This document shows, piece after piece, positions 1 through 64,000 of a stretch of 64,000 bases of DNA; within the stretch, counting starts at the first letter, position 1; each line of letters opens with the position of its first letter. Below the pieces are notes generated by a model. It was given only the letters and a program-made list of their open reading frames with translations, was not told the origin of the DNA and did no database searches. The position numbers were made by a program, and so were the translations under genes. This stretch comes from an uncultured Candidatus Saccharibacteria bacterium (GTDB taxonomy: Bacteria; Patescibacteriota; Minisyncoccia; Minisyncoccales; CAYUYO01): assembly GCA_964449385.1 (NCBI GenBank), contig CAYUYO010000003.1, forward strand, positions 483 through 64,482. Direction: 5' to 3'.

Positions 1-232
1 TCTCTAGTACGAGAGGACCGAGATGAACTGACCTCTGGTGTACCAGCTGTTCCGCCAGGAGCATTACTGGGTAGCTAAGTCGGGAACTGATAAGTGCTGA
101 AAGCATCTAAGCACGAAGCAGGACTCAAGATTAGGACTCATAGATTCCTCAGAGATTATGAGGTTGATAGGCTGTAAGTGTAAGGCGGGTAACCGCTTAA
201 GCTAAGCAGTACTAATAAATCATTAAATCTTC
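1..232 (+). rRNA. rrl: 23S rRNA, 3'-terminal ~230 nt (gene begins upstream of the window)
   Basis: Conserved domain VI strings read directly: GTACGAGAGGACCG at 7-20 and TAAGTGCTGAAAGCATCTAAGCACGAAGC at 91-119. The 3' boundary is approximate. Confidence 0.9.
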
Positions 233-271
233 TTGGCTGGCAATTAATGACCATGAGCCATAAATATATTT

Positions 272-384
272 TCCCGGTGATTATAGCGGTCGGGTACCAC
301 CTTTTCCCATTCCGAACAGAGAAGTTAAACCGACCTGCGCCGATGATATTGCTTATTAAGTGAGAAAGTAGGACGTTGCCGGGA
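272..384 (+). rRNA. rrf: 5S rRNA
   Basis: ~113 nt with terminal helix TCCCGG (272-277) / CCGGGA (379-384). Contains the conserved string CCCATTCCGAACAGAGAAGTTAAAC and lies ~40 nt after the 23S end. Confidence 0.9.
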
Positions 385-394
385 TTTTTAATAC

Positions 395-430
395 AAAAAA
401 ACTGCCCCTTGTATAAGAGGCAGTTTTTTT
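395..430. terminator. Bidirectional intrinsic terminator after 5S rRNA
   Basis: A-run 395-401, stem CTGCC (402-406) / GGCAG (419-423), T-run 424-430. Confidence 0.7.
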
Positions 431-441
431 ACTCACTTTTT

Positions 442-582
442 TTACTCACTTTCTTCTTCTAAGTCTTCGTCTGAATCTTTTTCTGAATCTTCGTCTGAGT
501 TTTCATTTAAATCTTCGTTATCTGTGGTTTCTTCGTCAATATCCTGATTAATAACAGGAGTAGAAAATTCGTTGTATGTCAT
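442..582 (-). CDS. Possible 46-aa hyper-acidic peptide (MTYNEFSTPVINQDIDEETTDNEDLNENSDEDSEKDSDEDLEEESE)
   Basis: ATG at 582-580 and TAA at 444-442, read by hand. It is below the ORF-track length cutoff, has no recognisable family, and ends at the bidirectional terminator. Confidence 0.3.
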   Translation of the reverse strand: MTYNEFSTPVINQDIDEETTDNEDLNENSDEDSEKDSDEDLEEESE

Positions 583-687
583 AAACAGTTTAGTGTTAAT
601 TTTAACGACCTTTTTAATATCTAAGGCCTATTATATTAATTCAGAAACCTCTGTCAAGAGTAGAAAATATGGGGTATAATAAGGACG

Positions 688-1482
688 ATGAAGCTGTCTC
701 CAAAGTTAAAAATCAGCATTATAATACTCTTTTTAGTTGTTTTTTTTCTTGTTTTAAATTTGACTAATTCTTCCAAAACAATTAAAAACTTTTTTTATTC
801 AATTTCCTCGCCGATTCAAAAAACTTTTTGGAAAGCTGGTGATAATATTTCTGGTTTTTTAAAAGCAATTTCCATAAATAGAGATTCAAAAAATGAAATA
901 GATAATCTTAAATTGACTATTGAAGAATTAAGAGCTGAAAATAATAAATTGAGAGAATTAAAACAAGAAAACGAGTTTTTAAGAGAATCTTTAGAAATAG
1001 GTTTGGAAAAAGAGTTTCAATTAAGTTTGGCTGAAGTTATTGGTAAAGATATTTCTGAAGATACACTTTTAATTAATAAAGGTTCAAACGATGGCATCTC
1101 TGAAAATTTTCCTGTTATCAACCAGCGAAAAGCCTTAATAGGAAGAATTGGCACAGTTTATAAAGATTTTTCAAAAGTTGTCTTAATTTCCAATAAAGAA
1201 AGTTTTTTTGATGCCGAAATTTCCGAAAAAGAAGTTCAGGGAATAATTAAAGGAAAAGGAGGAAATAAACTTTTATTAGATCTTATTCCTCTGGCTGCCG
1301 AAATTAATAAAGGAGAATTGGTGACTACTGCCTCCTTGGGTGGAATTTTTCCTAAAGGGCTTTTGGTTGGCGAAGTCAAAGAAATAATGAAAAATGATAT
1401 TCAACCATTTCAACAAGCGGAAATTGAGCCATCTTTTAACTTAGGAAATATAAAAATTTTATTTATTATTACTAATTTTTAA
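688..1482 (+). CDS. mreC: Rod shape-determining protein MreC
   Basis: N-terminal TM, coiled coil (LKLTIEELRAENNKLRELKQENEFL), then beta-barrel-type region (LINKGSNDGI, LIGRIGTV). Followed by mreD and PBP2. Confidence 0.85.
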   Translation: MKLSPKLKISIIILFLVVFFLVLNLTNSSKTIKNFFYSISSPIQKTFWKAGDNISGFLKAISINRDSKNEIDNLKLTIEELRAENNKLRELKQENEFLRESLEIGLEKEFQLSLAEVIGKDISEDTLLINKGSNDGISENFPVINQRKALIGRIGTVYKDFSKVVLISNKESFFDAEISEKEVQGIIKGKGGNKLLLDLIPLAAEINKGELVTTASLGGIFPKGLLVGEVKEIMKNDIQPFQQAEIEPSFNLGNIKILFIITNF

Positions 1483-1498
1483 TAATTAATTCTTCGCC

Positions 1499-1825
1499 AT
1501 GAAAAAGGTTTTAATTTTAGCCATATCTCTTTATATTTTAACCTTACTTCAGACCAGTTTTTTAATTCATTTTAATATATTTTTGAATAATTACTGGGTT
1601 TTTAATTTAGTTTTAGTTACAGTTTTTCTTATCAGTTTTTTTGCTTCTTATTATCAATGGCAGGGTGTTATGGCAGCCTTTATTGGCGGATTTTTTTTAG
1701 ATATTTTTTCGGAAAATTTTTTTGGATTTTATATTTTAATTTTAGTAATTCTATCTCTTTTTATTAAATTTGTTTTAAAAAAATATGTTCAAATTCCATC
1801 AATTAAAAGTAAAGCTGTATTCTGA
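1499..1825 (+). CDS. mreD: Rod shape-determining protein MreD-like membrane protein
   Basis: 108-aa polytopic hydrophobic protein in the canonical position between mreC and PBP2. Confidence 0.6.
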   Translation: MKKVLILAISLYILTLLQTSFLIHFNIFLNNYWVFNLVLVTVFLISFFASYYQWQGVMAAFIGGFFLDIFSENFFGFYILILVILSLFIKFVLKKYVQIPSIKSKAVF

Positions 1826-3662
1826 AACAGAAATTGAGCCGCACGAGATTCTCTTAGATAAACTTGCTCAAAAAAAAGAAGAAGAATTAGGTGTTTCAGA
1901 ACAAAAATTTGAAGTTCCCCTTCAAGAAAAAGTTTTGAAATTGTTTCTATTTTTTACTTTATTTTTAATTTTAGTTATTTTTGCCAAAACCTTTCAATTT
2001 CAAGTAGTTGAGGGCAAAAACCTTTCAGCTTTAGCTGAAAGAAATAAATTTATCATTCGTCAGATTCAAGCTGAAAGAGGAGTAATTTATGATAAAGACT
2101 TAAATCAACTGGTTTTCAATCAGCCGAGTTTTGATTTAATTTGCAGGAAAAATAATTTTTCAAAAGAAGAAGAAAAGAGAGAAGAGATTTTAAGGGAAAT
2201 TGCCGAGATTACTGGAAAAGAATTTGAGAGCTTAAAAGAAAAAATTGAAAAAAGTAAAGATTCTTTGGTAGTAATTTCAGAGAACCTTGACCATCAAACA
2301 CTAATAGTCCTTGAAACAAAAATTAAAGAACTTACCGGTTTTCAAATTGAAAACAATACGGTGAGGGATTATTTAGATGGTGCTGTTTTTTCACATTTAA
2401 TTGGTTATAAAAGAAAAACTGGGGAATTAACTGGTTTAGAAGAATTCTATAATGAAATATTAATAGAAAAACCAGGGGAAATTTTAACCGAAAGAAATGC
2501 TGAAGGAAATTTTATTTCAGAAGAAATCAGCAAAGTTCCGGAATCGGGAGATAGTCTGGTTTTATGGTTAGACTCTGGACTTCAGAAAAAAATTGAAGAG
2601 GAATTAAAAAAAAGACTAAAAGAAACCGGAGCAGAAGCAGGAACAGTAGTAGCTTTAGATCCGAAAACCGGAGGAGTTTTATCTTTAGTTAGTGTCCCAA
2701 GTTTTGACAATAATTTATTTTCTAAAGGAATGTCTGATGAAGAATGGGAGCAAATTAACAATAATCCTCTGAATCCGCTTTTTAATCAGGCTATTTCCGG
2801 AGAATATCCCACCGGTTCTAATATTAAACCTTTAACTGCTGCGGCAGCTTTAGAGGAAAAGATAATTTCTCCTGAAAAAAAGATTAATTGCTTAGGGGAA
2901 ATTAACGTTCCGGATTTTTGGAACCCGGAAAAAACTTGGGAGTATAAAGATTGGAAAGTCCACGGTTGGACAGATATGAGAAAAGCTATTGCGGAATCTT
3001 GTAATGTTTATTTTTATACAATTGGAGGAGGATATGAAGATCAGGAGGGACTAGGTCCTACCAGAATTAAAAAGTATCTTGAACTTTTCGGTTGGGGAGA
3101 AAAAACGGGAATTGACCTTCCGGGAGAAGAAAAAGGATTTATTCCCGACCCTGCTTGGAAAAAAGCAGTTAAAGGAGAGAATTGGTTAGACGGAGACACT
3201 TATCATTTATCAATTGGTCAGGGTTATCTTGGAATAACCCCTCTTCAGATGGCAACCAGTTTTGTGTCTATCGCCAATGGTGATAAATTGTTTCGTCCCC
3301 AAGTAGTAAAAGAAATCATTGATAAAGATAAAAACTTAATCAAAGAGATAAAACCTGAAATTATCAGAGAAGGATTTATTAAACCAGAGAACCTAAAAGT
3401 AGTTCGAGAAGGAATGAAGCAAGCAGTAACTAATGGTACGGCTACGGGCTGGTTGGACCAACTGAATGTTTCTGCTGCTTGTAAAACAGGAAGTGCTCAA
3501 ACCGAAAAAAAAGATATTTTGGATAATTGGATTACTGTTTTTGCTCCATATGATGAGCCTCAAATAGTTTTAACTATAATGATTAAAGATGTTAAGGAGG
3601 GTCAATCTGTAACCCAACCATTAGCTCAAAGAATTTTGGAGTGGTATTTTGCCTCAAAATAA
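1785..3662 (+). CDS. mrdA: Penicillin-binding protein 2 (elongasome transpeptidase)
   Basis: N-terminal TM, ERGVIYD dimerisation-domain motif, and transpeptidase triad SNIK (SxxK), SCN (SxN), KTGSA (KTG). Confidence 0.9.
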   Translation: MFKFHQLKVKLYSETEIEPHEILLDKLAQKKEEELGVSEQKFEVPLQEKVLKLFLFFTLFLILVIFAKTFQFQVVEGKNLSALAERNKFIIRQIQAERGVIYDKDLNQLVFNQPSFDLICRKNNFSKEEEKREEILREIAEITGKEFESLKEKIEKSKDSLVVISENLDHQTLIVLETKIKELTGFQIENNTVRDYLDGAVFSHLIGYKRKTGELTGLEEFYNEILIEKPGEILTERNAEGNFISEEISKVPESGDSLVLWLDSGLQKKIEEELKKRLKETGAEAGTVVALDPKTGGVLSLVSVPSFDNNLFSKGMSDEEWEQINNNPLNPLFNQAISGEYPTGSNIKPLTAAAALEEKIISPEKKINCLGEINVPDFWNPEKTWEYKDWKVHGWTDMRKAIAESCNVYFYTIGGGYEDQEGLGPTRIKKYLELFGWGEKTGIDLPGEEKGFIPDPAWKKAVKGENWLDGDTYHLSIGQGYLGITPLQMATSFVSIANGDKLFRPQVVKEIIDKDKNLIKEIKPEIIREGFIKPENLKVVREGMKQAVTNGTATGWLDQLNVSAACKTGSAQTEKKDILDNWITVFAPYDEPQIVLTIMIKDVKEGQSVTQPLAQRILEWYFASK

Positions 3663-4017
3663 AATAAATTAAAAGGTCGCAAATGTAATTAAAAAATAAA
3701 AGATAAAAAAAATGGGAATAGGATGGCAAAACAAAAAACGACTTAATAGAAAGTTGAAAAAGAGGGGTATTTTAAAAAATAAGTCAAAGAAAAAAAGGAA
3801 ATAATTAAAGTTTAGACTAAAACTAATAGAAATTAAATTGTCAGAAAAATTGGATGCTTTTAGAATACGGAGGGCTTATTATTTTAACTGTAACTATCAT
3901 ATAGTTGTTAGCAGGAAGAATTCCAGAGTATTTAATTATTATACTTTTGGATTCTGAAATATTGATTTTTTTCTTTTACTAAAAACAAGTGTGAATTTTT
4001 GCATTTGTCTTTTTCTT

Positions 4018-4046
4018 TTGACCTTCTTTTTAAAATAAAGTAGAAT
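4018..4046 (+). promoter_or_regulatory. Sigma70-type promoter of lysS (near-leaderless)
   Basis: TTGACC 4018-4023, 17-nt spacer, TAGAAT 4041-4046. The ATG at 4056 is only 9 nt after the -10. Confidence 0.55.
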
Positions 4047-4055
4047 TATACTAAC

Positions 4056-5519
4056 ATGGCAACGATTGATAAATTGAAAAAAAATAGATTAAAAAAACTG
4101 GAAGCAATTAAAAAAAGCGGTATTTTAGCTTATCCAGCTACTGTTAAAAGAACTCATAAAATATCTGATGCCTTAAAAAGTTTTTCTTCTATTTCTAGTC
4201 TCAAGAAGGAAGTAATTTTAGTAGGTCGTATTTATTCTTTAAGAGTACATGGTGGAGCAACTTTTTTTGATATTAATGATGGCTCAGCTAAAATTCAAGC
4301 TTATCTTAAAAAAGATAGAGTTGGAGAATTAGTTTACGAGTTTTTTTTGAATAATTTTGATATAGGAGATTTTATTGAAATAAGGGGAATTTTATTTAAA
4401 ACCAAAAAAGGAGAAAAAACTCTGGAAATAGCAGATTATAAAATATTGGCAAAATCCTTATTGCCCTTGCCTGAAAAATGGCATGGTTTAAAAGATGTCG
4501 AAGAAAGATTTAGAAAAAGGTATTTAGATTTAATTTTTAATCCTGAAGTAAAGAAGAAATTTGAAATTCGTTCGGCAATTATTAAAGAAATTCGCAATTT
4601 TTTAGAAAAAGAAGGATTTTTAGAAGTAGAAACTCCGATTTTACAGCCAATTTATGGAGGAGCACGAGCAAAGCCTTTTAAAACTCATCTTAATGTTTTA
4701 GATATTGATTTATATTTAAGGATTTCTCCGGAACTTTATTTAAAGAGATTACTTGTTGGCGGATTTGAAAAAGTTTATGAAATTGGAAAATGTTTTCGAA
4801 ATGAAGGAATAGACAGGGCGCATAATCCGGATTTTACTGAATTAGAATTTTATTGGGCCTATGCTGATTATAAAGATATGATGAAACTTACCGAAAAAAT
4901 GTTTGTTTCTGTTCTAAAAAAAGTTTTTGGTAAATTGGAAATAGAGCATGAAGGTAAAAAGATTAATTTTAAACCTCCTTGGCAGCGGATTGAATTTTAT
5001 CAATTGCTTAAAAAATATACCGGAATTAATTTAGATGAAATTAATCAGCCAGCTTTATATAAAAAAGCTATAGAATTGGGAGTTAAGATTGAAAAAGAAA
5101 GGGCTAAAGCTGAAATTGCAGATGAAATTTATAAGAAATTTTGTAGACCTAAAATTTTAAAGCCATGCTTTATCATTAATCATCCTTTAGGTTTTCAACC
5201 CTTAGCTAAATCCTTAAATGATAGACCTTTAAAATTGGCCAGTTTTCAACTTTTAGCCGGAGGAGTAGAACTTATTAATGCTTTTTCGGAACTTAATAAT
5301 CCCTTAGAACAAAGAAAAAGATTTAAAGAACAGGAAGAATCATTTAAATCTGGCTTAGAAGAAGCTCAAAGAATGGATAAGGATTTTGTAGAAGCCTTGG
5401 AGTATGGTATGCCGCCGGCCGCTGGATTTGGCATGGGAATTGACAGATTAGTTGCTTTATTAACTGATTCCCATAGCTTAAGAGAAGTAATTTTATTTCC
5501 AATAATGAAAGCTAAATAA
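4056..5519 (+). CDS. lysS: Lysine--tRNA ligase, class II
   Basis: OB-fold N-terminus plus class II motifs (FRNEGID, RAHNPDFTELEFYWAY, GFGMGIDRL). Confidence 0.95.
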   Translation: MATIDKLKKNRLKKLEAIKKSGILAYPATVKRTHKISDALKSFSSISSLKKEVILVGRIYSLRVHGGATFFDINDGSAKIQAYLKKDRVGELVYEFFLNNFDIGDFIEIRGILFKTKKGEKTLEIADYKILAKSLLPLPEKWHGLKDVEERFRKRYLDLIFNPEVKKKFEIRSAIIKEIRNFLEKEGFLEVETPILQPIYGGARAKPFKTHLNVLDIDLYLRISPELYLKRLLVGGFEKVYEIGKCFRNEGIDRAHNPDFTELEFYWAYADYKDMMKLTEKMFVSVLKKVFGKLEIEHEGKKINFKPPWQRIEFYQLLKKYTGINLDEINQPALYKKAIELGVKIEKERAKAEIADEIYKKFCRPKILKPCFIINHPLGFQPLAKSLNDRPLKLASFQLLAGGVELINAFSELNNPLEQRKRFKEQEESFKSGLEEAQRMDKDFVEALEYGMPPAAGFGMGIDRLVALLTDSHSLREVILFPIMKAK

Positions 5520-5528
5520 AATTTAATT

Positions 5529-6764
5529 ATGTTAGATATTAAATTTATTCGAGAAAATCCCGATAAAGTTAAAGAAGGATGTAGAAAAAAACAAGTTAAT
5601 GTTGATATTAATAAGCTTTTGGAATTAGATAAAAGCAAAAGAGAAGAACTTGAAAAAATAGAAAGATTGCGGGCTCAACAAAATAAGCTTGGTAAAAATG
5701 AAATTCAAAAAGCGAAAGAAATTAAAATTAAACTTAAAAAACTTGAGCCGGAATTAGAAAAAATAAAAAAAGAGTTTGAAGGATTAATGCTTAAAATTCC
5801 TAATTTGCCTTTTGATGAAGTATTACCTGGAGAGGGTGAAAAAGATAATTTAGTTTTAAGAGAAGTAGGGGAGAAAACGAAGTTTGAATTTCAGCCGAAA
5901 GATTATTTAGAAATTGCAGAAAACCTTGATTTGATTGATGTTAAAAGAGCGGCTAAAGTTTCTGGTAGCCGTTTCGGTTATTTAAAAAGACAAATTGCTT
6001 TACTTGAATTTGCTTTAATAAATTTTACTTTTGATATTTTAACTAAGCAAGGATTTATACCAATTATTCCTCCGGTGATGATAAAGCCGAGAATGGCCTT
6101 AGGTATGGGTTATCCTGAACAGTTTGATGGAGAAGAAGCTTATCATATAGAAAAAGATAACTTATTTTTAATTGCTACTGCTGAACAGTCCTTAGGTACA
6201 ATGCATGCTGATGAAATTCTTGAAGAGAAAGATTTACCACTAAGATATGCTGGTTTTTCTACTTGTTTCAGAAGAGAATCGGGTAGTTATGGTAAAGATA
6301 CTCGAGGAATCTTTAGAGTTCATCAATTTGATAAAATAGAAATGTTTAGTTTTTGCAAGCCAGAAGATTCTAAAAAAGAACATCAGTTTTTCTTACAAAT
6401 AGAGGAAAAACTAATGAGAAAATTAAAAATACCATATCGAATAATTAGAATATGTACTGGTGATTTAGGTTTTCCAGTAGCTTCCAAGTATGATATTGAA
6501 GCTTGGCTACCAAGCCAAAATTCTTATCGAGAAACCCATTCAACAAGCAATTGTACCGATTTCCAATCAAGAAGGCTTAATATTAGGTATCGAACAGTAG
6601 AAGGAAAAGGATTAAATTTTGTTCATACAGTAAATGGCACAGCTTTTGCTATTGGCAGAACTTTAATTGCCATTATTGAAAATTATCAGCAAAAAGATGG
6701 AACAATAATTGTTCCAGATGTATTGCAAAAATATTCAGGATTTAAGAAAATTTCAAGAGATTAG
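5529..6764 (+). CDS. serS: Serine--tRNA ligase
   Basis: MLDIKFIRENP N-terminal coiled-coil arm and class II core (FRRESGSYGKDTRGIFRVHQF, NGTAFAIGRTLIAIIEN). Confidence 0.95.
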   Translation: MLDIKFIRENPDKVKEGCRKKQVNVDINKLLELDKSKREELEKIERLRAQQNKLGKNEIQKAKEIKIKLKKLEPELEKIKKEFEGLMLKIPNLPFDEVLPGEGEKDNLVLREVGEKTKFEFQPKDYLEIAENLDLIDVKRAAKVSGSRFGYLKRQIALLEFALINFTFDILTKQGFIPIIPPVMIKPRMALGMGYPEQFDGEEAYHIEKDNLFLIATAEQSLGTMHADEILEEKDLPLRYAGFSTCFRRESGSYGKDTRGIFRVHQFDKIEMFSFCKPEDSKKEHQFFLQIEEKLMRKLKIPYRIIRICTGDLGFPVASKYDIEAWLPSQNSYRETHSTSNCTDFQSRRLNIRYRTVEGKGLNFVHTVNGTAFAIGRTLIAIIENYQQKDGTIIVPDVLQKYSGFKKISRD

Positions 6765-6800
6765 ATCCTATAATAATATTTTAATTTCAATAAATTTTCT

Positions 6801-7589
6801 ATGAAAGAGAAAATAGTTTTTATTAACAATTTAAGAATCAATTATAAAATTGCAGGAGATGGTCCTGTTATTTTAATTTTACACGGCTGGGGAGGTTCTT
6901 CTGATTCTTGGCTTTCTGTCCAGCAGATTTTAGCTGAAAATGGCTATAAAGTAATTTGTCCCGACTTACCCGGTTTTGGAAAAAGTTCCTTTCCGTCGAA
7001 AGGATGGGAAGTAACAGATTATACTAATTTTATATTGAGTTTCACTAAAGCAGTTAATTTGGAAAACTTTTTTTTACTTGGGCATTCACTTGGCGGAGGA
7101 TTATCTACTAAATTTACCGTTCTCTTTCCCGAAAAAATAAGAGCCTTAATTTTATGCGATGCTGCAGTTATCAGAAATAAGAAAAAGTTCAATTTTCGTC
7201 AAAGATTTGCTTTTTTCTTAACTAAAAGCAGCTATCCACTTTTTTCTACTCCGTTTTTTAAAAAAATAATTTATCCTTTGGCAAGAAAAATAATTTATAA
7301 AATTGCCGGTACTTCAGATTATTATTTAGCCAAGGGGACAATGAAAGAAACCTTTAAAAAAGTTTCAAATGAAGATTTAACTAATCTTGCTGCTCAAATT
7401 AAAATTCCTACCTTAATTATCTGGGGTAAAAAAGATAAAACTTTATCTTTAGAAAATGGTATTGCTTTAGGAAAAATAATTCCTAATTCAAAAATTGAAA
7501 TTATTGAAGGAGCTGATCACAACCCTCACAGGAAAAAACCTGAACAATTGTCTGAAATTATTCTTAAATTTTTAAAAGCAAGATTATGA
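6801..7589 (+). CDS. Alpha/beta-fold hydrolase
   Basis: HGWGGSS oxyanion region, nucleophile elbow GHSLGG, C-terminal GADHNPH. Confidence 0.8.
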   Translation: MKEKIVFINNLRINYKIAGDGPVILILHGWGGSSDSWLSVQQILAENGYKVICPDLPGFGKSSFPSKGWEVTDYTNFILSFTKAVNLENFFLLGHSLGGGLSTKFTVLFPEKIRALILCDAAVIRNKKKFNFRQRFAFFLTKSSYPLFSTPFFKKIIYPLARKIIYKIAGTSDYYLAKGTMKETFKKVSNEDLTNLAAQIKIPTLIIWGKKDKTLSLENGIALGKIIPNSKIEIIEGADHNPHRKKPEQLSEIILKFLKARL

Positions 7590-9160
7590 TTTTTGCTTTA
7601 AGTTTTTTTTGGCTTATTCGAGAAACAAAAGCAATTTTATTTTGGCTTTATCTTTGGCAACTAAAAGAATACCGCGTTCCTAGACTTTTAGCTCATTTTC
7701 AAACAGCTAAAGGAAAAGAACTTTTATTGAGTAAACTTATTTATTTAAAATTTTTTTTAGTTCTTGTTATTTTAAGTTCTTTTATATCTGGATTTTTTGA
7801 AAATATTCCAGAATTCCTGACAAGGCCCTCCTTTCTTCTTTTATATTTCGTTATTATTTTTGGAATTTTATTTTTTCTATATGTTGCTGAATCATTAAAA
7901 GCGTTGAAAGATTTTTTTGGGAAAAAACTAAAAGTTCCTATTTTAACTAAAAAAATTCTTTGTTTAATTCTAACTGGTTTGATAATAGAAATTTTGTTTC
8001 TTTTTATTCTTTTTAAGGGAATGATTTTTGTTTACCAAATGAATGTAGTATATATGTATCCCAAACTAATAATTGGTGATTCGTTTTATCCGCTTGGACT
8101 TTTAGTTTTTGATATTTTAACCCCATTGGTTGTTTCGATTATTGTTTTTCTTTTTCAGCCATTAGCAATTTTGTGGAGAAACCAAATTATTAAAAAAGCT
8201 AAGAAAAAGCGAGAAAAATTTAAAAATTTATTAGTAATCGGTATTACTGGGAGCTATGGCAAAACATCAACCAAGGAATTTTTAGCTACAATTTTGTCTG
8301 AAAAATTCAAAGTTTTGAAAACTAAAGAACATCAGAATACTGAAGTTGGCGTGCCTCAATGTATTTTGAATGATTTGAAACCCGAACACGAAATTTTTAT
8401 TTGCGAAATGGGAGCTTATAAAAGAGGAGAAATTAAGCTACTTTGCGATATTACTAAGCCTAAAATTGGCATTTTGACCGGGATAAACGAACAACATTTA
8501 GCTATCTTTGGTTCTCAGGAGAATATTATTAAAGGAAAGTATGAATTAATAGAAAGCTTACCTGAAGACGGGATAGCCTTTTTCAATGAAAAGGATAAAT
8601 ATTGTGTAGATCTTTATAAAAAAACAAAAATTAAGAAATTTCTTTACGGTCAAGAAACTGTTCAAAAAGGAGAAGAAAATATTTTGGGAGCTATGGCCGT
8701 TGCTCAAAAATTGGGAATGAGCCAGGAAGAAATTTCCAAATCCTGCGAAAAAATTAAAAATAAATTTGGAGGAATACAATTTAAAAATGGAATAAATGAA
8801 TTAAATATTCTTGATGCTACTTATTCGGCAAATCCTAATAGCGTAATTGCTCATTTAGAATACATAAAGACTTGGCCGGGAAAGAAAGTAATTATTATGC
8901 CCTGTTTAATAGAATTAGGCAGCACTTCTAAAGAAATTCATCAAAGAATAGGAAAGAAAATTGCTGAAGTTTGTGATTTAGCTATTATTATCACTAAAGA
9001 TAGATTTGAAGAGATTAAAAAAGAGGCAGGTAAGAAAGTAATTTTTTTGGAAAACTCAAAAGAAATTTTTGAAAAAATTAAAAGTTTTTGCCAAAAAGGG
9101 GATATAATAATTTTGGAAAGCCGGGTACCAGGTCAATTAGTTAAACAATTATTAAAATGA
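7586..9160 (+). CDS. murF: Mur ligase family protein, MurF-like, with ~210-aa polytopic membrane N-terminus
   Basis: Mur ligase P-loop GITGSYGKTSTKE at about aa 220, followed by central and C-terminal Mur ligase domains. The first ~210 aa are hydrophobic TM segments in place of the usual soluble N-domain. Confidence 0.7.
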   Translation: MIFALSFFWLIRETKAILFWLYLWQLKEYRVPRLLAHFQTAKGKELLLSKLIYLKFFLVLVILSSFISGFFENIPEFLTRPSFLLLYFVIIFGILFFLYVAESLKALKDFFGKKLKVPILTKKILCLILTGLIIEILFLFILFKGMIFVYQMNVVYMYPKLIIGDSFYPLGLLVFDILTPLVVSIIVFLFQPLAILWRNQIIKKAKKKREKFKNLLVIGITGSYGKTSTKEFLATILSEKFKVLKTKEHQNTEVGVPQCILNDLKPEHEIFICEMGAYKRGEIKLLCDITKPKIGILTGINEQHLAIFGSQENIIKGKYELIESLPEDGIAFFNEKDKYCVDLYKKTKIKKFLYGQETVQKGEENILGAMAVAQKLGMSQEEISKSCEKIKNKFGGIQFKNGINELNILDATYSANPNSVIAHLEYIKTWPGKKVIIMPCLIELGSTSKEIHQRIGKKIAEVCDLAIIITKDRFEEIKKEAGKKVIFLENSKEIFEKIKSFCQKGDIIILESRVPGQLVKQLLK

Positions 9161-10428
9161 GTTTTTTATCACCAATTTCAACATCTTTATCACCAAACAC
9201 CGAAAATGACGATATTCGACTATCTTTTAAATTACTTTTTCAGCCTTGGAAATTTAAGAAAGGCGTAGCCGTTAGACAATTAGAAGAAGAATTTAAGAAA
9301 TATTTAAAAGTAAAATATTCTTTTTCTTTTAATAGCGGGCGATCTGGTTTAATGGCAATTTTAGATGCTTTAGATATAAAAAAATGCGATGATGAAATTT
9401 TACTTCAAGCTTTTACCTGTAATGCAGCGGTAAATCCTATTTTAGAAAGAGGGGCTAAGCCAATTTTTGTAGATATTGACGATACTCTTAATTTAGATCC
9501 AGAAGATTTAAAGAAAAAAATTACTTCTAGATCAAAAGCAGTTATTATCCAGCATACTTTTGGTTGGCCTGCTGAAGGGATTGAGGAAATTTTAGAGATT
9601 GTTAAGAGAAATAATTTATATTTAATTGAGGATTGCGCTCATAGTTTAGGAGCAAGATATAAAGGCAAACCTTGTGGAACTTTTGGAGATATTGCTTTTT
9701 TTAGTTTTGGTAGGGATAAAATAATTTCTTCGGTATTCGGTGGAATAGTAGTGACTAATAATGAAAAATTAGCTGAGAGAATAAAAAAATTTCAAGAAAA
9801 AATTGATTACAATTCAAATTTATGGATCTTTCAACAGTTATTACATCCAGTTTTAATGAATTATTTAATTTTGCCAGCTTACAAATTAAATGAATATTTA
9901 GGAAAAGTTTTTTTAGTAGCTTTTCATAAACTTTTAATTTTATCAAAATCGGTTTACAAAAAAGAAAAAAGAGGAAAAATTCCTAAATATTTTCCTAAGA
10001 AGTTTCCTAATAGCTTAGCTATTTTAGCTTTAAATCAGTTTAGAAAATTAGAAAAGTTTAATAAACACCGAAGGAAAATAGCTGATTTTTATGAAAAAGA
10101 ATTAAAAAATACTGATTTTATTTTGCCATTTAATAAGCATATTAAAGATAGAATACCAGTTTTTATGCGTTATTCGATTTTAACTAACTTTAATACAAAT
10201 GAAATTTTAATAGAAGCGAGAAAAAGAAAAATTTTTTTAAATGATGGCTGGCGAAAAAAACCTATAGTTCCTCCTGATACCGACCTAGAAAAAATTGAAT
10301 ATGTATTAGGAAGCTGTCCTAAGGTAGAAAAAGTTGCTGAAAAAATTTTAAATTTACCGACTCATATAAATATTTCAGAAAAACGGGCTAAAAGAATTGT
10401 TAATTTTCTAAAAAATTATGGAAATTAA
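9157..10428 (+). CDS. DegT/DnrJ/EryC1/StrS-family PLP aminotransferase
   Basis: IIQHTFGWPA, EDCAHSLGA and the FSFGRDKIIS lysine motif are typical of the sugar aminotransferase family. 4-bp overlap with the murF-like gene. Confidence 0.8.
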   Translation: MSFLSPISTSLSPNTENDDIRLSFKLLFQPWKFKKGVAVRQLEEEFKKYLKVKYSFSFNSGRSGLMAILDALDIKKCDDEILLQAFTCNAAVNPILERGAKPIFVDIDDTLNLDPEDLKKKITSRSKAVIIQHTFGWPAEGIEEILEIVKRNNLYLIEDCAHSLGARYKGKPCGTFGDIAFFSFGRDKIISSVFGGIVVTNNEKLAERIKKFQEKIDYNSNLWIFQQLLHPVLMNYLILPAYKLNEYLGKVFLVAFHKLLILSKSVYKKEKRGKIPKYFPKKFPNSLAILALNQFRKLEKFNKHRRKIADFYEKELKNTDFILPFNKHIKDRIPVFMRYSILTNFNTNEILIEARKRKIFLNDGWRKKPIVPPDTDLEKIEYVLGSCPKVEKVAEKILNLPTHINISEKRAKRIVNFLKNYGN

Positions 10429-11440
10429 GGAAATAACTAATAAAGAAATCTGGGAAGATTTTCTTTTAAGATATAAAGAAAAGACTTTTTTGAGTTCTTG
10501 GAATTGGGGAGAATTTCAAAAAATGATGGGAAATAAAATTTGGAGATTGGGAATTTACGACAAAGAAAAATTGCTTGGACTTTCTTTAGTTTCAAAAATA
10601 ATAGCTAAACGAGACACTTTTCTTTTAATTCAACATGGGCCGAATATTAATGTTTTCAAACGCGAGATTTTTAAAACATTATTAGAAAAACTTAAAAAAA
10701 TTGGAAAGAAAGAAAAAGCAAGTTTTATTAGAATAAATCCTTTGTGGGAAAAAACTGAAGAAAATAAAGCAATATTTCGTGATTTAGAGTTTAGAGAAGC
10801 TCCAATGCATGCTAATTCTTATGAAAGTACTTGGAAGCTTGATATTAATTTTTCAGAAGACGAACTTTTAAAAAATATGCGGAAAACTACACGCTATCTT
10901 ATTCGTAAAACATCGCTTAATCAAAATATTGTAATTGAAAAAAGCATGAAATCAGATGATGTTAAAATATACCAAAAACTTGTTGAAGAAGTAGCTGCGG
11001 TTCAAAAATTCATACCCTTTTCTTTCAAATATGTAAAAAATGAGTTCAATATTTTTTTAAAAAACAAAGAAGTAATGTTGTTTTTTGGAAAATATCAAGG
11101 AAAAATTATATCTTCAGCTTTAATTATTTTTTGGCAAAAAATTGGTTTTTATCACCAGGCTGCTTTATTGCCGCAATATCATAAAATTCCAGCTGCTTAT
11201 CTTTTACAGTGGGAGGCGATTAAAGAAGCAAAAAAAAGAGGATGTGTTTTATATGATTTTTGGGGTTATATTAATCCTAAAAAACAGTCAAAACATCCTT
11301 GGGCTGGTCCCACTCTTTTTAAAATGGGTTTCGGCGGTTATAAAAAAGAATACTTAAAAACTCAGGATTTTCCTCTTTCAAAAAAATACTGGCTCACTTT
11401 TATTTTTGAGAAATTAAGGAAAATAAAAAGAGGTTTATGA
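10418..11440 (+). CDS. FemAB/MurM-family peptidoglycan branch peptidyltransferase-like protein
   Basis: 340 aa with FLSSWNWGEFQK, YHQAALLPQY and LQWEAIKEAKKRGCVLYDFWG, resembling FemX/MurM-type aminoacyl transferases. Confidence 0.7.
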   Translation: MEIKEITNKEIWEDFLLRYKEKTFLSSWNWGEFQKMMGNKIWRLGIYDKEKLLGLSLVSKIIAKRDTFLLIQHGPNINVFKREIFKTLLEKLKKIGKKEKASFIRINPLWEKTEENKAIFRDLEFREAPMHANSYESTWKLDINFSEDELLKNMRKTTRYLIRKTSLNQNIVIEKSMKSDDVKIYQKLVEEVAAVQKFIPFSFKYVKNEFNIFLKNKEVMLFFGKYQGKIISSALIIFWQKIGFYHQAALLPQYHKIPAAYLLQWEAIKEAKKRGCVLYDFWGYINPKKQSKHPWAGPTLFKMGFGGYKKEYLKTQDFPLSKKYWLTFIFEKLRKIKRGL

Positions 11441-12240
11441 GGAAAAACTTTTACAAACCGTATAGAATTAAAAAAAAGAAATCAATTTTTCAAAATCGTT
11501 TTTTTTGGTCTGGGTTTTTAATTTTATTAATGTTAATTGCAGTTTTTTATTTAGTTTATTTTTCTTCCTTTTTTCAAGTGAAAAAGATTACAATCGCCAG
11601 CGTAGAAAACATTCCGAAGCAAGATATTAATTTAATAATTGAAAAAGAGTTAAACAAACAAATATTATTCTTTAAAACAAGAAGTATTTTTTTGATTAAT
11701 CAAAATGAGATAAAAAAAGACGTCTTGAATAATTTTCCAGAGATATCTAAGGTTACGATTGATAGAAGATTGCCGAGTACCTTAAACGTTTCTTTAACAC
11801 AAAGACAGGAAATGGCTATTTGGTATCAGGATGAAAAAAGTTTTTTATTGGACAATGAGGGAATAATTTTTAAAGAAATTACTGAAGCTGAATCAGATTT
11901 ATTGAAAATCAAAAACTTAGTTCAGGAAATAGAATTGAAATTGGGAAATAGAGTAATTGAAAAAGAAAAACTAAATCAAATTTTCAGTATTAATTCTTGG
12001 CTGAAAAATAATTTAAAAATTTCTTTAAAAACTGTTAATATAATTTCTGGAGAAAGATTGAATATGGAAACTTTTGATGGTTGGGAAATCTATCTTAATC
12101 CCCAAGGAGATATAGATTGGCAGTTAACAAAACTCAAGGCGGTCTTAGAAGAAATTCCTTTTGAAAAGAGAAAAAATATTGAACACATTGAATTAAGGTT
12201 TGGAAATCTTGCTCCGGTTAGTCCTCCATTAATAGATTAG
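11437..12240 (+). CDS. ftsQ: FtsQ-type POTRA domain cell division protein
   Basis: Basic N-terminus, single TM, then a POTRA-like segment (FQVKKITI...). Sits in a cell-wall gene context. Confidence 0.65.
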   Translation: MRKNFYKPYRIKKKKSIFQNRFFWSGFLILLMLIAVFYLVYFSSFFQVKKITIASVENIPKQDINLIIEKELNKQILFFKTRSIFLINQNEIKKDVLNNFPEISKVTIDRRLPSTLNVSLTQRQEMAIWYQDEKSFLLDNEGIIFKEITEAESDLLKIKNLVQEIELKLGNRVIEKEKLNQIFSINSWLKNNLKISLKTVNIISGERLNMETFDGWEIYLNPQGDIDWQLTKLKAVLEEIPFEKRKNIEHIELRFGNLAPVSPPLID

Positions 12241-12241
12241 T

Positions 12242-13153
12242 TTATAGCCATTTCTTTTTACGGAAATAAATTATCATAATTCCAATTAAAAATAGCATTG
12301 TTAATATTATTATTGGAAAACCGAACTGAGAATTATTAAAAGGAAGAATAATATTCATTCCCCAGATACTGGCAATTAAAGTTAATGGAAGCATAATCAC
12401 CGAAAAGACGGTTAAAACTCGCATAACCTCATTTATTTTAGCTGAAAGAAGAGATTGATTGGTGTCTTCTAAGGCTAAAATTGTTTCTTTATAAGTTTGT
12501 AAACTATTACTAGCTTGCGAATATATGCCTATAATGTCGGAGAAGTAGGGAAGTAAGCTTTCTCCAAAAAAAATTACCCCTTCTTTAGAAAGCGATTCTA
12601 AAGTTTCTCCTTGAGGTTCGACAATCCGCCAAAAATTAATTATGTCAGTTTTAACTAACGAAATTTCGGTTACCATTTCTTTTTCTTTTCCCTGGAAAAT
12701 TTCTTCTTCGATATTTTCTATCTTAGAATCAATTCTGTCTAATTTAGTGAGGCAGTTGTTCCAAAATTCATTAAGAAGAAAAAATAAAAGATAACCAGCA
12801 CTCAAACTCATATATTTTTTTCTTGCTTCGGGATAAAGATTACATTTATCAAATAGAATTTTTAAAGGAACAAGTGATTTATAATGATTGGTGATTAAAA
12901 CATTTTTAGTTATAATGATATCTAGTTCTCTGGGTTTGGTTTCCCTCTTTTCTTTACTATAAATAGGATAATGAAAAACCATAAAAAGATATTTTTTATA
13001 AGATTCTACTTTTGGTCGATGACTTGGTGGAATTAATTCTTCCAATACTAAAGGATGAAGATCGAATTCTCTTTTTAAATATTTTATATCTTCCTCGGTT
13101 GGATTTTTAATATCAACCCAAGTTACATTTTCACCCTTGATAATAAATTTCAT
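12242..13153 (-). CDS. corA: CorA-family magnesium/cobalt transporter
   Basis: C-terminal two TMs with a GMN motif (IWGMNIILPF). The track ORF runs to a GTG at 13300 and overlaps grpE. I prefer the ATG at 13153, preceded by TGGTAAAAT; an ATG at 13183 is also possible. Confidence 0.85.
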   Translation of the reverse strand: MKFIIKGENVTWVDIKNPTEEDIKYLKREFDLHPLVLEELIPPSHRPKVESYKKYLFMVFHYPIYSKEKRETKPRELDIIITKNVLITNHYKSLVPLKILFDKCNLYPEARKKYMSLSAGYLLFFLLNEFWNNCLTKLDRIDSKIENIEEEIFQGKEKEMVTEISLVKTDIINFWRIVEPQGETLESLSKEGVIFFGESLLPYFSDIIGIYSQASNSLQTYKETILALEDTNQSLLSAKINEVMRVLTVFSVIMLPLTLIASIWGMNIILPFNNSQFGFPIIILTMLFLIGIMIIYFRKKKWL

Positions 13154-13185
13154 AATTTTTTCTGTCTTAAAATATTTTACCATAG

Positions 13186-13213
13186 TTGACTTTTTACTAC
13201 AATTTACTAAAAT
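13186..13213 (+). promoter_or_regulatory. Promoter of grpE-dnaK-dnaJ (near-leaderless)
   Basis: TTGACT 13186-13191, 16-nt spacer, TAAAAT 13208-13213, ATG at 13222 (8-nt gap). Confidence 0.5.
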
Positions 13214-13221
13214 ATTAAGAT

Positions 13222-13698
13222 ATGGAAGACAAATTAGAAGAATTAAAGAAAAAACTAGAAGAATGTCAGAAAAAACAAGCTGAATATTTGGCTTATGCAC
13301 AAAGGACTAAGGCCGACTTCTTAAATTATAAAAAAGAAGAAACAGAAAGGATAATTGAATTTTTGAAATATGGAAATTTAGATCTGATTTTAAAAATATT
13401 GCCCGTTTTAGACAATTTTGAAAAAGCAGAAAAAGAAGTTCCTATTGAGGAAAAGGATAATAAGTTTTTACATGGGTTTTTGCAAATAAAAATTCAACTT
13501 CAAGATTTTCTGAAAAATCATGGTAGGATTGAAGAAATAAAAACGATTAATAAAAAGTTTGATCCTAATTTTCAAGAAGCAATTGAAGTAATTGAAAAAA
13601 AAGGAGTAGAATCGGGAACAGTTTTGGAAGAAATTCAAAAAGGTTATTTACTTCAAGGAAAGGTTATAAGGCCTGCCAAAGTTAAGGTCGCAAAATAA
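13222..13698 (+). CDS. grpE: Nucleotide exchange factor GrpE
   Basis: Coiled-coil N-terminus, RTKADFLNYKKE, FDPNFQEA, and a position upstream of dnaK. Confidence 0.9.
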   Translation: MEDKLEELKKKLEECQKKQAEYLAYAQRTKADFLNYKKEETERIIEFLKYGNLDLILKILPVLDNFEKAEKEVPIEEKDNKFLHGFLQIKIQLQDFLKNHGRIEEIKTINKKFDPNFQEAIEVIEKKGVESGTVLEEIQKGYLLQGKVIRPAKVKVAK

Positions 13699-13714
13699 AT
13701 TATTATATAAAAAT

Positions 13715-15589
13715 ATGGCAAAAATTTTAGGCATAGATTTAGGTACAACTTTTTCGGCTATGGCAGTGATTGAAGCCGGTGAGCCGAAGATTGTTGAAAA
13801 TAAAGAAGGAGGAAGAATTACTCCTTCTGTCGTAGCCGTGACTAAAACCGGAGAAAGGTTAGTTGGTATTACATCTAAAAGACAGCAAATTACTAATCCT
13901 AAGAATACTATTTTTTCAATTAAAAGATTGATAGGCAGACATTTTTCTGACCAAGAAGTTCAAAAAGATAAAAAACTTTTACCTTATGAATTAAAAGAGG
14001 CAAGTGATGGCGGGATTGATGTAAAGATGGGAGATAAATGGTTTAAACCAGCTGAAATTTCGGCCCAGATTTTACAGAAATTAAAGATTGATGCCGAGGA
14101 AAAATTAGGAGAAAAAATCGAAGAAGCAATCATCACTTGTCCGGCTTATTTTGATGACAGCCAAAGAAAAGCAACTAAAGTAGCAGGAGAAGTTGCAGGA
14201 TTTAAAGTAAGAAGAGTAATTAATGAACCGACAGCTGCTGCATTAGCTTACGGATTAACTAAAAAAGGAGAGAAGCAAATTATTGTTTATGATTTTGGCG
14301 GTGGCACTTTTGACGTTTCTATTTTGGACGTTTCTGAAGAAACGGTTAGAGTTATAGGAACTGGCGGAGATACTCATTTAGGCGGAGATGATTTTGACCA
14401 AAGAATAATGGATTGGATAGTTAATGAATTCAAAAAAGATCAGGGAATTGATTTGTCAAAAGATCCCTTGGCTTTGCAAAGAATTAAAGAAGCTGCCGAG
14501 AAAGCAAAAATAGAATTATCAACCGCTTTAGAAAGTGAAATTAATCTTCCTTTTGTTACTTCTGATGCTGCAGGACCAAAGCATCTTTATTACAAATTAA
14601 CCCGGGCAAAGTTAGAAGACTTAGTTTCAGATTATATTGCTAAATCACTTGAAGTAACTAAGCAAACTTTGAAAGAAGCTAAACTGGAACCAAAAGATAT
14701 TGAAGAGATAGTTTTAGTTGGCGGTCAAATCCGAATGCCGAAAATTCAAGAAGAAATTAAAAAACTTTTTAACAAAGAGCTTTGTAAAGAAATTAATCCT
14801 GACGAAGTAGTAGCTATTGGAGCAGCTATTCAAGGAGGAATTTTACAGGGAGAGATGAAAGAAGTTTTACTTTTGGATGTTACACCGCTTTCTTTGGGTA
14901 TTGAAACACTAGGAGGAGTGAGTACTGTTTTAATTTCTAAGAACACTACTGTCCCGACGGCAAAAACTCAAATTTTTTCTACAGCTGCTGAGAGTCAAAC
15001 TACTGTTGAAATTCATATTTTACAAGGAGAAAGGCCAATGGCAATAGATAATAAAACCTTAGGAAAGTTTATTCTGGATGGTATTCCACCTGCTCCCAGA
15101 GGTATTCCTCAAATTGAAGTTACTTTTGATATTGACGCTAATGGTATTTTAAATGTTACGGCCAAAGATAAAGCTACTAATAAAGTTCAGTCAATCAAGA
15201 TTGAAGGTTCAATAGGTATTTCTAAAGAGGAGGTAGAGAAAATGAAAAAAGAAGCAGAATTACATGCTACTGAAGATAAAAAGAAGCAGGAAATCATTGA
15301 AAATAGAAATTTAGCCGATAATATGATTTATACTACTGAGAAAACTTTAAAAGAAGCCGGAGATAAAGTTGCCACAGATTTAAAAAAAGAGATTGAAGAA
15401 AAAATTGAAGCTTTAAAAAAAGTCAAAGATGGTGATAATATAGAAGAAATAAAAAGTAAAACTTCAGAACTTTCTCAAGCAGTCCAGAAAGTTGGAGCAG
15501 AGTTATATAAACAAACCGCTGAAACAAAAAAACCAGAACAAGAAGAAGAGAAAAAAGGTCCTGAAGAAGGAGAATACAAAGAAAAGTAA
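13715..15589 (+). CDS. dnaK: Chaperone DnaK (Hsp70)
   Basis: GIDLGTT, DFGGGTFDVS, VLVGGQIRMP and the EEVD-less acidic tail give an unambiguous Hsp70. Confidence 0.98.
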   Translation: MAKILGIDLGTTFSAMAVIEAGEPKIVENKEGGRITPSVVAVTKTGERLVGITSKRQQITNPKNTIFSIKRLIGRHFSDQEVQKDKKLLPYELKEASDGGIDVKMGDKWFKPAEISAQILQKLKIDAEEKLGEKIEEAIITCPAYFDDSQRKATKVAGEVAGFKVRRVINEPTAAALAYGLTKKGEKQIIVYDFGGGTFDVSILDVSEETVRVIGTGGDTHLGGDDFDQRIMDWIVNEFKKDQGIDLSKDPLALQRIKEAAEKAKIELSTALESEINLPFVTSDAAGPKHLYYKLTRAKLEDLVSDYIAKSLEVTKQTLKEAKLEPKDIEEIVLVGGQIRMPKIQEEIKKLFNKELCKEINPDEVVAIGAAIQGGILQGEMKEVLLLDVTPLSLGIETLGGVSTVLISKNTTVPTAKTQIFSTAAESQTTVEIHILQGERPMAIDNKTLGKFILDGIPPAPRGIPQIEVTFDIDANGILNVTAKDKATNKVQSIKIEGSIGISKEEVEKMKKEAELHATEDKKKQEIIENRNLADNMIYTTEKTLKEAGDKVATDLKKEIEEKIEALKKVKDGDNIEEIKSKTSELSQAVQKVGAELYKQTAETKKPEQEEEKKGPEEGEYKEK

Positions 15590-15592
15590 TTT

Positions 15593-16699
15593 ATGGCAAA
15601 GGATTATTATCAGATTTTAGGAATTTCTCGCGATGCTCCTCAGGATGAAATTAAAAAAGCTTATTATAAATTAGCTCATAAATATCATCCTGATAAAGGA
15701 GGAGACGAGAAAAAAATGAAAGAAATAAATGAAGCTTATCAAATTCTTTCGGATAAAGAAAAAAAAGCTCAGTATGATAAATTTGGTAGGATTTTTGAAG
15801 GAGCTGAAGGATTTTCCAGTCAAGGCGGACCAACATCTGGCTGGGATTTCGGATTTGGTCGTGGAAGATCCAATAATGAGGATTTTGGAGATTTTGGTTT
15901 TGGAGATTTAGGAGAGATGATGGAAGAAATTTTTGGTTTTGGTCAAACCGGAAGAAAAAAAGACCTGAAAAAGGGAAAAGATATTGAAGTTGATTTGGAA
16001 ATTCCTTTAGAGTATACTTTGGAAGGAAAAGAAAAAGAGATTACTTTAAGAAAATTGGTTACTTGTCCCAGATGTCAAGGAACTGGAGCGGAACCGGGCA
16101 GTAAAACAAAAGAATGTTTTTCCTGTCGTGGAACAGGTCAAGTTCAGCAAATTAGAAAAACTCCATTTGGTTCTTTTACTAGATATATTGTTTGTCCAGA
16201 ATGCCACGGAGAAGGATATAAACCAGAAAAATCTTGTAATGTTTGTAAAGGTGAAGGCAGAATAGAAGGAGAAGAAAATATTAAAATTTTCATTCCGGCT
16301 GGTGTTGATACTAATCAGGTAATAAAAGTTGAAGGAAGGGGAGAGGCTGGAAGAAAAAAAGGCAAAGTAGGAGATTTATATTGTCGGATTTTTATTAAAC
16401 CTCATTCTGTTTTCAAAAGAAAAGGAGATGATTTATTTTTAAAAACAGTGATTTCTTTTTCTCAAGCTGCTTTAGGAGATGCAATTGAAATTCCTACTTT
16501 AGGAGGAAAGAATATTTCTTTGAAAATTCCATCTGGTACTGAGTCTGGAAAAATTTTAAGAATTTCGGGCAAAGGAATTCCTCGTTTTGCAGGTTACGGC
16601 AAAGGAAATATGTATGTAGAATTAATTATTAAAACTCCGAAAAAGCTGACAAAAAAACAAAAAGAACTTTTAGAGCAATTGAAACAAGAAGGAATATAA
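15593..16699 (+). CDS. dnaJ: Co-chaperone DnaJ
   Basis: J-domain with HPD (KYHPDKG), G/F region and four CxxCxGxG zinc motifs. Confidence 0.95.
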
Positions 16700-16772
16700 G
16701 CCCCCGTAGCTCAATTGGTAGAGCAGCTCCCTTTTAAGGAGACGGTCACGTGTTCAAATCGCGTCGGGGGCA
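16700..16772 (+). tRNA. tRNA-Lys (anticodon UUU)
   Basis: Cloverleaf folded by hand. Acceptor GCCCCCG/CGGGGGC, D arm GCTC-AATTGGTA-GAGC, anticodon loop CTTTTAA, T arm ACGTG-TTCAAAT-CGCGT. No encoded CCA. Confidence 0.9.
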
Positions 16773-16787
16773 CTTTTTTATTTAATA

Positions 16788-16815
16788 TTGACAAAAATAA
16801 ATTTACTTTTATAAT
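16788..16815 (+). promoter_or_regulatory. Near-consensus promoter of the downstream sRNA
   Basis: TTGACA 16788-16793, 16-nt spacer, TATAAT 16810-16815. Confidence 0.6.
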
Positions 16816-16821
16816 TAAATA

Positions 16822-17063
16822 TCTGCTCTTTTTAAGAATCTGAGAGTTAACAAAACCATCCGAGCTTCTGGGTAGTGAAGCCCAGAGCAGTAAAAGTAGC
16901 GTAGACTACTAAAGGAGGGAACGATGCCAGTTATCCAACTTAGTTGAAGCCTTGGTTGGAAGTAAAAAGTAAAGGCTTCTTTCAGACTCTCAGATTTTGG
17001 AGCAGTACAAAGCCGCGTTTCAGATCAATTTGATTGATTTGGAACGCGGCTACTTCATTTTTT
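16822..17063 (+). ncRNA. Unclassified structured small RNA (~185-nt closed core plus terminator hairpin)
   Basis: Terminal helices CTGCTC (16823-28) / GAGCAG (17000-05) and 16837-47 / 16986-96 (11 bp) enclose three hairpins. Their stems are 16868-72/16881-85, 16895-99/16906-10 and 16946-53/16972-79. A GCCGCGTT/AACGCGGC hairpin (17012-17050) and a T-run follow. G+C is elevated and there is no ORF. Confidence 0.55.
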
Positions 17064-17084
17064 ATTGGCCTAAGAATTAAAATT

Positions 17085-17093
17085 TGCTATAAT
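17085..17093 (+). promoter_or_regulatory. Extended -10 promoter of ctpA (leaderless)
   Basis: TGCTATAAT at 17085-17093, with the ATG at 17102 (8-nt gap). Confidence 0.45.
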
Positions 17094-17101
17094 GTTATGG
17101 T

Positions 17102-18274
17102 ATGAGTTTTAAAAAGACTTTAATTTTTATTTCGTTGGTCGTTGTTATTTTAACTAGTTTTAGCGGTGGTCTTTATTATGGGGAATCGCAGTGTAAAATT
17201 TGTCCGCCCGAGGAAATTGATTTTTCTCTTTTATGGCAAACCTTGCACGAGCTTGAGGAAAAATTTGTCAATAAATCAGCTCTTGATATTCAGAAAATGA
17301 TTTACGGAGCTATCTCCGGAATGGTAAAATCTTTAGAAGATCCTTATACAGTCTTTTTGAATCCTGAAGATACTAAAAGATTTAGCGATGATATTAAAGG
17401 AAGTTTTGAGGGAGTAGGTATGGAAATTAGTATAAGAAAGGGTCAGCTTCAGGTGATTGCTCCCTTGGAAGGGACGCCGGCGCAAAAAGCAGGGTTGCGT
17501 GCCGGGGATAAAATTATAAAAGTGGACGATACTTTAACAATTGACTTGACTATTGATGAAGCGGTTAATTTAATTCGGGGTGAAAAAGGGACAGAAGTAA
17601 TTTTGACAATTTATCGTCAAGATTGGGAAAATACCAGAGAAATTAAAATTATTAGAGGAATAATTGAAATCCCTTCTTTAAAATGGGAAATAAAAGATGA
17701 TAATATTGCTTATCTGCAACTCTATCAATTTTCGGAGAAAGCTAATTTTGATTTTAGAGAAGCAGCTATTGAAATTTTAGCCAGTCCTTGTAAAAAAATA
17801 ATTTTGGACTTAAGAAATAATCCAGGTGGTTATTTAGAAGTAGCTCAGAATATTGCAGGCTGGTTTCTTGAAAAAGAAAAAATTGTGGTTATCGAGGATT
17901 TTGGCGGTAAGCAAGAACAGCAAATTTACAAAGCCAATGGCACGGCAAGCTTAGCCGAATATCCAATAGTGATTTTAATAAATCAAGGATCTGCTTCTGC
18001 TTCTGAAATTTTAGCCGGAGCTTTAAGAGATAATCGTGATATATTATTGGTCGGCGAAAAATCTTTTGGTAAAGGATCTGTTCAAGAATTAAAAATGTTA
18101 AAAGGAGATTCTTCTCTTAAAGTGACCATAGCTAAATGGTTGACTCCAAAAGGCGAATCTATTACAGATAAAGGATTGGAGCCGGATGTTGAAGTAGAGA
18201 TAACAGAAGAAGATTATACAGAGGAAAGAGACCCTCAATTAGATAAAGCGATTGAAATAATTAAAAGCTTATAG
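17102..18274 (+). CDS. ctpA: S41-family carboxy-terminal processing peptidase
   Basis: N-terminal TM, PDZ (GLRAGDKIIKVD), catalytic region GSASASEI and GEKSFGKGSVQ. Confidence 0.9.
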   Translation: MSFKKTLIFISLVVVILTSFSGGLYYGESQCKICPPEEIDFSLLWQTLHELEEKFVNKSALDIQKMIYGAISGMVKSLEDPYTVFLNPEDTKRFSDDIKGSFEGVGMEISIRKGQLQVIAPLEGTPAQKAGLRAGDKIIKVDDTLTIDLTIDEAVNLIRGEKGTEVILTIYRQDWENTREIKIIRGIIEIPSLKWEIKDDNIAYLQLYQFSEKANFDFREAAIEILASPCKKIILDLRNNPGGYLEVAQNIAGWFLEKEKIVVIEDFGGKQEQQIYKANGTASLAEYPIVILINQGSASASEILAGALRDNRDILLVGEKSFGKGSVQELKMLKGDSSLKVTIAKWLTPKGESITDKGLEPDVEVEITEEDYTEERDPQLDKAIEIIKSL

Positions 18275-18288
18275 TACAATACTATAAT

Positions 18289-18744
18289 ATGCGGGTTATT
18301 TTACTCAAAGATGTTGAAAATATAGGAAAGAAGCACGATATCAAAGAAGTTAAAGATGGTTTTGCTAGGAACTTTTTGATTCCTAAAGGTTTGGTAAAAT
18401 TAGTTACCAAGAAGAATCTTACTTGGTTAGAAGTTCAGAAAGAGACAGAAACACGAAAAGCCGAAGAAGAACTAAAGAAAATTCAAGGAATAGCTTCAAC
18501 TATTGATGGTCAGGAAATTATTATTCCGGTTAAACTTGGCGAAGAGGACCAGTTATTTGAATCAATTACTACACAAAAGCTTTCTGAGAAATTAAAAGAA
18601 CTTGGCTTTGAGATTAAAAAAACTCAAATTAATTTAGAAAAACCAATTAAAGAACTTGGAGAATTTCTGATTAAAATTAATTTTGAACACAATTTAGAAG
18701 CCGAAATAAAGGTGATAGTATCTGAAGAAAAAAAAGAGAAATGA
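18289..18744 (+). CDS. rplI: 50S ribosomal protein L9
   Basis: MRVILLKDVENIGKKHDIKEVKDGFARNFLIPKGLV is the canonical bL9 N-domain. Confidence 0.9.
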   Translation: MRVILLKDVENIGKKHDIKEVKDGFARNFLIPKGLVKLVTKKNLTWLEVQKETETRKAEEELKKIQGIASTIDGQEIIIPVKLGEEDQLFESITTQKLSEKLKELGFEIKKTQINLEKPIKELGEFLIKINFEHNLEAEIKVIVSEEKKEK

Positions 18745-20363
18745 AATTAAAATACATCTTTGTTGCGGGAGGTGTAATGTCTGGTATTGGAAAAGGAGTA
18801 GCTGTGGCTTCAATTGGCAGAATCTTAAAAGGTAAAGGTTTTAAGGTAACTGCGGTTAAAATTGATCCTTATATTAATGTTGATGCCGGAACTATGAACC
18901 CCGTTGAACACGGGGAAGTTTTTGTGACTGATGACGGAACAGAATGTGACCAAGACGTTGGAAATTATGAAAGATTTTTAAATGAGAATTTAAGTACTGA
19001 TAATTATATTACTACTGGCAGGGTTTATCAATCAGTAATAAATCGGGAAAGAAATCTGGAATATGGTGGTCGGTGCGTTGAAGTAGTACCAGATATTCCT
19101 AATGAAGTAATTTCTCGAATAAAAAAAGCAGCTAAAAAAAATAAGGCTGATTTTGTTTTAATTGAAATTGGAGGAACGGTAGGGGAATATCAAAATATGC
19201 TATTCCTTGAAGCAGCCAGAATATTAAAACTAAAATATCCGAAAGATGTCCTTTTTATTTTAGTTAGCTATCTGCCAATTCCGGAAATGATCGGTGAGAT
19301 GAAAACTAAACCCACTCAGACTGCTGTTAAAACTTTAAATACGGCTGGTATCCAACCAGATATTATTTTAGCCAGAGCCAGCCTTCCTTTAGATGCGCCC
19401 AGAAAAAGAAAAATCTCTATTTTTTGTAATTTAGAAGTTAAAGATGTTATTTCAGCTCCTGATATTAAATCAATCTATGAAATTCCGATTAATTTTGAAA
19501 TAGAAAACTTAGACAGTCGAATTTTAAAGAAGTTTAGACTGAGAACCAAGAAAAATGATTTAAAAGATTGGAAAAAATTAATCGCTGTTATTAAAAAAGT
19601 TAAAAAACCGGTTAAAATCGGTATAATCGGAAAATATTTTAAAAGTGGAAAATTTACTCTGATGGATTCTTATATTTCAGTTATTGAAGCTATAAAGCAT
19701 GCTGCTTGGTTTTATAAAAGAAAGCCGGAAATTTATTGGTTGTCATCCGAAGAATATGAAAAAAATCCTAAAAAACTTCAAGAATTAAAAAAATATGACG
19801 GTATAATTGTTCCAGGCGGTTTTGGCAATAGGGGAATAGAAGGAAAAATTAAGACTATTAAATTTTGTCGAAAGAAAAAAATCCCATTCTTGGGACTTTG
19901 TTTAGGAATGCAGTTAGCTGTAATTGAATTTGCTCGAAATATTTGTGGTTTTAAAAAAGCAAACTCTACTGAATTTTCAACGGATTGCCAATATCCAATA
20001 ATTGATGTAATGCCAGAACAAAAAAACCTTATTCGTGATAAAAAATACGGAGGAACAATGCGATTGGGGGCTTATAATTGTAAATTAAAGCCAAAAACTC
20101 ACAGCTTTAAAGCTTATGGACGATCTAATATATCTGAGCGTCATAGACATCGTTATGAATTGAATAATGATTTTAAAGAAACTTTAGAGTCTAAAGGAAT
20201 GATAATAGCTGGAGTAAACCCAGAAAAAAACTTAGTTGAAATTATTGAATTAAAAAATCATCCTTTTTTTGTTGGCGTTCAATTTCATCCAGAATTAAAA
20301 TCACGGCCTTTAAAGCCGCATCCTTTATTTAAAGAATTTATTAAAGCTGCTATTCAACATTAA
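18741..20363 (+). CDS. pyrG: CTP synthase
   Basis: KYIFVAGGVMSGIGKG, the glutaminase domain GLCLGMQ, and HRHRYE. Confidence 0.97.
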   Translation: MKLKYIFVAGGVMSGIGKGVAVASIGRILKGKGFKVTAVKIDPYINVDAGTMNPVEHGEVFVTDDGTECDQDVGNYERFLNENLSTDNYITTGRVYQSVINRERNLEYGGRCVEVVPDIPNEVISRIKKAAKKNKADFVLIEIGGTVGEYQNMLFLEAARILKLKYPKDVLFILVSYLPIPEMIGEMKTKPTQTAVKTLNTAGIQPDIILARASLPLDAPRKRKISIFCNLEVKDVISAPDIKSIYEIPINFEIENLDSRILKKFRLRTKKNDLKDWKKLIAVIKKVKKPVKIGIIGKYFKSGKFTLMDSYISVIEAIKHAAWFYKRKPEIYWLSSEEYEKNPKKLQELKKYDGIIVPGGFGNRGIEGKIKTIKFCRKKKIPFLGLCLGMQLAVIEFARNICGFKKANSTEFSTDCQYPIIDVMPEQKNLIRDKKYGGTMRLGAYNCKLKPKTHSFKAYGRSNISERHRHRYELNNDFKETLESKGMIIAGVNPEKNLVEIIELKNHPFFVGVQFHPELKSRPLKPHPLFKEFIKAAIQH

Positions 20364-20622
20364 CAATTTTTACTTTTCTTTGAGACTTATTGAATAACAT
20401 TTTTCTTTTTGTTGTGAAATGAACAACACCTTCTTTCAAAGAATATAAGGTGTTATCGCTGCCACGTCTGACATTTTTTCCTGGAAGGAATTTCAAACCT
20501 CGCTGACGAATAATAATTGAGCCATTTTTAGTAGTTTCTCCTTCGAAAAGTTTAACTCCTAAATATTTTGGCTGAGAATCCCTTCCTAATTTTGTAGCTC
20601 CAGTAGCTTTAGTTTTCGCCAT
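20350..20622 (-). CDS. rpmA: 50S ribosomal protein L27
   Basis: GATKLGRDSQPKYLGVK and GSIIIRQRG are the bL27 signature. Its 3' end overlaps the pyrG 3' end by 14 nt (convergent). Confidence 0.92.
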   Translation of the reverse strand: MAKTKATGATKLGRDSQPKYLGVKLFEGETTKNGSIIIRQRGLKFLPGKNVRRGSDNTLYSLKEGVVHFTTKRKMLFNKSQRKVKIVNVE

Positions 20623-20631
20623 ACAATTAAG

Positions 20632-20838
20632 ATGTTACAAAAAATTATACAATTTGTCAAAAAATATCAAGCTGATATTATATTGGTTATCGGCGTTATT
20701 TTAATTTCTTTACTTTCTTTTACTATGGGTTATCTTACGGCTAAACAGCAAGAAAAAGAATCATTAAAAATTAATTATGAAGATAGCTATAATTGGAGCG
20801 GGAATTTCCGGTCTTTATCTAGCTTGGAAATTGAGTAA
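20632..20838 (+). CDS. Possible small single-TM protein
   Basis: 68-aa ORF with one hydrophobic helix. Its last ~60 nt overlap the next gene, and it has no family signature. Confidence 0.3.
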   Translation: MLQKIIQFVKKYQADIILVIGVILISLLSFTMGYLTAKQQEKESLKINYEDSYNWSGNFRSLSSLEIE

Positions 20839-21718
20839 ACAAGGTTATCAGGTAACAGTTTTTGAAAAAAAAGAGAAAATTGGAAAAAAATGTTGTTCAG
20901 GGCTTTTTTCTGAAAAAATTTTAGAGTTTATTCCTGAAAGCCGGAAATTAATTCAAAAACAAATAAAATCAGTTTTAATTCATTTTTCTAAAAAAACCTT
21001 AGAAGTAAGTTTTTCTAAAAAGATTTTACTGATGGATCATTTTGAGCTTGATAATTTAGTAGCCGATTTAGCTAAAAGTACAGGAGCTAAAATTTCTTTG
21101 GGCCACCCAATTATTTTTTTACCGAAAGGGTTTGATAGAACTATTGGTTGTGATGGGCCGAATTCTGTTGTTAGAAAAAACTTAGGATTATCAGAACTAA
21201 ATTATAAACTAGCTATTCAGGGATTTGCTTCTGCACCTTTTTTAAAAGAAAATAATAGAGAATTAATTGAGACCTGGCCCCAAAAACAAAAAGGTTTTAT
21301 TTGGAAAATATCAAAAGGTGAAAAGACCGAATACGGAATAATTTCTAATCCTAAAATAGCAAAGAGTATTTTTGAAAATTTCTTGAAAAGAAATAATCTT
21401 TATTTAAATAATATGAGAGCAGGACTAGTTCCTCAAGGATTTTTAATTCCTTCTGATTCTAAAATTACTCTTTGTGGCGATGCTGCAGGATTAACTAAAC
21501 CTTGGTCAGGCGGCGGAGTAGTCTGGGGATTAATAGCTGCTGAAATTCTCCTGAAAAATTTTCCAAATTTTTTAGAATATAGAAAAGAAGTGAAAAAGTT
21601 TTTTTTACCAAAAATTCTTTTTTCAAAAATAGCTGTTAAGTTAATTTATTTTTTAGGATTTAATTTTTCTTGGATTTTGCCAAAAAATGTTAAAATAGAA
21701 AGTGATTTTTTAATATGA
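20777..21718 (+). CDS. FAD-dependent oxidoreductase, geranylgeranyl-reductase-like
   Basis: N-terminal Rossmann motif KIAIIGAGISGLYLAWKL...VFEKK and GCDGPNSVVRK. Translationally coupled to uppS. Confidence 0.7.
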   Translation: MKIAIIGAGISGLYLAWKLSKQGYQVTVFEKKEKIGKKCCSGLFSEKILEFIPESRKLIQKQIKSVLIHFSKKTLEVSFSKKILLMDHFELDNLVADLAKSTGAKISLGHPIIFLPKGFDRTIGCDGPNSVVRKNLGLSELNYKLAIQGFASAPFLKENNRELIETWPQKQKGFIWKISKGEKTEYGIISNPKIAKSIFENFLKRNNLYLNNMRAGLVPQGFLIPSDSKITLCGDAAGLTKPWSGGGVVWGLIAAEILLKNFPNFLEYRKEVKKFFLPKILFSKIAVKLIYFLGFNFSWILPKNVKIESDFLI

Positions 21719-22395
21719 AGAAAATTCCTTATCATTTAGGCATTATTGTTGATGGTAATCGGAGATGGGCAAAGGAAAGGGGATTGCCGACTTTTGCCGG
21801 CCATCGTCAAGGACTAAAAAAAGTAAAAGAAGTAATAAAATGGTGTAAACAGCAGGGAATAAAAATTCTCACTTTGTTTGTTTTTTCTACTGAAAATTGG
21901 AAACGCTCAAAGATTGAAGTGAATTACTTAATGAAACTATTTAAACAGACGTTTAATAAAAAAAATATCAAAGAGATTGATAAAGATGGGATAAGAGTTC
22001 GGGTAATTGGCCAAAGAGAAAAGTTAGAAAAATCCTTACAGAAAGCAATAAAAGATGTTGAAGAACTGACTAAAAGTAATAAAGAAATGACTTTAAATTT
22101 TGCTTTGAGTTATGGAGGAAGAGCTGAAATTGTGGAGGTAATAAAAAAGATAATTGAAAAGAAAATTCCTTCGGAAAAAATTACCGAAGATATAATTTCT
22201 CAAAATCTCTGGACATCTGATTTAGATTTAATTATTAGGACTGGTATGGAACAGCGGATTTCAAATTTTTTGATTTGGCAGGCAGCTTATTCTGAACTTT
22301 ATTTTTGTAAAAAATACTGGCCAGCCTTCACAGAAAAGGATTTAGAAGAGGCGCTTGAAGAATATAACCGGCGGCAGCGAAGATTTGGCAAATAA
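21715..22395 (+). CDS. uppS: Undecaprenyl-diphosphate (cis-prenyl) synthase
   Basis: HLGIIVDGNRRWA, FSTENWKR, IRTGMEQRISNFLIWQAAYSELYF. Confidence 0.93.
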   Translation: MKKIPYHLGIIVDGNRRWAKERGLPTFAGHRQGLKKVKEVIKWCKQQGIKILTLFVFSTENWKRSKIEVNYLMKLFKQTFNKKNIKEIDKDGIRVRVIGQREKLEKSLQKAIKDVEELTKSNKEMTLNFALSYGGRAEIVEVIKKIIEKKIPSEKITEDIISQNLWTSDLDLIIRTGMEQRISNFLIWQAAYSELYFCKKYWPAFTEKDLEEALEEYNRRQRRFGK

Positions 22396-22397
22396 TA

Positions 22398-22841
22398 ATG
22401 AAAGTTTTAAATAAAACAATTGAATTTCAAACTAAAGATACATTTGATTTTATTGATATAACTGATAAAGTCAAAGATTTTATTACAAAAAGCCAGCTCA
22501 AAAATGGCTTAGTAAATATTCAAATTTTGCATACCTCTGCTGCTCTTATTGTTAATGAAAATGAACCGCTTCTTATTGAAGATTTTAAGAATAATCTTGA
22601 GAAAACTGCTCCCAAAGCTTTGAATTATCAACATAATGACCTTAATAAACGAAGCGTTAATATATGTCCGGACGAATGTATTAATGGTCATTCTCATTGC
22701 CAAGCCATTCATTTATTAGTAAATGCAACTTTAAATCTAATTAATGGGAAAATTCAACTTGGCCAATGGCAAAGAATTTTTATTGTAGAATTAGATCACT
22801 CAAGAAAAAGACAAATTCAAATTCAAATTCTAGGAATCTAA
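22398..22841 (+). CDS. YjbQ/UPF0047-family (secondary thiamine-phosphate synthase-like) protein
   Basis: LHTSAALIVNENEP and NGHSHCQA motifs, ~147 aa. Confidence 0.75.
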   Translation: MKVLNKTIEFQTKDTFDFIDITDKVKDFITKSQLKNGLVNIQILHTSAALIVNENEPLLIEDFKNNLEKTAPKALNYQHNDLNKRSVNICPDECINGHSHCQAIHLLVNATLNLINGKIQLGQWQRIFIVELDHSRKRQIQIQILGI

Positions 22842-23152
22842 GTATTTGGTGATTATCGTCTAACTTGTTGTCAAGGGATAATTACTCTTGTTTTTTTTAT
22901 TGACAAATCTATAAATTTATTGCAGAGTTATTTTAAGGAGGGTTTAGCCCTTTTTAATAAGAATAAATACTGAGGAGGAAGATAAAATGCCAATGCTGAT
23001 GTTTATGGCAGAGCTATAGGCTTTAACTACAACAGCCGGCTGCACTGCCAAGAACTTCTTTTGCGGTCTGATGAAAGAATAGAGATGATGAGATGATACT
23101 ACACTTCGCTTTGCGCCAAAGATATTACAGTCAGAGAAGGGGGATTGAAAGA

Positions 23153-24331
23153 ATGAGGACATCAAGGTTGCCGGAAGGTGGAATGAACCTATTTCAGGAG
23201 ATCAAGGCCAAGAGAGTCGAGGCCACGGCCAAGGGGATAGAAATCATCAATCTATCTATTGGCCAGCCAACAGGAGCAGCTTTGCTCAGTGCCAGGAACG
23301 AAGCGGCCAGGGTAGTAATGCTGGACGAAGAGCGGGTGCACGAATATCAGGACAATACCTGCCATTACATTCCGGACTTTGCCAAGCGGTTTGTCCAAGC
23401 CCACTTCAAGGATAAATTTCTTGAAGGAGCGGATGTCGGTTATCTGCCAATTCCAGGAATAAAGCCGATGCTGGGGTTGATTCCCTTAGCCTGCGGAGCT
23501 CACCTGGAACAGTTCAAGGTAGCTACTACTACAAAGCCGGGTTATTCGACTCCGGCCGACTGGTGCGGTTATCTGCAGGTATTCCAGTATTCTCTGCTTC
23601 TTAATCCCGAGAATGGATTTCGTTTCCAGGCAAGGGATATTGAGCCGGGAACTGCCTTGGTTATGACTAATTACCCGCACAATCCCAGTGGCCAAATTGC
23701 TACCCGGGAGTGGTGGCAGAAGATCTGCGCAGTCTGTGAGACGAACAACATCAGATTGTTCAACGACAATCCTTACTATATTCTTTCTCATGATCCAGCG
23801 AGCTGTGCTTTATCCGAGGTTGCTGTGAACTACCGGGACCTTTCTTGGGCAGAAGCATTCTCAGCTTCCAAAGTTATTCGCAACGGCACAGGATGGAGGA
23901 TAGGAGCGATTGTCGGTTCGAAAGACTTCGTCGCTGATATTATGACCATTAAAGGCAATACCGATAGCGGTTTTGCCTCTCCCATGGCAGCTGGTGCACT
24001 TGATGCTATCGAGAACGACAGGGAGAATATCAGGAATATAAGAGAGATATACGAAAAGCGCATAAACTTGCTCATTACTATTCTGACCAAACATGGTATG
24101 CGCTTGGCCGTAAATCCTGGTGCTGGATTCTTCACCCTTTGGTTGAGGCCCAATTACTTCTTCGGTGAAAAAGTGCAGGATGCCAAGCACTTCAACTTCC
24201 AAATGATTGAGCGAACCGGAGTGACAGGCGTGCAATTCGACCCTTACATCAGATACGCTGTCTGCGATAACGTGGAGGATATGGCAGACAAAATCGAAGC
24301 CGCCTTTAAGGCAGCTGAAGTTTCCTACTAA
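23153..24331 (+). CDS. Class I/II PLP aminotransferase (AspC/DapL-like) on a G+C-rich island
   Basis: NYPHNPSGQ, FSASK (PLP lysine), GWRIGAIVG. Start placed at the ATG at 23153, behind GAAGGGGGA, rather than the track start at 23093. Several long spurious ORFs on both strands overlap it, which marks higher G+C. Confidence 0.85.
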   Translation: MRTSRLPEGGMNLFQEIKAKRVEATAKGIEIINLSIGQPTGAALLSARNEAARVVMLDEERVHEYQDNTCHYIPDFAKRFVQAHFKDKFLEGADVGYLPIPGIKPMLGLIPLACGAHLEQFKVATTTKPGYSTPADWCGYLQVFQYSLLLNPENGFRFQARDIEPGTALVMTNYPHNPSGQIATREWWQKICAVCETNNIRLFNDNPYYILSHDPASCALSEVAVNYRDLSWAEAFSASKVIRNGTGWRIGAIVGSKDFVADIMTIKGNTDSGFASPMAAGALDAIENDRENIRNIREIYEKRINLLITILTKHGMRLAVNPGAGFFTLWLRPNYFFGEKVQDAKHFNFQMIERTGVTGVQFDPYIRYAVCDNVEDMADKIEAAFKAAEVSY

Positions 24332-24353
24332 TTGAGTAGAAGTTGTGACTATA

Positions 24354-24394
24354 GGGCTCCAGAGGTTAAAATCTTTGAGAGCCCTTCCTTTTTC
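24354..24394 (+). terminator. Intrinsic terminator of the aminotransferase gene
   Basis: GGGCTC (24354-59) ... GAGCCC (24379-84) followed by TTCCTTTTTC. Confidence 0.7.
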
Positions 24395-24456
24395 TATTAT
24401 TACTGTGGAGGTTGCTATTATTTTTTTCTTTACTTGATTATCTAAAATAATCAAAA

Positions 24457-24486
24457 CTGTAAAAGCCCATCGCTGGGCAGTTTTTA
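24457..24486. terminator. Bidirectional terminator between the island and the recombinase gene
   Basis: AAAA-GCCCA (24465-69)-TCGC-TGGGC (24474-78)-AGTTTTT. Confidence 0.6.
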
Positions 24487-24546
24487 TTTAAGGCTGTTAA
24501 TATTGTGCGACATTTAATAAATAAAAGAAAATCGTCAGTAGATTAA

Positions 24547-25503
24547 TTATTCTTTAAGATTTTTGCCGCTATGGTATTGACGATGAATATCACGAAGACG
24601 TTTGTTTGTTACATGAGTATATATTTGGGTTGTAATAATACTTCTGTGGCCTAAAAATTCCTGGATACTTCGTAGATCAACGCCTTGAGTTAGTAAATCG
24701 GTTGCCATTGAATGCCTTAATGTATGAGGGGTTGTAAATACAGGAACGCCTGCTGAGATTGCATATTTTTTGACAATTCTTTCTATAGAACGCGATGTTA
24801 GGCGAGCATCCGCATCTTTTCTAGCTCTGTAATGAATGAATAAGGCCTTATCTTTATCTTTACGGGTTTTTAAATATTGTTTGATCCAAGACAAAGCTCT
24901 TTCAGAAAAATAAACAGTTCTAGGGTGACTTCCTTTACCAATAATCCCAAGTTCTAAATCTTTTTTGTTTTCTATATTAGTAAATTGTTCTTTATTGAGA
25001 GCAACTAATTCAGCAACTCTTAATCCGGTTGAGAAGAGAGATTCCAAAATAGCTCTATCTCTTAAGCCTTTTTGAATTTTAGTATTGGGGGCTAATAAAA
25101 GTTTCTCAATTTGATCTAAATTTAGGAATTTTACAGTTTTTTCCGCTTTAGCGTCTTTTGGAAGAGTTATTTTGTCTGCGGGGAGTGATATTAGGTCTTT
25201 GGCAGTAAAATAGCTCAAAAGGGCTCTCAGGGCGATTAAATAGTAGTTCTGGGTTGTCTTCTTTAAGGAATGACCCCTTTGGTCTTGAAAACGGCTTAAA
25301 AACAATCTATAAGCCCAAATATCTTCTGCGGCAAGTTCATGTGGTAGGAGATATTCTTTTTTATTTTTTTTTAGCCAGAAAACAAATTTAGCGAGGTAGC
25401 GCTGGTAATTCTTTTGAGTATTATCTGATAAACCTTTTTCAACTTCACAATAATCTAAAAAATCTGGGATATGTTTGATGATGCTTTTATCAGATTTTTT
25501 CAT
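24547..25503 (-). CDS. xerC: Tyrosine recombinase, XerC/XerD-like
   Basis: N-terminal SAM-like core-binding domain. Catalytic residues are in TGLRVAELVAL, HTLRHSMATDL and LGHRSIITTQIYTHV. Confidence 0.9.
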   Translation of the reverse strand: MKKSDKSIIKHIPDFLDYCEVEKGLSDNTQKNYQRYLAKFVFWLKKNKKEYLLPHELAAEDIWAYRLFLSRFQDQRGHSLKKTTQNYYLIALRALLSYFTAKDLISLPADKITLPKDAKAEKTVKFLNLDQIEKLLLAPNTKIQKGLRDRAILESLFSTGLRVAELVALNKEQFTNIENKKDLELGIIGKGSHPRTVYFSERALSWIKQYLKTRKDKDKALFIHYRARKDADARLTSRSIERIVKKYAISAGVPVFTTPHTLRHSMATDLLTQGVDLRSIQEFLGHRSIITTQIYTHVTNKRLRDIHRQYHSGKNLKE

Positions 25504-25683
25504 ATTTATAGGGAAGTGGTTAAAACCTCCTTTTGTTTTAGATATAAAGTGACGCTTTACCTATATTGTCCGACCTATTATATCTTAATAATAAACAGTC
25601 TAAAAGACTATGTCAAGAGATAAAATTATATTCCCCCGTCGATTAAACAGTCCTGTGGATTAAGCGGTAAAAAGGAGGAGTTT

Positions 25684-26094
25684 TTATTTAATCAATTCTT
25701 TAAATTTTTCCAAAAGAGTTTTACCAATTTCTGGTGCTTCTTTTTTTATTTCTTCTTTTTCTTTTTGAAATTCTTCTTCAATAATTGGTTTTCTTTTTTC
25801 AGCTTCTTCTTTAATTCTGGACTCTATTTCTTTTTGGAACCATTTTTCAATTTTTGGCCAAACATTAGCTATAAACCACTGATACATCTTATTCCACACA
25901 GGAAGAACATTTTTTTCCCAAAGCTTTTTTAAAATACTTGGCATTTCTTTTTGAGTAGTTTCAAGAGTTTTTTCTCCCATTTGTTTTGCTTCTTCTAATG
26001 TTTCTGGTGTTTGGAAAGATTTAAGTTGGGCAAATGAAAAAATCGGCAACAAAAGCCCAAATATTATTAAAATTGGTATTATTTTTTTTATCAT
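25684..26094 (-). CDS. Secreted or membrane-anchored lysine/glutamate-rich hypothetical protein
   Basis: Signal/TM N-terminus (IIPILIIFGLLLPIFSFA), then charged helical repeats. 4-bp overlap with gltX. Confidence 0.6.
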   Translation of the reverse strand: MIKKIIPILIIFGLLLPIFSFAQLKSFQTPETLEEAKQMGEKTLETTQKEMPSILKKLWEKNVLPVWNKMYQWFIANVWPKIEKWFQKEIESRIKEEAEKRKPIIEEEFQKEKEEIKKEAPEIGKTLLEKFKELIK

Positions 26095-27659
26095 TTTAAT
26101 ACTTCCCTTCCTTCTTTTATTCTTTTAAAAGTTTTTTCTCTTCCTAATATTTCAGCTATTTCTAAAGGGCCAGCTGAGGCTTCTTTTCCGGTTAAAATAA
26201 TTCTCAAAGGCCATAAAAGCTTTCCCCTATCCCCTATTTTTTCAGCTTCTGGCATTAAAAATTCTTCCAAATTTTCTTTAGTCCAATTTTCAGTTTTGAT
26301 TTTAGATAATATTTTTTCCAACTTGTCAAAAGAATGAATAATTTCTTTATCGGTCATATCTTTCCATTTTAACAAGTCTTTATTATATTCTAATTTATCT
26401 TTAAAGAAAAAATCAGTCAATTCAGAAATATCTGAGAGTTTTTTCAATCTTTCCTTATAAATTGAAACAATTTTCTGGATAGAATCTAAACTTATTTCTT
26501 CTTTAGTTTCAGTAATACAATATGCCTGATTAATTTCCATTGCTCCGTAAGCCGGAGGATATTGTTCTTGTTTAAAAATAGGTGTAATTAATCCTTCTTT
26601 AATTAAATAAGGCAGACAAAGTTCGGTTAATTTTTCTAATGACTTTTGACGGATATAAAATCCATTTAAAAAATCTAATCTTTTATTATTAAAAATTGCT
26701 CCTCCTTTTTGAACTTTATCTAAAGAAAATTCTTTAATTAAGGAAGGTATTGAATAGATTTCTCTGTCTCCGCCAGGATTCCATCCTAAAAAAACCATAA
26801 AATTAATTAATGCTTCCGGAAGATATCCTGCTTCTCTATATTCAGAAACAGCTACAGCTCCATGTCTTTTACTCAATTTAGTTTTATCTGGTCCAAAAAT
26901 TAAAGGAAAATGACCATATTCTGGTTGTGGAAAATTTAAAGATTCTTGGATTAAAATTTGCTTTGGAGTATTGGAAATATGATCTTCTCCTCTAAAGACA
27001 TGACTGATTTTCATTTCAAAGTCGTCAATCACTACGGCAAAATTATATAAAGGAATAGATGTTGTCTTGGCAATAATAAAATCTCCAATTAAAGAAGTAT
27101 CAAACTCTAATTTGCCACGGATTAAGTCATTAAATTCAAGTTTTTTTGAAGCCACTCTGAATCTAATTACCGATGGTTTTCCTTCAGCTAAATATTTTTT
27201 AATTGTTTCTTTAGAAAGATTTGCACATTTTCCGGAATAACACGGTGCTTCTCCAATTGATAATTTATATTGTCTTTGAGCTTCTAATTCTTCTTCAGAG
27301 CAAAAACAATAATAAGACTTATCCTCGGCTATTAATTGTTTTAAGTATTTACTATAGCTTTCTGTTCTTTGACTTTGACGATAAGGTCCGTAAGCTCCTG
27401 AAATATCAGGTCCTTCTGACCATTCAATTCCTAACCATTTTAGACTTTCGATAATATCTTTTTCAAATAAAGGACTTGATCTTTCTAAATCTGTATCTTC
27501 GATTCTTAAAACATAACTTCCCTGATATTTTTTAGCAAAAAGATAATTAAAAAGAGCGGTTCTGGCTAAGCCGATATGTAATAATCCTGTTGGCGAGGGA
27601 GCAATTCTCACCCTTACTTCTCCGGGCTTTATAAACTTAAAATCCCCAGAATCCATCAA
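26091..27659 (-). CDS. gltX: Glutamate--tRNA ligase
   Basis: PSPTGLLHIGLARTA (HIGH) and KLSKRHG (KMSKS). Confidence 0.95.
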   Translation of the reverse strand: MMDSGDFKFIKPGEVRVRIAPSPTGLLHIGLARTALFNYLFAKKYQGSYVLRIEDTDLERSSPLFEKDIIESLKWLGIEWSEGPDISGAYGPYRQSQRTESYSKYLKQLIAEDKSYYCFCSEEELEAQRQYKLSIGEAPCYSGKCANLSKETIKKYLAEGKPSVIRFRVASKKLEFNDLIRGKLEFDTSLIGDFIIAKTTSIPLYNFAVVIDDFEMKISHVFRGEDHISNTPKQILIQESLNFPQPEYGHFPLIFGPDKTKLSKRHGAVAVSEYREAGYLPEALINFMVFLGWNPGGDREIYSIPSLIKEFSLDKVQKGGAIFNNKRLDFLNGFYIRQKSLEKLTELCLPYLIKEGLITPIFKQEQYPPAYGAMEINQAYCITETKEEISLDSIQKIVSIYKERLKKLSDISELTDFFFKDKLEYNKDLLKWKDMTDKEIIHSFDKLEKILSKIKTENWTKENLEEFLMPEAEKIGDRGKLLWPLRIILTGKEASAGPLEIAEILGREKTFKRIKEGREVLK

Positions 27660-27660
27660 T

Positions 27661-28797
27661 TTAATTTTGACACGAATTTTTTAATTGGTCAACTATGTAT
27701 TCGGCAATCGTTTTAGCTGCTAATGGCTTGGAGAAATTTTTGGCTGCTTTTCTCATTTTTTCTAATTCTTGAGGACTAGAGAAAAGGTATTTTAATTTTT
27801 CTAAAAAGAAATGTGGAGTAAAATTAGCTTCCTCTATTACTAAACAGGCTTTATTTTCGGCATAGGAATAAGCGTTTTTTATTTGATGATTTTGAGCAGA
27901 TTCAGGTAGAGGAATTAAGATGCTTGGTTTTCCAAGAGCAGCAATTTCAAAGATACTTCCTGAACCGGCTCGACTAACAATTAAGTCAGCTGCTTGATAA
28001 GCATGTTTCAATTGTTCCTCTTTTAAAAATGGGAGAAGATGATAATATTTTTCTAAATCTTTGGTTATCATTACTTTGGCTTCTACTTTTACTTCTTTGA
28101 AGTTTTTTTGTCCGCATTGATGAATAAGTTCAAAATTAGTAAGAAGTTTAGAAAGAATCTCCAAGATTTTATCGTTTATTCTTTGAGCCCCTTGAGAACC
28201 GCCCAGAATTAAAATTACTGGTTTTTCACTAGTTAATTTAAATAATTTCTGAGCTTTTTCTTTTGAACCGTTCAATAATTCTTTTCTAATCGGATTTCCG
28301 ATTAAAATCATTTTTGAAGGAGGAAACCATTCGGTTTTGGGAAAGGAAACAAAGACCTTTGGTAAAAATTTACTTAAAAAACGGTTAGATAATCCAGGAA
28401 CAGCATCTGATTCATGTAAAAGAATAGGAGTCCATAAAAGCCAACCGGCTATTACCCCTGGCAAAGAACCAAATCCTCCCTTACTAAAAATTAAGTCTGG
28501 ACTTAGACGGAAAATATAAAAAATAGCCTGAAAAATTCCAGCCGGAATTTTAAATAGACAATCGACTAAATTTTGAGTAATACTTTTCCAATCTGTATAT
28601 CTTCTTATTTTCCCAGCTAAAACATGCTTAATTATTATTCCTTCTTGAGAAAGAAAAATTTCTCCAAATTCATCTTCGGGACCAATGTAAAAAAACTGAA
28701 GATTTTTTTCAGGATATATCCTTCTTATTTCTCTGGTTAAAGATACTATTGGTAGTATATGCCCGCCGGTTCCACCACCAGTAAATAAAATTTTCAT
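27661..28797 (-). CDS. murG: UDP-GlcNAc:lipid I N-acetylglucosaminyltransferase MurG
   Basis: TGGGTGGHILP, GGSQGAQ, and dcw cluster context. Confidence 0.92.
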   Translation of the reverse strand: MKILFTGGGTGGHILPIVSLTREIRRIYPEKNLQFFYIGPEDEFGEIFLSQEGIIIKHVLAGKIRRYTDWKSITQNLVDCLFKIPAGIFQAIFYIFRLSPDLIFSKGGFGSLPGVIAGWLLWTPILLHESDAVPGLSNRFLSKFLPKVFVSFPKTEWFPPSKMILIGNPIRKELLNGSKEKAQKLFKLTSEKPVILILGGSQGAQRINDKILEILSKLLTNFELIHQCGQKNFKEVKVEAKVMITKDLEKYYHLLPFLKEEQLKHAYQAADLIVSRAGSGSIFEIAALGKPSILIPLPESAQNHQIKNAYSYAENKACLVIEEANFTPHFFLEKLKYLFSSPQELEKMRKAAKNFSKPLAAKTIAEYIVDQLKNSCQN

Positions 28798-29906
28798 TGT
28801 TTTGAAATATTTAATAAAATTCCTACGCCAATTAATTCGGTTACTAAAGCTGATCCCCCATAACCGATGAATGGTAAAGGAATTCCGGTTAAGGGTAAAA
28901 TTTCAATCATTGAGCCAATATTAATAAAAGCCTGAATGACAATCCAAGAACTAATACCAATGGCCGTTAATTGAGAAAATTTATCTTGGCTAGTTTTTCC
29001 AATTTTGAATCCTCGCCATAAAAATATTAAAAAAAGAGCAATTAAAATAAAGCTGCCTATAAATCCCATTTCTTTAGCCATAATGGCAAAAATTGAATCT
29101 GATATTGATTCTGGCAGAAAACTAAGTTGCAGATGAGACATTCCTAAACCTAAACCAGCAAGTCCTCCTGAGCCAATAGTAATTAAAGCCTGTTTTATCT
29201 GGAAACCAATTCCCATTGGGTCAATTCCTGAATTAAAAAAGACGGCAATGCGATTTAATCTATAAGGAGCTAATTTAATTAAAGTGAATAATGTTGTGAT
29301 TCCTATTAAAATTATTGAAAAGGTCTGCCATAAAGGAGTGTTGGATATAAAATACATTATAACAGCTACTATGGCAATTATTCCTAAAGTGCTGATATCG
29401 GGTTGAAAGACTAAAAGCAAGCTAACCAAACTCATAACAATCAGAAAAACAATAAAAGTTTGATTAAATGCCCCTTTTGTCTTTTCAAGTATGTTTTTTT
29501 CTGTCCGACTACTTAACCAAGCAGCTAAATATAAAATAAAGGTGATTTTTAAAAATTCTGAAGGCTGAAGAGAAAAAGGTCCAATTGTCAACCATCTACT
29601 TGCTCCTCCAGCTCCAGCTCCAATTTTTGGCAGAAAAACCATTGCTAACATTATCAGGTTTAATAGAATTAAAACCGGAGCCAATTTTTTTAATAAATCT
29701 AAGCGGATTTTAAAAGCAAAAAAACCTAAAATTAATCCTAGTAATAATCCAAATAACAACTGATGGTTTAAAAAGTAATAAGTGTTGTTAAAATTTTCTT
29801 GAGAAAGAGGAGCTGAAACACTAGCTAAGATAATAATTCCCAAAGCTACTAAAATAAGAACTGTCCCTAATAAAAAATAATCAGGTTTACCTTTAATCCT
29901 TTCCAT
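28794..29906 (-). CDS. ftsW: FtsW/RodA/SpoVE-family (SEDS) peptidoglycan polymerase
   Basis: ~10 TM segments, [18 protein letters not shown]. Lies between murD and murG. Confidence 0.9.
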
Positions 29907-31113
29907 ACTTTTTTACATATTTTTTGAATAAATTGCCTTTTTCTTTATAATCCTTAAAAATACTAAAACTTGAAGAAGCCGTAGAAAGTAAGCAGATTTT
30001 TTCTTTTTTAGTATATTGATAAGCTAATTTTACAGCATCTGCCATATTACTAACAAAGAAATGTTTTAGTAAAGAACTAGTTGAATTCAATTGAGTGATT
30101 TTTTTCCAGATTCGTTCTCCGGTAGTTGGAAATAAAATCACATTTTTTATTTTACTTTTTAAAACTTTTTTAGCTAATTTAGTAAACTCAATATTTCTTT
30201 CAAAACCACCAAGCATGATTGTTTCTACTTTATTACCTAAGGTTTCTATGGCTTCTATTGTTGCCTCAGGAATAGTTGCTAAAGCATCATTGTAAAAAGT
30301 GATTCTTCGAAAAGTCCCAACTAATTCTAATCTGTGAGGTAAAAATTTGAATTCTTTAATTGTTTTTTTGACAATTTTGGAAGGAATTTTGAATATTTTA
30401 GCAACTGCTTCTGTCGCTGTTTTATCTAACTGATAATATTTTCCTTGAATTGGAATTTTTTTAGCTTTAGATTTTTTTGTTATTTCTTTAACTAATTTAT
30501 CTCCCGAATTAAAAATTAGATAGTCTGCTTTATTTTGATAACGACCAATATTGGCTTTGGCTTTTGTATATTCTTTGAAACTTTTGTAATAATCCAAATG
30601 TTCAGGATAAATATTTAAAAGAACAGCAATTTGAGGAGATTTTTTAAGATTGTAAAGCTGATGGCTAGATAACTCATAAACATAAACATCATCAATTTTT
30701 GCTTTATTAAGAAAAGATAATGCTGGCTTGCCAATATTTCCGACTAAATGAACTTTAATTTTTCCTTGTTTTAATATTTGATAAATTAGAGAAGCGGTAG
30801 TACTTTTTCCTTTTGTTCCGGTAATGCCGATAATTGTTCCAGGACAATTATCGAAGAAAATCTCTGTTTGTGAAGTAATTTTTCTTTCTCTATAAGCTTT
30901 TTCAATTTCTGGTAAATGAATAGGAATTCCGGGCGATTTAATTACAACATCATAATCTTTAACTTTTTTAAGATAATTTTTATCAGTTTTTTGGTCAGCA
31001 ACTTTTAAAATTTTTTCAGGGAATAATTTTTTTAAGAATTTAAAACTGTTTTGTCCTTCTTTGCCAAAACCTAAAATTAGAACTTTTTTAGTTTTTAATT
31101 CATTTAATTTCAT
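29893..31113 (-). CDS. murD: UDP-N-acetylmuramoylalanine--glutamate ligase (MurD family)
   Basis: [10 protein letters not shown] Rossmann N-domain, [12 protein letters not shown]-loop, 406 aa. Confidence 0.9.
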
Positions 31114-31120
31114 TCTGTCT

Positions 31121-32533
31121 TTAAGATACCACTTTTTTTAAGATTTTTTCAAATTCTTTCGGTAAGTTATTATAATTATTCCAAGAGTTTATCATTTTTT
31201 TTGATTCATTTTCTAAATTTTGGTGTTTTAATAAAACCTTTTCTTCGAAATAATTTAAAAGAGATAGTTTAGAGATATCTATTCCTATTTTATTTGCTTT
31301 TTTCCAACTTAAGTAGAAAGCGAGTAAACTCTCTTTTTTAGTACCAATACATTCAAAAGGCTTTATCCCCTGCTCTCCGATTAATTCTTTCATTAGAGAG
31401 AGAAGTTTTTTATCTTGAAACAGATTTTTTCCAAAAATTTTAGATAATTTTTTATTATCTATAAAAGGATAAAGACAAGTCCATACAAAAAGGCATTTAG
31501 GACAATTACCACACCATTTTTTAGTAGGTTTTTTGGTACCGGAAGCTGTTTTATATGCTTCGTTACAGCTTAAAAAAGAAGAAAAATATTTAGGATAGCT
31601 TGAAAATAATTTAGCTATTTGAATTTCATAAATAGGTCTGAGAAAACTAAAATATTCTACATTTTTTGTTAAATATTTCTTAGAATAATTTTTGAATTTT
31701 TTCTCAAAATCAAAACTTTTTGAATATTGATGATTAATTATTTTACTCAAGTATTTTATATTACCTTCATTCGAGCTTCGTTCCTGAGAAAAAGCAATAT
31801 ACTTATAATTGAAAATTACGGCCAATATCACGCTTAAGAAAGATAAATAAGACGAAAAAGGAGTATGGCCGTTTAAGAATCCTTTTTGGTTTAACTCTAA
31901 AAGTCTTTTGTCAGTTTTCCGTCTGATAATTAAAGGTTTTTTACAGCTAGCAATTTTTATTATTTTTTGAGCAGATTCAGTTGGATTTAAGCTAAAGCAA
32001 TTAATGTCTTTTTTTATTTTTTTTAGAATTTCCAAGGTAACTATTGAATCCTTTCCTCCTCCCACTGGTACTAAAACCTTATCCTCGTTTTTTGATAATT
32101 TTACAAGGTTCAACCTAGTAAAATTGCTATTTATTGGAATGACTTTAAAAAAGTTTTGTTTTCTAAAATTAATTTTATTTTCATAGAAAAACTGGCCCAG
32201 TCCTTGAATTATTAGGTCTTTCCACCAGTTAATTTGCTCTTTATTTAAAGGGCCAGCTTTAACTATTATTTTTGGAGAGCAGGTTGCCTTCCAATAACTG
32301 GGGATTTCCGCCAGTCCCAAATGAAAAATTAAATTATTTAATATCTTATTCCCTATTTTTTTTAGCTTGGATTCATCAATATTTTCAATAATTACTTTTG
32401 GTCTAAAACAGATACCGGGTTCAATTTTAAAATCAAAAAAAATTTCTAAGTTATTTTTAGAAATTCTATAAGAATAGTTTTCATAAATAAATTTAGGATA
32501 TTTTTTTCTCAAATTTTGAATTTTCGTTTTCAT
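31121..32533 (-). CDS. PP-loop ATPase-like protein in the dcw cluster; candidate MurL-type UDP-MurNAc-L-Ala-L-Glu epimerase
   Basis: PP-loop-like [11 protein letters not shown] and a Cys cluster [12 protein letters not shown]. 470 aa, inserted between mraY and murD. The family assignment is from memory, not a search. Confidence 0.5.
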
Positions 32534-32540
32534 GATGTAA

Positions 32541-33620
32541 TTATCCTAATAAGCGAATTGCTACTCCCAGAACGGCAAAAATAATGCCAATTAACCAAAA
32601 TCTCATAGTTACTTTATAACTTGGCCATCCTCGAGCTTCAAAATGGTGGTGAATCGGAGTGGAAAGCCAGATTTTTTTATGACGAAATTTTTTAGATAGT
32701 AATTGAATAATTAAAGAACCAACTTCAATAACCATTAATCCGGCAATGATTGGTAAAACTACTACCGAATCTGTTAAAAAAGCTACTACAGCCATAGTTG
32801 ATGTTAATCCTAAAATTCCTGTTTCTCCCATATAAAATTTTGCAGGAGGGATATTAAACCATAAAAAAGCAAAGAGAGTGCCAACAATTACAATACAAAA
32901 TGTAGCAAGATCAATTTTTCCCTGAGAAAAAGCAATTATTGAAAATGCTCCAAAAATAGCGGCAAATATTCCTCCTGATAATCCATCTAAACCATCAATT
33001 ACTCCTCCTGCCCAAGAAGCAATCATTACTAATATAAAAAGAGGAATATACCAGAACCCGATAGTAAGATCAATTCCTGAAGGAAAATTAAAAATTAAAG
33101 GAATATGAATAGTACTCCAATCTAATTTATAATAAAACCACAATCCGCCAATTAAACCGATTAAAGCAACAATTATTAATCTTCTGGTGAATCCCATTCC
33201 TCCGCCGATATATTTTCCCTTGCCCGAAACTTGTAAAACATCGTCAGTTAAACCGACAATTGAAGCTATAATTAAAGTAAATAAAGGAAGCCAAGTTTCA
33301 CCTCTGGATAAAAAATTTAATTCTTTTAACCACCAGATATTAGTAAAATGAGAAATAATAAAAAGTAAAAATATAACTGTTAAAACCGAAACCCAAATTA
33401 ATACTCCCCCACCTCTGGGCACAGTTGTTTCTCTTTCTTTATGTAATGAATAAAAAACTTCAGCTTTGTCTCCAGTAATAGTTTTTGTCCTAGCTTCTTT
33501 CTTCCAAAATTTAAATTTATTTAAAATTTTAATTAAATATGGAGCCAATAAAAAAGCAATTCCAGCTGTTAAAATTGTCAAAACTAAAATTTTAATTACA
33601 TTAAAAATAAGAAAACTCAT
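32541..33620 (-). CDS. mraY: Phospho-N-acetylmuramoyl-pentapeptide transferase MraY
   Basis: 10-TM protein with GLTDDVLQV, IDGLDGLSGG, PIHHHFE. Confidence 0.95.
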   Translation of the reverse strand: MSFLIFNVIKILVLTILTAGIAFLLAPYLIKILNKFKFWKKEARTKTITGDKAEVFYSLHKERETTVPRGGGVLIWVSVLTVIFLLFIISHFTNIWWLKELNFLSRGETWLPLFTLIIASIVGLTDDVLQVSGKGKYIGGGMGFTRRLIIVALIGLIGGLWFYYKLDWSTIHIPLIFNFPSGIDLTIGFWYIPLFILVMIASWAGGVIDGLDGLSGGIFAAIFGAFSIIAFSQGKIDLATFCIVIVGTLFAFLWFNIPPAKFYMGETGILGLTSTMAVVAFLTDSVVVLPIIAGLMVIEVGSLIIQLLSKKFRHKKIWLSTPIHHHFEARGWPSYKVTMRFWLIGIIFAVLGVAIRLLG

Positions 33621-34480
33621 TGTATATTAATCCAATTAACTAATTTTTCCATTTCTTCAAAACGCGTAGTTGGTGAAGAAGCACCTAAAATCACATTGAT
33701 TAAATAGTTATTTTCTTGTTTATCCTTTAAAACTAAAAGCATACATCCACCTGCTTTATCTTCCCATCCGGTTTTTCCTCCAAAAATATTGGGAATTTCA
33801 CCTAAAAGTTCGTCGGTATTTATTGCTAAATAAGAAGTTCCATCTGACTTACGAAGAGGTTTGTTTTGAAGCGAAGAAATTTCAAAAATTATTGGATACT
33901 TTTTTAGTATATATTGAGTAAGTTTTACTAAATCTTTGGCTGTTGAATAATTAATTAGATCACCGGATTCTTCTGTTTCTAAACCTGTGGAATTAGTAAA
34001 AGAGGTTTTTTCAAGACCTAAAATTTCAGCCTTCTTATTCATTAAATTAACAAATTCTGTTTTACCAATTATTTCAGCCAAATCTTGAGCAGCTTCATTA
34101 TTTGATTCAATCAGCATACTATTTAAAAGTTCTTGAGAAAGAGAAGAACTGTAATTTTCTAAATTTTCAAGAACAATTATAGCAGTCATTAATTTTGTTA
34201 AAGAAGCAATTGCTAATTTTTTTCCTGAAAATTTTTGGTAAAGAACCCTTTTTTCATTATTATTTTTGTTGATTTTAACTGCAATTGCTGATTTAACTTG
34301 AAGATCTAAATTTGGTTTTTTCGGAATTTCTATTTTAACGATTTGTTGAAAAGGTTGAGAAATTTGGGCATAAAAATATTTTTCCAAAGCGTTTTGGCTG
34401 CTTTTTATCCACTGTCCGATATTCAGAATAACAAAAGATAAAACTAAACCAATTAAAAAAAAAATTAATCTTTTGTTCAT
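33617..34480 (-). CDS. D-alanyl-D-alanine carboxypeptidase (S11 family, low-MW PBP)
   Basis: Signal/TM, then SLTK (SxxK), SNN (SxN), KTGWED (KTG). Confidence 0.8.
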   Translation of the reverse strand: MNKRLIFFLIGLVLSFVILNIGQWIKSSQNALEKYFYAQISQPFQQIVKIEIPKKPNLDLQVKSAIAVKINKNNNEKRVLYQKFSGKKLAIASLTKLMTAIIVLENLENYSSSLSQELLNSMLIESNNEAAQDLAEIIGKTEFVNLMNKKAEILGLEKTSFTNSTGLETEESGDLINYSTAKDLVKLTQYILKKYPIIFEISSLQNKPLRKSDGTSYLAINTDELLGEIPNIFGGKTGWEDKAGGCMLLVLKDKQENNYLINVILGASSPTTRFEEMEKLVNWINIQ

Positions 34481-35871
34481 TTGGATTTAATAATTTTAAT
34501 ATGTAATTCTTTTAATTGTTCTTTTGTTACTTCACTTGGAATCTTCATCATTAAATCACGATTATCTCCTGTTTTTGGAAAAGCAATTACTTCTCGAATA
34601 TTCGGTTCGTTTAAAACTATAGTCAAAAATCTGTCGATTCCAGAGGCAATTCCTCCGTGGGGAGGAACTCCGTAACTAAATGCTTCAAAATAATTAGCAA
34701 ATTGATTTTTAATTTCTTCTTTTTTATGACCTAAAACTTCAAAAACTGCTGTTAGAATATTTAAATCAGTAGTTCGAATGCTTCCTCCTCCGATTTCAAA
34801 ACCATTTAAAGCAAGATCATATTGATAAGACAAGATTTTTTCTGGAGATTCTTTTATTTTTTTAATATCAGTGATTTGAGGTTTAGTAAAAGGATGATGT
34901 TGAGCCCCCCATCTTTTTTCTTTTTTGTGCCACTCAAACATTGGAAAATCAGTGATAAAGCAAAAAGCAAGTTCATCTGGATTATTTTTATTATTTCGTA
35001 AATCTGGCTTGTCAGTTTTATATTTTTTTATTGCTTCTTTATAAGTAATTCTTGGGAAAGGAATTTTCTGAATTCTTTTTTCTGGAAATAATTTTTTAAT
35101 AATATTTATATAAAGCCCTTCAATTAAAATTAGAATTTCTTTTTGGTTAGTAAAACTCATTTCTATGTCCAGTTGAGTGTGTTCTGGTTGGCGGTCAGCT
35201 CGTGGATCTTCATCTCTAAGACAACGAGCTATTTGAAAATATTTTTCAATTCCAGCTACTTGCAAAAGTTGTTTGTATTGTTGAGGGCTTTGAGGTAGAG
35301 CATAAAATTTACCCGAATATAATCTAGAAGGAACTAAAAAGTCTCTTGCTCCTTCAGGAGTTGATTTAGTTAAAAGTGGAGTTTCAACCTCAATAAATTC
35401 TTCCTTAATTAAAAAGTCTCTCATAAACTGAATAACTTTTTGTCGAACCTCTAAATTCTTTCTCATTCTTTTTCTCCTTAAATCCAAATAGCGGTATTCT
35501 AATCTTTTTTCTTCTGATATTTCATAACCAGGATTATCAATAGGAAAGGGCAAAGTTTTAGCCTGAGAAAAGATTTCTATTCTTGAAGTATGAAGTTCTA
35601 CATTACCTGTTTCAATTTTTGGATTTATTTGTCCCTTTGGCCTTTTTTCAATAGTTCCTTCAACTCCTATCACCCATTCTGGCCTTATTTTCTGAATGGT
35701 TTTATATAATTCTTTATTTTGTGGAGTAAAAACTAATTGCAAAATTCCGCTTCTGTCTCTAATATCAATAAAAAGAATTTTTCCATGAGCTCTAATAGTC
35801 TGGACCCAGCCGCAAACCCGAACCGGTTTTCCTATATATTTTAATGTTTTAATAGTTAATAACCTTTCCAT
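34477..35871 (-). CDS. aspS: Aspartate--tRNA ligase (short form, 464 aa)
   Basis: OB-fold N-terminus, FYALPQSPQQYKQLL, RDEDPRADRQPEHTQLD, GGIASGIDRF. Confidence 0.95.
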   Translation of the reverse strand: MERLLTIKTLKYIGKPVRVCGWVQTIRAHGKILFIDIRDRSGILQLVFTPQNKELYKTIQKIRPEWVIGVEGTIEKRPKGQINPKIETGNVELHTSRIEIFSQAKTLPFPIDNPGYEISEEKRLEYRYLDLRRKRMRKNLEVRQKVIQFMRDFLIKEEFIEVETPLLTKSTPEGARDFLVPSRLYSGKFYALPQSPQQYKQLLQVAGIEKYFQIARCLRDEDPRADRQPEHTQLDIEMSFTNQKEILILIEGLYINIIKKLFPEKRIQKIPFPRITYKEAIKKYKTDKPDLRNNKNNPDELAFCFITDFPMFEWHKKEKRWGAQHHPFTKPQITDIKKIKESPEKILSYQYDLALNGFEIGGGSIRTTDLNILTAVFEVLGHKKEEIKNQFANYFEAFSYGVPPHGGIASGIDRFLTIVLNEPNIREVIAFPKTGDNRDLMMKIPSEVTKEQLKELHIKIIKSK

Positions 35872-36236
35872 TATTTAAGATACGATTTAATTTTTTCAAT
35901 TATTTCTTTAGGAGTATAATTTGTTTTAATTAAATAATCTTTTACTCCCAATTTAAAAGCCTGTTTTTTTATATCAGGGTCGTCATAATTAGAAAAAGCC
36001 AATACTGGGATTGAAGAAATTTTCGGATCTTTTCGCAACCAGGTTAAAAAAGTAATTCCATTTTCTTTTGGAAGTAAAATATCAAGGACAATTAAATCTG
36101 GCTTTTCTTTTCTGGCTAAATTCAACCCCTTTTTTGCTTCCGAAGATAAATAGATTTTAAATCCTGCTTGTGTAAACTTGTCTTTATATATATCTAATAA
36201 AATTTTTTCGTCTTCTATTAAAAGTATCTTTTTCAT
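35871..36236 (-). CDS. Single-domain (CheY-like) response regulator
   Basis: KILLIEDE, DLIVLDILLP (phospho-Asp), conserved K (DYLIKT). 121 aa with no output domain. Confidence 0.85.
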   Translation of the reverse strand: MKKILLIEDEKILLDIYKDKFTQAGFKIYLSSEAKKGLNLARKEKPDLIVLDILLPKENGITFLTWLRKDPKISSIPVLAFSNYDDPDIKKQAFKLGVKDYLIKTNYTPKEIIEKIKSYLK

Positions 36237-37807
36237 TTTATTGGCAATTCAATATAAAAAATTGAGCCTTTATTTTTTCCTTTGCTTTCTGCTCGAATTT
36301 TCCCTTGATGCATTTCAATAAATCTTCTGGCGATATAAAGGCCAAGACCAACTCCTTCGGTATAAAGCCGGGTTCCTGCTACTCCTCTAGAAAAGCTTTC
36401 AAACATTTTAGATATTTCATATTTAGTTAGTCCTGTTCCGGTATCAGATACGATAATTTTAAATTTTAAATTTTCAATTTTTGATTTTATTGTCACACCG
36501 CCTTTTTTCGTATATTTTATAGCATTATCAATTATATTCATAATAACCTGCCTGATTTTTTCTCTATCAACCAAAATTTCTGCTAGATGTTTTTTTGGTT
36601 TTTCAAACCTTAAGTAGATATTTTTTTCTTTAGCCGTATTTTCCAATTCCTCTACTACACTAATGATAACATTTTCTATAGATGTTTTTTCCAATTTTAT
36701 TTCTATTTTTCCAGCCTCGATTCGAGAAATATTTAGAAGGTCATTAACTAATTTTATTAGTCTTTCATTAGAAAGATAAATGTTTTTTAAGGGTTTTTCC
36801 ATTTTTTCTGGCGGTTTGCCATAACTTTTTTCTCGCATCATTGAAATATAACCCTTAATTGCTGTTAGAGGTGTCCTTAGCTGGTGGGAGGCAATAGAAA
36901 TAAACTCTGACTTTGCCTTATCTAGCCTTTTAAGTTCAGAATAGGCAATTTGAAGTTTTTCCCTGTATTCAATTTCTTTTATAATGCTTTTTATTAAAAG
37001 ATAGCCAAAAGTGCAAAAAATAGCAAAAATTCCAAAGCCAAGAATTTTTAGCCAGAATGTTTCAGCAATAACTGCTTGAACCAATAAAATTAAACCTATA
37101 ATACTAACTAAAAATTCAATTAAAAAAACTTTAATATTAAAAAGGTGGTATTTAATAGTAGCGAAGGCAAAACTTAAAACATAAAAAAATACTAAAGGTT
37201 GTCCAATAGGAAGTATCAAAGGAATTCCGAGCATAAGAGGAAAGTTAGTAGCTCCTCCACTAAATCCTATAATTGAACCTAAAATAACATAATTAATTTG
37301 TAGCCGTTTATCTTTAGAAGCAGTTTTTCTAGCTTGTAATAATTGATAAAGTCCGCATCCTGTTAAACCGAAATAACCTAAAATAAGAAAACAAATATAT
37401 AAAGGTCCTGCTTGAGGCCAAAATAGAAAGAAGAGAATTGGTTTTACTGATTTAATATAATAAGGAGTAAAACTTAAAATAAGAAAAATAAAAGTTATTA
37501 AATAGCCAGCAGTAAGCAATTTTCTTTTTATTTTAGCTAAGTTTAATAAACTTAACACCCAATGAAGATAAAAGATAGGAATTAAAGTAGCGCCGAAATT
37601 AAGCATTTTTGACCAAAAAAGAGCAGGTCCTTGTTCTGTCATTAATAACCACTGGCAATAACTTAAACTCCAAACAGCTACTCCAAAGCTCATCAAGAAA
37701 AAGGTCTTGTTTATTAATTTTTGTTTATTTTTTAAATAAACAAAAATACCAAAAATAGCAGCCGTGATACCATTTATTAAACTAAATACAATAAATAAAT
37801 TTATCAT
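36233..37807 (-). CDS. Membrane sensor histidine kinase
   Basis: ~250-aa polytopic N-terminus, H-box SIASHQLRTPLTAI, N box DNAIKYT, G boxes DTGTGL and GVGLGLYI. Confidence 0.88.
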   Translation of the reverse strand: MINLFIVFSLINGITAAIFGIFVYLKNKQKLINKTFFLMSFGVAVWSLSYCQWLLMTEQGPALFWSKMLNFGATLIPIFYLHWVLSLLNLAKIKRKLLTAGYLITFIFLILSFTPYYIKSVKPILFFLFWPQAGPLYICFLILGYFGLTGCGLYQLLQARKTASKDKRLQINYVILGSIIGFSGGATNFPLMLGIPLILPIGQPLVFFYVLSFAFATIKYHLFNIKVFLIEFLVSIIGLILLVQAVIAETFWLKILGFGIFAIFCTFGYLLIKSIIKEIEYREKLQIAYSELKRLDKAKSEFISIASHQLRTPLTAIKGYISMMREKSYGKPPEKMEKPLKNIYLSNERLIKLVNDLLNISRIEAGKIEIKLEKTSIENVIISVVEELENTAKEKNIYLRFEKPKKHLAEILVDREKIRQVIMNIIDNAIKYTKKGGVTIKSKIENLKFKIIVSDTGTGLTKYEISKMFESFSRGVAGTRLYTEGVGLGLYIARRFIEMHQGKIRAESKGKNKGSIFYIELPIK

Positions 37808-38709
37808 GTTTCAAAAAAAGGTGTTCCAGTGCTGATTATGTGAAAACCATAAGTGTCTGTAAAATATTTTTTAAAAATATAACCAGCTTTTTTATAAATC
37901 TGTTTTATTTCTTCTTCGTCTTTAAAAACCAATTTCCAATTTCCAATTAAAAGCATAATATAATAAGTAAAAAAATCTTCTCTAAACATTTTTTTACTTG
38001 CATTACTAGTAATAAGACAGCCATTTTTTGTTAATAAATTTTTAATCATTTTGAGAAAATCAATACAGACTTCAATTTCTAAAGGACATAAAACGCCAAT
38101 AAGAAGTATAATGTCAAATTTTTTATTCGGTTTATATTTTAAAAAATTTACACCGACAAAATCGATAAGATGTTCAACTCCTTTATTTTTAGCCATTCTT
38201 TTTCCTCTTTTTAAAGCTACTTCATCTTTATCAATATTAATAACTTTTATATTAGAAGCATTTTGATAATGGGTGGCAAGAGTATCAATTATATCTCTAC
38301 CAGGACCTGAGCCTAAATTACAAATTAAAACATTACCGTTATTGCGGTACTGTTCAATAATTTTAGGAAGTTCTTTTTCAATAGCAATTAATCGAGCCTT
38401 AACTGCTTTACCTGCTTTGGATTGCAGAAAATAATTGTCAATAGAAGATGGTGAATCTAATCCATTGTAAAGGAATTCAGTAACTACTGAACCTCCACAA
38501 TTTGAAGCAGTTGCCGCACTAATAACACTATGAGTAATAAAATAATTATATATTTCTTCTTCTGTCTCAGGAGACACTGGTAATCCATTATAAGTTTTTT
38601 CAAAACTTTCTATAAGAAGATTCTTTATTTTACTATTTTCTTTTTCCAGAGCTTCAAAAAGCTGTATTGCGGCTTCATCAAATTCAAGCTTTTTTATAAA
38701 TTTTTCCAT
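37804..38709 (-). CDS. Class I SAM-dependent methyltransferase
   Basis: Motif I LICNLGSGPGRD. Start moved to the ATG at 38709 because TGGTATAAT (38716-38724) lies inside the longer track ORF, 6 nt upstream. 4-bp overlap with the kinase gene. Confidence 0.72.
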   Translation of the reverse strand: MEKFIKKLEFDEAAIQLFEALEKENSKIKNLLIESFEKTYNGLPVSPETEEEIYNYFITHSVISAATASNCGGSVVTEFLYNGLDSPSSIDNYFLQSKAGKAVKARLIAIEKELPKIIEQYRNNGNVLICNLGSGPGRDIIDTLATHYQNASNIKVINIDKDEVALKRGKRMAKNKGVEHLIDFVGVNFLKYKPNKKFDIILLIGVLCPLEIEVCIDFLKMIKNLLTKNGCLITSNASKKMFREDFFTYYIMLLIGNWKLVFKDEEEIKQIYKKAGYIFKKYFTDTYGFHIISTGTPFFET

Positions 38710-38827
38710 TTTTTTATTATACCATACTAAAATAAAATTCAAATTATTAGACCTAAATAAAAAAGAGAGTATTTTGAAAATCAAAACGCTCTCTTCTCTT
38801 CTAACATAAACCTTTTTACAGTTTAAA

Positions 38828-39022
38828 TTACATTTCTGGAGTTTCAGATGGCGGTTGAAATGGAGGAGTTTCTGGTGGTGTTGGAGATGTAGGCGGAATA
38901 AAAGGTTCTTCAGGTTCTTCAGATTCTTTAGGTGAAACAGGGCCCTTTTTCTTTCCAGTTGTTAAATAATATATTATTAGTCCGATTACTACTACTGCGA
39001 CAAGTATCCAAAAAAGAGTCAT
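38828..39022 (-). CDS. Small membrane protein with proline-rich tail
   Basis: One TM (LFWILVAVVVIGLIIYYL), then PEEPFIPPTSPTPPETPPFQPP. Confidence 0.5.
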   Translation of the reverse strand: MTLFWILVAVVVIGLIIYYLTTGKKKGPVSPKESEEPEEPFIPPTSPTPPETPPFQPPSETPEM

Positions 39023-39118
39023 AATTATTAGAAATTAATTATTTAAAAAGATTTTTCGACCTTGTTGTAAAAACTTCTATTTTTATTTTCTCTTTTCATT
39101 GCTTTTTTGTCAAGCTTA

Positions 39119-40372
39119 CTAAGAGAGAATTTTATAAATATCTCCTGCTCCCATAATTATTATTACTTCTCCACCCTTCAAGTTTGTCTTTAAATACTGT
39201 TGAATTTTCTTTTTTGGTAAATATATTGCCTGAGGTTTATCAATTGCTTTGATTAGTTTTTTTGAATTTACTTTTTCTTTTATTTTCTTTTCTTCTCTGC
39301 CAGCTACGTCATAAATATCGGTTATTATCAGTTTATCAATAGATGCTTCTTTAAATGTTTTAACAAAATCCTTGAATAGATAAAAAGTTCTTTGATATTG
39401 ATGTGGTTGAAAAACGCACCAAATTTTCTTTTTAGGATATTTTTCTTTAGCTGCTTGAAGAGTTGCTTTAATTTCTGTTGGATGATGAGCATAGTCAAAG
39501 ATAATTTTAAATTTTAAATTATTAATTTTTAAATTTTTTTCTTCAAACCTTCGCCAGCTTCCTTTGAATTCTGATAAGGATTTGAAAGAAATTTTGTCTG
39601 GAATTTTCAAAACTTGAGCTGTAGCCAGAGCTGCCAAGGCATTGGAAATATTATATTCCCCAGGAACTTTAAGAATTTTCTTTAATTTTTTAGCAATTTC
39701 AGTATTTTTATATTCTTTTTCTGTTATTAATATTCCGTTCTTTTTTAATTTTTTAGTAAATTTTTTAAATACTCTTAAAACATTGTTAAAGTTTTTAAAA
39801 TAATCTAAATGTTCAGCTTCAATATTGGTAATTATTATTATATTAGGATGATAATTCAAAAATGATTCTTTGTGCTCGCAGGCTTCAATTACTAAATATT
39901 TACTCTTCCCTACTCTGCAATTTGAATTACCGAATTCTTTAACCTTTGTGCCAACGATAACAGTTGGATCAAGTCCGGCTTTAGTTAATAAAAGGCCGAG
40001 CATTGCCGTAGTTGTGCTTTTTCCATGAGTGCCTGAAACAGCAATTGTAAAGTAATTTTTAGTTAATTCTCCTAAATTTTCTGGATAGCTTTGAGATTTT
40101 ATTTTTAGTTTTTTTGCTTCTTTTAATTCCGAATTATTTTTTTTAACTGCCGGACTATAAATTACTAAATCAACATCCTTTGATAAATTCTTAGTTTTGT
40201 GTTTTCCTATAAAAATTTTAACTTCTGTTTTTTTAAGAGTTTCAGTAATTTCCGAAGAAACTAAATCTGAACCAGTTATTTGATAACCATTTTTAAGATA
40301 ATATTTAGCTAGAGCTGAAACTCCAATACCGCCTATGCCGATAAAATGTATTTTCAATTTTTTAACGGACAT
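39119..40372 (-). CDS. murC: UDP-N-acetylmuramate--L-alanine ligase MurC
   Basis: HFIGIGGIGVSALA N-domain and VSGTHGKSTTTAM P-loop. Confidence 0.92.
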   Translation of the reverse strand: MSVKKLKIHFIGIGGIGVSALAKYYLKNGYQITGSDLVSSEITETLKKTEVKIFIGKHKTKNLSKDVDLVIYSPAVKKNNSELKEAKKLKIKSQSYPENLGELTKNYFTIAVSGTHGKSTTTAMLGLLLTKAGLDPTVIVGTKVKEFGNSNCRVGKSKYLVIEACEHKESFLNYHPNIIIITNIEAEHLDYFKNFNNVLRVFKKFTKKLKKNGILITEKEYKNTEIAKKLKKILKVPGEYNISNALAALATAQVLKIPDKISFKSLSEFKGSWRRFEEKNLKINNLKFKIIFDYAHHPTEIKATLQAAKEKYPKKKIWCVFQPHQYQRTFYLFKDFVKTFKEASIDKLIITDIYDVAGREEKKIKEKVNSKKLIKAIDKPQAIYLPKKKIQQYLKTNLKGGEVIIIMGAGDIYKILS

Positions 40373-40851
40373 GATTCTAAAATAATATAATTAGGTCCTC
40401 CTCTTTTTAATTCGCTTTTCATTACTTCAATTGAATTTACTTCAAAAGTTAAATTTATTTCTTCTGAAACTTCCGGTCTTTCTTCGGGTTCAATTTGTCT
40501 AAATTCCCAAGTTCTAATCCTTCCCAAAGTAATATGAGGCAAAAGATTAAATTCCTGACATTTTTCTCCCGTAATCCAAACCATTCTCGGAGGCATTTTT
40601 TTTGGCGGGCCATAGCATATTTTATTAAGAGTAATAAAAAAGGATTTATGCTTTAAAGCTAGTTCTCTGGTATTTTGGAAAGTCTTTAGAAGCTCTTCGT
40701 CTGTAATATAACCTAAAAATTCCAATGTAATATGAAGGTTTTCTTTTTTAGTCCACCTAACAGGTAATTCCGGCCATTTTGATTGATAGTTTTCTAACCT
40801 CTTTTTAATATCCTCCGGCAGATTTATGGCAATAAAAATTCGATGTCCCAT
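40354..40851 (-). CDS. thpR: 2H-phosphoesterase: RNA 2',3'-cyclic phosphodiesterase / 2'-5' RNA ligase (ThpR/LigT)
   Basis: Two HxT motifs (LHITLEFLG and PHITLGR). Confidence 0.8.
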   Translation of the reverse strand: MGHRIFIAINLPEDIKKRLENYQSKWPELPVRWTKKENLHITLEFLGYITDEELLKTFQNTRELALKHKSFFITLNKICYGPPKKMPPRMVWITGEKCQEFNLLPHITLGRIRTWEFRQIEPEERPEVSEEINLTFEVNSIEVMKSELKRGGPNYIILESCPLKN

Positions 40852-40893
40852 GCTTCAATTTTATCATTAAAAAAGTTAAAATAAAAATGAGTT

Positions 40894-41790
40894 ATGAAAC
40901 AAGCTTATCTATATAAAAAACTCAAAGATAAAAAGGTTCAATGTCAGAATTGTGCTCATTATTGTATTATTGAAAATGGAAAACGAGGAATTTGTGGTGT
41001 TCGAGAAAATCAAGACGGTGAATTATATACTTTAAATTATGAAAAAATTATTGTTCTTAATTTTGATCCTATTGAGAAAAAGCCATTTTATCATTTTTTA
41101 CCGGGTACTTATTCTCTATCAATAGCTACTGTCGGTTGTAATTTTAAGTGTAAAAGTTGTCAAAATTGGGATATTTCTCAAATGCCTCAATTGACTGGTA
41201 AAATCGCTGGCCAAGAAATTTCTCCAAAAGAAATTGTAAAAATAGCTCTTAAAAATAATTTGCTAAGCATTTCTTATACTTACACAGAACCTGCTATTTT
41301 TTCAGAATATGCCTTGGAAACAATGAAATTAGCTAAAAAACAAGGGATTAAAAATTGCTGGGTTTCTAATGGTTTTTGGTCAAAGGAGTTGTTTGATTTA
41401 ATTTTTCCCTATTTGGATGCTGCCAATATTGATCTAAAGAGCTTTGAAGATGATTTTTATATTAAATATTGCTCTGGAAGATTACAGCCGGTTTTAGATA
41501 CTCTTAAACGGTTAAAAAAGAAAAAAATCTGGACTGAAATTACTACTTTAGTTATTCCTACCCTTAATGACAAAGAAGAAAACTTTGAGAACATTGCTAA
41601 GTTTATTAAAAATGAATTAGGTTTAGAAACTCCATGGCATATTAGCCAATTTTCCGGAGCAATTTCTTGGAAACTTAAAGATTTACCCGATACGCCAGTA
41701 GAAACTCTTAAAAAAGCATATCAAATAGGTAAAGAAAATGGTTTGAAATATGTTCATATTGGAAATATCCCGGGATTAACTACAAAATAA
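40894..41790 (+). CDS. AmmeMemoRadiSam-system radical SAM enzyme
   Basis: N-terminal Cys cluster CQNCAHYC...CGV, radical SAM CNFKCKSCQNW, ~298 aa. Operon partners are the LigB/Memo-like protein and AMMECR1. Confidence 0.85.
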   Translation: MKQAYLYKKLKDKKVQCQNCAHYCIIENGKRGICGVRENQDGELYTLNYEKIIVLNFDPIEKKPFYHFLPGTYSLSIATVGCNFKCKSCQNWDISQMPQLTGKIAGQEISPKEIVKIALKNNLLSISYTYTEPAIFSEYALETMKLAKKQGIKNCWVSNGFWSKELFDLIFPYLDAANIDLKSFEDDFYIKYCSGRLQPVLDTLKRLKKKKIWTEITTLVIPTLNDKEENFENIAKFIKNELGLETPWHISQFSGAISWKLKDLPDTPVETLKKAYQIGKENGLKYVHIGNIPGLTTK

Positions 41791-41794
41791 AATT

Positions 41795-42415
41795 ATGTTA
41801 TCCTTTGCTGCTATTTCTCCTCATCCGCCAATAATACTTCCCTCGGTTGGTTCGAAAGAAGACCGTCTTCAAATTAAAAAGACTATTGAGAGTTTGGAAT
41901 ATTTGGGAAAGGAGTTAAATCAATTAAATATTGATTCAATAATAATTTCTTCTCCTCATCCCGATTGGGGTTTTAACGTTCCTCTATTCTTTTTAACTAA
42001 AGATTTTAAAGGAAAGATTGAACAATATCTTACTGGCATAGAGTCCCCACAATTTTATTTTGAAGAAGGCAAGAGAATTTACACAAAATATAATATACAA
42101 GATACAAAATACAAAATCGCTATTATAGCTAGTGGTGATATGTCTCATTGCTTAAAAGAAGATGGTCCCTATGGGTTTCATCCTGATGGTCCAGAGTTTG
42201 ATAAGGCTCTAATAGAATATTTAAAACGAAAAGATATTAAAAACATTTTAAAATTAGATGAAATATTTCCCGAAGCTAGTGAATGCGGATTAAGATCTTT
42301 TTGTTTTCTTTTGGGAATTTTAGAAGAGTCAGGTATTAATTGGCAGCCGGAAATTTTATCTTACGAAGGTCCCTTCGGCGTTGGTTATTTAGTAGTAAAT
42401 TTTAAATTGAGATGA
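41795..42415 (+). CDS. Class III extradiol dioxygenase-fold (LigB/Memo-like) protein
   Basis: AISPHPPIILP, IIISSPH, IIASGDMSHCL are metal-ligand histidine motifs typical of the LigB/Memo fold. Confidence 0.7.
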   Translation: MLSFAAISPHPPIILPSVGSKEDRLQIKKTIESLEYLGKELNQLNIDSIIISSPHPDWGFNVPLFFLTKDFKGKIEQYLTGIESPQFYFEEGKRIYTKYNIQDTKYKIAIIASGDMSHCLKEDGPYGFHPDGPEFDKALIEYLKRKDIKNILKLDEIFPEASECGLRSFCFLLGILEESGINWQPEILSYEGPFGVGYLVVNFKLR

Positions 42416-42717
42416 AATTTATATTAAAAGGGCTTTTTAAGGAAAATATATATAACCTGATGAGAGAAAGTGGTTATTACTTTCAGGGTAAAAATGAAGA
42501 GAAAGGAGAGTCAAATTTTGTTAGACCTCCACGTAATTATCCAAGATTTCATATTTATTTAAAAGTTGAGAGCGAAAATTTAATCTTTAATTTACATTTA
42601 GATCAAAAAAAACCAATTTATAAAGGTATTCCAGCTCATAGCGGAGAATATGAAGGTAAAGTGGTAGAACAAGAAGCAGAAAGAATTAAGCAAATTTTAA
42701 AAAATAATAGTTTATGA
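42412..42717 (+). CDS. Hypothetical 101-aa protein embedded in the AmmeMemoRadiSam operon
   Basis: ATGA overlaps at both ends (42412-15 and 42714-17). No motif I recognise (YPRFHIYLKVE...HLDQKKPIYKGIPAHSGEYEG). Confidence 0.6.
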   Translation: MKFILKGLFKENIYNLMRESGYYFQGKNEEKGESNFVRPPRNYPRFHIYLKVESENLIFNLHLDQKKPIYKGIPAHSGEYEGKVVEQEAERIKQILKNNSL

Positions 42718-43226
42718 ATTTTTTAGTTTTATTGGCTAAAAATACAGTTGAAAATTATATTGAAAAAGGAGAGATTATTTCTTTGCCAGAGAATTTACCC
42801 GAGGAATTTTTGATAAAAAAATCAGGAGTTTTTATTACTATTATGAAAAATAAAGAATTAAGAGGGTGCGTCGGCACTTATTTGCCGACTAAAAAAAATA
42901 TTGCTGAAGAAATTATCGCTAACGCTATTGCCGCTGCTACCGAGGATTATCGTTTTGGACTAATTCAAAAAGAAGAACTTCCAGAGCTTTCATATATGGT
43001 TTATATTTTAAATAAACCGGAATTAGTTAAAGATATTAAAGAATTAAACCCTAAAAAATACGGGATAATTGTAAAAAGCGGACCAAGAACCGGACTTTTG
43101 CTTCCCGACTTAGAAGGAATAAAAACAACTGAAAAACAAGTTTCAATTGCTTGTCAAAAAGCCGGGATTGACCCGGCTCAGGAGAAAATTTTAATTTATA
43201 AATTTACCGTTGAGAACTACCAGTAA
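42714..43226 (+). CDS. AMMECR1-domain protein (AmmeMemoRadiSam system protein A)
   Basis: Signature LRGCVGTY and GLLLPD. Confidence 0.88.
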   Translation: MNFLVLLAKNTVENYIEKGEIISLPENLPEEFLIKKSGVFITIMKNKELRGCVGTYLPTKKNIAEEIIANAIAAATEDYRFGLIQKEELPELSYMVYILNKPELVKDIKELNPKKYGIIVKSGPRTGLLLPDLEGIKTTEKQVSIACQKAGIDPAQEKILIYKFTVENYQ

Positions 43227-44307
43227 TAAACTCCTCTACCATTTCGCTTGCTTGTTCATCGGTAAATTGCTGAGGCGGGTGTTTCATTAAATAAGATGAG
43301 GCAGAAGTTAAAGGACCGCTAATTTTCCTGTCTAAAGCTATTTTTATCAGTCTTATAGCATCAATAACACAGCCTGCTGAGTTTGGTGAATCTTCAACTG
43401 AAAGTCTTAATTCTAACTCAACCGGAATATTTCCAAATTTTCTTCCTTCTATCCTAATAAAACAAATTTTATTATCTTTTAGCCAAGGAATATAATCTGA
43501 AGGGCCGATATGAAGATCATCATAATCCAATCTTTTTGAGAGTTGTGATTCTACACTTTCGGTTTTGGAAATCTTTTTTGATTTTAATCTTTCCTGAGAG
43601 AGCATATTTAAAAAATCAGTGTTCCCGCCAACGTTTAACTGATAAGATTTATCAATTATTACTCCCCTTTTGGAAAAAAGATTGCTTAAAGTCCGGTGAA
43701 TAATTGTAGCTCCAACTTGGCTCTTAACATCATCGCCAATAATAGGCAAATTATTCTTTTCAAACTTCTTTGCCCAGTTTTTATCTGAAGCAATAAAAAC
43801 AGGCATACAATTGATAAAAGCGCAGCCTGCTTTTAAAGCAGATTCAGCATAAAATTCAACTGCCTTCTGAGAACCAACAGGCAAATAGTTAATTAAAACT
43901 TCAGCTCCAGATTTCTTTAATTCTTGAACCACATCAATTGTTTTTTCTTCAGAAAGAACAAATCTTTTTTCTTCAGGATATTTTTTCAAATGAGAAGCTA
44001 TTCCATCTAAAACCGGTCCTTTTTTTACTTTTACTTTTAAATTTGGTATTCTTGAATAAAAGACCTTAGTGCAATTTGGTTTAGCAAAGATTGCTGAAGA
44101 TAAGTCTTTCCCCACTTTTCTTTTATCAATATCAAAAGCAGCTACAGGTTGAATATCAGAAATTTTGTAGTCGCCTAAGATTGGATGCATTAATCCCGAG
44201 ACAAAAGTTTTTTCGTCTTTTATATCTTTGTAATAAAAAATTCCTTGAATTAAGCTGGAACAACAATTTCCAACTCCAACAATAGCAATTTTAATTTGTT
44301 TATTCAT
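43204..44307 (-). CDS. myo-Inositol-1-phosphate (inositol-3-phosphate) synthase
   Basis: KIAIVGVGNCCSSLIQGI N-terminus, GDDVKSQVGATI, SPNSAGCVIDAIR. Confidence 0.82.
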   Translation of the reverse strand: MNKQIKIAIVGVGNCCSSLIQGIFYYKDIKDEKTFVSGLMHPILGDYKISDIQPVAAFDIDKRKVGKDLSSAIFAKPNCTKVFYSRIPNLKVKVKKGPVLDGIASHLKKYPEEKRFVLSEEKTIDVVQELKKSGAEVLINYLPVGSQKAVEFYAESALKAGCAFINCMPVFIASDKNWAKKFEKNNLPIIGDDVKSQVGATIIHRTLSNLFSKRGVIIDKSYQLNVGGNTDFLNMLSQERLKSKKISKTESVESQLSKRLDYDDLHIGPSDYIPWLKDNKICFIRIEGRKFGNIPVELELRLSVEDSPNSAGCVIDAIRLIKIALDRKISGPLTSASSYLMKHPPQQFTDEQASEMVEEFITGSSQR

Positions 44308-44309
44308 TG

Positions 44310-44335
44310 TACTATTTTACCATCGTAAAATAGTA
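44310..44335. promoter_or_regulatory. Perfect 10-bp inverted repeat, candidate PadR operator
   Basis: TACTATTTTA-ccatcg-TAAAATAGTA in the 44-bp divergent gap between the inositol-phosphate synthase and PadR genes. Confidence 0.5.
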
Positions 44336-44351
44336 TGTCAAGTGGAAAACT

Positions 44352-44666
44352 ATGTTACCTATTGAACATCTTCGCAAATCAAATACAATAGAAAATCTCT
44401 GGATTTATATTCTTACTTTGCTTAAAACTAAAAAAAGAGAAATCTATGGTTGGGAGCTTTTAGTTCTGATCAAAAAAGAGTTTAATTTTAAACCAGGCAA
44501 AATTACTCCCTATAGAGTTCTTTATCGCTTAGAAAAAGACGGTTTTGTCAAAAGTGGGATGAAAGGAAGAAGAAGAATTTATCAAATTACTAGAAATGGA
44601 GAGAGAGAATTAGAGTTAGCCAAAGAATTTTATAAAAAAATTTTGAATAAGTTACAAAAAAAATGA
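44352..44666 (+). CDS. PadR-family transcriptional regulator
   Basis: Winged-helix pattern YGWEL...ITPYRVLYRLEKDGFV. Confidence 0.85.
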   Translation: MLPIEHLRKSNTIENLWIYILTLLKTKKREIYGWELLVLIKKEFNFKPGKITPYRVLYRLEKDGFVKSGMKGRRRIYQITRNGERELELAKEFYKKILNKLQKK

Positions 44667-45331
44667 TCAATCAGAAAATTAGTAAAATACTAAATGAAAT
44701 AGGAGATCTGTTAGATGTAAAAGGAGTAGCTTTCAAGCCCAAGGCCTATAGAAAAGCAGCTAAAGCTTTAGAAGATTTAAAAGAAGATGTTTTTGAAATT
44801 TATAAAAATAAGAAGTTGAAAGGGCTTGAAGAAATCAAAGGGATTGGAAAAAGTATTGCCAGAAAAATTGAAGAATATTTTAAAAAGGGAAAAGTTAAAT
44901 ATTATGAAGAGCTCAAAGAAGAAACAGCTATTCGTCAAATTATTACTCATTATTTTAAAACTAAAGGATTGAGTTTGGAACAACTTAAAAAAGATGCTAA
45001 AAAGAAAAAAATTATTTATTCACGATTTACCAGGCCGGCAAAACAGCTTTTGATTTTATCTGGTTCAATGAAAAAAGCCAAAACAGCAATTGATAAAGTT
45101 GCCGAATGGGCAAAATCAAGAAATTTAGACTATTCTATTGAAACCGTATTCAAAAAATGGCTTGAGCTAGATAGATTAAAACCAAAAGAAATAGTTAAAA
45201 AACCTTATTATTATGGAGATCTTATGGTTTGGTCACAAACCAAAAGAAAATGGTATGTTATTGATAAAAGTGGTGACTGGCTGGAATTTGCCGGGGAAAA
45301 GGAAGAAATTAAATGGCAAATAGAAAAATAA
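44663..45331 (+). CDS. Helix-hairpin-helix protein: PolX-type N-terminal (8-kDa/lyase-like) module fused to an unknown C-terminal domain
   Basis: The first ~85 aa (ILNEIGDLLDVKGVAFKPKAYRKAAKALEDL...IKGIGKSIARKIEEY) resemble the Pol beta/PolX N-terminus. No polymerase palm motifs follow. Confidence 0.6.
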   Translation: MINQKISKILNEIGDLLDVKGVAFKPKAYRKAAKALEDLKEDVFEIYKNKKLKGLEEIKGIGKSIARKIEEYFKKGKVKYYEELKEETAIRQIITHYFKTKGLSLEQLKKDAKKKKIIYSRFTRPAKQLLILSGSMKKAKTAIDKVAEWAKSRNLDYSIETVFKKWLELDRLKPKEIVKKPYYYGDLMVWSQTKRKWYVIDKSGDWLEFAGEKEEIKWQIEK

Positions 45332-46308
45332 AAATTATTTTTATAGGTACTCCCGAGTTCGGGGCAATTATTTTAAAGAAGCTTATTGAAAATGAATATA
45401 AGCCGGATTTGGTGATTACTGCGTCCGATAAACCAGTTGGCAGAAAACAAATTTTAACTCCTTCATCGGTTAAAATTTTGGCCCAAAAATATAAAATTCC
45501 AGTTTTACAATCAGAAAAAATTGAGAATTTGAAATTGAAAATTGAAAGTTTAAAACCGGATTTGGGAATTGTTGCAGCATATGGCCAAATTATACCAAAA
45601 AATATGTTAAATATTCCTAAGTATGGATTTATTAATGTTCATCCTTCTTTACTCCCAAAATATCGTGGAGCTTCTCCTATTCAAAGTGTAATTCTGAATG
45701 GTGAGAAAAAAACTGGAATAACTATAATATTAATGGATGAAAAAATAGACCATGGTCCGATTCTTAGCCAAAGAAGTATAGAAATTGAGAAAGATGAAAC
45801 TTCAACTACTCTTTATCCTAAATTAGCTAATTTAGGAGCAGAACTTTTAATAGAAACTATTTTGGAATTTCAAAAAGGCTTAGTTAAATCTCGTTCCCAG
45901 GAAAATTCTCAGGCTACTTATACTAAAACTTTAACTCGGCAAGATGGTAAAATTAACTGGAAAAAAACCGCTGAAGATTTAAACAGGCAAATTAGAGCTT
46001 ATGACTTATGGCCAGGAAGTTTTACATTTTGGCAAAAAAGAAATGGTAATCTACTAAGAATTAAAATCTTAAAAGCTAGATTTTTTAAATCAATAGGTGG
46101 TGTTGCCTATTCTGTTGGTAAAATACTTGTTGTTCCTCAAAATGAAATTGGTGTTCAATGCGGTATATTATATCATGGGACGAAAGGTTCTATTAAAGGT
46201 GGAGATTTTTTGGCCATTGAAAAGTTACAGATAGAGGGAAAAGAAGAAATGAATGCTGAAGATTTTTTAAGAGGTCACCCTGATTTTATTGGTACTATTT
46301 TGAAATGA
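45313..46308 (+). CDS. fmt: Methionyl-tRNA formyltransferase
   Basis: IIFIGTPEFG, INVHPSLLPKYRGASPIQ. Confidence 0.93.
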   Translation: MANRKIKIIFIGTPEFGAIILKKLIENEYKPDLVITASDKPVGRKQILTPSSVKILAQKYKIPVLQSEKIENLKLKIESLKPDLGIVAAYGQIIPKNMLNIPKYGFINVHPSLLPKYRGASPIQSVILNGEKKTGITIILMDEKIDHGPILSQRSIEIEKDETSTTLYPKLANLGAELLIETILEFQKGLVKSRSQENSQATYTKTLTRQDGKINWKKTAEDLNRQIRAYDLWPGSFTFWQKRNGNLLRIKILKARFFKSIGGVAYSVGKILVVPQNEIGVQCGILYHGTKGSIKGGDFLAIEKLQIEGKEEMNAEDFLRGHPDFIGTILK

Positions 46309-46874
46309 GTATTATCTCCTATGCTGAATTAAAAAAAGGAGTAAGAATTATTTTAGATAAACAGCCTTATGAAATAATTGATACCTCTCGCTTTTTTAAG
46401 GGAAGAGGCAATTCGGTTTTGCAAGTGAAATTAAAAAATTTAATTAACAATAATCAAGTTTCTAAAACCTTTCATCCTTCTGATACTTTTGAGGAAGCTA
46501 ATCTTTCAAAAATTAAAGCTGAGTTTTTATATTTTCACCGAGATAAATTTTTCTTTTCCGAAATTGAAAATTCAGCTAAAAGATTTGATTTAAACTTAGA
46601 ACAAGTTGGTGAACAGGGAAAATTTTTAAAACCAAATCAAATTATTGAAGGAATTATTTTTAATGATAAAATTATTAATATTTCTTTACCGATAAAACTT
46701 AATTTAAAAACGATTGAAGCTCCGCCAGGGGTTAGAGCTGGTCGGGCAGAACCTGGAACAAAAGTAGTTACCTTAGAAAGCGGAGCTAAAATAAATGCTC
46801 CTCTATTTATAAAAGAGGGAGATATTATTGAAGTTAATACTCAAACCGGCCAGTATGTAAGAAGAATTGAGTAA
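46305..46874 (+). CDS. efp: Elongation factor P
   Basis: Three-domain EF-P pattern (PYEIIDTSRFFKGRGNSVLQVKLKNL, GVRAGRAEPGTK). Confidence 0.93.
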   Translation: MSIISYAELKKGVRIILDKQPYEIIDTSRFFKGRGNSVLQVKLKNLINNNQVSKTFHPSDTFEEANLSKIKAEFLYFHRDKFFFSEIENSAKRFDLNLEQVGEQGKFLKPNQIIEGIIFNDKIINISLPIKLNLKTIEAPPGVRAGRAEPGTKVVTLESGAKINAPLFIKEGDIIEVNTQTGQYVRRIE

Positions 46875-46885
46875 ATTATATTTTA

Positions 46886-47452
46886 TTATTTTGTTTTACT
46901 TTTAAGATAAAATCGCCATTTTCTCCGAGACCAATAAAGCCCTGCATAATCAATTCCAATTCTTTTAGTTGCTATAATTTGAGAAGACTTGATCTTTATT
47001 TTTTCTCTATCTTCCAGCCAAATTCTTTTGCTATTAACTAAATCTTCTCCATAAAACGATTTGTCTAGCTTTAAGTATTGACAAAGTTTTCCGGGACCAG
47101 AAGCTAAATTTCCTAAATTTAAATCCAATGCTCTTATTAATACACATTCTGGCTTTCCTTTTTCATTGGTAGTTATATTCATTTGCCAGTACATTCCGTA
47201 AACTAAATAAATATATATATAACCACCAATTAAATATTCAATTTGGTTCCTTTTTGTCAGCTTTCCTTTATAAGTATGAGCTGCTTTATCTTGAGGTCCG
47301 ATGTAAGCTTCAGTTTCTATAATTTTTCCAATTAACTTCTTTTTTCCGATTTTTCTGATAATATATTTTCCTAGAAGCTCTTTTGCTATCTTTAATGTTG
47401 CTTGGGTATAAAAACTTCTGCCCAATTTTTTTTTAAAGTTGTTCAATTTCAA
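46886..47452 (-). CDS. mpg: DNA-3-methyladenine glycosylase (Mpg/AAG family)
   Basis: LLGKYIIRK..., IIETEAYIGPQDKAAHTY, YLVYGMYW, GPGKLCQ. Confidence 0.85.
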   Translation of the reverse strand: MKLNNFKKKLGRSFYTQATLKIAKELLGKYIIRKIGKKKLIGKIIETEAYIGPQDKAAHTYKGKLTKRNQIEYLIGGYIYIYLVYGMYWQMNITTNEKGKPECVLIRALDLNLGNLASGPGKLCQYLKLDKSFYGEDLVNSKRIWLEDREKIKIKSSQIIATKRIGIDYAGLYWSRRKWRFYLKSKTK

Positions 47453-47669
47453 AAATTTTATTTCGCTGTTTAAATCCTTTAATCAATCTAATTTTTGATT
47501 CGGGAATTTTAAAATAAGAAGAAAGAATTTTTACTACTTCCCTATTTGCTCTGCCCATTAAAGGCTTTTCTTTTGTTTTTATCTCAAAACTATCTTCTGA
47601 TTTTTTTATAATTTCCTCTTTTTTTGAATTTGGAAAAGCTTTAACCCTTATTAACATAAGAAAATGCAT
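47433..47669 (-). CDS. DUF167 (YggU-like) protein
   Basis: ~75 aa with IRVKAFPNSKKEEI and GRANREVVKILS. Confidence 0.7.
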   Translation of the reverse strand: MHFLMLIRVKAFPNSKKEEIIKKSEDSFEIKTKEKPLMGRANREVVKILSSYFKIPESKIRLIKGFKQRNKIFEIEQL

Positions 47670-47676
47670 TCAATTA

Positions 47677-48246
47677 TTATTGAATTTCTAAAAGTTCAAC
47701 TTCAAAAATTAATGTAGCATTAGTAGGTATTGTTCCAGGTCTACCTGCTTCTCCGTAAGCCAATCTGGGGCCAATTGTTAATTTTCTCTTTTCACCAATC
47801 TGCATTCCTAAAACTCCTTGCTCCCATCCTTGAATTACTTTTCCTAAACCTAAAGTAAAGCTAAATGGCTGTCCTCTGTCTATACTGGAATCAAACTTTG
47901 TTTCATCTTCCAACATACCTGTATAGTGAACAATTACTATATCACCGTTATCAGCTCTTTTACCTGTTCCTTCTTCTAGGATTTCTTTTTTTAATTCTCC
48001 TTTCTTACATTTCCCATTATAGAAATCCCATTGGTTACATTCTGAACCATCTATAAACATACAAGAAGCTCTTACTCCAGCTTCAAACATAACACTTTCT
48101 AAAGTTCCTCCTTGTTCTTCACAATGAATTGCAGCAGGATTTGCTAGTTGAGATTCTTCTTCTGAAGCTTTTTCATAAAAGCCGAAATAATACACTAATC
48201 CTCCAGTAATTAAAATTAAAATGATAATTAAGATATTTTTATTCAT
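47677..48246 (-). CDS. Secreted FKBP-type peptidyl-prolyl isomerase with Cys-rich DUF333-like N-domain
   Basis: TM/signal; ANPAAIHCEEQGG...CNQWDFYNGKC; FKBP core VHYTGMLEDETKFDSS, VIQGWEQG, LIFEVELLEI. Confidence 0.85.
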   Translation of the reverse strand: MNKNILIIILILITGGLVYYFGFYEKASEEESQLANPAAIHCEEQGGTLESVMFEAGVRASCMFIDGSECNQWDFYNGKCKKGELKKEILEEGTGKRADNGDIVIVHYTGMLEDETKFDSSIDRGQPFSFTLGLGKVIQGWEQGVLGMQIGEKRKLTIGPRLAYGEAGRPGTIPTNATLIFEVELLEIQ

Positions 48247-48310
48247 ATTTTTAATTAATAATTATTTATTATTCAACCTTTTATTATTATACCAAAAAAT
48301 TACCTTAAAC

Positions 48311-48919
48311 TTAAATATTTCTTGCTTTTATCATTTCAATAATTCCATTTTTCGTATAATCTCTTTTTTCTATTTGAAGCTGATTTTTTTTTAATATTTC
48401 ACTTAATCCGCCTTGCTTAAAATAATCTTTAAAATGTTCAAAATGATCTCTCCCGGCAAAATATTCTATAATTTTAATAAAACAAGAATAGAGACTTTTA
48501 TGTAGGGGGACTTGGTAGTCAATAAAAATCAAACTTCCTTCTTTTTTTACCACCCTTTTCATTTCAGAAATTATATTATCTCTTACTTTTCTTTCTTTCT
48601 CGTGGAGACCAAAAGAGATGGAGGCATAATCAAAGGAGTTACTTTTTAAAGGCATTTCTTGAGCGTCAGCAATTTGAAATGAAACATTATTTAGACCCAA
48701 TTTTTTTTTATTTCTCTTAGCTACTTTAATCATATTGGAATCTAAATCTATTCCAGTAGCAATAATATTTGATTTAGCATAATAAAAGACCTGGTCTCCT
48801 GTTCCACAACAAACATCCAATACTCTATCTCCGCTTTTCATACCAGAAAACTTTAGAGTATAAATTCTAATATCTTTTAATAAAGGATCTATTGTATTTG
48901 AGTAATTTAGAAACCACAT
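48311..48919 (-). CDS. Class I SAM-dependent methyltransferase (UbiE/COQ5-like)
   Basis: Motif I VLDVCCGTGD and post-I GIDLD. Confidence 0.8.
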   Translation of the reverse strand: MWFLNYSNTIDPLLKDIRIYTLKFSGMKSGDRVLDVCCGTGDQVFYYAKSNIIATGIDLDSNMIKVAKRNKKKLGLNNVSFQIADAQEMPLKSNSFDYASISFGLHEKERKVRDNIISEMKRVVKKEGSLIFIDYQVPLHKSLYSCFIKIIEYFAGRDHFEHFKDYFKQGGLSEILKKNQLQIEKRDYTKNGIIEMIKARNI

Positions 48920-48988
48920 AAAATAATTCTACTAAAAAATTACCTTTTTAGCGATCAATAAAATTATTGAGGTTTGATTTTGATTAAA

Positions 48989-49339
48989 TTAGAAAATTTT
49001 AGTTCCTGGTGGTACTTCTTCGTCTGGTTCTAAAATTACTGGTCGACCTTCAACACTTGCTGCTAAAAGCATACCTTGGCTTTTAATACCTTTCAAAATT
49101 TTTGGTTCTAAATTCATCACTACTACAATTTCTCTTCCAATTAAATTCTCTGGTTGATAAAATTTGCTGATTCCAGCTACTAATTCTCTTTTTTCTTCAC
49201 CTAAATCAACTTTTAATCTTAAAAGCTTATTAGATCCTTTTATCTTCTCTGCTTCAATTACTTTTCCGATTCTTAAATCAATTTTTTGAAACTCTTCAAA
49301 ATTAATCATATGTTTTATCCTATCAAAAAATCGCTCCAT
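48989..49339 (-). CDS. tRNA-binding (CsaA/Trbp111-like OB-fold) protein
   Basis: FQKIDLRIGKVIEAEKI...KLLRLKVDLGEE...SQGMLLAA. The start could be the internal ATG at 49309. Confidence 0.8.
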   Translation of the reverse strand: MERFFDRIKHMINFEEFQKIDLRIGKVIEAEKIKGSNKLLRLKVDLGEEKRELVAGISKFYQPENLIGREIVVVMNLEPKILKGIKSQGMLLAASVEGRPVILEPDEEVPPGTKIF

Positions 49340-49380
49340 TAGCGATTCTTTAGTCTTTTAAAAAATTATTCTATTATTAT

Positions 49381-49710
49381 TTATCTATTATCTCCGTTTC
49401 CGGAAAGCTTGTTTCTCTTTTGCCTAGAATTTAATTTTTTAATATTAAAAGAAGCGATATGATCCAAAGATAGATTTAATTCTGTGGCAACTTGAGAAAG
49501 ATACCATAAAACATCGCCAAGTTCTTTTTCTATTTCTTGCTTTCTCAAATTATCAACAATTCCATTGTTATCTCTTAAAACTTTTTTAATCTTTTCGGCC
49601 ACTTCTCCGCTTTCGCCAACTAATCCTAAAACCGGATAAATAAAATTCTTTCCCTTTTTTGGATAAATTGCGGTTTTTCTTGAAAGTTTTTGATATTCTT
49701 CAAAAGTCAT
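49381..49710 (-). CDS. MazG-like nucleoside triphosphate pyrophosphohydrolase
   Basis: LVGESGEVAEKIKK and ELGDVLWYL (EExxE/D-type all-alpha NTP-PPase). Confidence 0.75.
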   Translation of the reverse strand: MTFEEYQKLSRKTAIYPKKGKNFIYPVLGLVGESGEVAEKIKKVLRDNNGIVDNLRKQEIEKELGDVLWYLSQVATELNLSLDHIASFNIKKLNSRQKRNKLSGNGDNR

Positions 49711-49747
49711 AATTTTATTTTTATTTTAATTAAATAGTATTAACCTT

Positions 49748-49942
49748 TTAATTTTTTTCTTTTGAGAAATAGAAAATATAGATAATTTCCAAGATAGCAA
49801 ATGTATTTAATATTAAAATTACTATGAACCATTTCTTATGGCTGTTTTTAGCTGCTTTCCAAAGTGCTACTCCCTTCCAAGGTAAAACCCAAAAAAGAAT
49901 TACCCAAATTAACCACTGATTACTTAATAAATATTGTTCCAT
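49748..49942 (-). CDS. Small two-TM membrane protein (DUF5652-like)
   Basis: WKGVALWKAAKNSHKKWFIVILILNTFAILEIIYIF. Confidence 0.5.
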   Translation of the reverse strand: MEQYLLSNQWLIWVILFWVLPWKGVALWKAAKNSHKKWFIVILILNTFAILEIIYIFYFSKEKN

Positions 49943-49953
49943 TAATGTTTTTT

Positions 49954-50442
49954 TTAATCAAGTTTATTTATTACTCTAACATTATACGAAGAAATATTTT
50001 CTCCTTTTTTGAAAATAAAATCTGCTTTTAATTTTTCACCAGTCAAAATTCTTTGAAGCCAAAATTTATCATCTGACCACATTTTTTCAAAAGGGATTTC
50101 ATTTATTTTAAACCATTTTGGTTTCATTTCCTCGGATTCTTTTGGTTTTCCTTGCCAATTTTTGGAAATAAAAACGTGAACTTCTTGATTCCATTCTTTT
50201 TGATATGGAAAATAAAAATTTAAAATAGCCGATTTTTTAATATTTTTAACCTCAACGCCGGTTTCTTCCCTAGTTTCTCGAACAGCCGTATCAAAAATAT
50301 CTTTATCTCCTTTATTAATATTAAACTTTCCTCCGGCTCCATTCCATTTTCCTACTCCAAAACCTCTCTTTTTCATAGCTAAAAGCAATTCTTTTTTTCC
50401 TTGGTTTTCTCTGATTAAAAAACATAAAGTTGCTTGTTGCAT
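49954..50442 (-). CDS. NUDIX hydrolase (MutT-like)
   Basis: Nudix box GGKFN...AVRETREETGV. Confidence 0.85.
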   Translation of the reverse strand: MQQATLCFLIRENQGKKELLLAMKKRGFGVGKWNGAGGKFNINKGDKDIFDTAVRETREETGVEVKNIKKSAILNFYFPYQKEWNQEVHVFISKNWQGKPKESEEMKPKWFKINEIPFEKMWSDDKFWLQRILTGEKLKADFIFKKGENISSYNVRVINKLD

Positions 50443-50460
50443 ACTAATTATATATTAAAT

Positions 50461-51609
50461 TTAGTTAGATAAATATTTTCTTCCTTTTAATTTGTCTGGA
50501 AGTAAATCTTCTTTTGTATATTTTTCATATCCTTCACCATAATTTAATTTTTTCATAAGATTTGTAGATGCATTACGCAAAACCAAAGGAATCGGCAGAT
50601 TTCCATATTTTTTTATATCTTCCATTGCAGACACATAAGCCTCGTAAGATGTTCTATCTTTTTTACATTTGCATAAATATACTGTTCCATGGGCTAAATT
50701 AATAGCGCATTCTGGTAGTCCAATAATTTCTACGGCCTTAAATACGTCGTTTGCTACTACCAAAGCCGTTGGCAGAGCTGATCCAATATCTTCAGAAGCA
50801 AAAATAACCATTCTTCTTGCTATAAATTTAGGATCTTCTCCGGCATCAATCATTCTGGCTAGATAATATAAGGCAGCATTTGGTTGAGAAGCCCTCATAC
50901 TTTTAATAAAAGCCGAAATAGTATTGTAATGTTCTTCTCCTCTTTTGTCATATCTTAAAAATTTTGACTGGAGGACATTTTTTAAAGTTTCTATAGTAAT
51001 TTTATTATAAAGTTGAGATGTGCTTTCCAGCATCATAATAGTTTGTCTTGCATCTCCGTTTGCCATTGCAATCAACCAGTCTTTAGCTTTTTTATCTAGT
51101 TTAAATCCAGTTTTTTGAATAATAGTTAACATTTCTTTTTCTGAAAGCTCATTTAGAACAAAAACCCTGCAGCGTGAAAGCAAGGCTGGAATTATCTCAA
51201 AACTTGGATTTTCTGTAGTAGCTCCAATAAGCGTTATATCTCCCCTTTCTACAAATGGAAGCAGAAAGTCTTGTTGAGATTTGTTGAATCGATGAATTTC
51301 ATCTAAAAATAAAACTTTGGAATACTCTCCGGTATTTTCAGCAATTATTTTTTTAATATCTGCTTTTCCTGCCGAAACAGCGGATAATTCATAAAGCCGG
51401 GCATTTAAACTATTAGCATATATTTTTGCTAAAGTAGTTTTTCCCGTACCAGGAGGTCCCCAAAAAATAAAAGAAAATAAAAGTTTTTGTTTTATAGCAA
51501 CATTTAGAGGTTTTCCTTCTCCAACTAAATGCTCTTGTCCTACGAATTCTTTTAGATTTTTAGGTCTTATTTTTGAAGCTAAGGGTTCCATATTAAAACT
51601 AAAGGCCAA
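50461..51609 (-). CDS. rarA: Replication-associated recombination protein A (AAA+ ATPase)
   Basis: FWGPPGTGKTT, LFLDEIHRFNK, MgsA C-terminal domain (HYNTISAFIKSMRASQPNAALYYLARM). Confidence 0.92.
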   Translation of the reverse strand: MAFSFNMEPLASKIRPKNLKEFVGQEHLVGEGKPLNVAIKQKLLFSFIFWGPPGTGKTTLAKIYANSLNARLYELSAVSAGKADIKKIIAENTGEYSKVLFLDEIHRFNKSQQDFLLPFVERGDITLIGATTENPSFEIIPALLSRCRVFVLNELSEKEMLTIIQKTGFKLDKKAKDWLIAMANGDARQTIMMLESTSQLYNKITIETLKNVLQSKFLRYDKRGEEHYNTISAFIKSMRASQPNAALYYLARMIDAGEDPKFIARRMVIFASEDIGSALPTALVVANDVFKAVEIIGLPECAINLAHGTVYLCKCKKDRTSYEAYVSAMEDIKKYGNLPIPLVLRNASTNLMKKLNYGEGYEKYTKEDLLPDKLKGRKYLSN

Positions 51610-51856
51610 AACCTGTTATCTGCGACATCTTTTTGGCAGCAACTATTTGAATTTTTTTCATTGCTTCATTAAGACATTCTTTGATAATTTTTTCCTGTTC
51701 TTCCTTACTTAACTCTGAATTTAATTTAATTTCTTCTACTTCCATCTTGCCGTTAACAACTACCTTTATCCCTGATTTTTCAACTTCTGCTTTTTCTTCT
51801 GTTAGTTTGTCCTGTAAATCCTTAAGTTCTTTTAATTGTTTTAGTTTTTCAAACAT
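51599..51856 (-). CDS. ybaB: YbaB/EbfC-family nucleoid-associated protein
   Basis: ~85 aa with GIKVVVNGKMEVEEIKL and the typical C-terminal tail. Confidence 0.8.
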   Translation of the reverse strand: MFEKLKQLKELKDLQDKLTEEKAEVEKSGIKVVVNGKMEVEEIKLNSELSKEEQEKIIKECLNEAMKKIQIVAAKKMSQITGFGL

Positions 51857-51875
51857 AGTTTTATTTTATTTTCTT

Positions 51876-52937
51876 TTAAATTTTAATTTCGATGACATCA
51901 CCATCTTGAACAATATAATTTTTACCTTCAGTTCTTATTAGTCCTTTTTCTCGCGCCTCGGCAAATCCCCCACTTTCTAAAAGTTTATCAGATTGGATAA
52001 TCTCTGCTTTAATAAAGTGTTTCTCAAAATCGCTATGAATCACCCCGCCGGCCTGAGGAGCAGTAGAGCCATTTTTAATTGTCCAGGCCCTGGTTTCGTC
52101 TTGTCCTGTGGTTAAGAATGTTATCAAATCAAGTAAATGATAAGTTTTTTCAATTAAATTATTGATTTTCAATTCTTCAGAAATGCCAAAAGATTTTCTT
52201 TCTTCTAAAGATAAACCTGCTCCGTCAAATTCGGTTAGAATATCCATTATAAGATAAGGATATTGATTTTTTTCAAAAACATCAATAATTTCTTTATCTA
52301 TTTCATTTTCTTTTCCATTTAATAAATATAATCTCGGCTTTAAAATAAGCAACTGATACTCTTTCAAAATCTTTTTTTCATTGTCGTTAAAATTTTGTTC
52401 CGATAAAGCTTTGCCGGCATTAAGCAGAATCTGAATTTTTCTAAGAGTTTCTAATTCAGAATTTACTTCTTTATCGTTTGCTTTAACCTTTTTTTCCAAA
52501 TCATTTATTTTTTTTTCAACGGTTGCCAGATCTTTCAAAGCCATTTCAGTATCTAAAATCTCTTTATCTCTTAAAATATCTATTGTTTGTTGTATATTTA
52601 TAATTTTGTCATTTTTAAAACCCCGTAAAACATAAACTATAGCGTCAACCTCGCGGATATTTGCCAAAAACTGATTGCCCAACCCTTCTCCCTTACTGGC
52701 GCCCTTTACTAAACCAGCGATATCAACAAATTCTATTGTCGTATAAATCTTTTTAAGAGAATTAGTTAAATTAGCCAATTTATCAACCCTTTCGTCTGGA
52801 ACGGCAACTACTCCGACGTTAGGGTCAATGGTGCAAAAAGGATAATTAGAACGATCAATTTCTTTTTTAGTTATTGTTTGGAATAAGGTTGATTTGCCAA
52901 CGTTTGGCAAACCAACAATGCCAATATGTAAAGACAT
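51876..52937 (-). CDS. ychF: Ribosome-binding ATPase YchF
   Basis: GIVGLPNVGKSTLF, FVDIAGLVKGAS, C-terminal TGS-like end. Confidence 0.95.
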   Translation of the reverse strand: MSLHIGIVGLPNVGKSTLFQTITKKEIDRSNYPFCTIDPNVGVVAVPDERVDKLANLTNSLKKIYTTIEFVDIAGLVKGASKGEGLGNQFLANIREVDAIVYVLRGFKNDKIINIQQTIDILRDKEILDTEMALKDLATVEKKINDLEKKVKANDKEVNSELETLRKIQILLNAGKALSEQNFNDNEKKILKEYQLLILKPRLYLLNGKENEIDKEIIDVFEKNQYPYLIMDILTEFDGAGLSLEERKSFGISEELKINNLIEKTYHLLDLITFLTTGQDETRAWTIKNGSTAPQAGGVIHSDFEKHFIKAEIIQSDKLLESGGFAEAREKGLIRTEGKNYIVQDGDVIEIKI

Positions 52938-52980
52938 ATTTTTTATTAATTAATTATTATTTTGTTTTATTTATTCTACC

Positions 52981-53007
52981 AAAAAACCGCCATCTTGGCG
53001 ATTTTTT
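52981..53007 (-). terminator. Repeat-family terminator copy E1, with T-tract running into TGGTAGAAT
   Basis: Plus strand reads AAAAAACCGCCATCTTGGCGATTTTTT and is symmetric, so it is bidirectional. On the minus strand an extended -10 TGGTAGAAT (52973-52981) follows directly. Confidence 0.7.
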
Positions 53008-53092
53008 CTCAGTTTTAATTATTTAAGTAGTTTTATTGGTGTTTAATCGACGCGTCTCGGTCAAGTTTTTTTAAGTTAGTTAAAGTAAGATA

Positions 53093-54070
53093 TCAATCTT
53101 GTATAGGATTAGGTTCTTTTAACTGTCCACTATCTTTATATAATTCAGGATCAATAGTTCTTGTAAAACAAGTTCTCTCTGCTTTATGTTCCCAACGTTG
53201 TTGAGAAGAATCATAAGGATAGGAATATTGAGGATAGGAATATTTTGTGTTATTGGCAGTTGAACTGAAATCCTCGGTTGAAGTTTTGAATGTGGCGCAC
53301 AGTTCAAAAGAAAACGTATCAATAATATGATATTCATATTCTAAATCAGATTCTGGATCTGTTGGGGCAATAAATCCAGAAATACTGTCTTCTAATTTAC
53401 TGAGGTTTTGAGGAAGCGTTTCTTTTTGTATCCAGTAGTTAATAATTCGGTCTTGCAGCGTTTGAAGATTGCTTACCCTTTGTTCATCAAATCTTCTCTG
53501 CCGTTGTTCTGCAGGTGTACCAATAATGAAAAAACCACAAATAATACTAACTAAGATCACAAAAGAAAGAATCCAGGCAAGTATTTTGGGAATTTTAGAC
53601 TTTATCTCCTTTCTTCTTAAATCCCAAACATAATAGCCGAAAACAGCTCCAGTTACTAAGAGTACGACAAAAACTTTCAAAAAGAACTGAATTGTTAATT
53701 CCCCACTCAGAAAACTAAAAACAAACATTATCAAATCTATAATAATAGTAACTGCTGATATAAAGAGAGTGAAATAGATTAACCATTTTCTCAATTTTAG
53801 TTCTCGTTTTTCGTAGTTGCTTACCAAATCTTTTCCCAATAGCCATGAAGTAAAAATATATACCGGGATCACTATGATAAGTATTGACGTTGATAAGCGA
53901 ACTGAATTAGCCATACTTGTATAATAAAAACTAAGCGGGTCTGGAAAAAGAGCGCTGATATATTGAATACAAAGCGTAATAAAACTAATAACACCGAGAT
54001 AAAAGGTGAAGATATTCAAAAGATGCAAAAAGACATCTTTTGGCGTACTTTTTATAGTAGTGTCGTTCAT
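53093..54070 (-). CDS. Polytopic membrane protein (DUF5671-like N-half) with extracytoplasmic C-domain
   Basis: Four to five TM helices, then a soluble domain with LPQNLSKLED...DPES..YEY...FELCATF. Confidence 0.6.
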   Translation of the reverse strand: MNDTTIKSTPKDVFLHLLNIFTFYLGVISFITLCIQYISALFPDPLSFYYTSMANSVRLSTSILIIVIPVYIFTSWLLGKDLVSNYEKRELKLRKWLIYFTLFISAVTIIIDLIMFVFSFLSGELTIQFFLKVFVVLLVTGAVFGYYVWDLRRKEIKSKIPKILAWILSFVILVSIICGFFIIGTPAEQRQRRFDEQRVSNLQTLQDRIINYWIQKETLPQNLSKLEDSISGFIAPTDPESDLEYEYHIIDTFSFELCATFKTSTEDFSSTANNTKYSYPQYSYPYDSSQQRWEHKAERTCFTRTIDPELYKDSGQLKEPNPIQD

Positions 54071-54148
54071 ATTTTTATTTTATTATACTTTTATTAACAA
54101 GATACTTTTATTATACAAGGTAAAAGAATTATTGTCGACTGAATAACA

Positions 54149-55120
54149 TTAGAATTCCGTCTTTTCTAAAATCAAATCGTTGAGTATTTTTTTAACAAGT
54201 TCAATGCTTTCCCAATCAAATATTGAAATCGGCATTACATTTTTATTTAATTCTCTAAATTTCTTTATTATCTCGGTAATAGTATCAGACGAAACTAAAT
54301 CTTTTTTGCTTATAAAAAGATACTCCGATTTTTCTAAAAGCATTTTATTATATGCCCCTAATTCATTGCGCACCGTTTTATAATCCAAAACCGGATTGAC
54401 CGAATCGGCAGTCACAAAATGAAATAGAATTTTCGTGCGTTCTATATGTCGCAAAAATTTAATCCCAAGACCCTTACCCAAAGAAGCTCCTTCAATAAGT
54501 CCGGGAATATCAGCCAGTATTAAATCAAAATAAACGCCTAAATTCGGTTCCAAAGTAGTAAATGGATAATTAGCCACTTTGATTTTGGTATTAGTCAGTT
54601 CGTTGATCAAACTTGATTTACCTACATTAGGCAACCCTATAAGTCCGACATCGGCAATCAACTTCAATTCAAGATGAATTTCGGACGATTCGCCCGGCTT
54701 TCCATATTCAAAATTTTTCGGAGAAGTATTTGTAGAAGACCTGAAATGAAAATTTCCTCTTCCTCCATGTCCGCCTTGAACAACCAATTCCCGCTTACCT
54801 ATTTTAGTTATTTCAAAATCTTGGCCGGTTTTTAGGTTATGTACTACTGTTCCTACGGGAACCATTAAAACAAGATCTTCTGCATTATGGCCATCGCGAA
54901 ATTGAGAACGGCCGTCTTCTCCGTTTTTAGCTTTAAATTCTTTTTTAAAACGGAATTTATTAAGTGCACTTAAATTAGAAATTCCTTCAACATAAATACT
55001 GCCGCCTTTACCGCCGCTTCCTCCCACGGGTCCCAGGGACATTAAATTTTTATTAAACGCCACCATTCCCTTTCCTCCCGATCCGGCTATTACGCGTATT
55101 TTTACATCATCAATAAGCAT
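54149..55120 (-). CDS. obg: GTPase Obg/CgtA
   Basis: Glycine-rich Obg fold (AGSGGKGMVAF, GGSGGKGGSIY) and G domain GLIGLPNVGKSS, DIPGLIEGAS. Confidence 0.93.
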   Translation of the reverse strand: MLIDDVKIRVIAGSGGKGMVAFNKNLMSLGPVGGSGGKGGSIYVEGISNLSALNKFRFKKEFKAKNGEDGRSQFRDGHNAEDLVLMVPVGTVVHNLKTGQDFEITKIGKRELVVQGGHGGRGNFHFRSSTNTSPKNFEYGKPGESSEIHLELKLIADVGLIGLPNVGKSSLINELTNTKIKVANYPFTTLEPNLGVYFDLILADIPGLIEGASLGKGLGIKFLRHIERTKILFHFVTADSVNPVLDYKTVRNELGAYNKMLLEKSEYLFISKKDLVSSDTITEIIKKFRELNKNVMPISIFDWESIELVKKILNDLILEKTEF

Positions 55121-55218
55121 ATTGTTAGTATAAACTAATTAAGTCTTAAACAAAACTCATAATTTTTTCGATCAATTCGTCTTTTTCTTTTTTCATATTT
55201 TATCTACTAAAACAAAAA

Positions 55219-55674
55219 TTAATCAATCTCAAATTCTATTTTATCTCCAATGTTTAAACCAATTTCTTTTGAAATACCTCCGTTTATTTCCAAAACATAT
55301 TTTGCGTTTTTCTCGGGATTTATGTTCGGGCAAAAATCTTCTTTGCAAGATTGAGTATTTTTACTGATATAAACAACTTCTTTGTTTTTATTGATCCAAA
55401 TTATATCTAAAGGAATCAAAGTATTTTTCATCCAAAAAGGATATTCTCCTTCGTCTTTAAAAATAAAAAGCATGCCTTTATCTGAATCTAACTTTTCTCT
55501 AAACATCAAACCCCGGGTTTGTTCTTGAGTGGTTATTGCCAATTCAACAGTAAAACAACTATCTTTAAAACAAACTTGGCTTTGATTTTTTGGATCGAAA
55601 GAAAATAAAATTATTATGAATATCAAGAATAAAATTACAGATAAAAAAATGGTTAATAAGAACTTTTTTTTCAT
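55219..55674 (-). CDS. DUF192-family protein
   Basis: RGLMFREKL..GMLFIF......FWMKNTLIPLDIIWI. Confidence 0.8.
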   Translation of the reverse strand: MKKKFLLTIFLSVILFLIFIIILFSFDPKNQSQVCFKDSCFTVELAITTQEQTRGLMFREKLDSDKGMLFIFKDEGEYPFWMKNTLIPLDIIWINKNKEVVYISKNTQSCKEDFCPNINPEKNAKYVLEINGGISKEIGLNIGDKIEFEID

Positions 55675-55689
55675 TAAAATTATCTTACC

Positions 55690-55716
55690 AAAAAACCGCC
55701 GAAATGGCGATTTTTT
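55690..55716 (-). terminator. Repeat-family terminator copy E2, followed by TGGTAAGAT
   Basis: AAAAAACCGCCGAAATGGCGATTTTTT. The -10 at 55682-55687 lies 7 nt before the DUF192 ATG (55674). Confidence 0.7.
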
Positions 55717-55807
55717 ATCGATACTCCGAGGAACGGATGATGTTAAAACCTGTTTTATATAAGAAAAATCACATTACTTGAGAGATGATTTTCTATTTAA
55801 AATTATT

Positions 55808-55996
55808 TTACTTCTCCCTTATAATTCTAGGAAGCCAATATATCATGGTTGCAACAAGAAGTGTCCACCAAAGCCATAATAAACCAATGAGGTATTCGTA
55901 GAAATAGAGAGCCAAGATGATGCCGAGGGAAAGCAAGCATATTTTGATTAAACCTATCTCCCACCAGCGAAACGTCCATGTTTTAAAGATTTTCAT
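55808..55996 (-). CDS. Small two-TM membrane protein
   Basis: 62-aa Trp-rich hydrophobic ORF bracketed by family terminators. No known motif. Confidence 0.45.
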   Translation of the reverse strand: MKIFKTWTFRWWEIGLIKICLLSLGIILALYFYEYLIGLLWLWWTLLVATMIYWLPRIIREK

Positions 55997-56042
55997 AATA
56001 TTATTTATTTAAAACTTTTATAGACCTTTATCTTATTCTACC

Positions 56043-56068
56043 AAAAAACCGCCTGAAAGAATAGGCGG
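56043..56068 (-). terminator. Repeat-family terminator copy E3, followed by TGGTAGAAT
   Basis: CCGCCT (56049-54) / AGGCGG (63-68) with an A/T run. Extended -10 at 56035-56043. Confidence 0.65.
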
Positions 56069-56125
56069 AAATTAGTTGGCATCCTCAGTTTAAAACCCAT
56101 ATTTTAATGGGAAATCTGGTTATTC

Positions 56126-56268
56126 TTAAACTGTCTTGGCAACATACGGCTTTATTTTATTCCAAGGAGCATATTTTGATTTATACCACCTTGATCAACT
56201 GTTTTTTCTCCTGTTAAAATCTTTTCTGTTAAACCCCACGATTTTTTCATTATTGCTATATGTTCCAT
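56126..56268 (-). pseudogene. Frameshifted 5' fragment of an ASCH-domain gene
   Basis: Hand translation gives MEHIAIMKKSWGLTEKILTGEKTV, then a frame loss. Shifting the reading frame by one base restores SRWYKSKYAPWNKIK, the usual continuation in ASCH proteins as I remember them. The reading frame ends after ~45 codons where repeat copy E3 begins. Confidence 0.5.
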
Positions 56269-56279
56269 AATTTTACTGT

Positions 56280-56618
56280 TTATTTTCCGGCAGATCTGTC
56301 AGACCAAACAAGGAAAAGTTTCTTTTTGAAACCTCCTCTTTCTTTTCTTCGCTGTTCCTGTTTTTCTTCGACAAATTCAAAACTTATATTTTCACTTTCA
56401 GCAATAGATTTTATTAGCTCCAAAACATCGGCAAGTTCTTTTGCTAACTCGCTTTTTTCAGCTTCTATTACCTCTTTAACTTCCTCAATCAGTTTTTTCT
56501 TTAGTTCTTTCTTAAATTCATATTCTTCCATAACTCTCAATTCGTATTTGCCATTATTAGCTTTTATAATTTCAGGGATTTTATCTCTTATTAATTTTTT
56601 ATGATAAAACTTTTCCAT
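56280..56618 (-). CDS. MazG-like / phosphoribosyl-ATP-pyrophosphohydrolase-like NTP pyrophosphatase
   Basis: KLIRDKIPEII N-terminus and EExxE-type helices (LIEEVKEVIEAE, ELADVLELI). Confidence 0.7.
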   Translation of the reverse strand: MEKFYHKKLIRDKIPEIIKANNGKYELRVMEEYEFKKELKKKLIEEVKEVIEAEKSELAKELADVLELIKSIAESENISFEFVEEKQEQRRKERGGFKKKLFLVWSDRSAGK

Positions 56619-56634
56619 TTTTTAATTTTAACAT

Positions 56635-56656
56635 AAAAACCGCCGAAATGGCGATT
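56635..56656 (-). terminator. Repeat-family terminator copy E4, followed by TGTTAAAAT
   Basis: AAAAACCGCCGAAATGGCGATT. Extended -10 at 56625-56633, 6 nt before the ATG at 56618. Confidence 0.65.
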
Positions 56657-56818
56657 AATTGCGAGGGCTCAACTCTGAACAAAGTTCGATGTCCTAGACG
56701 AATATCGTTATTCGTAGACAACGATACTCTGGCGATATCTCGAAGATGAAACGCCCGCAAGATTAAACCGTAGCTTAACCTTCATTAATAGACATTTATA
56801 ATTTTATATGGAATCTTG

Positions 56819-56863
56819 GAAAAAAAGAAAAGAGCCCCCGGCGAAAAATATCACCGAAGGCTC
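56819..56863 (-). terminator. Strong intrinsic terminator of the G+C-rich 203-aa gene
   Basis: Minus strand reads GAGCCUUCGGUGAUAUUUUUCGCCGGGGGCUC followed by UUUUCUUUUUUU. Confidence 0.7.
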
Positions 56864-56899
56864 AAGAACTCGAGAGAGTTAAACTCTCAAATCTTTGGT

Positions 56900-57511
56900 T
56901 CAGAACTTCCACTTCCGAGCGGACGAAACGCCCAAGACGTCGCAGCGAAAGTCATCAAAGTAGCTGCAGCTATAGAGACAGACCGAAAAGAAGTAGCCAA
57001 TAACGACGCGGCAGCTATCCGAATCCACAGATGACGTTCGAACATAAATATTTTTGAATAGGCGTTCGTTAGTGGTCAAGTAATAGCCGATGATGGTGTA
57101 AATCATCGCTTGAGCTGTGGGCACTTTGTCGTCTTCGCCGAGAAGAGCTTGCTGCTCTTCCCAGTTCTTTCCGAAAGAGTTATCCACTGGGGTCTTGCGA
57201 ATCAGCTGCCAGCTTGCCTCGCTGTGTTTCTTGGAGAATGACTCCTTGTTATACCACGACTGGTCGTAGAACAACTTGGAATCCATCTTTCCGTGAATCT
57301 CAAGAATCGAGAGCGGGAAGATTGCCACCAGGATGTAAGTCTCCTTTGTTTCCTGAAGCACCGCTTCAGAAAAAGGAATCTCAGATAGAACAAGGGTTTG
57401 CTGGCGGGTCGGGTTAACTCCGAAATGCTGGATGGCCTCCTCGATGCCGAAGAAGTTCTTGCCCATGATTTCACGGGCACGCTTCTGACTGGTCGTCGAC
57501 TTAGTTTTCAT
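56900..57511 (-). CDS. Hypothetical 203-aa protein on a G+C-rich segment
   Basis: GGAGG lies 6 nt before the ATG at 57511. Overlapping spurious ORFs in other frames and on both strands show locally raised G+C. I cannot assign a family. Confidence 0.7.
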   Translation of the reverse strand: MKTKSTTSQKRAREIMGKNFFGIEEAIQHFGVNPTRQQTLVLSEIPFSEAVLQETKETYILVAIFPLSILEIHGKMDSKLFYDQSWYNKESFSKKHSEASWQLIRKTPVDNSFGKNWEEQQALLGEDDKVPTAQAMIYTIIGYYLTTNERLFKNIYVRTSSVDSDSCRVVIGYFFSVCLYSCSYFDDFRCDVLGVSSARKWKF

Positions 57512-57564
57512 GGCATACCTCCAATCTTTATTTCCGATTCGTTCGGATTTACGTCTTGTCTCTT

Positions 57565-57621
57565 TATGAGACGAGCATTTTAGAAATCAGTTTAACTGAC
57601 GTCCAAAATGCTCATCTCATA
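57565..57621 (-). promoter_or_regulatory. 17-bp stem-loop in the ~130-nt 5' leader of the 203-aa gene
   Basis: Plus-strand arms TATGAGACGAGCATTTT (57565-81) and AAAATGCTCATCTCATA (57605-21) pair with one G-U. An inner TCAGT/ACTGA stem is present. Candidate promoters are TGTTATAAT (57649-57) and TTGACT-17-TGTAAT (57663-91). Confidence 0.5.
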
Positions 57622-57745
57622 GTGTTCTGAACCATATTTAAAAGAACTATTATAACACTGTTATTACAACAAATTGTTAAATAAAAGTCAAGATTAAAAA
57701 TCAAATTTAAATTCACTAGCTTAATTATTCTATCATTTACTATAT

Positions 57746-58123
57746 CTATTTGATTTTATTCAAATTTCCATTCAAGAATTGAACCTCAATGGCTTCTAAT
57801 TCATCTTTACAGAATTCTGGGCTTGGATTTAAGACAAATATCTTTTTTTGGAGAATAAATGCCATTCCTATTTCCATAAGCGTATTTGCTCCAATATAAT
57901 TTTCCTTATCGTCTTTTGTGTAATTCATTACCAGAATCGCATCAGATTTTTTTAGGTTTTCATTAAATTTCTCCATCGCTTTTCTTTTAGCTGGTGGAGA
58001 TATTGGATCTGGCATCGGGTCTTTTTCTGGAACAATTACTTTGTGATCCTGTTGTTCTAAAATTTCCTTGGTTTCCTCAAATTTTTCAAGGAAAGACATA
58101 TTTCCTATAATTGTAATTTTCAT
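57746..58123 (-). CDS. Nucleoside 2-deoxyribosyltransferase-like protein
   Basis: MKITIIGNMSF N-terminus and GANTLMEIGMAFILQKKIFVL, resembling the NDT/Rcl catalytic-Glu helix. Weak call. Confidence 0.45.
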   Translation of the reverse strand: MKITIIGNMSFLEKFEETKEILEQQDHKVIVPEKDPMPDPISPPAKRKAMEKFNENLKKSDAILVMNYTKDDKENYIGANTLMEIGMAFILQKKIFVLNPSPEFCKDELEAIEVQFLNGNLNKIK

Positions 58124-58159
58124 AATTTTGTTTAGTTAATTATTTTATCTTATTCTATC

Positions 58160-58182
58160 AAAAAACCGCCTTCTTGGCGATT
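58160..58182 (-). terminator. Repeat-family terminator copy E5, followed by TGATAGAAT
   Basis: AAAAAACCGCCTTCTTGGCGATT. Extended -10 at 58152-58160. Confidence 0.65.
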
Positions 58183-58372
58183 GATTGAGGCGTCTCGATT
58201 TCTCGAAAGGCTCACAAAACTGCTTTGCCCCAGTCTAAAACCAAGGGTTTGAGGGTAATTTTGAGTATTTTAAGGCGTTGTTTCATAACGTCTTCCGGTC
58301 ATGGTTATTTTAACACAAAATGAGACAAATGAGTCAGTGCTTAAGAATACTTCAGTAGAATTGATCCATAAA

Positions 58373-58726
58373 TTAATATCGCTTTGCGTATCCAATAATC
58401 AAATATAATACCCCTGAAATAATAGGAGAAAGCATATTAATCATGAAATTTGCCTCTGTTATTAATCCTAAAATAAAACCTATTATTATCGGAACAACAA
58501 TAAGATATCCTCCAACTTTTTCGTACTTCCATCCAAGAACTAACCCGATAAAAATCAAGGGATACATTGCCAGAATGGTATTATCCCATATTGAATAATC
58601 TGGACTAACAAATGGCAAGGGATTTCCGTAACCAAAATAAAACGGTAAACCGAATATTATTATCGCTAAAGCAATAATTCTGGCAAACCATTTTATAACC
58701 TGTATTTGTTCTTTGTCTAATTTCAT
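58373..58726 (-). CDS. Four-TM membrane protein, unknown function
   Basis: 117-aa hydrophobic ORF with no recognisable motif. Confidence 0.5.
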   Translation of the reverse strand: MKLDKEQIQVIKWFARIIALAIIIFGLPFYFGYGNPLPFVSPDYSIWDNTILAMYPLIFIGLVLGWKYEKVGGYLIVVPIIIGFILGLITEANFMINMLSPIISGVLYLIIGYAKRY

Positions 58727-58785
58727 AATATTTTATTAATTATAATATTTTTAAATTAATTTTAATCAACCTTTATTTATATAAT

Positions 58786-58989
58786 TTATAATTTGTAATT
58801 AAATATTTTTTCAATCGGCTGCTTAAAAACAAGGGCAATTTTGAAGGCCAATTCCAGAGAGGGTATGTATTTATTTTTTTCCACGGCAATTATTGTCTGT
58901 CTGGTTACCCCGCACTTGCTCGCCAGTTTTTCCTGGGTCATATTATGTTCGGCGCGGAAAACTTTTATTCCGTTATTCATCTGCGCCAT
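58786..58989 (-). CDS. XRE-family (YozG-like) helix-turn-helix regulator
   Basis: MTQEKLASKCGVTRQTIIAVEKNKYIPSLELAFKIALVF. Confidence 0.85.
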   Translation of the reverse strand: MAQMNNGIKVFRAEHNMTQEKLASKCGVTRQTIIAVEKNKYIPSLELAFKIALVFKQPIEKIFNYKL

Positions 58990-59368
58990 ATTTTTTATTG
59001 AAATAATGATAAGATATTGAGTAAATTGTAATCAGTAACAGAGCGATATAACAGAAGGTCTCCCCAAGTAATTTAAGATAAAAATTTTCACTACCCATAG
59101 CTATAAATATTAGAAAAAGCCCGAGTAAGGAGAGAAGTATGGTTGCTATACTATAGGTTATTTGAGAAGCTCTGCCGCTGACTGAAATAACTCTTTCATC
59201 CACTATAATCTTTTTAAATCTATTTTTTACTAAAAAAAGAAATAGCATTCCAATAAGTATGCCAGAAATTGCTAAATAAAAATTACTAACAATAACTGCC
59301 TCCCATACTATAACTCCAATCAAAAGGCCGATTAAAGTTCTGACTTTTTGATATCGTTTGTAATCCAT
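58973..59368 (-). CDS. Four-TM membrane protein (DUF2178-like) paired with the XRE regulator
   Basis: 131-aa polytopic protein overlapping the HTH gene by 17 nt. Confidence 0.55.
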   Translation of the reverse strand: MDYKRYQKVRTLIGLLIGVIVWEAVIVSNFYLAISGILIGMLFLFLVKNRFKKIIVDERVISVSGRASQITYSIATILLSLLGLFLIFIAMGSENFYLKLLGETFCYIALLLITIYSISYHYFNKKYGADE

Positions 59369-59408
59369 ATAGTCTGTAAGTTACATTTAAGTAAAGTTTA
59401 TATTACTA

Positions 59409-59437
59409 ATTGTAAAGTATTCTTTACATTGAGTCAA
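59409..59437 (-). promoter_or_regulatory. Promoter of the membrane-protein/XRE pair
   Basis: Minus strand reads TTGACT (59437-32), 17-nt spacer, TACAAT (59414-09). Confidence 0.5.
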
Positions 59438-59467
59438 TAGCCTATTTATTAACAGGTAAAATATAAA

Positions 59468-59504
59468 CAAAAAAATGCCAGAACGGCGATTTTCTAAATG
59501 GCAT
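59468..59504 (-). terminator. Repeat-family terminator copy E6 (variant)
   Basis: ATGCCA (59475-80) / TGGCAT (59499-504), with AATCGCC retained in the loop and a T/A run outside. Confidence 0.55.
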
Positions 59505-59640
59505 AATTTTGTAATATTTTTAGATAAAATGAGAGTACTAGCATCCTCAGTCTAGTACTGGGGTTTTAAGAGGAATTTAGGCGGTTTGAGGTGTATCTTA
59601 CTGACGCGTTTCGGTCGGGGCGTTTTTAATATTATACTTA

Positions 59641-59817
59641 TTATCTGCCTAAAAATTGAAAGGCTTGGTAAACTAAAAAGGCCGGCCAAACCAAGGCTTT
59701 TAAAAATCCGATAACTCCCATATAGAATGTTGTGGCGTTACCGATAAAATAGACGGCCGCACCAATTATCCCTAAACCATAAACAGCTGACCCGCCATGA
59801 CGAATATGTTCTTTCAT
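59641..59817 (-). CDS. 58-aa two-TM membrane protein (below the ORF-track cutoff)
   Basis: Hand translation: MKEHIRHGGSAVYGLGIIGAAVYFIGNATTFYMGVIGFLKALVWPAFLVYQAFQFLGR. It has its own family promoter (TAGTATAAT, 59856-64) and a terminator downstream. Confidence 0.55.
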   Translation of the reverse strand: MKEHIRHGGSAVYGLGIIGAAVYFIGNATTFYMGVIGFLKALVWPAFLVYQAFQFLGR

Positions 59818-59863
59818 ATTTTTTTATAGTTTTATTAATTATTAACCTTTACTCTATTATACT

Positions 59864-59889
59864 AAAAAACCACCCTTTTTAAAAGGTGG
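59864..59889 (-). terminator. Repeat-family terminator copy E7 (variant), followed by TAGTATAAT
   Basis: AAAAAACCACCCTTTTTAAAAGGTGG. Confidence 0.6.
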
Positions 59890-60030
59890 AGTATAATACC
59901 CATATAAATTAACAGGAGTGATAAACTCTAATATGCTGCGGGGACTCTATTCGAACCACAGCTTCATTTTATATTCAAAACGCTGTATTTTCCAGTTCGA
60001 ATCTTAGACTGATATCTCATTCAATAACCC

Positions 60031-60846
60031 TTATGATTTCCGATTAAACGCGAATATGGCCGCAGAAATCATAACTGCAGAAAAAACAATAAGAAATAAA
60101 GCATTAATGTGAATCGGATATAAAACAATGCTCTTTATAATTTCCGGAGGAATTTGAGTATTAAGGATGATTTGCCTAAAAGCGTCTACGCCATAGGTTA
60201 AAGGATTAATTTTGGAAATAATTGTCATCCATGTCGGCACCGCAGTCAGTGGGAAAAATGCTCCCGAAAGGAAAAACATAGGGAAAATAAGTACCTGCAT
60301 TAAGATCCCGAAGCTCTCGGTTGTCTTCATGAGGGAAGATATAAGAAGCCCCATGCCGGATATTGCAAAAGACAAAAGAAGCATGAAGAGGAAAAGCTCC
60401 GGGATGATAGTAAAATGAATGCTTATACCAATAAGGGGAGCGAGAATTAACAATATCAGCCCCTGAAGAGCGGCAATGGTGGTAGCTCCCAATGTTTTAC
60501 CAATAGCAATAGAAGTTCGCGATACCGGCGCCACAAGAATCTCTTTTAAAAACCCGAATTCTCTATCCCAAACCGTGGAAACAGTTGAGAAAAATGCTAC
60601 TCCCATTATACTCATTGCAATAATACCAGGATACATAAATTGGATGAAATCTATGCCGAAATTCCCTTGAGAGAGCGTTTGCCTAAGTCCCACGCCAAAA
60701 ATAAAGAGAAACATTAACGGTTGGAAAAGTGTTGAAACAATTCGCGTCTTATCTCGTGTGTAGCGAATTATTTCCCTCTGCCAAATTGTGAATATTGCTT
60801 GAAAAAAATACATAATTTCAATATTAATGTCTTCGCATTCGCGCAC
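60031..60846 (-). CDS. ABC-2-type transporter permease
   Basis: Six TM segments and the ABC-2 pattern (IWQREIIRYTRDK, WMTIISKINPLTY). The start may be the internal ATG at 60813. Confidence 0.85.
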   Translation of the reverse strand: MRECEDINIEIMYFFQAIFTIWQREIIRYTRDKTRIVSTLFQPLMFLFIFGVGLRQTLSQGNFGIDFIQFMYPGIIAMSIMGVAFFSTVSTVWDREFGFLKEILVAPVSRTSIAIGKTLGATTIAALQGLILLILAPLIGISIHFTIIPELFLFMLLLSFAISGMGLLISSLMKTTESFGILMQVLIFPMFFLSGAFFPLTAVPTWMTIISKINPLTYGVDAFRQIILNTQIPPEIIKSIVLYPIHINALFLIVFSAVMISAAIFAFNRKS

Positions 60847-61786
60847 GCATATGATCTTTATCAGAGGCCTCTTCTTCCCTAATTTTTCGACCAGTTAAAG
60901 AAAGAAACACATCGTCAAGCGTTGGTTTCCGCAATTCAATAGAGTCAATCTTTGTGTCAAGTTCATTAAAAAGCCGCGGCAAAAATTTTTCTCCCTCTGC
61001 AACTTCCAACTGAAGAACGCCATTTTCTTCTTTTACTTCTTTATCGTAACGCTGCTCCAATTCTTTTTTGAGGTTATCTTTTTCTGCGCTTGTCATTCGA
61101 ATAACATCTCCGCCGACCATCTTTTTAAGCTGAAGCGGCGAATCAAGCGCAACTATCTTGCCGTTATCAATAATAGCGATGCTATCGCAATATTCGGCTT
61201 CATTCATATAATGGGTGGTCATAAAAATTGTCATTGACCGTTCTTTTTTTAATTTCAAGATGTAATCCCAAAGGTGGACTCTAGTCTGCGGGTCAAGGCC
61301 CAAAGTCGGCTCATCTAAAAAAAGCACCTGCGGATAATGAATAAGTCCTCTGGCTATCTCAAGCCGGCGCTTCATCCCTCCGGAAAAAGTTCTAATAATG
61401 CTTTTCCTGCGGTCCCAAAGGTCAACCAATCGCAAAACTTCCTCTATTCGCTTTTTGTATTCTGTTTTTGGCACCCTGTAAAGCCTTGCGTGAAAACGAA
61501 GATTTTCTTCTGCTGTTAGGCGGTCATCCAATGAAGGGTCTTGGAAAACGAGGCCGATGGACTTCCTTACTTCATCTCTTTGTGAGAGAATATTAAAATT
61601 ATTAATTATAGCTCCGCCTTCTGTCGGTATCAAAAGAGTTGAAAGCATATTAATGGTAGTGGACTTACCGGCGCCATTGGGTCCAAGAAAACCGAAAATT
61701 TGTCCCCTCTCCACTCCAAAGGATATATGGTCAACGGCCGTAAAACCGTTGAATTTTTTGGTTAAATTCTCAACCTGAATTATCAT
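60824..61786 (-). CDS. ABC transporter ATP-binding protein (DrrA/CcmA-like)
   Basis: Walker A GPNGAGKST, signature FSGGMKRRL, Walker B LFLDEPT. Confidence 0.95.
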   Translation of the reverse strand: MIIQVENLTKKFNGFTAVDHISFGVERGQIFGFLGPNGAGKSTTINMLSTLLIPTEGGAIINNFNILSQRDEVRKSIGLVFQDPSLDDRLTAEENLRFHARLYRVPKTEYKKRIEEVLRLVDLWDRRKSIIRTFSGGMKRRLEIARGLIHYPQVLFLDEPTLGLDPQTRVHLWDYILKLKKERSMTIFMTTHYMNEAEYCDSIAIIDNGKIVALDSPLQLKKMVGGDVIRMTSAEKDNLKKELEQRYDKEVKEENGVLQLEVAEGEKFLPRLFNELDTKIDSIELRKPTLDDVFLSLTGRKIREEEASDKDHMRARMRRH

Positions 61787-61795
61787 AAACTCTTT

Positions 61796-62044
61796 TTATT
61801 TATTGGTCTTTTTAATAATCTCACTGATAACTTTCAGTTTATCGGCCAAATGAGATGCAATTTTTTCCAAATTTTCAAGTTTGGAAAAAGCCAGCATATC
61901 GTTGCCAAAACCAAAAACCAATAGTTTATCTCCCCTTTCAAGCTTCATCTTTTGGCGCGCCTCAACCGGCACCACAACCTGTCCCTTCTCTCCAAGAGTG
62001 GTTGTTCCGTAAAAAGACCTATTCTTCTTATTTTTTTTAATCAT
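61796..62044 (-). CDS. AbrB/MazE/SpoVT-family DNA-binding protein
   Basis: GQVVVPVEARQKMKLERGDKLLVF swapped-hairpin motif. Start moved to the ATG at 62044 because the promoter lies inside the longer track ORF. Confidence 0.72.
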   Translation of the reverse strand: MIKKNKKNRSFYGTTTLGEKGQVVVPVEARQKMKLERGDKLLVFGFGNDMLAFSKLENLEKIASHLADKLKVISEIIKKTNK

Positions 62045-62089
62045 ATGTTTATAAATAAATCCTAAAAGTAGGAAATGTATGATGTTAAC

Positions 62090-62118
62090 ATTGTAACAAA
62101 ACATAAACTACCTGTCAA
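62090..62118 (-). promoter_or_regulatory. Promoter of the abrB-like/ABC transporter operon
   Basis: Minus strand reads TTGACA (62118-13), 17-nt spacer, TACAAT (62095-90). Confidence 0.55.
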
Positions 62119-62149
62119 ATTAATGTTTTCAGACGCTGAAAATGGTACC

Positions 62150-62174
62150 AAAAAAAACCGCCCAAATGGCGATT
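62150..62174 (-). terminator. Repeat-family terminator copy E8
   Basis: AAAAAAAACCGCCCAAATGGCGATT. Confidence 0.65.
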
Positions 62175-62318
62175 CTTTGGAGTTTCTCAGTCCCGAATAA
62201 AGTTCAATATCCTAGACGGGTATGGGTCTTGGACGTCTTAAAGCCGTTGCAAAATTAGCTTCAAAATAGGCCTCTCGGTCGCTTAAGCTAAACAAGTGTA
62301 ATCCTAGTATGTTATTTC

Positions 62319-62765
62319 TTATCGCCCTGGATAAATGGATGAAAGTTGAATTGTTTTTGCAGTATAGCTTCCGTCAGAGTTTTGATCACCATTAACCGTA
62401 ATTTGTTTGCCAATTTCAACATCATTTATTGATCCCTCGGTTGTTTTTGATATTTGGGTAGAATCTGAAAAAAAGATAATTTTTGACCCACCGTCTGGTA
62501 TTTTCAAAGTTAAACTTTGCTCGTCTTTATTAATAATTTCACCAGTAAGAAAACCTGCCTCGGCTCCTCTCGTAATTCCCCTCTGGGCACTTCCTGCCAT
62601 GTTTCCCTGAAAAAGTTGCTGACGTTCTTCCTCCGATAGATTTTGAAAATTCTGACCAGAGAATTGACCTAAAGGACTTTTAACTTCTCCATATTTCATC
62701 CCTCCGTAAAATATTCCACTCCCTACTATAATAATTGCAATAATAATTGGTAGTAATTTTTTCAT
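62319..62765 (-). CDS. Secreted protein with DUF5666-like C-terminal beta domain
   Basis: Signal/TM, Gly/Gln-rich linker, then IIFFSDSTQISKT...ITVNGDQNSDGSYTAKTIQL. Confidence 0.55.
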   Translation of the reverse strand: MKKLLPIIIAIIIVGSGIFYGGMKYGEVKSPLGQFSGQNFQNLSEEERQQLFQGNMAGSAQRGITRGAEAGFLTGEIINKDEQSLTLKIPDGGSKIIFFSDSTQISKTTEGSINDVEIGKQITVNGDQNSDGSYTAKTIQLSSIYPGR

Positions 62766-62810
62766 AATTTCTCTTAAAATTTTAATCTCCGAACCGCCGA
62801 CTACGGTTCG

Positions 62811-64000
62811 TTATTCATAACGTAATGCTTCAATGGGATTAAGTTTGGCTGCTTTCTGAGCAGGCCAATAGCCAAAGCCAATCCCGATGCCAGCAGATAC
62901 GCTAAAGGCTAAAATAATTGAAAAAGAAGAAACTTTTGTAGCCATACCCGTAAAAAATGTTATTCCGAAAGCTAACCCGCTTCCTAAAATTATTCCTATA
63001 GCTCCACCAAGAAAAGTAAGTATTACTGCTTCAACTAAAAATTGTAAACTAATATCAAATCTCTTAGCACCAATAGCTTTGCGAAGGCCGATTTCCCGAG
63101 TTCTTTCAGTTACCGTAGTCATCATCATATTCATAATGCCAATACCGCCAACAATCAGAGAAATTCCAGCAATTGCTGCCAGTAAAATAGTCATTGTGTT
63201 AGTTATCGAAGAGGCGGATTCAAGAATATCCTGCTGACTTGTGACGCTAAAATCAGCCAGCAGAGGATCTGCAATATTATGCAATATCAAAAGAAGATTA
63301 GCGATGCCTGACTGAACTGAAGCCATTGCTTGAGCACTTTCAACCTGAACGTTGATAGTTGAAACATAATCGGCCCCGGCTAAAAATTTCTGAGCAGTAC
63401 TTATAGGAATGAAAATCATGTTGTCTTGACTGCCGAAGCTAGTCCCGCCTTTAGATTGAGTTACGCCAACGACTTTAAAATTTATACCATTGATTCTTAC
63501 TGTTTGACCGACCGGATTTACTTCCTCACCAAAAAGATCATCTCGGGTAGTCGGACCCAAAACCGCTACCTTTGAAAGGGAACGGACATTTTGTTCGGAA
63601 ATAAATGATCCTAGAGCTATTTCAACGTTTTTTACGCTCGAATAAAAGGCAGTCGTTCCAATAACTTGAGTGTTGGTATTTTGACCCTTGGCAATAATCT
63701 GATAACGCTGGGAAAGTTCTGGAGCTACTACTTGAACAAATGGAATTTCATTAGCTATAGCTTCGGCGTCTTCAATAGTCAGGGTCTGGGCACTCCCTCT
63801 GCCAGCCGAAACCTGAGAAAAACTTCTTTGAAATCCCGGGCTCACCGTAATCAAATTAGACCCCATCGATTGAATACTTGATTCAATGGAACCTGTCGCT
63901 CCTTGGCCAATTGAAATCATGGCAATAACCGAACCTATCCCAATAACAATACCTAAAATAGTCAGGCCCGATCTGGTTTTATTAGCAGAAATAGCGAAAT
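62811..64000 (-). CDS. MacB/FtsX-type ABC transporter permease (5' end beyond the window)
   Basis: C-terminal FtsX domain (REIGLRKAIGA, NPIEALRYE). The frame stays open upstream of the track Met and reads ...NKTRSGLTILGIVIGIGSVIAM, the typical MacB N-terminal TM. Confidence 0.85.
   Translation of the reverse strand, partial: FAISANKTRSGLTILGIVIGIGSVIAMISIGQGATGSIESSIQSMGSNLITVSPGFQRSFSQVSAGRGSAQTLTIEDAEAIANEIPFVQVVAPELSQRYQIIAKGQNTNTQVIGTTAFYSSVKNVEIALGSFISEQNVRSLSKVAVLGPTTRDDLFGEEVNPVGQTVRINGINFKVVGVTQSKGGTSFGSQDNMIFIPISTAQKFLAGADYVSTINVQVESAQAMASVQSGIANLLLILHNIADPLLADFSVTSQQDILESASSITNTMTILLAAIAGISLIVGGIGIMNMMMTTVTERTREIGLRKAIGAKRFDISLQFLVEAVILTFLGGAIGIILGSGLAFGITFFTGMATKVSSFSIILAFSVSAGIGIGFGYWPAQKAAKLNPIEALRYE

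Follow-up and report, generated by a model that had tools for sequence, protein, structure and literature searches.

We analysed a 64,000-nucleotide stretch of a contig from an uncultured Candidatus Saccharibacteria bacterium, here called the window. Between 52.9 and 62.3 kb all of its genes lie on the minus strand, as the first-pass annotation had stated, and five near-identical hairpins and three variants stand between the genes from 52.9 to 62.2 kb (gaps E1 to E8, Table 1). Inspection and a scan with AAAACCGCC-N5-GGCGR, allowing at most one mismatch, confirmed both groups. The pattern matches only at 52983, 55692, 56636, 58162 and 62154 (seven matches at five loci, 0.02 expected), and is thus non-random in the window; the variants are those of E3, E6 and E7, of which the E6 copy is present but degenerate. 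On the minus strand, which is the coding strand, the stem reads AAUCGCC/GGCGGUU with a U.G wobble that becomes a C.A mismatch on the plus strand. The hairpins had been described as bidirectional, which holds for two of the five canonical copies (E1 and E2, where the plus strand carries a T-run too) but not for the other three. They had also been described as absent from the first 52 kb; there is indeed no match with up to one mismatch in positions 1-52900, but a close variant of the whole module lies at 49 kb.

In six of the eight gaps (E1 to E5 and E7) the hairpin continues directly into an extended −10 box, and all six boxes quoted earlier were correct, including TAGTATAAT for E7. The window copies have 22-33 bp in common, at 94-100% identity, from the hairpin through into the −10 box. 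In E2 and E4 the ATG follows the −10 at 7 and 6 nt (positions 55674 and 56618), a leaderless geometry, and in E1 a leader of roughly 35 nt precedes the ychF ATG at 52937. Each module is built like an intrinsic terminator joined to an extended −10 promoter, and the gene units look insulated and separately promoted, as proposed.

Table 1. Hairpin-promoter modules and conserved spacer elements, by position in the window.
Feature	Coordinates	Strand	Description
Module variant outside the array	49329-49347	−	AATCGCT-AATGG-AGCGATT (AGCGATTTTTTGATAGGAT arm), then TTTTTTGATAGGAT
E1 module	52973-53003	−	Hairpin AATCGCC-AAGAT-GGCGGTT 52985-53003, T-tract, extended −10 TGGTAGAAT, hexamer 52973-52978
Partial 'd' in E1 (5' part)	53025-53065	−	Weak assignment; GACCGAGACGCGTCG...; HMM E=0.19; nhmmer to 'd' loci E=0.008-0.017
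E2 module	55682-55712	−	Hairpin 55694-55712, T-tract, TGGTAAGAT, −10 hexamer 55682-55687
'b' motif in E2	55716-55757	−	AACAGGTTTTAACATCATCCGTTCCTCGGAG; HMM E=1.9e-4
E3 module	56035-56068	−	Variant hairpin CCGCC-N10-GGCGG 56049-56068, T-tract, TGGTAGAAT, −10 hexamer 56035-56040
Weaker 'd' in E3	56078-56141	−	Weak assignment; family HMM E=0.011; single-sequence matches to 'd' loci E=3.6e-4 to 0.045
E4 module	56625-56656	−	Hairpin 56638-56656, TTTTTA, TGTTAAAAT, −10 hexamer 56625-56630
E4 element	56658-56799	−	3' part E8-type; 5' part matches L176 at E=1.2e-19
E5 module	58152-58182	−	Hairpin 58164-58182, T-tract, TGATAGAAT, −10 hexamer 58152-58157
'd-prime' trailer in E5	58185-58224	−	Corresponds to the sequence after tRNA-Asn or 'd' at integrase-less sites
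'd' element in E5	58225-58304	−	Putative pseudo-tRNA-like att element; nhmmer E=1.5e-15 (alignments A3, A6)
E6 degenerate hairpin	59476-59489	−	TCGCC-GTTCT-GGCA, 3-bp GC core; separate promoter for next gene, TTGACT-17-TACAAT, at 59437-59409
'd' element in E6	59539-59621	−	nhmmer E=4.6e-18
E7 module	59856-59889	−	Variant hairpin CCACCTTTT-AAAAGGGTGG 59870-59889, T-tract, AGTATAAT, −10 hexamer 59856-59861
E8 hairpin	62156-62174	−	AATCGCC-ATTTG-GGCGGTT, T8 run; promoter of next gene, TTGACA-17-TACAAT, at 62118-62090
E8-type module	62175-62282	−	85% identity to L165 over 130 nt, hairpin included; window match E=7e-19

The same stem, T-tract and G(G/A)TA(G/T)AAT box occur in many genomes of the Patescibacteria (CPR), often with an ATG 6-8 nt further on. 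A retrieval pattern that fixed the hairpin only and left the −10 positions free yielded hairpin and −10 in at least 119 stretches, about 85 of which carry a CPR label. Of 142 copies, 101 run immediately into a TAnnnT box and 83 into the strict form G[GAT]TA[GTA][AGT]AT. The unconstrained positions are conserved: among 141 copies, 116 have G at +1, 124 have T at +3, 107 have A at +4 and 109 have T at +8. Of 96 copies, 25 have the ATG 6 nt behind the box, 14 have it at 7 nt and 11 at 8 nt. In 316 kb of CPR loci that had been chosen on an unrelated motif and not on the hairpin, the (T/C)CGCC..GGCG(G/A) family was the commonest stem family, with 47 of 165 hairpin+T5 sites; its U.G form was the most frequent stem (18), and every unrelated stem occurred at most five times. 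Copies are found after tRNA genes as well as protein genes, and a mobile-element relic is linked to only 16% of them. The hairpin is not special to this locus but is the usual gene-end and gene-start signal of the lineage, and it is well supported that the terminator-promoter composite is the preferred intergenic punctuation of Patescibacteria generally. At the level of the lineage, the hairpin is largely a generic terminator, and the earlier suggestion that units sharing it were assembled by a common mechanism is not supported by these counts. The hairpins are dense at 52.9-62.3 kb because this interval is a run of single-gene units, whereas the first 52 kb consist mostly of operons of overlapping or tightly spaced genes; the few terminators there have other stems, and hairpin-less TTTTTTGGTATAAT promoters are present.

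We propose that the hairpin, AAAAAUCGCC-N5-GGCGGUUUUUU on the coding strand, acts as an ordinary intrinsic terminator. The DNA of its U-tract would pass straight into an extended −10 promoter, TTTTTTG(G/A)TA(G/T)AAT, from which the next gene would be transcribed either as a leaderless mRNA (6-8 nt from the −10 to the ATG, as in E2 and E4) or with a short AT-rich leader. This part of our interpretation is well supported, with termination, promoter activity and leaderless starts predicted from sequence geometry and position-specific conservation. It resembles the intrinsic terminators of compact genomes that overlap the next promoter, in having a GC-rich stem, a short loop and a U-tract directly 3' of genes or tRNAs and in that the next transcription unit begins within a few bases. 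The stems of ordinary terminators normally share no sequence, however, whereas here AAUCGCC/GGCGGUU with its fixed U.G is the commonest across the superphylum, lies at a fixed distance from the extended −10 and brings its left arm, TCGCCA, to the −35 position. Extended −10 (TGn) promoters with leaderless mRNAs have been mapped in Actinobacteria and Deinococcus (PMC3898074, PMC4007540, PMC3160421). They have the same TGnTAnnAT box, followed by the ATG after 6-8 nt and with no Shine-Dalgarno sequence, but the promoter described here is fused to a terminator and is predicted in CPR from sequence; our literature search found no description of leaderless extended −10 promoters in CPR, and a preprint on the TM7x transcriptome states that there are no validated small RNAs.

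As one specific sequence recurs in inverted pairs after genes, the stem could instead be a DNA uptake sequence of the Neisseria DUS or Haemophilus USS type that, once paired, also serves as a terminator. CPR bacteria depend on taking up DNA and competence genes are common among them, which would suit this explanation. Yet the density is about five per 64 kb here, with a few exact copies per complete genome of roughly 640 kb, half-sites outside hairpins reach only about two to four times a crude expectation, all copies are oriented with transcription, and the U.G asymmetry suggests that the motif is read as RNA. Given the low density, the transcription-bound orientation and this asymmetry, the uptake reading is disfavoured and we regard it as extremely improbable.

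The spacers, of 90-250 nt, hold further conserved sequence that was absent from the first-pass annotation. Seven of the eight carry conserved non-coding modules ('b', 'd', 'd-prime' and E8-type) that form one CPR-wide set; the spacer of E7 outside the module had no homologue in any fetched locus. The genes next to the E8-type match in L165 have no similarity to the window. The E4 element sits between the terminator of a 203-aa gene (56832-56863) and the E4 hairpin, and is a candidate for an independent small transcript. Across distant genomes 'd' keeps about 70% identity, and 36 diverse copies align almost without gaps. A decaying scar should retain less, and 'd' may therefore be functional in its own right.

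Rather than scars, the modules ('d', E8-type and E4, all with a terminator) could be functional RNAs, a multi-copy family of tRNA-derived small RNAs or 3'-UTR elements with their own promoters, which integrases merely target as they do tRNAs. Besides the conservation of 'd', this would fit a TAAAAT box at a fixed upstream distance, often with a GTCTCA-N3-GTCTCA repeat (in E5, box TGTTAAAAT and repeat GACTCATTTGTCTCATTTT lie immediately upstream), the co-orientation of 'd' with the upstream gene in 35 of 36 cases, the two terminators flanking E4, the 85% identity of E8-type modules between genomes without other similarity in the compared loci, and G.U pairs of small stems that favour the coding strand. 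RNAalifold, however, predicted no consensus structure on either strand of 'd' or 'b' and only a 6-bp hairpin for the E8-type element, ARAGORN and Rfam do not recognise the modules, and several loci have an upstream ORF that stops so close to the element, within a few nucleotides, that a promoter has no room. We consider this explanation quite unlikely.

The hairpin-promoter module could itself be a small mobile or copy-pasted repeat, akin to REP/BIME, Correia or MITE sequences, in which near-identity reflects local copying and not selection for a consensus. Window copies indeed agree beyond the stem (up to 33 bp at 94% identity), other loci have locally uniform hairpins of their own (GCCACCTCG..GAGGTGG about eight times in L183; GCCCGAG..CTCGGG in L105), two copies have identical 45-nt upstream flanks in several loci (L019, L030, L097, L104), and an AATCGC(C/T)-type hairpin closes each of the nine E8-type homologues whose 3' end is aligned. 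Against this, stems are kept while loops differ between copies, we saw neither terminal inverted repeats nor target duplications and found no RAYT or transposase, 77% of canonical copies lack both a linked module and a tRNA, and the stem occurs in lineages as distant as Paceibacteria-type groups, Doudnabacteria and contigs labelled Saccharibacteria. Local copying thus appears unlikely to us.

In other genomes, the modules overlap with the 3' ends of genes for large serine recombinases and can be aligned to the 3' ends of tRNAs, that of tRNA-Asn among them. Read antisense, the 'b' motif corresponds to C-terminal codons of a Zn_ribbon_recom protein in L173, and the HMM that matches the E2 'b' also matches the 3' end of this recombinase ORF (E=3.3e-3). 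A full-length recombinase terminates inside a 'd' element in L150, and in L145 the stop of a partial integrase-family ORF that runs off the contig end lies 41 nt away from such an element; ten other loci have matches to the recombinase C-terminus only (18-75 aa, E<=1e-3 in eight). L150 and L176 share 99.7% identity as far as the GGGGAGC block of 'd' and are unrelated beyond it, a break that marks a strain-level junction of integrase presence and absence. Among five recombinases picked by protein similarity alone, two have a tRNA-Asn overlapping their 3' end, the called ORF of one crosses a tRNA-Ser, and two have tRNA-like fragments. In alignment A6, 'd' aligns with the T-arm and acceptor end of tRNAs, with matching continuations of occupied and unoccupied sites.

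In other genomes the spacer modules are the putative tRNA-3'-end-like attachment region used by large serine recombinases, the last recombinase codons overlapping the 3' end of tRNA-Asn, tRNA-Ser or the 'd' pseudo-tRNA. Integrase-less sites run on into the 'd-prime' trailer and a terminator. In the window, the integrases and the anchoring tRNA would since have been lost or moved. The hairpin would terminate integrase units and ordinary genes alike and would not be a recombination site. Mobile DNA probably built up this run of small genes, since its spacers retain tRNA-like remnants of serine-integrase insertion sites. As relics in seven of the eight spacers match recombinase attachment regions elsewhere, the array most likely represents an old accumulation of small units that integrases delivered or mobilised, the mobile part being deduced for the window from these resemblances. 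Overall, we consider it probable that a generic CPR terminator-promoter punctuation overlies such an old, now integrase-less accumulation.

Such an array has counterparts in tRNA-associated islands, and CIME-type accretion of non-autonomous units is known from streptococcal ICEs. As in these islands, an integrase gene abuts a tRNA 3' end (in the other CPR loci), degenerate tRNA-3'-like repeats lie between blocks of accessory genes, sites exist in occupied and unoccupied pairs and gene content varies between relatives. The differences are that the enzyme is a large serine recombinase and the last codons of its gene run into the tRNA end, that a conserved pseudo-tRNA, 'd', provides an alternative site, that the units are very small (one to three genes) and that integrase and anchoring tRNA are both missing from the window: no recombinase or tRNA was found in the array or in the roughly 4 kb past the window end. 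The housekeeping genes obg and ychF adjoin modules in the array, which is unusual for island cargo. Mosaic intergenic repeats with transcription signals are also known, such as REP/BIME in E. coli, Correia in Neisseria and BOX in pneumococcus. They too are modular, multi-copy pieces in varying combinations (here d, b, d-prime, E8-type and hairpin) that supply terminators and promoters, but they are limited to one species or genus, whereas the modules described here trace to the ends of tRNAs and integrase genes and are common to very distant genomes.

An integron-like cassette array, with hairpins or spacers as attC-type sites for an integron integrase, had been raised as a possibility for this locus. 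Small, co-oriented, mostly accessory genes, each followed by one structured, recombination-linked spacer, and the variable gene content of relatives are what such arrays display. Nevertheless, the genes called between 46 kb and about 2.6 kb past the end of the window include neither a tyrosine recombinase nor an IntI, attI is missing, and the spacer elements contain no attC-like fold and no conserved long imperfect palindrome on either strand. The hairpin is a 7-bp stem with a U-tract that follows ordinary genes and tRNAs across CPR, the units have their own promoters and terminators, and the enzyme tied to the modules elsewhere is a serine recombinase. With no integrase of any kind, no attC fold and a generic CPR hairpin, the integron reading is largely refuted and very improbable.

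At 84%, 81% and 75% YchF identity, relatives have entirely different genes beside ychF, and the same kinds of spacers are clearly present in L179 and L183 and one of them in L181. The broader notion of a cassette-like, mobile locus survives on these ychF neighbours and on the att relics in the spacers, not on the sharing of the hairpin. Gene order is nevertheless constant across the array in ten strain-level contigs of 99.7-100% identity, so nothing is moving now. The sole difference between these strains lies at the obg/DUF5671 junction, where none of the modules is located.

The first-pass annotation had described five near-identical hairpins and three variants in the gaps between the genes of the array, and direct reading of 52.8-64 kb and a motif search of the window recovered all eight (see table); the six −10 boxes it had quoted are likewise correct, and every gene of the array lies on the minus strand. 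The canonical motif gave seven matches at five loci against 0.02 expected, and the sequence shared by the copies extends from the stem into the −10 box over 22-33 bp at 94-100% identity. The hairpin had also been described as absent from the first 52 kb, which is true of the canonical motif (no match in positions 1-52900), but not of the module as a whole, a close variant of which lies towards the end of that region. On the minus strand, the stem is AAUCGCC/GGCGGUU with a U·G wobble; on the plus strand, the same position is a C·A mismatch, so that the hairpin makes most sense as coding-strand RNA. The proposed bidirectionality applies to E1 and E2 only, which resemble terminators on the plus strand too. 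Scans for the intrinsic terminator form, a GC-rich stem-loop with a U-tract, found seven of the eight sites (the five canonical ones, E3 and E7), all on the minus strand and downstream of minus-strand genes. The E6 hairpin is degenerate.

Five of the eight gaps have a TGn-extended −10 box, E7 has a plain TATAAT, and every unit of the array is equipped with a −10 box or a TTGACA-17-TACAAT promoter of its own. From the −10 box to the ATG there are 7 nt in E2 and 6 nt in E4, a geometry suggestive of leaderless mRNAs, while the remaining units have AT-rich leaders of 30-40 nt. As we picture the module from its sequence, the hairpin and U-tract would end the upstream transcript, the T-tract together with TG(G/A)TA(G/T)AAT would form an extended −10 promoter for the next gene, and the units behind E2 and E4 would be transcribed as leaderless mRNAs. 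The left arm of the stem, TCGCCA, is located 17-18 bp upstream, at the usual −35 position, and matches TTGACA in four of six positions; such a −35-like role of the left arm might account for the retention of T instead of C opposite G.

Coordinates of hairpins, spacer modules and further features in the window
Feature	Position or gap	Strand	Description
Hairpin E1	52983	minus	canonical
Hairpin E2	55692	minus	canonical
Hairpin E3	56049-56068	minus	variant
Hairpin E4	56636	minus	canonical
Hairpin E5	58162	minus	canonical
Hairpin E6	59476-59489		variant
Hairpin E7	59870-59889	minus	variant
Hairpin E8	62154	minus	canonical
Close variant of the whole module	49329-49347		beyond the interval of the first-pass annotation
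Module 'd'	E5, E6; weak in E3; partial in E1		about 100 nt; ordered blocks CCCGACCGAGACGCG, AATTTCCCCTTAAAACC-NN-GGTTCTAGACC, GGGGC/GGGGAGC
Module 'b'	E2		AAACAGGTTCTAACATCGTCC-N6-7-GGAGC
Module 'd-prime'	E5		GAGCAGGCTAGTGCTCGGTTCGAGCGACCGAGC
E8-type module	E8, E4		
GTCTCA-N3-GTCTCA repeat	58305-58335	minus	also in comparison loci L135, L137, L141, L147, L150, L161, L176
AAAGGTC(G/T)	near 56020 (E3), near 59850 (E7)	minus	
AAAGGTC(G/T) in further gaps	3663-4055, 13639-13714, 25504-25683, 39023-39118, 48247-48310		
203-aa ORF	56900-57511	minus	45-58% GC (window 31%)
Terminator of the 203-aa ORF	56832-56863		strong, 13 bp
38-codon ORF	56153-56269 (within E3)	minus	
Site of the 616-bp strain insertion	54155-54163		
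tRNA-Lys	16700		only tRNA of the window
Gap after tRNA-Lys	16773-17101	plus	330 nt, GC-rich

In transcription order, the Pfam assignments of the array start with MacB/FtsX, DUF5666, an AbrB/MazE-like protein and an ABC ATPase with an ABC-2 permease, continue with a 58-aa ORF, DUF2178, an HTH_3 protein, DUF7670 and a nucleoside deoxyribosyltransferase-like protein, and end with a GC-rich 203-aa ORF, a MazG-like protein, a 62-aa ORF, DUF192, Obg, DUF5671 and YchF. Housekeeping genes (obg, ychF) are thus interspersed with small accessory genes. Comparison of eight array proteins with PHROGs yielded a single weak match of unknown function. In the gene map of the whole window, the genes of the first 52 kb mostly overlap or are closely packed; terminators are few there, with stems unrelated to the canonical hairpin, and promoters without a hairpin (TTTTTTGGTATAAT and TTTTTTAGTAGAAT) occur at about 48.3 and 48.9 kb. 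Single-gene units are clustered at the array, and therefore the modules are clustered there too.

To follow the module beyond the window, we scanned one genome per species with AATCGCC-N5-GGCGGTTTTTT, a pattern in which the hairpin alone is fixed. It occurred in at least 119 stretches, and among the matches listed about 85 are labelled as Patescibacteria/CPR (Nealson-, Portnoy-, Wildermuth-, Staskawicz-, Doudna-, Komeili-, Magasanik- and Peribacteria, Paceibacterota, Parcubacteria, 'Saccharibacteria'), a group that makes up a minor share of the collection. Among the same matches, the stem is preceded by A-rich sequence, a TAnnnT box directly follows the hairpin in 101 of 142 copies, and positions left free by the pattern are conserved (G+1 in 116, T+3 in 124, A+4 in 107 and T+8 in 109 of 141); in 50 of 96 copies the next ATG, a putative leaderless start, is located 6-8 nt past the box. 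The canonical stem had 152 copies against at most 11 for any other in loci that had been selected for the hairpin. For an unbiased sample, we used 316 kb of metagenome loci retrieved by an unrelated motif; here the (T/C)CGCC..GGCG(G/A) family accounts for 47 of 165 sites with a hairpin and T5, and its U·G form is the top single stem (18 copies, unrelated stems at most five each). Exact copies number only a few per complete genome of about 640 kb among the matches listed, which indicates a preferred rather than a universal terminator.

The comparative evidence thus lends good support to reading the modules as putative terminators combined with promoters. It does not support the proposal that a common hairpin betrays a cassette mechanism, as the same hairpin is found lineage-wide in CPR. 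A literature search, which included the TM7x transcriptome preprint, returned no earlier description of a hairpin-promoter module, and to our knowledge the transcription signals of Patescibacteria, a huge and largely uncultured group, are essentially undescribed. It is unusual for the sequence of a terminator stem to be conserved over so deep a lineage, which suggests an extra constraint, such as the −35-like left arm or a lineage-specific factor. If the consensus holds experimentally, it would provide a ready-made terminator-promoter part for CPR genetics, and leaderless starts in Patescibacteria could be called by rule.

Repeated elements between small genes bring integrons to mind, yet the array does not have their hallmarks. 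There is no IntI tyrosine recombinase or attI; no gene from 46 kb of the window to about 2.6 kb past its end has a recombinase domain. The spacer families form no conserved long hairpin on either strand that would correspond to attC (imperfect palindromes of 57-141 bp with R''/L''-L'/R' boxes). Further, integron cassettes are mostly promoterless and read from Pc, whereas each unit in the window has its own promoter. We also rejected a DNA uptake sequence (DUS/USS), given a density of about five copies per 64 kb and half-sites at only 2-4 times a crude expectation; unlike DUS/USS, which are orientation-independent, canonical hairpins are always co-oriented with the genes. As for REP or MITE elements, no terminal inverted repeats, target-site duplication or RAYT surround the hairpins, and the region has no transposase.

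The 90-250 nt between the upstream stop codon and the hairpin are of higher GC content and fall into families. An nhmmer search of the collected CPR loci and a subsequent metagenome scan with the conserved centre of one family defined four modules: 'b', which reaches seven to eight copies per 8 kb in one locus (L105), 'd', 'd-prime' and the E8-type. The direct repeats in the window that we consider att relics ('b' in E2; 'd' in E5, E6 and E3, with the partial copy in E1) are all co-oriented. A known RNA family was discarded as an explanation: Rfam 15 had no match to the window spacers at E ≤ 10, and in eight module-rich loci it matched only tRNAs; neither gathering nor relaxed thresholds yielded anything more for the window or for these loci. 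The same applies to a structured RNA, since RNAalifold gave no consensus fold for either strand of 37 'b' or 36 'd' sequences; the E8-type folds into a 6-bp hairpin and the terminator only. Translated frame by frame, the core of 'd' (copy in locus L150) has stops in all six frames, excluding a protein-coding element. In 35 of 36 cases 'd' is oriented like the gene upstream of it, whereas of 29 downstream genes nine are convergent; 'd' thus belongs to the 3' ends of genes and is not a riboswitch or leader of the downstream gene.

Serine recombinase genes in the comparison loci point to an origin for 'b' and 'd'. Antisense, long copies of 'b' translate into L-P-L-x-D-A-F-R-T-I-D-W..., with synonymous differences between copies, and a 380-aa ORF with a recombinase zinc-ribbon domain (L173) has this motif at its end; an HMM of 'b' matched window gap E2 with E=1.9e-4 and the 3' end of this ORF with E=3.3e-3. 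In L150, a full-length large serine recombinase (509 aa) terminates within a 'd' element, its last codons N-W-L-P-stop being the reverse complement of CTAGGGGAGCCAGTT, and in L145 a partial, 480-codon ORF of the integrase family, truncated by the contig end, has its stop codon 41 nt away from 'd'. Ten more loci have matches of 18-75 aa to recombinase C-termini only, eight of them at E ≤ 1e-3. We reinterpret the antisense small ORFs (LPLLDAFRTIDW...), first considered independent, as relics of recombinase C-termini and tRNA ends: the nucleotide motif that they share is translated in more than one frame (GLEP versus FRT) and occurs at the C-terminus of a full-length ORF.

An occupied and an unoccupied site can be compared directly in L150 and L176, a pair found only in a lineage other than that of the window. 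The two loci are 99.7% identical over 641 nt up to the GGGGAGC block; beyond it they are unrelated, with the recombinase in one locus and 'd-prime' plus a terminator in the other. A crossover at the AAAACC-NN-GGTTC palindrome of 'd', which we had considered, is not supported: the two loci diverge about 27 nt beyond it, at GGGGAGC, and its invariance around NN is in part a product of the search pattern. An independent test used five recombinases (L184-L188), picked on protein similarity alone, that are 45-58% identical to that of L150; the family is abundant, with named members mainly in Nealson-, Pace-, Brenner- and Parcubacteria and a few labelled Deltaproteobacteria or KSB1. In four loci, the recombinase is the last gene of a block of small mobile-element-like genes, and host genes converge on it, the fifth (L184) stopping at the contig edge. 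According to ARAGORN, tRNA-Asn(GTT) overlaps the 3' end of the recombinase by 15 nt in two of the five loci; in another the called recombinase ORF spans tRNA-Ser(TGA), and the other two have tRNA-3'-like fragments. One of the five loci (L185, 4471-6340) has four tRNA genes (Ser, Trp, Thr, Tyr) interleaved with fragments of a GIY-YIG endonuclease, adjoining the 3' end of the serine recombinase.

Further, 'd' aligns with the T-arm and acceptor end of tRNA-Asn (alignment A6). Together with the overlaps at recombinase ends, this identifies 'b' and 'd' as attachment sequences of serine-integrase elements that resemble tRNA 3' ends. Integrase-free sites, whether at tRNA-Asn (L179) or at 'd' (L176, window E5, L183), continue with AGGTTAGTGCTCGG..., that is 'd-prime', and then the hairpin; occupied sites continue with CAGTTAGG... 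into the recombinase. Judged by this alignment, 'd' is a well-conserved pseudo-tRNA, called by neither ARAGORN nor Rfam, and 'd-prime' its trailer.

In the window itself, tblastn found no site-specific recombinase gene, and no tRNA lies between 52 and 66.6 kb to serve as an intact target at a boundary; recombinase genes are present in related contexts (L145, L150, L173 and L184-L188). We propose that a conventional mechanism, insertion of serine-integrase elements at tRNA-like sites followed by decay, would have built such an array, and that this is probably how the present stretch arose, an origin we infer from relics alone because neither integrase nor tRNA remains. The modules suggest a main entry route of small accessory genes into these tiny genomes, by serine integrases that target tRNAs and a pseudo-tRNA acting as decoy site; they could also serve to flag islands in CPR metagenome bins. 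The hairpin is not merely part of a mobile element, since a 'b', 'd' or 'd-prime' module lies within 160 nt upstream of only 22 of 136 canonical hairpins (a further feature being that 9 of 136 follow tRNAs). Every one of the nine E8-type homologues whose 3' end could be aligned terminates in a hairpin of the AATCGC(C/T) type, and hairpins are locally uniform in individual loci, which makes some local copying of whole spacer units likely. The window and L165 share the E8-type module with its hairpin at 85% identity over 130 nt, but no other detectable similarity in the compared loci.

A far bolder reading, to which we give little credence, is a Patescibacteria-specific serine-recombinase platform of 'd', 'd-prime', E8-type and hairpin-promoter modules that captures and shuffles promoter-carrying units at tRNA-like att sites, with 'd' and E8-type also expressed as a multi-copy family of tRNA-derived small RNAs. 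Such a platform would be a functional analogue of integrons made from different components.

Ten conspecific contigs share 99.7-100% identity over the array, with unchanged gene order. The sole difference, in two of them, is a 616-bp insertion with a switch to 93% identity at the obg/DUF5671 junction, and it involves no modules; this drop in the adjacent DUF5671 gene marks a within-species recombination breakpoint. The insertion (L006, 12465-13080, and L007) directly follows the obg stop codon and has two small ORFs, one of them with a weak resemblance to HAD/Hydrolase_3 and seemingly a split gene. In relatives with 84%, 81% and 75% YchF identity, the neighbours of ychF differ entirely except for a DUF5671-family gene, a difference that could reflect general loss of gene order at such distances. 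Spacers of the same kinds are clear in two relatives (L179, L183), and a third (L181) has one. In L179, small genes with relics of 'b' come after an intact tRNA-Asn, 'd-prime' and a hairpin. The array of L183 (81% YchF identity) is very regular, with about eight copies of a different hairpin, GCCACCTCG..GAGGTGG. It comprises about 10 consecutive small co-oriented genes (669-7009) and is more regular than that of the window, each unit consisting of a gene, its own terminator, a long 'b' of about 110 nt and the repeated hairpin leading into a TTGACA promoter. In L181 (75% YchF identity), a Fer4-DUF5320-DUF134 block including its spacers is exactly duplicated in tandem upstream of ychF (6307-8561).

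Several smaller features accompany the modules. The GTCTCA-N3-GTCTCA direct repeat directly adjoins a downstream (TG)nTAAAAT box whose distance to the start of 'd' is constant, and 'd' itself contains GAGAC repeats in opposite orientation; the arrangement looks like a regulator-binding promoter or a protein-binding att arm. In L165 (6960-7000), 'd' is directly preceded by an in-frame fragment resembling the N-terminus of Obg (IDDVKIKVKAGSGG), suggesting that a rearrangement severed an obg copy at the 5' edge of 'd'. The motif AAAGGTC follows right after the −10 box in E3, with a related AAAGGTT in E7; generally, AAAGGTC(G/T) is found 8-12 nt past the −10 box in leader-bearing units, a position 25-35 nt ahead of the ATG that is too distant for a Shine-Dalgarno sequence; it also occurs in L041, L101, L105, L116, L120 and L179. 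It appears to be a conserved element that coincides with the putative transcription start or closely follows it.

The GC-rich 203-aa ORF, which has its own terminator and no match in Pfam or PHROG, is probably foreign DNA. The 38-codon ORF in E3 reads MEHIAIMKKSWGLTEKILTGEKT... and goes on in a shifted frame as SRWYKSKYAPWNKIK...; we take it to resemble a frameshifted ASCH-type N-terminus, although a 47-aa reconstruction of this candidate pseudogene had no Pfam match. The gap after tRNA-Lys contains hairpin-forming sequence (e.g. GCCGCGTTTCAGATCAATTTGATTGATTTGGAACGCGGC), for which Rfam gave nothing at the gathering threshold, and may represent a non-coding RNA, or else another att-type relic adjoining a tRNA.

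Follow-up and report, generated by a model that had tools for sequence, protein, structure and literature searches.

A modular intergenic repeat of CPR/Parcubacteria-type bacteria and its possible role at the junctions of exchangeable gene units

The window analysed here, a single stretch of 64,000 nucleotides, is AT-rich (~30% G+C), and its proteins find their nearest named relatives in Candidatus Nealsonbacteria and other Parcubacteria. Small genes lie on its minus strand from 50 to 64 kb, and among these are three intergenic stretches, E4, E8 and E7, that a preliminary description had grouped as one subfamily of a candidate structured RNA. E4 is flanked on one side by a G+C-rich ORF of 203 aa and on the other by a MazG-like gene (start 56618), and E8 separates a DUF5666 gene from an AbrB-like/ABC-transporter operon. 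The E4 and E8 strings that had been quoted are found on the minus strand as given, and the elevated G+C content of E4 (41% at 56650-56799 versus ~30% for the window), the strong terminator upstream of it and its hairpin CGAAUA-ACGA-UAUUCG are all present (Table 1). The two stretches share their core without gaps, with 73% identity over 78 nt (56635-56712 versus 62153-62230), an alignment that constitutes repeat family D5 of the window. Conservation beyond chance was borne out as well: the 23-mer GTCTAGGAYATYGAACTTTRTTC occurs in the window only at 56677-56699 and 62195-62217, and none of 100 shuffles yielded any match.

The cargo of the unit headed by E8 has a G+C content of ~40%. Its AbrB/MazE-like ORF is labelled from a Pfam match, and the ABC ATPase and ABC-2 permease from a reading of their translations and from the annotation, ABC2_membrane, that this gene has in locus L005. 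The 5' end of E8 is truncated or diverged and carries no recognisable tRNA relic. E7 does not belong with E4 and E8: it is a different module of 79 nt that has in common with them only an 18-nt motif of tRNA T-arm/acceptor type. The compensating change that had been described for E8 in the GAAC-UUU-GUUC hairpin proved to be a one-sided G to A substitution that opens the closing pair; a C to U substitution in the same hairpin converts C-G to U-G, and across 26 copies of the repeat described below this helix shows no both-sided change.

Table 1. Features of the E4 to E8 region, with positions in the window.
Feature	Position	Strand	Basis
Strong intrinsic terminator of the upstream 203-aa gene	56832-56863	-	13-bp stem, 8 GC pairs
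E4-specific 5' part with three hairpins: a (56759-56782), b (56732-56758), c (56700-56729)	56700-56782	-	fold z -3.78
Family-matching part of E4, comprising core, variable spacer and terminator hairpin	56638-56713	-	nhmmer profile positions 76-151, E=8e-15
Terminator hairpin (56638-56656) followed by extended -10 TGTTAAAAT (56625-56633)	56619-56656	-	terminator scan and sequence
E8, nearly full-length type-A copy (core 62195-62217, terminator 62156-62174)	62156-62290	-	nhmmer positions 17-151, E=2e-35
Promoter TTGACA-17-TACAAT for the AbrB-like/ABC operon, after the E8 terminator	62090-62118	-	11/12 match, with TG
Cargo of the E8-headed unit: AbrB/MazE-like protein, ABC ATPase, ABC-2 permease	60031-62104	-	ORFs
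E7-like module ending in tRNA-Gln 3'-end relic GGTTCGAATAGAGTCCCCGCAGCA (59934-59957), closing the E8 unit	59935-60013	-	nhmmer E=7.5e-24
Portable unit: leader with terminator and promoter, 58-aa membrane-protein gene, X module (59537-59619)	59537-59934	-	~96% to L028
X module, then type-B H1 hairpin fragment (58186-58215) and terminator/promoter	58225-58303	-	nhmmer E=8.3e-15
Partial X module or relic closing the E4-MazG unit	56077-56137	-	nhmmer E=3.2e-5
Relic AGGTTTTAACATCATCC... with truncated element start (..GAGTATCGA), directly before terminator/promoter	55717-55753	-	by-eye comparison with L020/L023 relics

Homologues also exist outside this locus, so that on this half the proposal passes the check set for it in the preliminary description: ~30 distinct copies were found in Patescibacteria contigs, gathered by scans with the core pattern and by an nhmmer profile built from the copies themselves. 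The pattern identified 5 genuine loci and 1 chance locus among species-representative genomes, and 20 contigs in metagenomes; the genomes with matches are MAGs labelled Saccharibacteria or Patescibacteria, plus one labelled Humimicrobiaceae. The profile added copies that the pattern had missed, often for a total of 2-3 per contig, and within the window it matches just E8 (positions 17-151) and the 3' half of E4 (76-151). Because retrieval used the core pattern, part of the core's apparent constancy comes from this selection; it varies by ~10% in copies that only the profile picked up. Taken together with the anatomy given below, these matches make the E4/E8 stretch one copy of a modular repeat, apparently undescribed, of ultra-small CPR/Parcubacteria-type bacteria. 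A full-text literature search for the core strings, together with keyword searches, found no description of the element.

Copies are ~150-160 nt long and are dispersed among unrelated gene contexts, always in the orientation of the flanking genes. Their order of parts is a tRNA 3' end, an H1 module, H2, the core, ~20 variable nt, a terminator and a promoter. The 5' edge is an intact tRNA-Gln in five loci (L015, L017, L025, L026, L030), an intact tRNA-Asn in L011, and elsewhere a T-arm/acceptor relic ending ...CAGCA. The H1-bearing variable module distinguishes two subtypes, A and B, whose sequences there are unrelated; in type A, H2 is the palindrome ACGGGTCTAGG-ACGT-CCTAGACCCGT, and the family core reads GTACCCGTCTAGGACATCGAACTTTRTTCGGG. 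In L015 a tRNA-T-arm-like relic after the core has expanded into a (GTCCTA)n microsatellite, GTCCTAGTCCTAGTCCTAGTCCTAG (3333-3360), of which L017 and L022 hold a single unit.

At the 3' end, a terminator of the form AATCGCC-loop-GGCGG-T run abuts an extended -10 sequence, TGnTAnAAT, with an ATG 6-9 nt past the hexamer, and this arrangement recurs across copies. The terminator helix has both-sided changes in 5 of its 7 pairs. Intrinsic terminators are seen at 56638-56656 in E4 (from the scan) and at 62156-62174 in E8 (read from the sequence), and the terminator/promoter module is found without the element at other intergenic sites of the window (families D1 and D2). At five minus-strand positions (49315-49347, 52952-53010, 55661-55719, 56010-56068 and 58131-58189) the sequence AATCGCC-loop-GGCGG-TTTTTT-GGTAGAAT fuses an intrinsic terminator to an extended -10. 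The MazG-like ATG lies 6 nt after its -10 hexamer, which implies a leaderless mRNA, and recurrence of the module with its start codon at 6-9 nt implies that mRNAs of this lineage are leaderless as a rule.

A terminator just upstream of a start codon invites comparison with a cis-regulatory 5' leader, a riboswitch or attenuator that would use this terminator as its expression platform. An alternative helix between the H2 3' arm and the core (70.6% of cells paired) and a weak, sub-threshold Rfam match to Trp_leader (E 3.5) also point that way. However, the alternative helix shows no both-sided change, and the genes downstream are unrelated (MazG, AbrB, Nudix, M24, HD, ArsR and Band7). Moreover, with an extended -10 after the terminator and an ATG 6-9 nt later, the element would lie outside the downstream mRNA and could have no riboswitch or leader role; we regard this reading as the least credible of those weighed here.

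The absence of the element from Rfam, as first described, was confirmed at both gathering and permissive thresholds. Searches of the window, 12 loci and a canonical copy against Rfam 15 returned at the gathering threshold only rRNA, tRNA and one unrelated LOOT RNA (RF03000, 93 bits, at L015 11027-11144 on the minus strand), and all permissive matches on the element had E >2. The further proposal, a stand-alone structured sRNA of ~150 nt built on the 70-nt core, was not supported: the family fold is weak and the distribution is insertion-like. With RNAalifold on 26 copies only the 5-bp core hairpin is retained (-2.45 kcal/mol, covariation term -0.09), with no compensatory pair. Folding is not strand-specific across the family (mean z -1.45 sense, -1.78 antisense); in type-A copies sense z is near 0 and the antisense strand gives the better fold, and E8, at z -0.59, does not exceed shuffled sequence. 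A conserved outer helix that would close a multi-branch fold, proposed from L023, is not retained in other copies. A small ORF through the core (RLGHRTLF) was likewise rejected, because an in-frame TAG interrupts its frame in type-A sequences.

A broader RNA reading, in which the element is a genuine structured ncRNA that forms a tRNA trailer or the 3' tail of the upstream gene and ends at the intrinsic terminator, draws on a wider set of observations. Such an RNA could serve as an sRNA, bind a protein, or signal processing or stability. Every copy is oriented with transcription and has the terminator at its end, and some directly follow tRNA genes, so that co-transcription is likely. Among the 26 copies, 7 of the 11 H2 pairs show both-sided changes, and L013 has two clean compensatory pairs, but just 72% of H2 cells are paired. 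Type-B copies fold well (z -3.5 for L023), against the near-zero values of type A. To these we must add the presence of the element in some genomes and its absence in others after the same tRNA-Gln and at orthologous loci, described below, which speak against a constrained RNA. On balance we consider this reading unlikely, if still a serious competitor.

E4 is the exception in RNA structure and an unusual member of the family: the profile matches no more of it than the 3' 76 nt (56638-56713), and its hairpins a, b and c sit where other copies have the relic, H1 and H2 modules. This E4-specific 5' part is found in this species and L032 only. Its hairpins are sense-specific (z -4.46, versus -0.85 antisense) and G-U-rich, and in the single orthologue, L032, they are kept by pair-preserving or loop substitutions, a comparison of two sequences that also favours the ncRNA reading. 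These lineage-specific hairpins may have an RNA role. The TATAAA-like box from which E4 had been proposed to be transcribed on its own was not borne out as a promoter, as no minus-strand promoter of at least 9/12 was scored upstream of E4; E4 is moreover flanked by terminators on both sides, which, without a scored promoter, counts against an independent RNA. Its divergence from the L032 orthologue (89-94% identity) resembles that of third codon positions (89-91%), and the terminator stem of that orthologue is weakened.

The borders of the gene units are marked by two further modules, which both end in tRNA-3'-end-like sequence. The E7-like module, 79 nt, occurs in the window (59935-60013), twice each in L010 and L029, and in L015, and in L010, L029 and L015 it precedes a relic and element. 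The X module, 85 nt, occurs in the window at 59537-59619, 58225-58303 and 56077-56137, with a weak match at 53.0 kb, and in many other loci. X begins with a 5' GACCGAGACGCG hairpin motif, followed by a C/A-rich stretch, a T-arm-like hairpin and GAUGCCAGCA; by eye, the T-arm-like stem covaries (CUCGG/CCGAG versus UUUGG/CCAAG). It is commoner than the E4/E8 element, with 4 copies in L032, 3-4 in L019 and others in L024, L028 and elsewhere, and it gave no Rfam, ARAGORN or tmRNA match.

Arrays with E7-like or X borders were found in L010, L015, L029, L028 and the window (~55.7-62.3 kb). In the first three of these the order is [E7-like][relic][element][one gene][E7-like][relic][element]. In the window, E8, three genes and an E7-like module with its relic make up the AbrB/ABC unit, and E4 heads a MazG unit that a partial X module closes. 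Co-orientation of short gene units with variable content is a trait that these arrays have in common with integrons and CALINs. Direct repeats of the tRNA 3' portion enclose inserted DNA in L015 (tRNA-Gln, 0.75 kb, relic), and the unit with the 58-aa gene has relics at both of its borders.

The units are portable. From the relic through X, the 58-aa-gene unit of the window matches that of L028 at ~96% identity; homology breaks off at the two relics, and the sequences beyond them are unrelated. One and the same type-B element with its Band7 gene follows tRNA-Gln in L026, and in L028 follows a gene, an X module and a relic; the same ArsR-permease operon stands directly behind tRNA-Gln and a type-A element in L025, and behind tRNA-Asn and a type-B element in L011. 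Their presence is also polymorphic. Four relatives have the orthologous DUF5666 gene without the E8 element downstream of it, and the element is missing after tRNA-Gln in seven loci (four distinct tRNA-Gln flanks) with the same dnaX-229aa-tRNA-Gln synteny, where the terminator/promoter or the next gene directly follows the tRNA. Between the window and L032, which are 90-93% identical, whole units have been inserted or deleted beside junction modules, and polymorphism at this level of identity indicates recent turnover. Finally, the elements of L015 and L017 are 99% identical beside tRNA-Gln genes of ~76% identity and DnaX sequences of 71-85% identity, with an upstream spacer that cannot be aligned; such similarity of the element next to a diverged tRNA fits transfer better than constraint, and so weighs against the ncRNA reading.

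The same comparisons bear on the idea that the copies are inert by-products, either decaying duplicates of tRNAs and their flanks or old integration scars, with no mobility and no function beyond a terminator and promoter. The third-codon-like divergence of E4 and the weakened stem in L032 agree with it, as do the clearly decayed copies L032b, L010c and L016 and the want of a nearby recombinase. However, subtypes A and B co-exist within genomes and are common to several genomes, they remain near-identical across diverged genomes, and the recent turnover of units is hard to reconcile with inert remnants. We therefore judge it improbable that the family consists of scars alone.

No recombinase was found next to element copies by jackhmmer with XerD and lambda Int across 562 ORFs, nor among the recurrent Pfam families of 86 flanking ORFs; these families are housekeeping, with dnaX marking the native tRNA-Gln locus. 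The only tyrosine recombinase found lies in the window at 24550-25560 (-), 30 kb away, and carries Phage_integrase and SAM-like N-terminal domains (337 aa stop-to-stop). It is a candidate trans-acting enzyme for the junctions, or it may simply be a housekeeping Xer.

A miniature element driven by a transposase, of the MITE, REP/BOX or Correia type, would likewise be short, intergenic, multi-copy and modular, and some MITEs carry a terminator and promoter as this element does. But a search for terminal inverted repeats at the ends of the element and of units brought up only chance AT-rich pairs and the internal H2 palindrome. There was no sign of a target-site duplication, all copies point one way, and they are few (two in 64 kb). 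BLAST against phage and plasmid collections gave no match, and the core pattern in viral contigs gave two unrelated chance matches only. We consider an origin of this kind very improbable.

Similarity to tRNA beyond the relics was not significant, and only the GTTCGAATCCTAG relic of L017-type copies exceeds shuffles; the tRNA covariance model did not match the element even at E up to 10, and ARAGORN found nothing. The core and modules as degenerate tRNA-Gln copies, or as antisense to the tRNA 3' end, were rejected on the same grounds. The element is also too short for a group I intron by the usual sizes of these introns. Such introns do occur in tRNA genes of Patescibacteria (PMC13011429). In the Rfam scans none of the copies gave a match to a group I intron model.

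The reading that we prefer, and to which we give about an even chance, is that the element is the att-like junction arm of exchangeable gene units at tRNA 3' ends, serving also as a terminator and promoter insulator. A unit begins right after a tRNA 3' end, either an intact tRNA-Gln or tRNA-Asn or a relic ending ...CAGCA, and continues with the element, that is, hairpin modules, core, spacer, intrinsic terminator and an extended -10 that implies a leaderless mRNA. One to a few cargo genes follow, and the unit closes with an E7-like or X module finishing in tRNA-3'-end-like sequence. Units would be gained, lost and swapped by recombination at these tRNA-end-like repeats, whether by site-specific recombination with an enzyme encoded elsewhere or by homologous exchange between conserved junctions, and an element in place would insulate its cargo, since it ends transcription from upstream and brings a promoter. 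The comparisons show the anatomy of the units, their dispersal, their presence or absence and their portability; how they recombine, and that the core is the recognition site, is what we infer. Several observations count against this junction arm: no copy has a recombinase beside it, the relics are heterogeneous and E8 has none that is recognisable, and core invariance owes part of its appearance to retrieval. Strict co-orientation, the paired changes in H2 and the sense-only hairpins of E4 would fit an RNA function as well.

A more specific and decidedly speculative form, in which we place little confidence, is an integron-like cassette exchange of CPR/Parcubacteria anchored at tRNA 3' ends. 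Composite junctions (X/E7-like arm, tRNA-end-like core, A/B arm) would be its substrates, perhaps as folded single strands in natural transformation; a chromosomal Xer-type or other enzyme would act in trans, and each cassette would bring its own terminator and leaderless promoter. To our knowledge, no integron-like exchange system at CPR tRNA 3' ends has been described.

The arrays resemble integron arrays and CALINs in their co-oriented units of one to a few genes between conserved hairpin-containing junctions, in unit content that varies among close relatives, and in often having no integrase nearby. They differ in being anchored at tRNA-Gln or tRNA-Asn with junction ends like tRNA 3' ends, whereas integrons are anchored at attI beside intI. 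By eye, the X and E7-like modules end in GGTTC(N)AGA/GGTTCGAA rather than GTTRRRY, with no RYYYAAC/GTTRRRY pair and no single long hairpin. Each junction of the element also has a terminator and promoter, whereas integron cassettes are mostly promoterless.

In tRNA-targeting integrative elements and their integrase-less derivatives (cis-mobilizable elements, CIMEs), direct repeats of the tRNA 3' end flank the insert, an intact tRNA stands on one side and a displaced relic on the other, and elements accrete in tandem. All of these traits are shared by the units described here. In contrast, these units are very small (0.4-3 kb) and encode neither integrase nor excisionase, and the same ~150-nt arm follows both intact tRNAs and relics, the latter being heterogeneous. 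Pneumococcal BOX, enterobacterial ERIC and Neisseria Correia sequences are short modular intergenic repeats that are transcribed with their neighbours and may provide terminators or promoters. The element is similarly short, modular and intergenic with a terminator and promoter, but it has no terminal inverted repeats, a single orientation and a low copy number, and it is tied to tRNA 3' ends and unit borders. With ncRNA motifs modelled in Rfam it shares conserved non-coding sequence, an immediate intrinsic terminator and a rarity in 5' UTRs; it matches none of those models and has little conserved secondary structure. The element is no MITE and no Rfam family. In its working it would, by analogy, be nearest to integron arrays, including integrase-less attC clusters, and to integrase-less att-flanked derivatives of tRNA-targeting elements, and it appears to be a member of neither: by eye it shows no attC signature, and it lacks an integrase in cis.

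The genomes of CPR bacteria are tiny and contain few recognised mobile elements, and little is understood of how accessory genes are acquired and shuffled in them. A tRNA-anchored junction that brackets swappable units would, if true, constitute a compact mechanism of genome plasticity in the large CPR radiation. The core, X and E7-like modules would also provide a sequence handle for variable regions in metagenome-assembled genomes. For annotation the result is a warning that a conserved G+C-rich block between the genes of an AT-rich CPR genome need not be a structured RNA gene.

The neighbouring genes have peculiarities of their own. The 203-aa ORF upstream of E4 (56900-57511, -) reaches 45-51% G+C against 30% for the genome, overlaps ORFs in other frames, belongs to no Pfam family and looks atypical in its C-terminal 35 residues. 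It is 87% identical in nucleotides to its L032 orthologue, compared with 94% for its neighbours, and this faster divergence accompanies what is probably a recently acquired gene. Upstream of it (57525-57745, -) lie a CTTGAC...TATAAT promoter, a 5' UTR of ~150 nt in which a 16-bp hairpin (AUGAGAUGAGCAUUUU...AAAAUGCUCGUCUCAU) can form, and the ribosome-binding site GGAGG. This promoter and UTR, duplicated in L032 (9669-9813), may form a leader or regulatory element in their own right. Genes of an unrelated 288-aa family have a similar promoter before them in L010 (~7880-7925), L012 and L031, the site in L012 being upstream of a 178-aa ORF; homology of the 203-aa ORF to this family beside other element copies was considered, and BLASTP detected none.

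At the native tRNA-Gln locus of these Parcubacteria a conserved 229-aa protein with an N-terminal HTH always follows dnaX (L017 8993-9679, L025 862-1548, L047-L054). Its gene overlaps tRNA-Gln such that the last codons (C-G/R-V-V-stop) are the 5' end of the tRNA, and the protein has >3,000 homologues and no Pfam family. We rejected its identification as a LAGLIDADG homing endonuclease acting on a 22-bp palindrome: there was no Pfam match, a PDB sequence search was not significant, a model of pLDDT 82 had no significant Foldseek match, and the gene is a fixed partner of dnaX even in element-less genomes. In L017 (6544-8916) DnaX itself is 791 aa long, versus ~370 aa in relatives, and its halves align around an insertion of ~400 aa, which suggests, from the alignment, an intein. 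Near tRNA-Gln in L048 and L050 there is a LigD_N gene that contains an intein and a LAGLIDADG domain.

Follow-up and report, generated by a model that had tools for sequence, protein, structure and literature searches.

The locus and its intergenic elements

The stretch under study (positions 59468–59626, minus strand) is flanked by the gene of a 58-aa membrane protein (59641–59817) and a DUF2178/XRE operon (58786–59368). It lies in what we call the window (the whole stretch of DNA analyzed, 64,000 nt), a piece of a patescibacterial chromosome with 30% G+C that carries a 23S rRNA 3' end and 5S rRNA at its start, one tRNA-Lys and housekeeping genes, among them dnaK, mur ligases, tRNA synthetases, obg, ychF and efp. 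The closest species representatives found via YchF were just 58–71% identical in this protein and were labeled Gribaldobacteria, Minisyncoccales or Paceibacterota, and EngB relatives of neighboring genomes carried the label Nealsonbacteria. A metagenome scan with Obg yielded 68 loci with about 25–98% identity.

Eight minus-strand intergenic elements, E1–E8, were found between 52.9 and 62.3 kb of the window (Table 1), and the stretch under study corresponds to E6. All motifs quoted in an earlier note on this DNA were located on the minus strand where it had placed them, and the copies began 24–72 nt after the upstream stop codons, in agreement with its estimate of 25–75 nt. The sole family-like match in the window outside this region was a weak module C-like terminator-promoter (AATCGCT...AGCGATT) at 49315–49353 (minus strand), between MazG and tRNA-binding-domain genes.

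Table 1. Features of elements E1–E8 in the window. Modules A–D are described in the text; HMM, profile hidden Markov model search.
Feature	Position	Strand	Evidence
E6, module A copy	59533..59628	-	other-species HMM, model positions 1–96, E=1.8e-15
E6 motifs GACCGAAACGCGTC; CCTCAAACC; TAGACTGAGGATGC	59616–59603; 59591–59583; 59554–59541	-	located in window
E6 mini-hairpin GAC-CG-AAA-CG-(C)-GUC, 5' end of module A	59603..59616	-	5/5 pairs in 13/22 copies
E6 hairpin CCCCAGU-ACUAG-ACUGAGG, version of family CCUUGGU-UCUAG-ACCGAGG	59545..59563	-	most copies 5–7/7 pairs
E6-private 8-bp stem AGUACUAG/CUAGUACU	59534..59559	-	mutually exclusive with family hairpin
E6 terminator	59467..59512	-	inverted repeat found; stem AUGCCA/UGGCAU plus U-run
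E5 module A (decaying)	58229..58312	-	other-species HMM, E=1.6e-6
E5 module C: AATCGCCAAGAAGGCGG, T6, GATAGAAT	58152..58206	-	profile match
E3, only 3' part of module A (AAACTGAGGATGCCAAC)	56073..56133	-	HMM, E=5.8e-5
E3 module C variant CCGCC-N8-GGCGG, T6, GGTAGAAT	56033..56068	-	promoter/terminator scan and profile
E1 module A remnant GACCGAGACGCGTC...TTAAAAC|TGAG	53030..53072	-	HMM, E=3.6e-4
E1 module C, terminator-promoter upstream of ychF	52973..53007	-	profile match
E8, modules B and C, not A	62146..62285	-	HMM, E=1.1e-24; composite positions 114–244 (113–247 by HMM)
E4, 3' part of module B and module C	56626..56718	-	z=7.6 versus E8; profile match
E2, module D (AACAGGTTTTAACATCATCCGTTCCTCGGAG) and module C	55683..55743	-	repeat family D8
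E7, D-like piece GGTTCGAATAGAGTCCCCGCAGCA	59933..59957	-	by eye, resembles L090:6875 GGTTCTAATAGCGTTCAGGCCCCGCAGCACC

E6 extends from a -10-like TTAAAAA through GACCGAAACGCGTC and a C-rich tract to TAGACTGAGGATGCTAGTAC, and in its form of the family hairpin a double change has turned a G-C pair into A-U. Downstream lies a module C remnant, AATCGCCGTTCTGGCAT (59491–59475), which has lost the GGCGG arm and matched module C weakly (E=0.13); here GGCGG has become GGCAT, and the new stem AUGCCA/UGGCAU restores a predicted terminator. A promoter scan placed a separate promoter for the DUF2178 operon further downstream, and E6 is therefore not the leader of this operon. Since E6 sits in the 3' untranslated region (UTR) of the 58-aa membrane-protein gene, it is presumably transcribed together with this gene, and transcription may in addition start from the -10-like box at the 5' edge of E6. 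The DUF2178/XRE operon promoter contains a perfect palindrome, TGTAAAGAATACTTTACA, between its -35 and -10 boxes (59411–59428, minus strand), which probably serves the XRE repressor as operator. Small ORFs in E6 or E3 were discarded as genes; by eye they were not conserved, and their indels were not in threes.

With regard to the other elements, the E5 motif GACCGGAAGACGT begins at 58300, and the E5 counterpart in the closely related locus L089 (loci fetched from related genomes bear L numbers) has diverged, with about 77% identity overall. The E3 motif ACTGAGGATGC is located at 56089–56079. E1 has suffered an internal deletion that removed the 5' strand and loop of the hairpin, and its GACCGAGACGCGTC lies at 53062–53049. 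E8 carries from 62280 the motif copy GACCGAGAGGCC, which is found within module B, and its GGGACUGAG aligns to module B GGAGAUCGAAC, not to ACUGAGGAUGC. E4 directly precedes a 112-aa MazG-like gene predicted to be leaderless, and in E7 the D-like piece is followed by an own terminator (scan) and TAGTATAAT at 59889–59854.

Several other features were observed in this region. A short ORF at 56150–56268 (minus strand; MEHIAIMKKSWGLTEKILTGEKTV...) looks like a truncated remnant of an ASCH-domain gene; in the close relative L089, engB and a 326-aa gene are found at this place instead. A long perfect hairpin, UGAGAUGAGCAUUUU...AAAAUGCUCGUCUCA, occurs at 57565–57619 (minus strand) in the 5' UTR of a 203-aa ORF (56900–57511), with a TTGACT-17-TATAAT promoter just upstream; a second copy of this promoter and hairpin is found in L089 (2960–3100) before a different gene. 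Plus-strand ORFs at 56260–56604 and 62887–63237 are mirror-strand artefacts of the minus-strand MazG-like gene and a MacB-like permease.

A mosaic family restricted to one clade

In related genomes, the motifs of the window proved to be pieces of one longer mosaic element with the order D-A-B-C. Module A (about 95 nt) consists of the mini-hairpin GACCGAGACGGGTC, a C-rich, G-poor tract and CCUUGGU-UCUAG-ACCGAGG-AUGCCAGC, and in the relatives it reads TAAAAT-N6-CCCCGACCGAGACGGGTC...GGAACAC.CCCAAAAGCCCCCAAATTCCCCTTAAAAC..GGTTCTAGACCGAGGATGCCAGC. Module B reads ACCAGTCAGCGCAGTATCGAGGCCGACCGAGAGGCCTATTTTGAAGCTA...CGTCTAGGAYATCGAACTTTRTTCGG... in these genomes. Module C (AATCGCC-N5-GGCGG-T6-TGGTAGAAT) is a terminator fused to an extended -10 promoter. 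Some copies have a further module, D (AACAGGTTCTAACATCGTCCGTCCCTCGGAG), ahead of A, B or C. The combinations A-C, A-B, A-partial B-C, B-C, D-C, D-A and D-B-C were all observed. The earlier note took GACCGAG and ACUGAG to be the ends of each copy; instead, the copies are not self-contained and are variably truncated pieces of the longer D-A-B-C mosaic, whose constant part is the terminator-promoter tail.

Homology was examined with profiles made from other species only. A module A HMM of this kind detected E6, E5, E3 and E1 (E-values in Table 1) and nothing else in the 64 kb, E8 included, whereas corresponding profiles for modules B and C matched E8 and E4. A composite constructed from the relatives alone found E8, E6 (E=6.6e-8), E4 and the tail of E5. 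This match pattern shows that the proposed five-member subfamily is right for E1, E3, E5 and E6 and wrong for E8, which belongs with E4 to module B. When the element bodies were stripped of their terminators and aligned locally in pairs, with dinucleotide shuffles as controls, the result agreed with this division: the claimed similarity held for E5-E6 (z=3.8), E1-E6 (z=3.3) and E1-E5 (z=3.2), was weak for E3 (z≤1.75 with the others) and absent for E8 versus E1, E5 and E6 (about 0), as opposed to z=7.6 for E8-E4. The exact pattern AATCGCC-N5-GGCGG, T-run and TGGTAGAAT was present in five copies in the window, and module C ends most of E1–E8; when two mismatches were allowed, one unrelated match was found elsewhere in the window (12395–12411), with 0.86 expected.

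Individual motifs differed in their enrichment. The 11-nt identity between E3 and E6, ACTGAGGATGC, was confirmed, occurring twice in the window versus 0.04 expected; GACCGRRA occurred 9 times versus 3.06 (1 of 100 shuffles reached 9) and ACGCGT 4 times versus 1.5 (5 of 100 shuffles). On the other hand, the supposed ACUGAG-type end motif (RACTGRG) was not enriched, with 12 occurrences versus 14 expected in the window, nor was CCTCAAACC with one mismatch (13 versus 10). Apart from this lack of enrichment of short motifs, the evidence speaks against chance similarity among A+T-rich intergenic regions, a reading to which we give practically no credence in view of the other-species profile score for E6 (E=1.8e-15), four matches in 64 kb that all fell where predicted and the shuffle z-scores of 3.2–3.8 among E1, E5 and E6. 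The search of related genomes, which revealed module A in clade relatives as at least 20 distinct copies, also bore out the earlier view of a diverging duplicated or mobile element.

The family is intergenic (68 of 69 non-redundant matches), and its copies are co-oriented with the flanking genes, although 17% of gene bases in the loci lie on the other strand. It can be dense: this genome has at least nine copies in about 16 kb, counting both the window and L081:178-265, and L090 has 11 module C copies in 15.9 kb. Matches were confined to loci with Obg identity of at least about 70–73% (up to 98% among the element-bearing loci of the Obg scan) or EngB identity of at least 83%, plus one chimeric contig, and the family was also seen in further EngB-linked loci of the clade. 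By comparison, the family was missing from all 80 loci retrieved with YchF homologues, among them those of the nearest relatives (58–71% YchF identity), and where other Patescibacteria have homologues of the 58-aa gene, no element followed them. In seven clade contigs, whose EngB is 83–95% identical to that of L090, the GACCGAG mini-hairpin follows the EngB stop codon, and the DNA beyond the mini-hairpin was not alignable among them, which speaks for constraint on the mini-hairpin. The chimeric contig, L158 (IMGVR_UViG_3300005663_000640), joins high-GC phage structural genes (1–4200) to a low-GC patescibacterial tail with D, B and C. Two further observations concern related genomes. In L168 (5262–7496), a CBASS-like defence cluster with SMODS and SLATT genes is immediately preceded by a well-preserved module A copy, and L090 contains three copies (9316–9376, 10910–10970 and 15305–15365) of another intergenic repeat module, which consists of a full promoter (TTGACA-N-TGTATAAT) and about 30 nt of conserved 5' UTR.

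Some copies have been homogenized within genomes. For example, the module C loops of L090 read AAGAA in 11 of 11 cases, three module A copies of L089 share derived features, and two D+A copies of L093 are 96% identical, compared with 71–75% for the paralogous upstream genes. Others have decayed; E5, E1 with its internal deletion and the tail of E6 are clearly decaying. E1 was 100% identical to its counterparts in L089 and L083 over 103 nt, while the flanking DUF5671 gene and ychF were 93.5% and 98.3% identical between those strains, respectively. Because the adjoining ychF is itself so similar, perhaps as part of a low-divergence region, the conservation of E1 is not decisive for constraint.

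Predicted roles of modules A and C

The central tract of module A (~45 nt) has 27% C and 10% G, versus 8.8% C and 14% G in other intergenic DNA of the gene strand. The predicted folding of module A was weak (RNAalifold, -0.57 kcal/mol; z=-1.4 for E6 and z=+1.25 for L090 as single copies), in L090 no better than that of shuffled sequence. Two small hairpins, GAC-CG-ARA-CG-N-GUC and CCUUGGU-UCUAG-ACCGAGG, fit most copies, with 83% of cells pairing versus 24–47% in slid controls. No covariation beyond column make-up was detected, as shuffling of partners reached the same pairing in 346 of 500 runs; the pairing thus reflects conservation rather than covariation. Changes in the mini-hairpin were mostly to G-U, with one double change, in L167, and such one-sided G-U changes on the gene strand give a mild hint of pairing at the RNA level. 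The 8-bp stem that had been noticed in E6 does exist, but it is peculiar to this copy (1–6 of 8 pairs in the others) and, not being conserved, was rejected as a family-wide switch.

The motif GACCGAGA occurs in three structural contexts. It forms a stem plus loop in module A, it makes up the 3' strand in the second hairpin, and in module B it lies in a loop, which fits sequence-specific recognition, possibly of the DNA, better than a single fold. Module A comprises a 5-bp mini-hairpin on GACCGAGA, an unstructured C-rich tract and a 7-bp hairpin (3' strand ACCGAGG) followed by AUGCCAGC, and it may act at the RNA level as a 3'-UTR element in termination, processing or stability. The GACCGAG motif and the C-rich core form a candidate site for an RNA- or DNA-binding factor, and the C-rich tract might serve as a loading site for Rho or a C-binding protein. 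A tblastn search for Rho gave no match in about 1.7 Mb of fetched loci, a sample too small to represent the genomes, and a literature search for Rho in this lineage yielded nothing.

In module C, a promoter scan recognized TCGCCA (the 5' strand of the hairpin), a 17-bp spacer and a TAGAAT extended -10 with TG (TGGTAGAAT). In an intact copy, the hairpin AAUCGCC/GGCGGUU and U-run would stop the upstream transcript, and the same DNA would supply the -35-like TCGCCA, spacer and extended -10 for the next, often leaderless, gene. That such genes are leaderless is implied by the position of the next ATG, which follows the -10 by 5–9 nt in 15 of 42 non-redundant copies (peak, 6 nt). In promoter-coupled terminators, the -10 comes immediately after the terminator T-run and the stem-loop DNA acts as the -35 (Fletcher et al., bioRxiv 10.64898/2026.08.19.745784). 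As far as its sequence can tell, module C has exactly this layout, with a G+C-rich stem-loop, a T-run, a -10 and the stem at -35 distance. Many genes in the window and in L090, L092, L095 and L128 appear leaderless, with a -10 box ending 5–9 nt before the ATG; examples are obg, with its start at 55120 (TATACT-AACAAT-ATG), and the genes after E2 (55674) and E4 (56618).

We favor, with moderate confidence, the view that E6 is a partly decayed module A copy belonging to a mosaic with a promoter-coupled-terminator tail, a presumed RNA-level role in 3' UTRs and spread by recombination. A stronger claim for RNA function, which we hold to be possible and rather unlikely, is that modules A and B constitute an undescribed functional RNA element of a Nealsonbacteria-like clade, with module C hairpins as preferred crossover points. 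The element might then be a small RNA encoded in several copies, or a site in 3' UTRs at which Rho or a GACCGAG-recognizing C-binding protein is loaded, and crossovers in module C that shuffle single-gene transcription units would explain the scrambled gene order between close relatives in this clade. In Rfam 15, no family matched the window, the relatives' loci or cut-out fragments, the only sub-threshold hits being spurious and some of them terminator-driven. Scans at both gathering and E-value thresholds likewise revealed no riboswitch, and a likeness to the fluoride and ZTP riboswitches was considered and dropped.

In a related proposal, module A, with or without B, and a terminator would form a multi-copy family of small-RNA genes that act in trans through the C-rich tract, as do the LhrC, RsaE and csRNA families through a single-stranded C-rich tract. 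Each gene would have its own TAAAAT box 6–8 nt upstream of CCCCGACCGAG and would produce a discrete transcript of 100–280 nt starting at CCCCGACC. Consistent with this, the conserved unit includes a -10-like box in 12 of 15 copies, in several cases with TG upstream of it and in some with another terminator before it, the module A unit ends in a terminator, and the family is multi-copy and keeps a C-rich unstructured core despite sequence drift. However, -10-like boxes are common in DNA of 30% G+C, and in E6 and L092 the box is TAAAAA, without the key final T. Several copies begin at or next to the upstream stop codon with no intervening terminator and are hence 3' UTRs anyway; besides, many genes offer no Shine-Dalgarno sequence or leader with which a C-rich seed could pair, and many copies are truncated or decayed. 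On balance, a small-RNA family seems doubtful to us, and the 3'-UTR role described above is preferred.

Spread of the family and comparison with known repeats

Gene order around obg was already lost at 88–92% Obg identity. In a comparison with the 98% relative, two homology breakpoints fell in the module C hairpin loop, upstream of 62-aa and 125-aa genes, one further breakpoint was just after a stop codon and one was away from any element. None of the strain breakpoints coincided with the GACCGAG or ACUGAG boundaries, at which the earlier note had expected them. Recombination among near-identical module C copies is the simplest reading of the two loop breakpoints, and the family appears to spread and reshuffle by recombination and homogenization between intergenic copies rather than by transposition. 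In addition, strain variants (L082, L083 and L089) have a split HAD-like hydrolase gene between obg and the DUF5671 gene (54071–54160 in the window; 10134–10733 in L089). Their identity to the window drops from 99.8% to about 94% exactly at the 3' end of obg, suggestive of a recombination tract.

Transposition was considered in the form of MITE-like non-autonomous elements moved by a transposase encoded elsewhere, as Correia and BOX elements are thought to be. The family is indeed multi-copy, intergenic and modular, and copies within a genome are more alike than those between genomes (the L090 loops and the L089 module A copies). Yet no terminal inverted repeats bounded four representative copies, no target-site duplication was seen at the two strain junctions examined, and the strict co-orientation with genes would be unexpected under random insertion. 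No transposase turned up when 20 window ORFs were scanned with Pfam, nor in the precomputed Pfam assignments for genes in fetched loci, and altogether we judge this origin improbable.

We attach still less weight to the idea that the pieces are leftovers of tmRNA or tRNA 3' ends from serial island integration, or integron-like cassette sites. The 3' end of Escherichia coli ssrA, UAGUACCGAGGAUG...GGGUUCAACUCC...ACCA, resembles a variant tail in L093 and L095, UAGACCGAGGAUGCC...GGGUUCAAAUCC...AACCA, and the two breakpoints in the module C loop and the gene order scrambled at 88–92% Obg identity could be read in this way, but tmRNA (RF00023) was not detected at the gathering score or at E≤10 in the window, nine loci or cut-out fragments, and ARAGORN found no tRNA or tmRNA in the fetched loci, with only a spurious cloverleaf at relaxed thresholds. 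Moreover, the essential genes obg, ychF and engB lie between elements, no phage link was found, and the only recombinase among the 20 window ORFs scanned (24547–25503, about 27 kb away) is of XerC/D type, scoring 86.5 bits versus the 265-bit integron-integrase cut-off. Two other candidates were rejected. A phage attachment site found no support in two scans of viral collections, which returned one chimeric contig and, in the coding sequence of a high-GC phage, one match attributable to chance. A DNA uptake sequence was likewise dismissed, as AATCGCC occurred 11 times in 64 kb, six of them within elements, and no 8-mer was over-represented.

If the favored reading is correct, a limited set of repeated modules would make up much of the intergenic DNA in one clade, and one module would both terminate a transcript and launch the next, often leaderless, gene. 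This would provide a concrete, testable case of promoter-terminator coupling in a minimal genome, in a group, the Patescibacteria, that is almost unstudied at the transcription level. The module sequences would also serve as markers for annotating transcription units in these genomes. No major concept is changed, as mosaic intergenic repeats are already known in other bacteria.

The resemblance to promoter-coupled terminators applies to module C alone and not to module A, with which we began, and the copy belonging to E6 is degenerate. Module C further differs from them in being a near-identical repeat (AATCGCC-N5-GGCGG) rather than a set of independently evolved sites, and its predicted promoter would commonly drive leaderless genes. 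The core of module A, C-rich, G-poor, unstructured and situated just after a stop codon, recalls rut sites. These are usually longer (about 70–80 nt) and not conserved in sequence, whereas the motifs flanking the core of module A are strongly conserved. The Correia elements of Neisseria are MITEs with 26-bp terminal inverted repeats, a TA target duplication and an IHF site, which have promoter and terminator activity and are co-transcribed with neighboring genes. The elements described here share with them the intergenic location, the combination of promoter and terminator (predicted here) and presumed co-transcription, but the terminal inverted repeats, TA duplication and IHF site are all absent.

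The closest parallels are BOX elements of Streptococcus pneumoniae, composed of modules boxA-B-C, and the BIME/REP mosaics of enterobacteria. BOX and BIME often occur in 3' UTRs and can affect termination, mRNA stability and expression of neighboring genes; BOX and REP are strongly palindromic. Like these, the present elements are short, multi-copy, intergenic and lineage-restricted, combine modules (here D-A-B-C) in varying ways, include copies homogenized within genomes and are frequently positioned in 3' UTRs. In contrast, the order here always ends in a functional-looking terminator-promoter, orientation strictly follows transcription, module A has little predicted secondary structure, the sequences are unrelated and no RAYT-type or other transposase was present among the genes checked here. 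The family is thus a clade-specific mosaic intergenic repeat of the BOX/BIME-like kind and a previously undescribed member of it.
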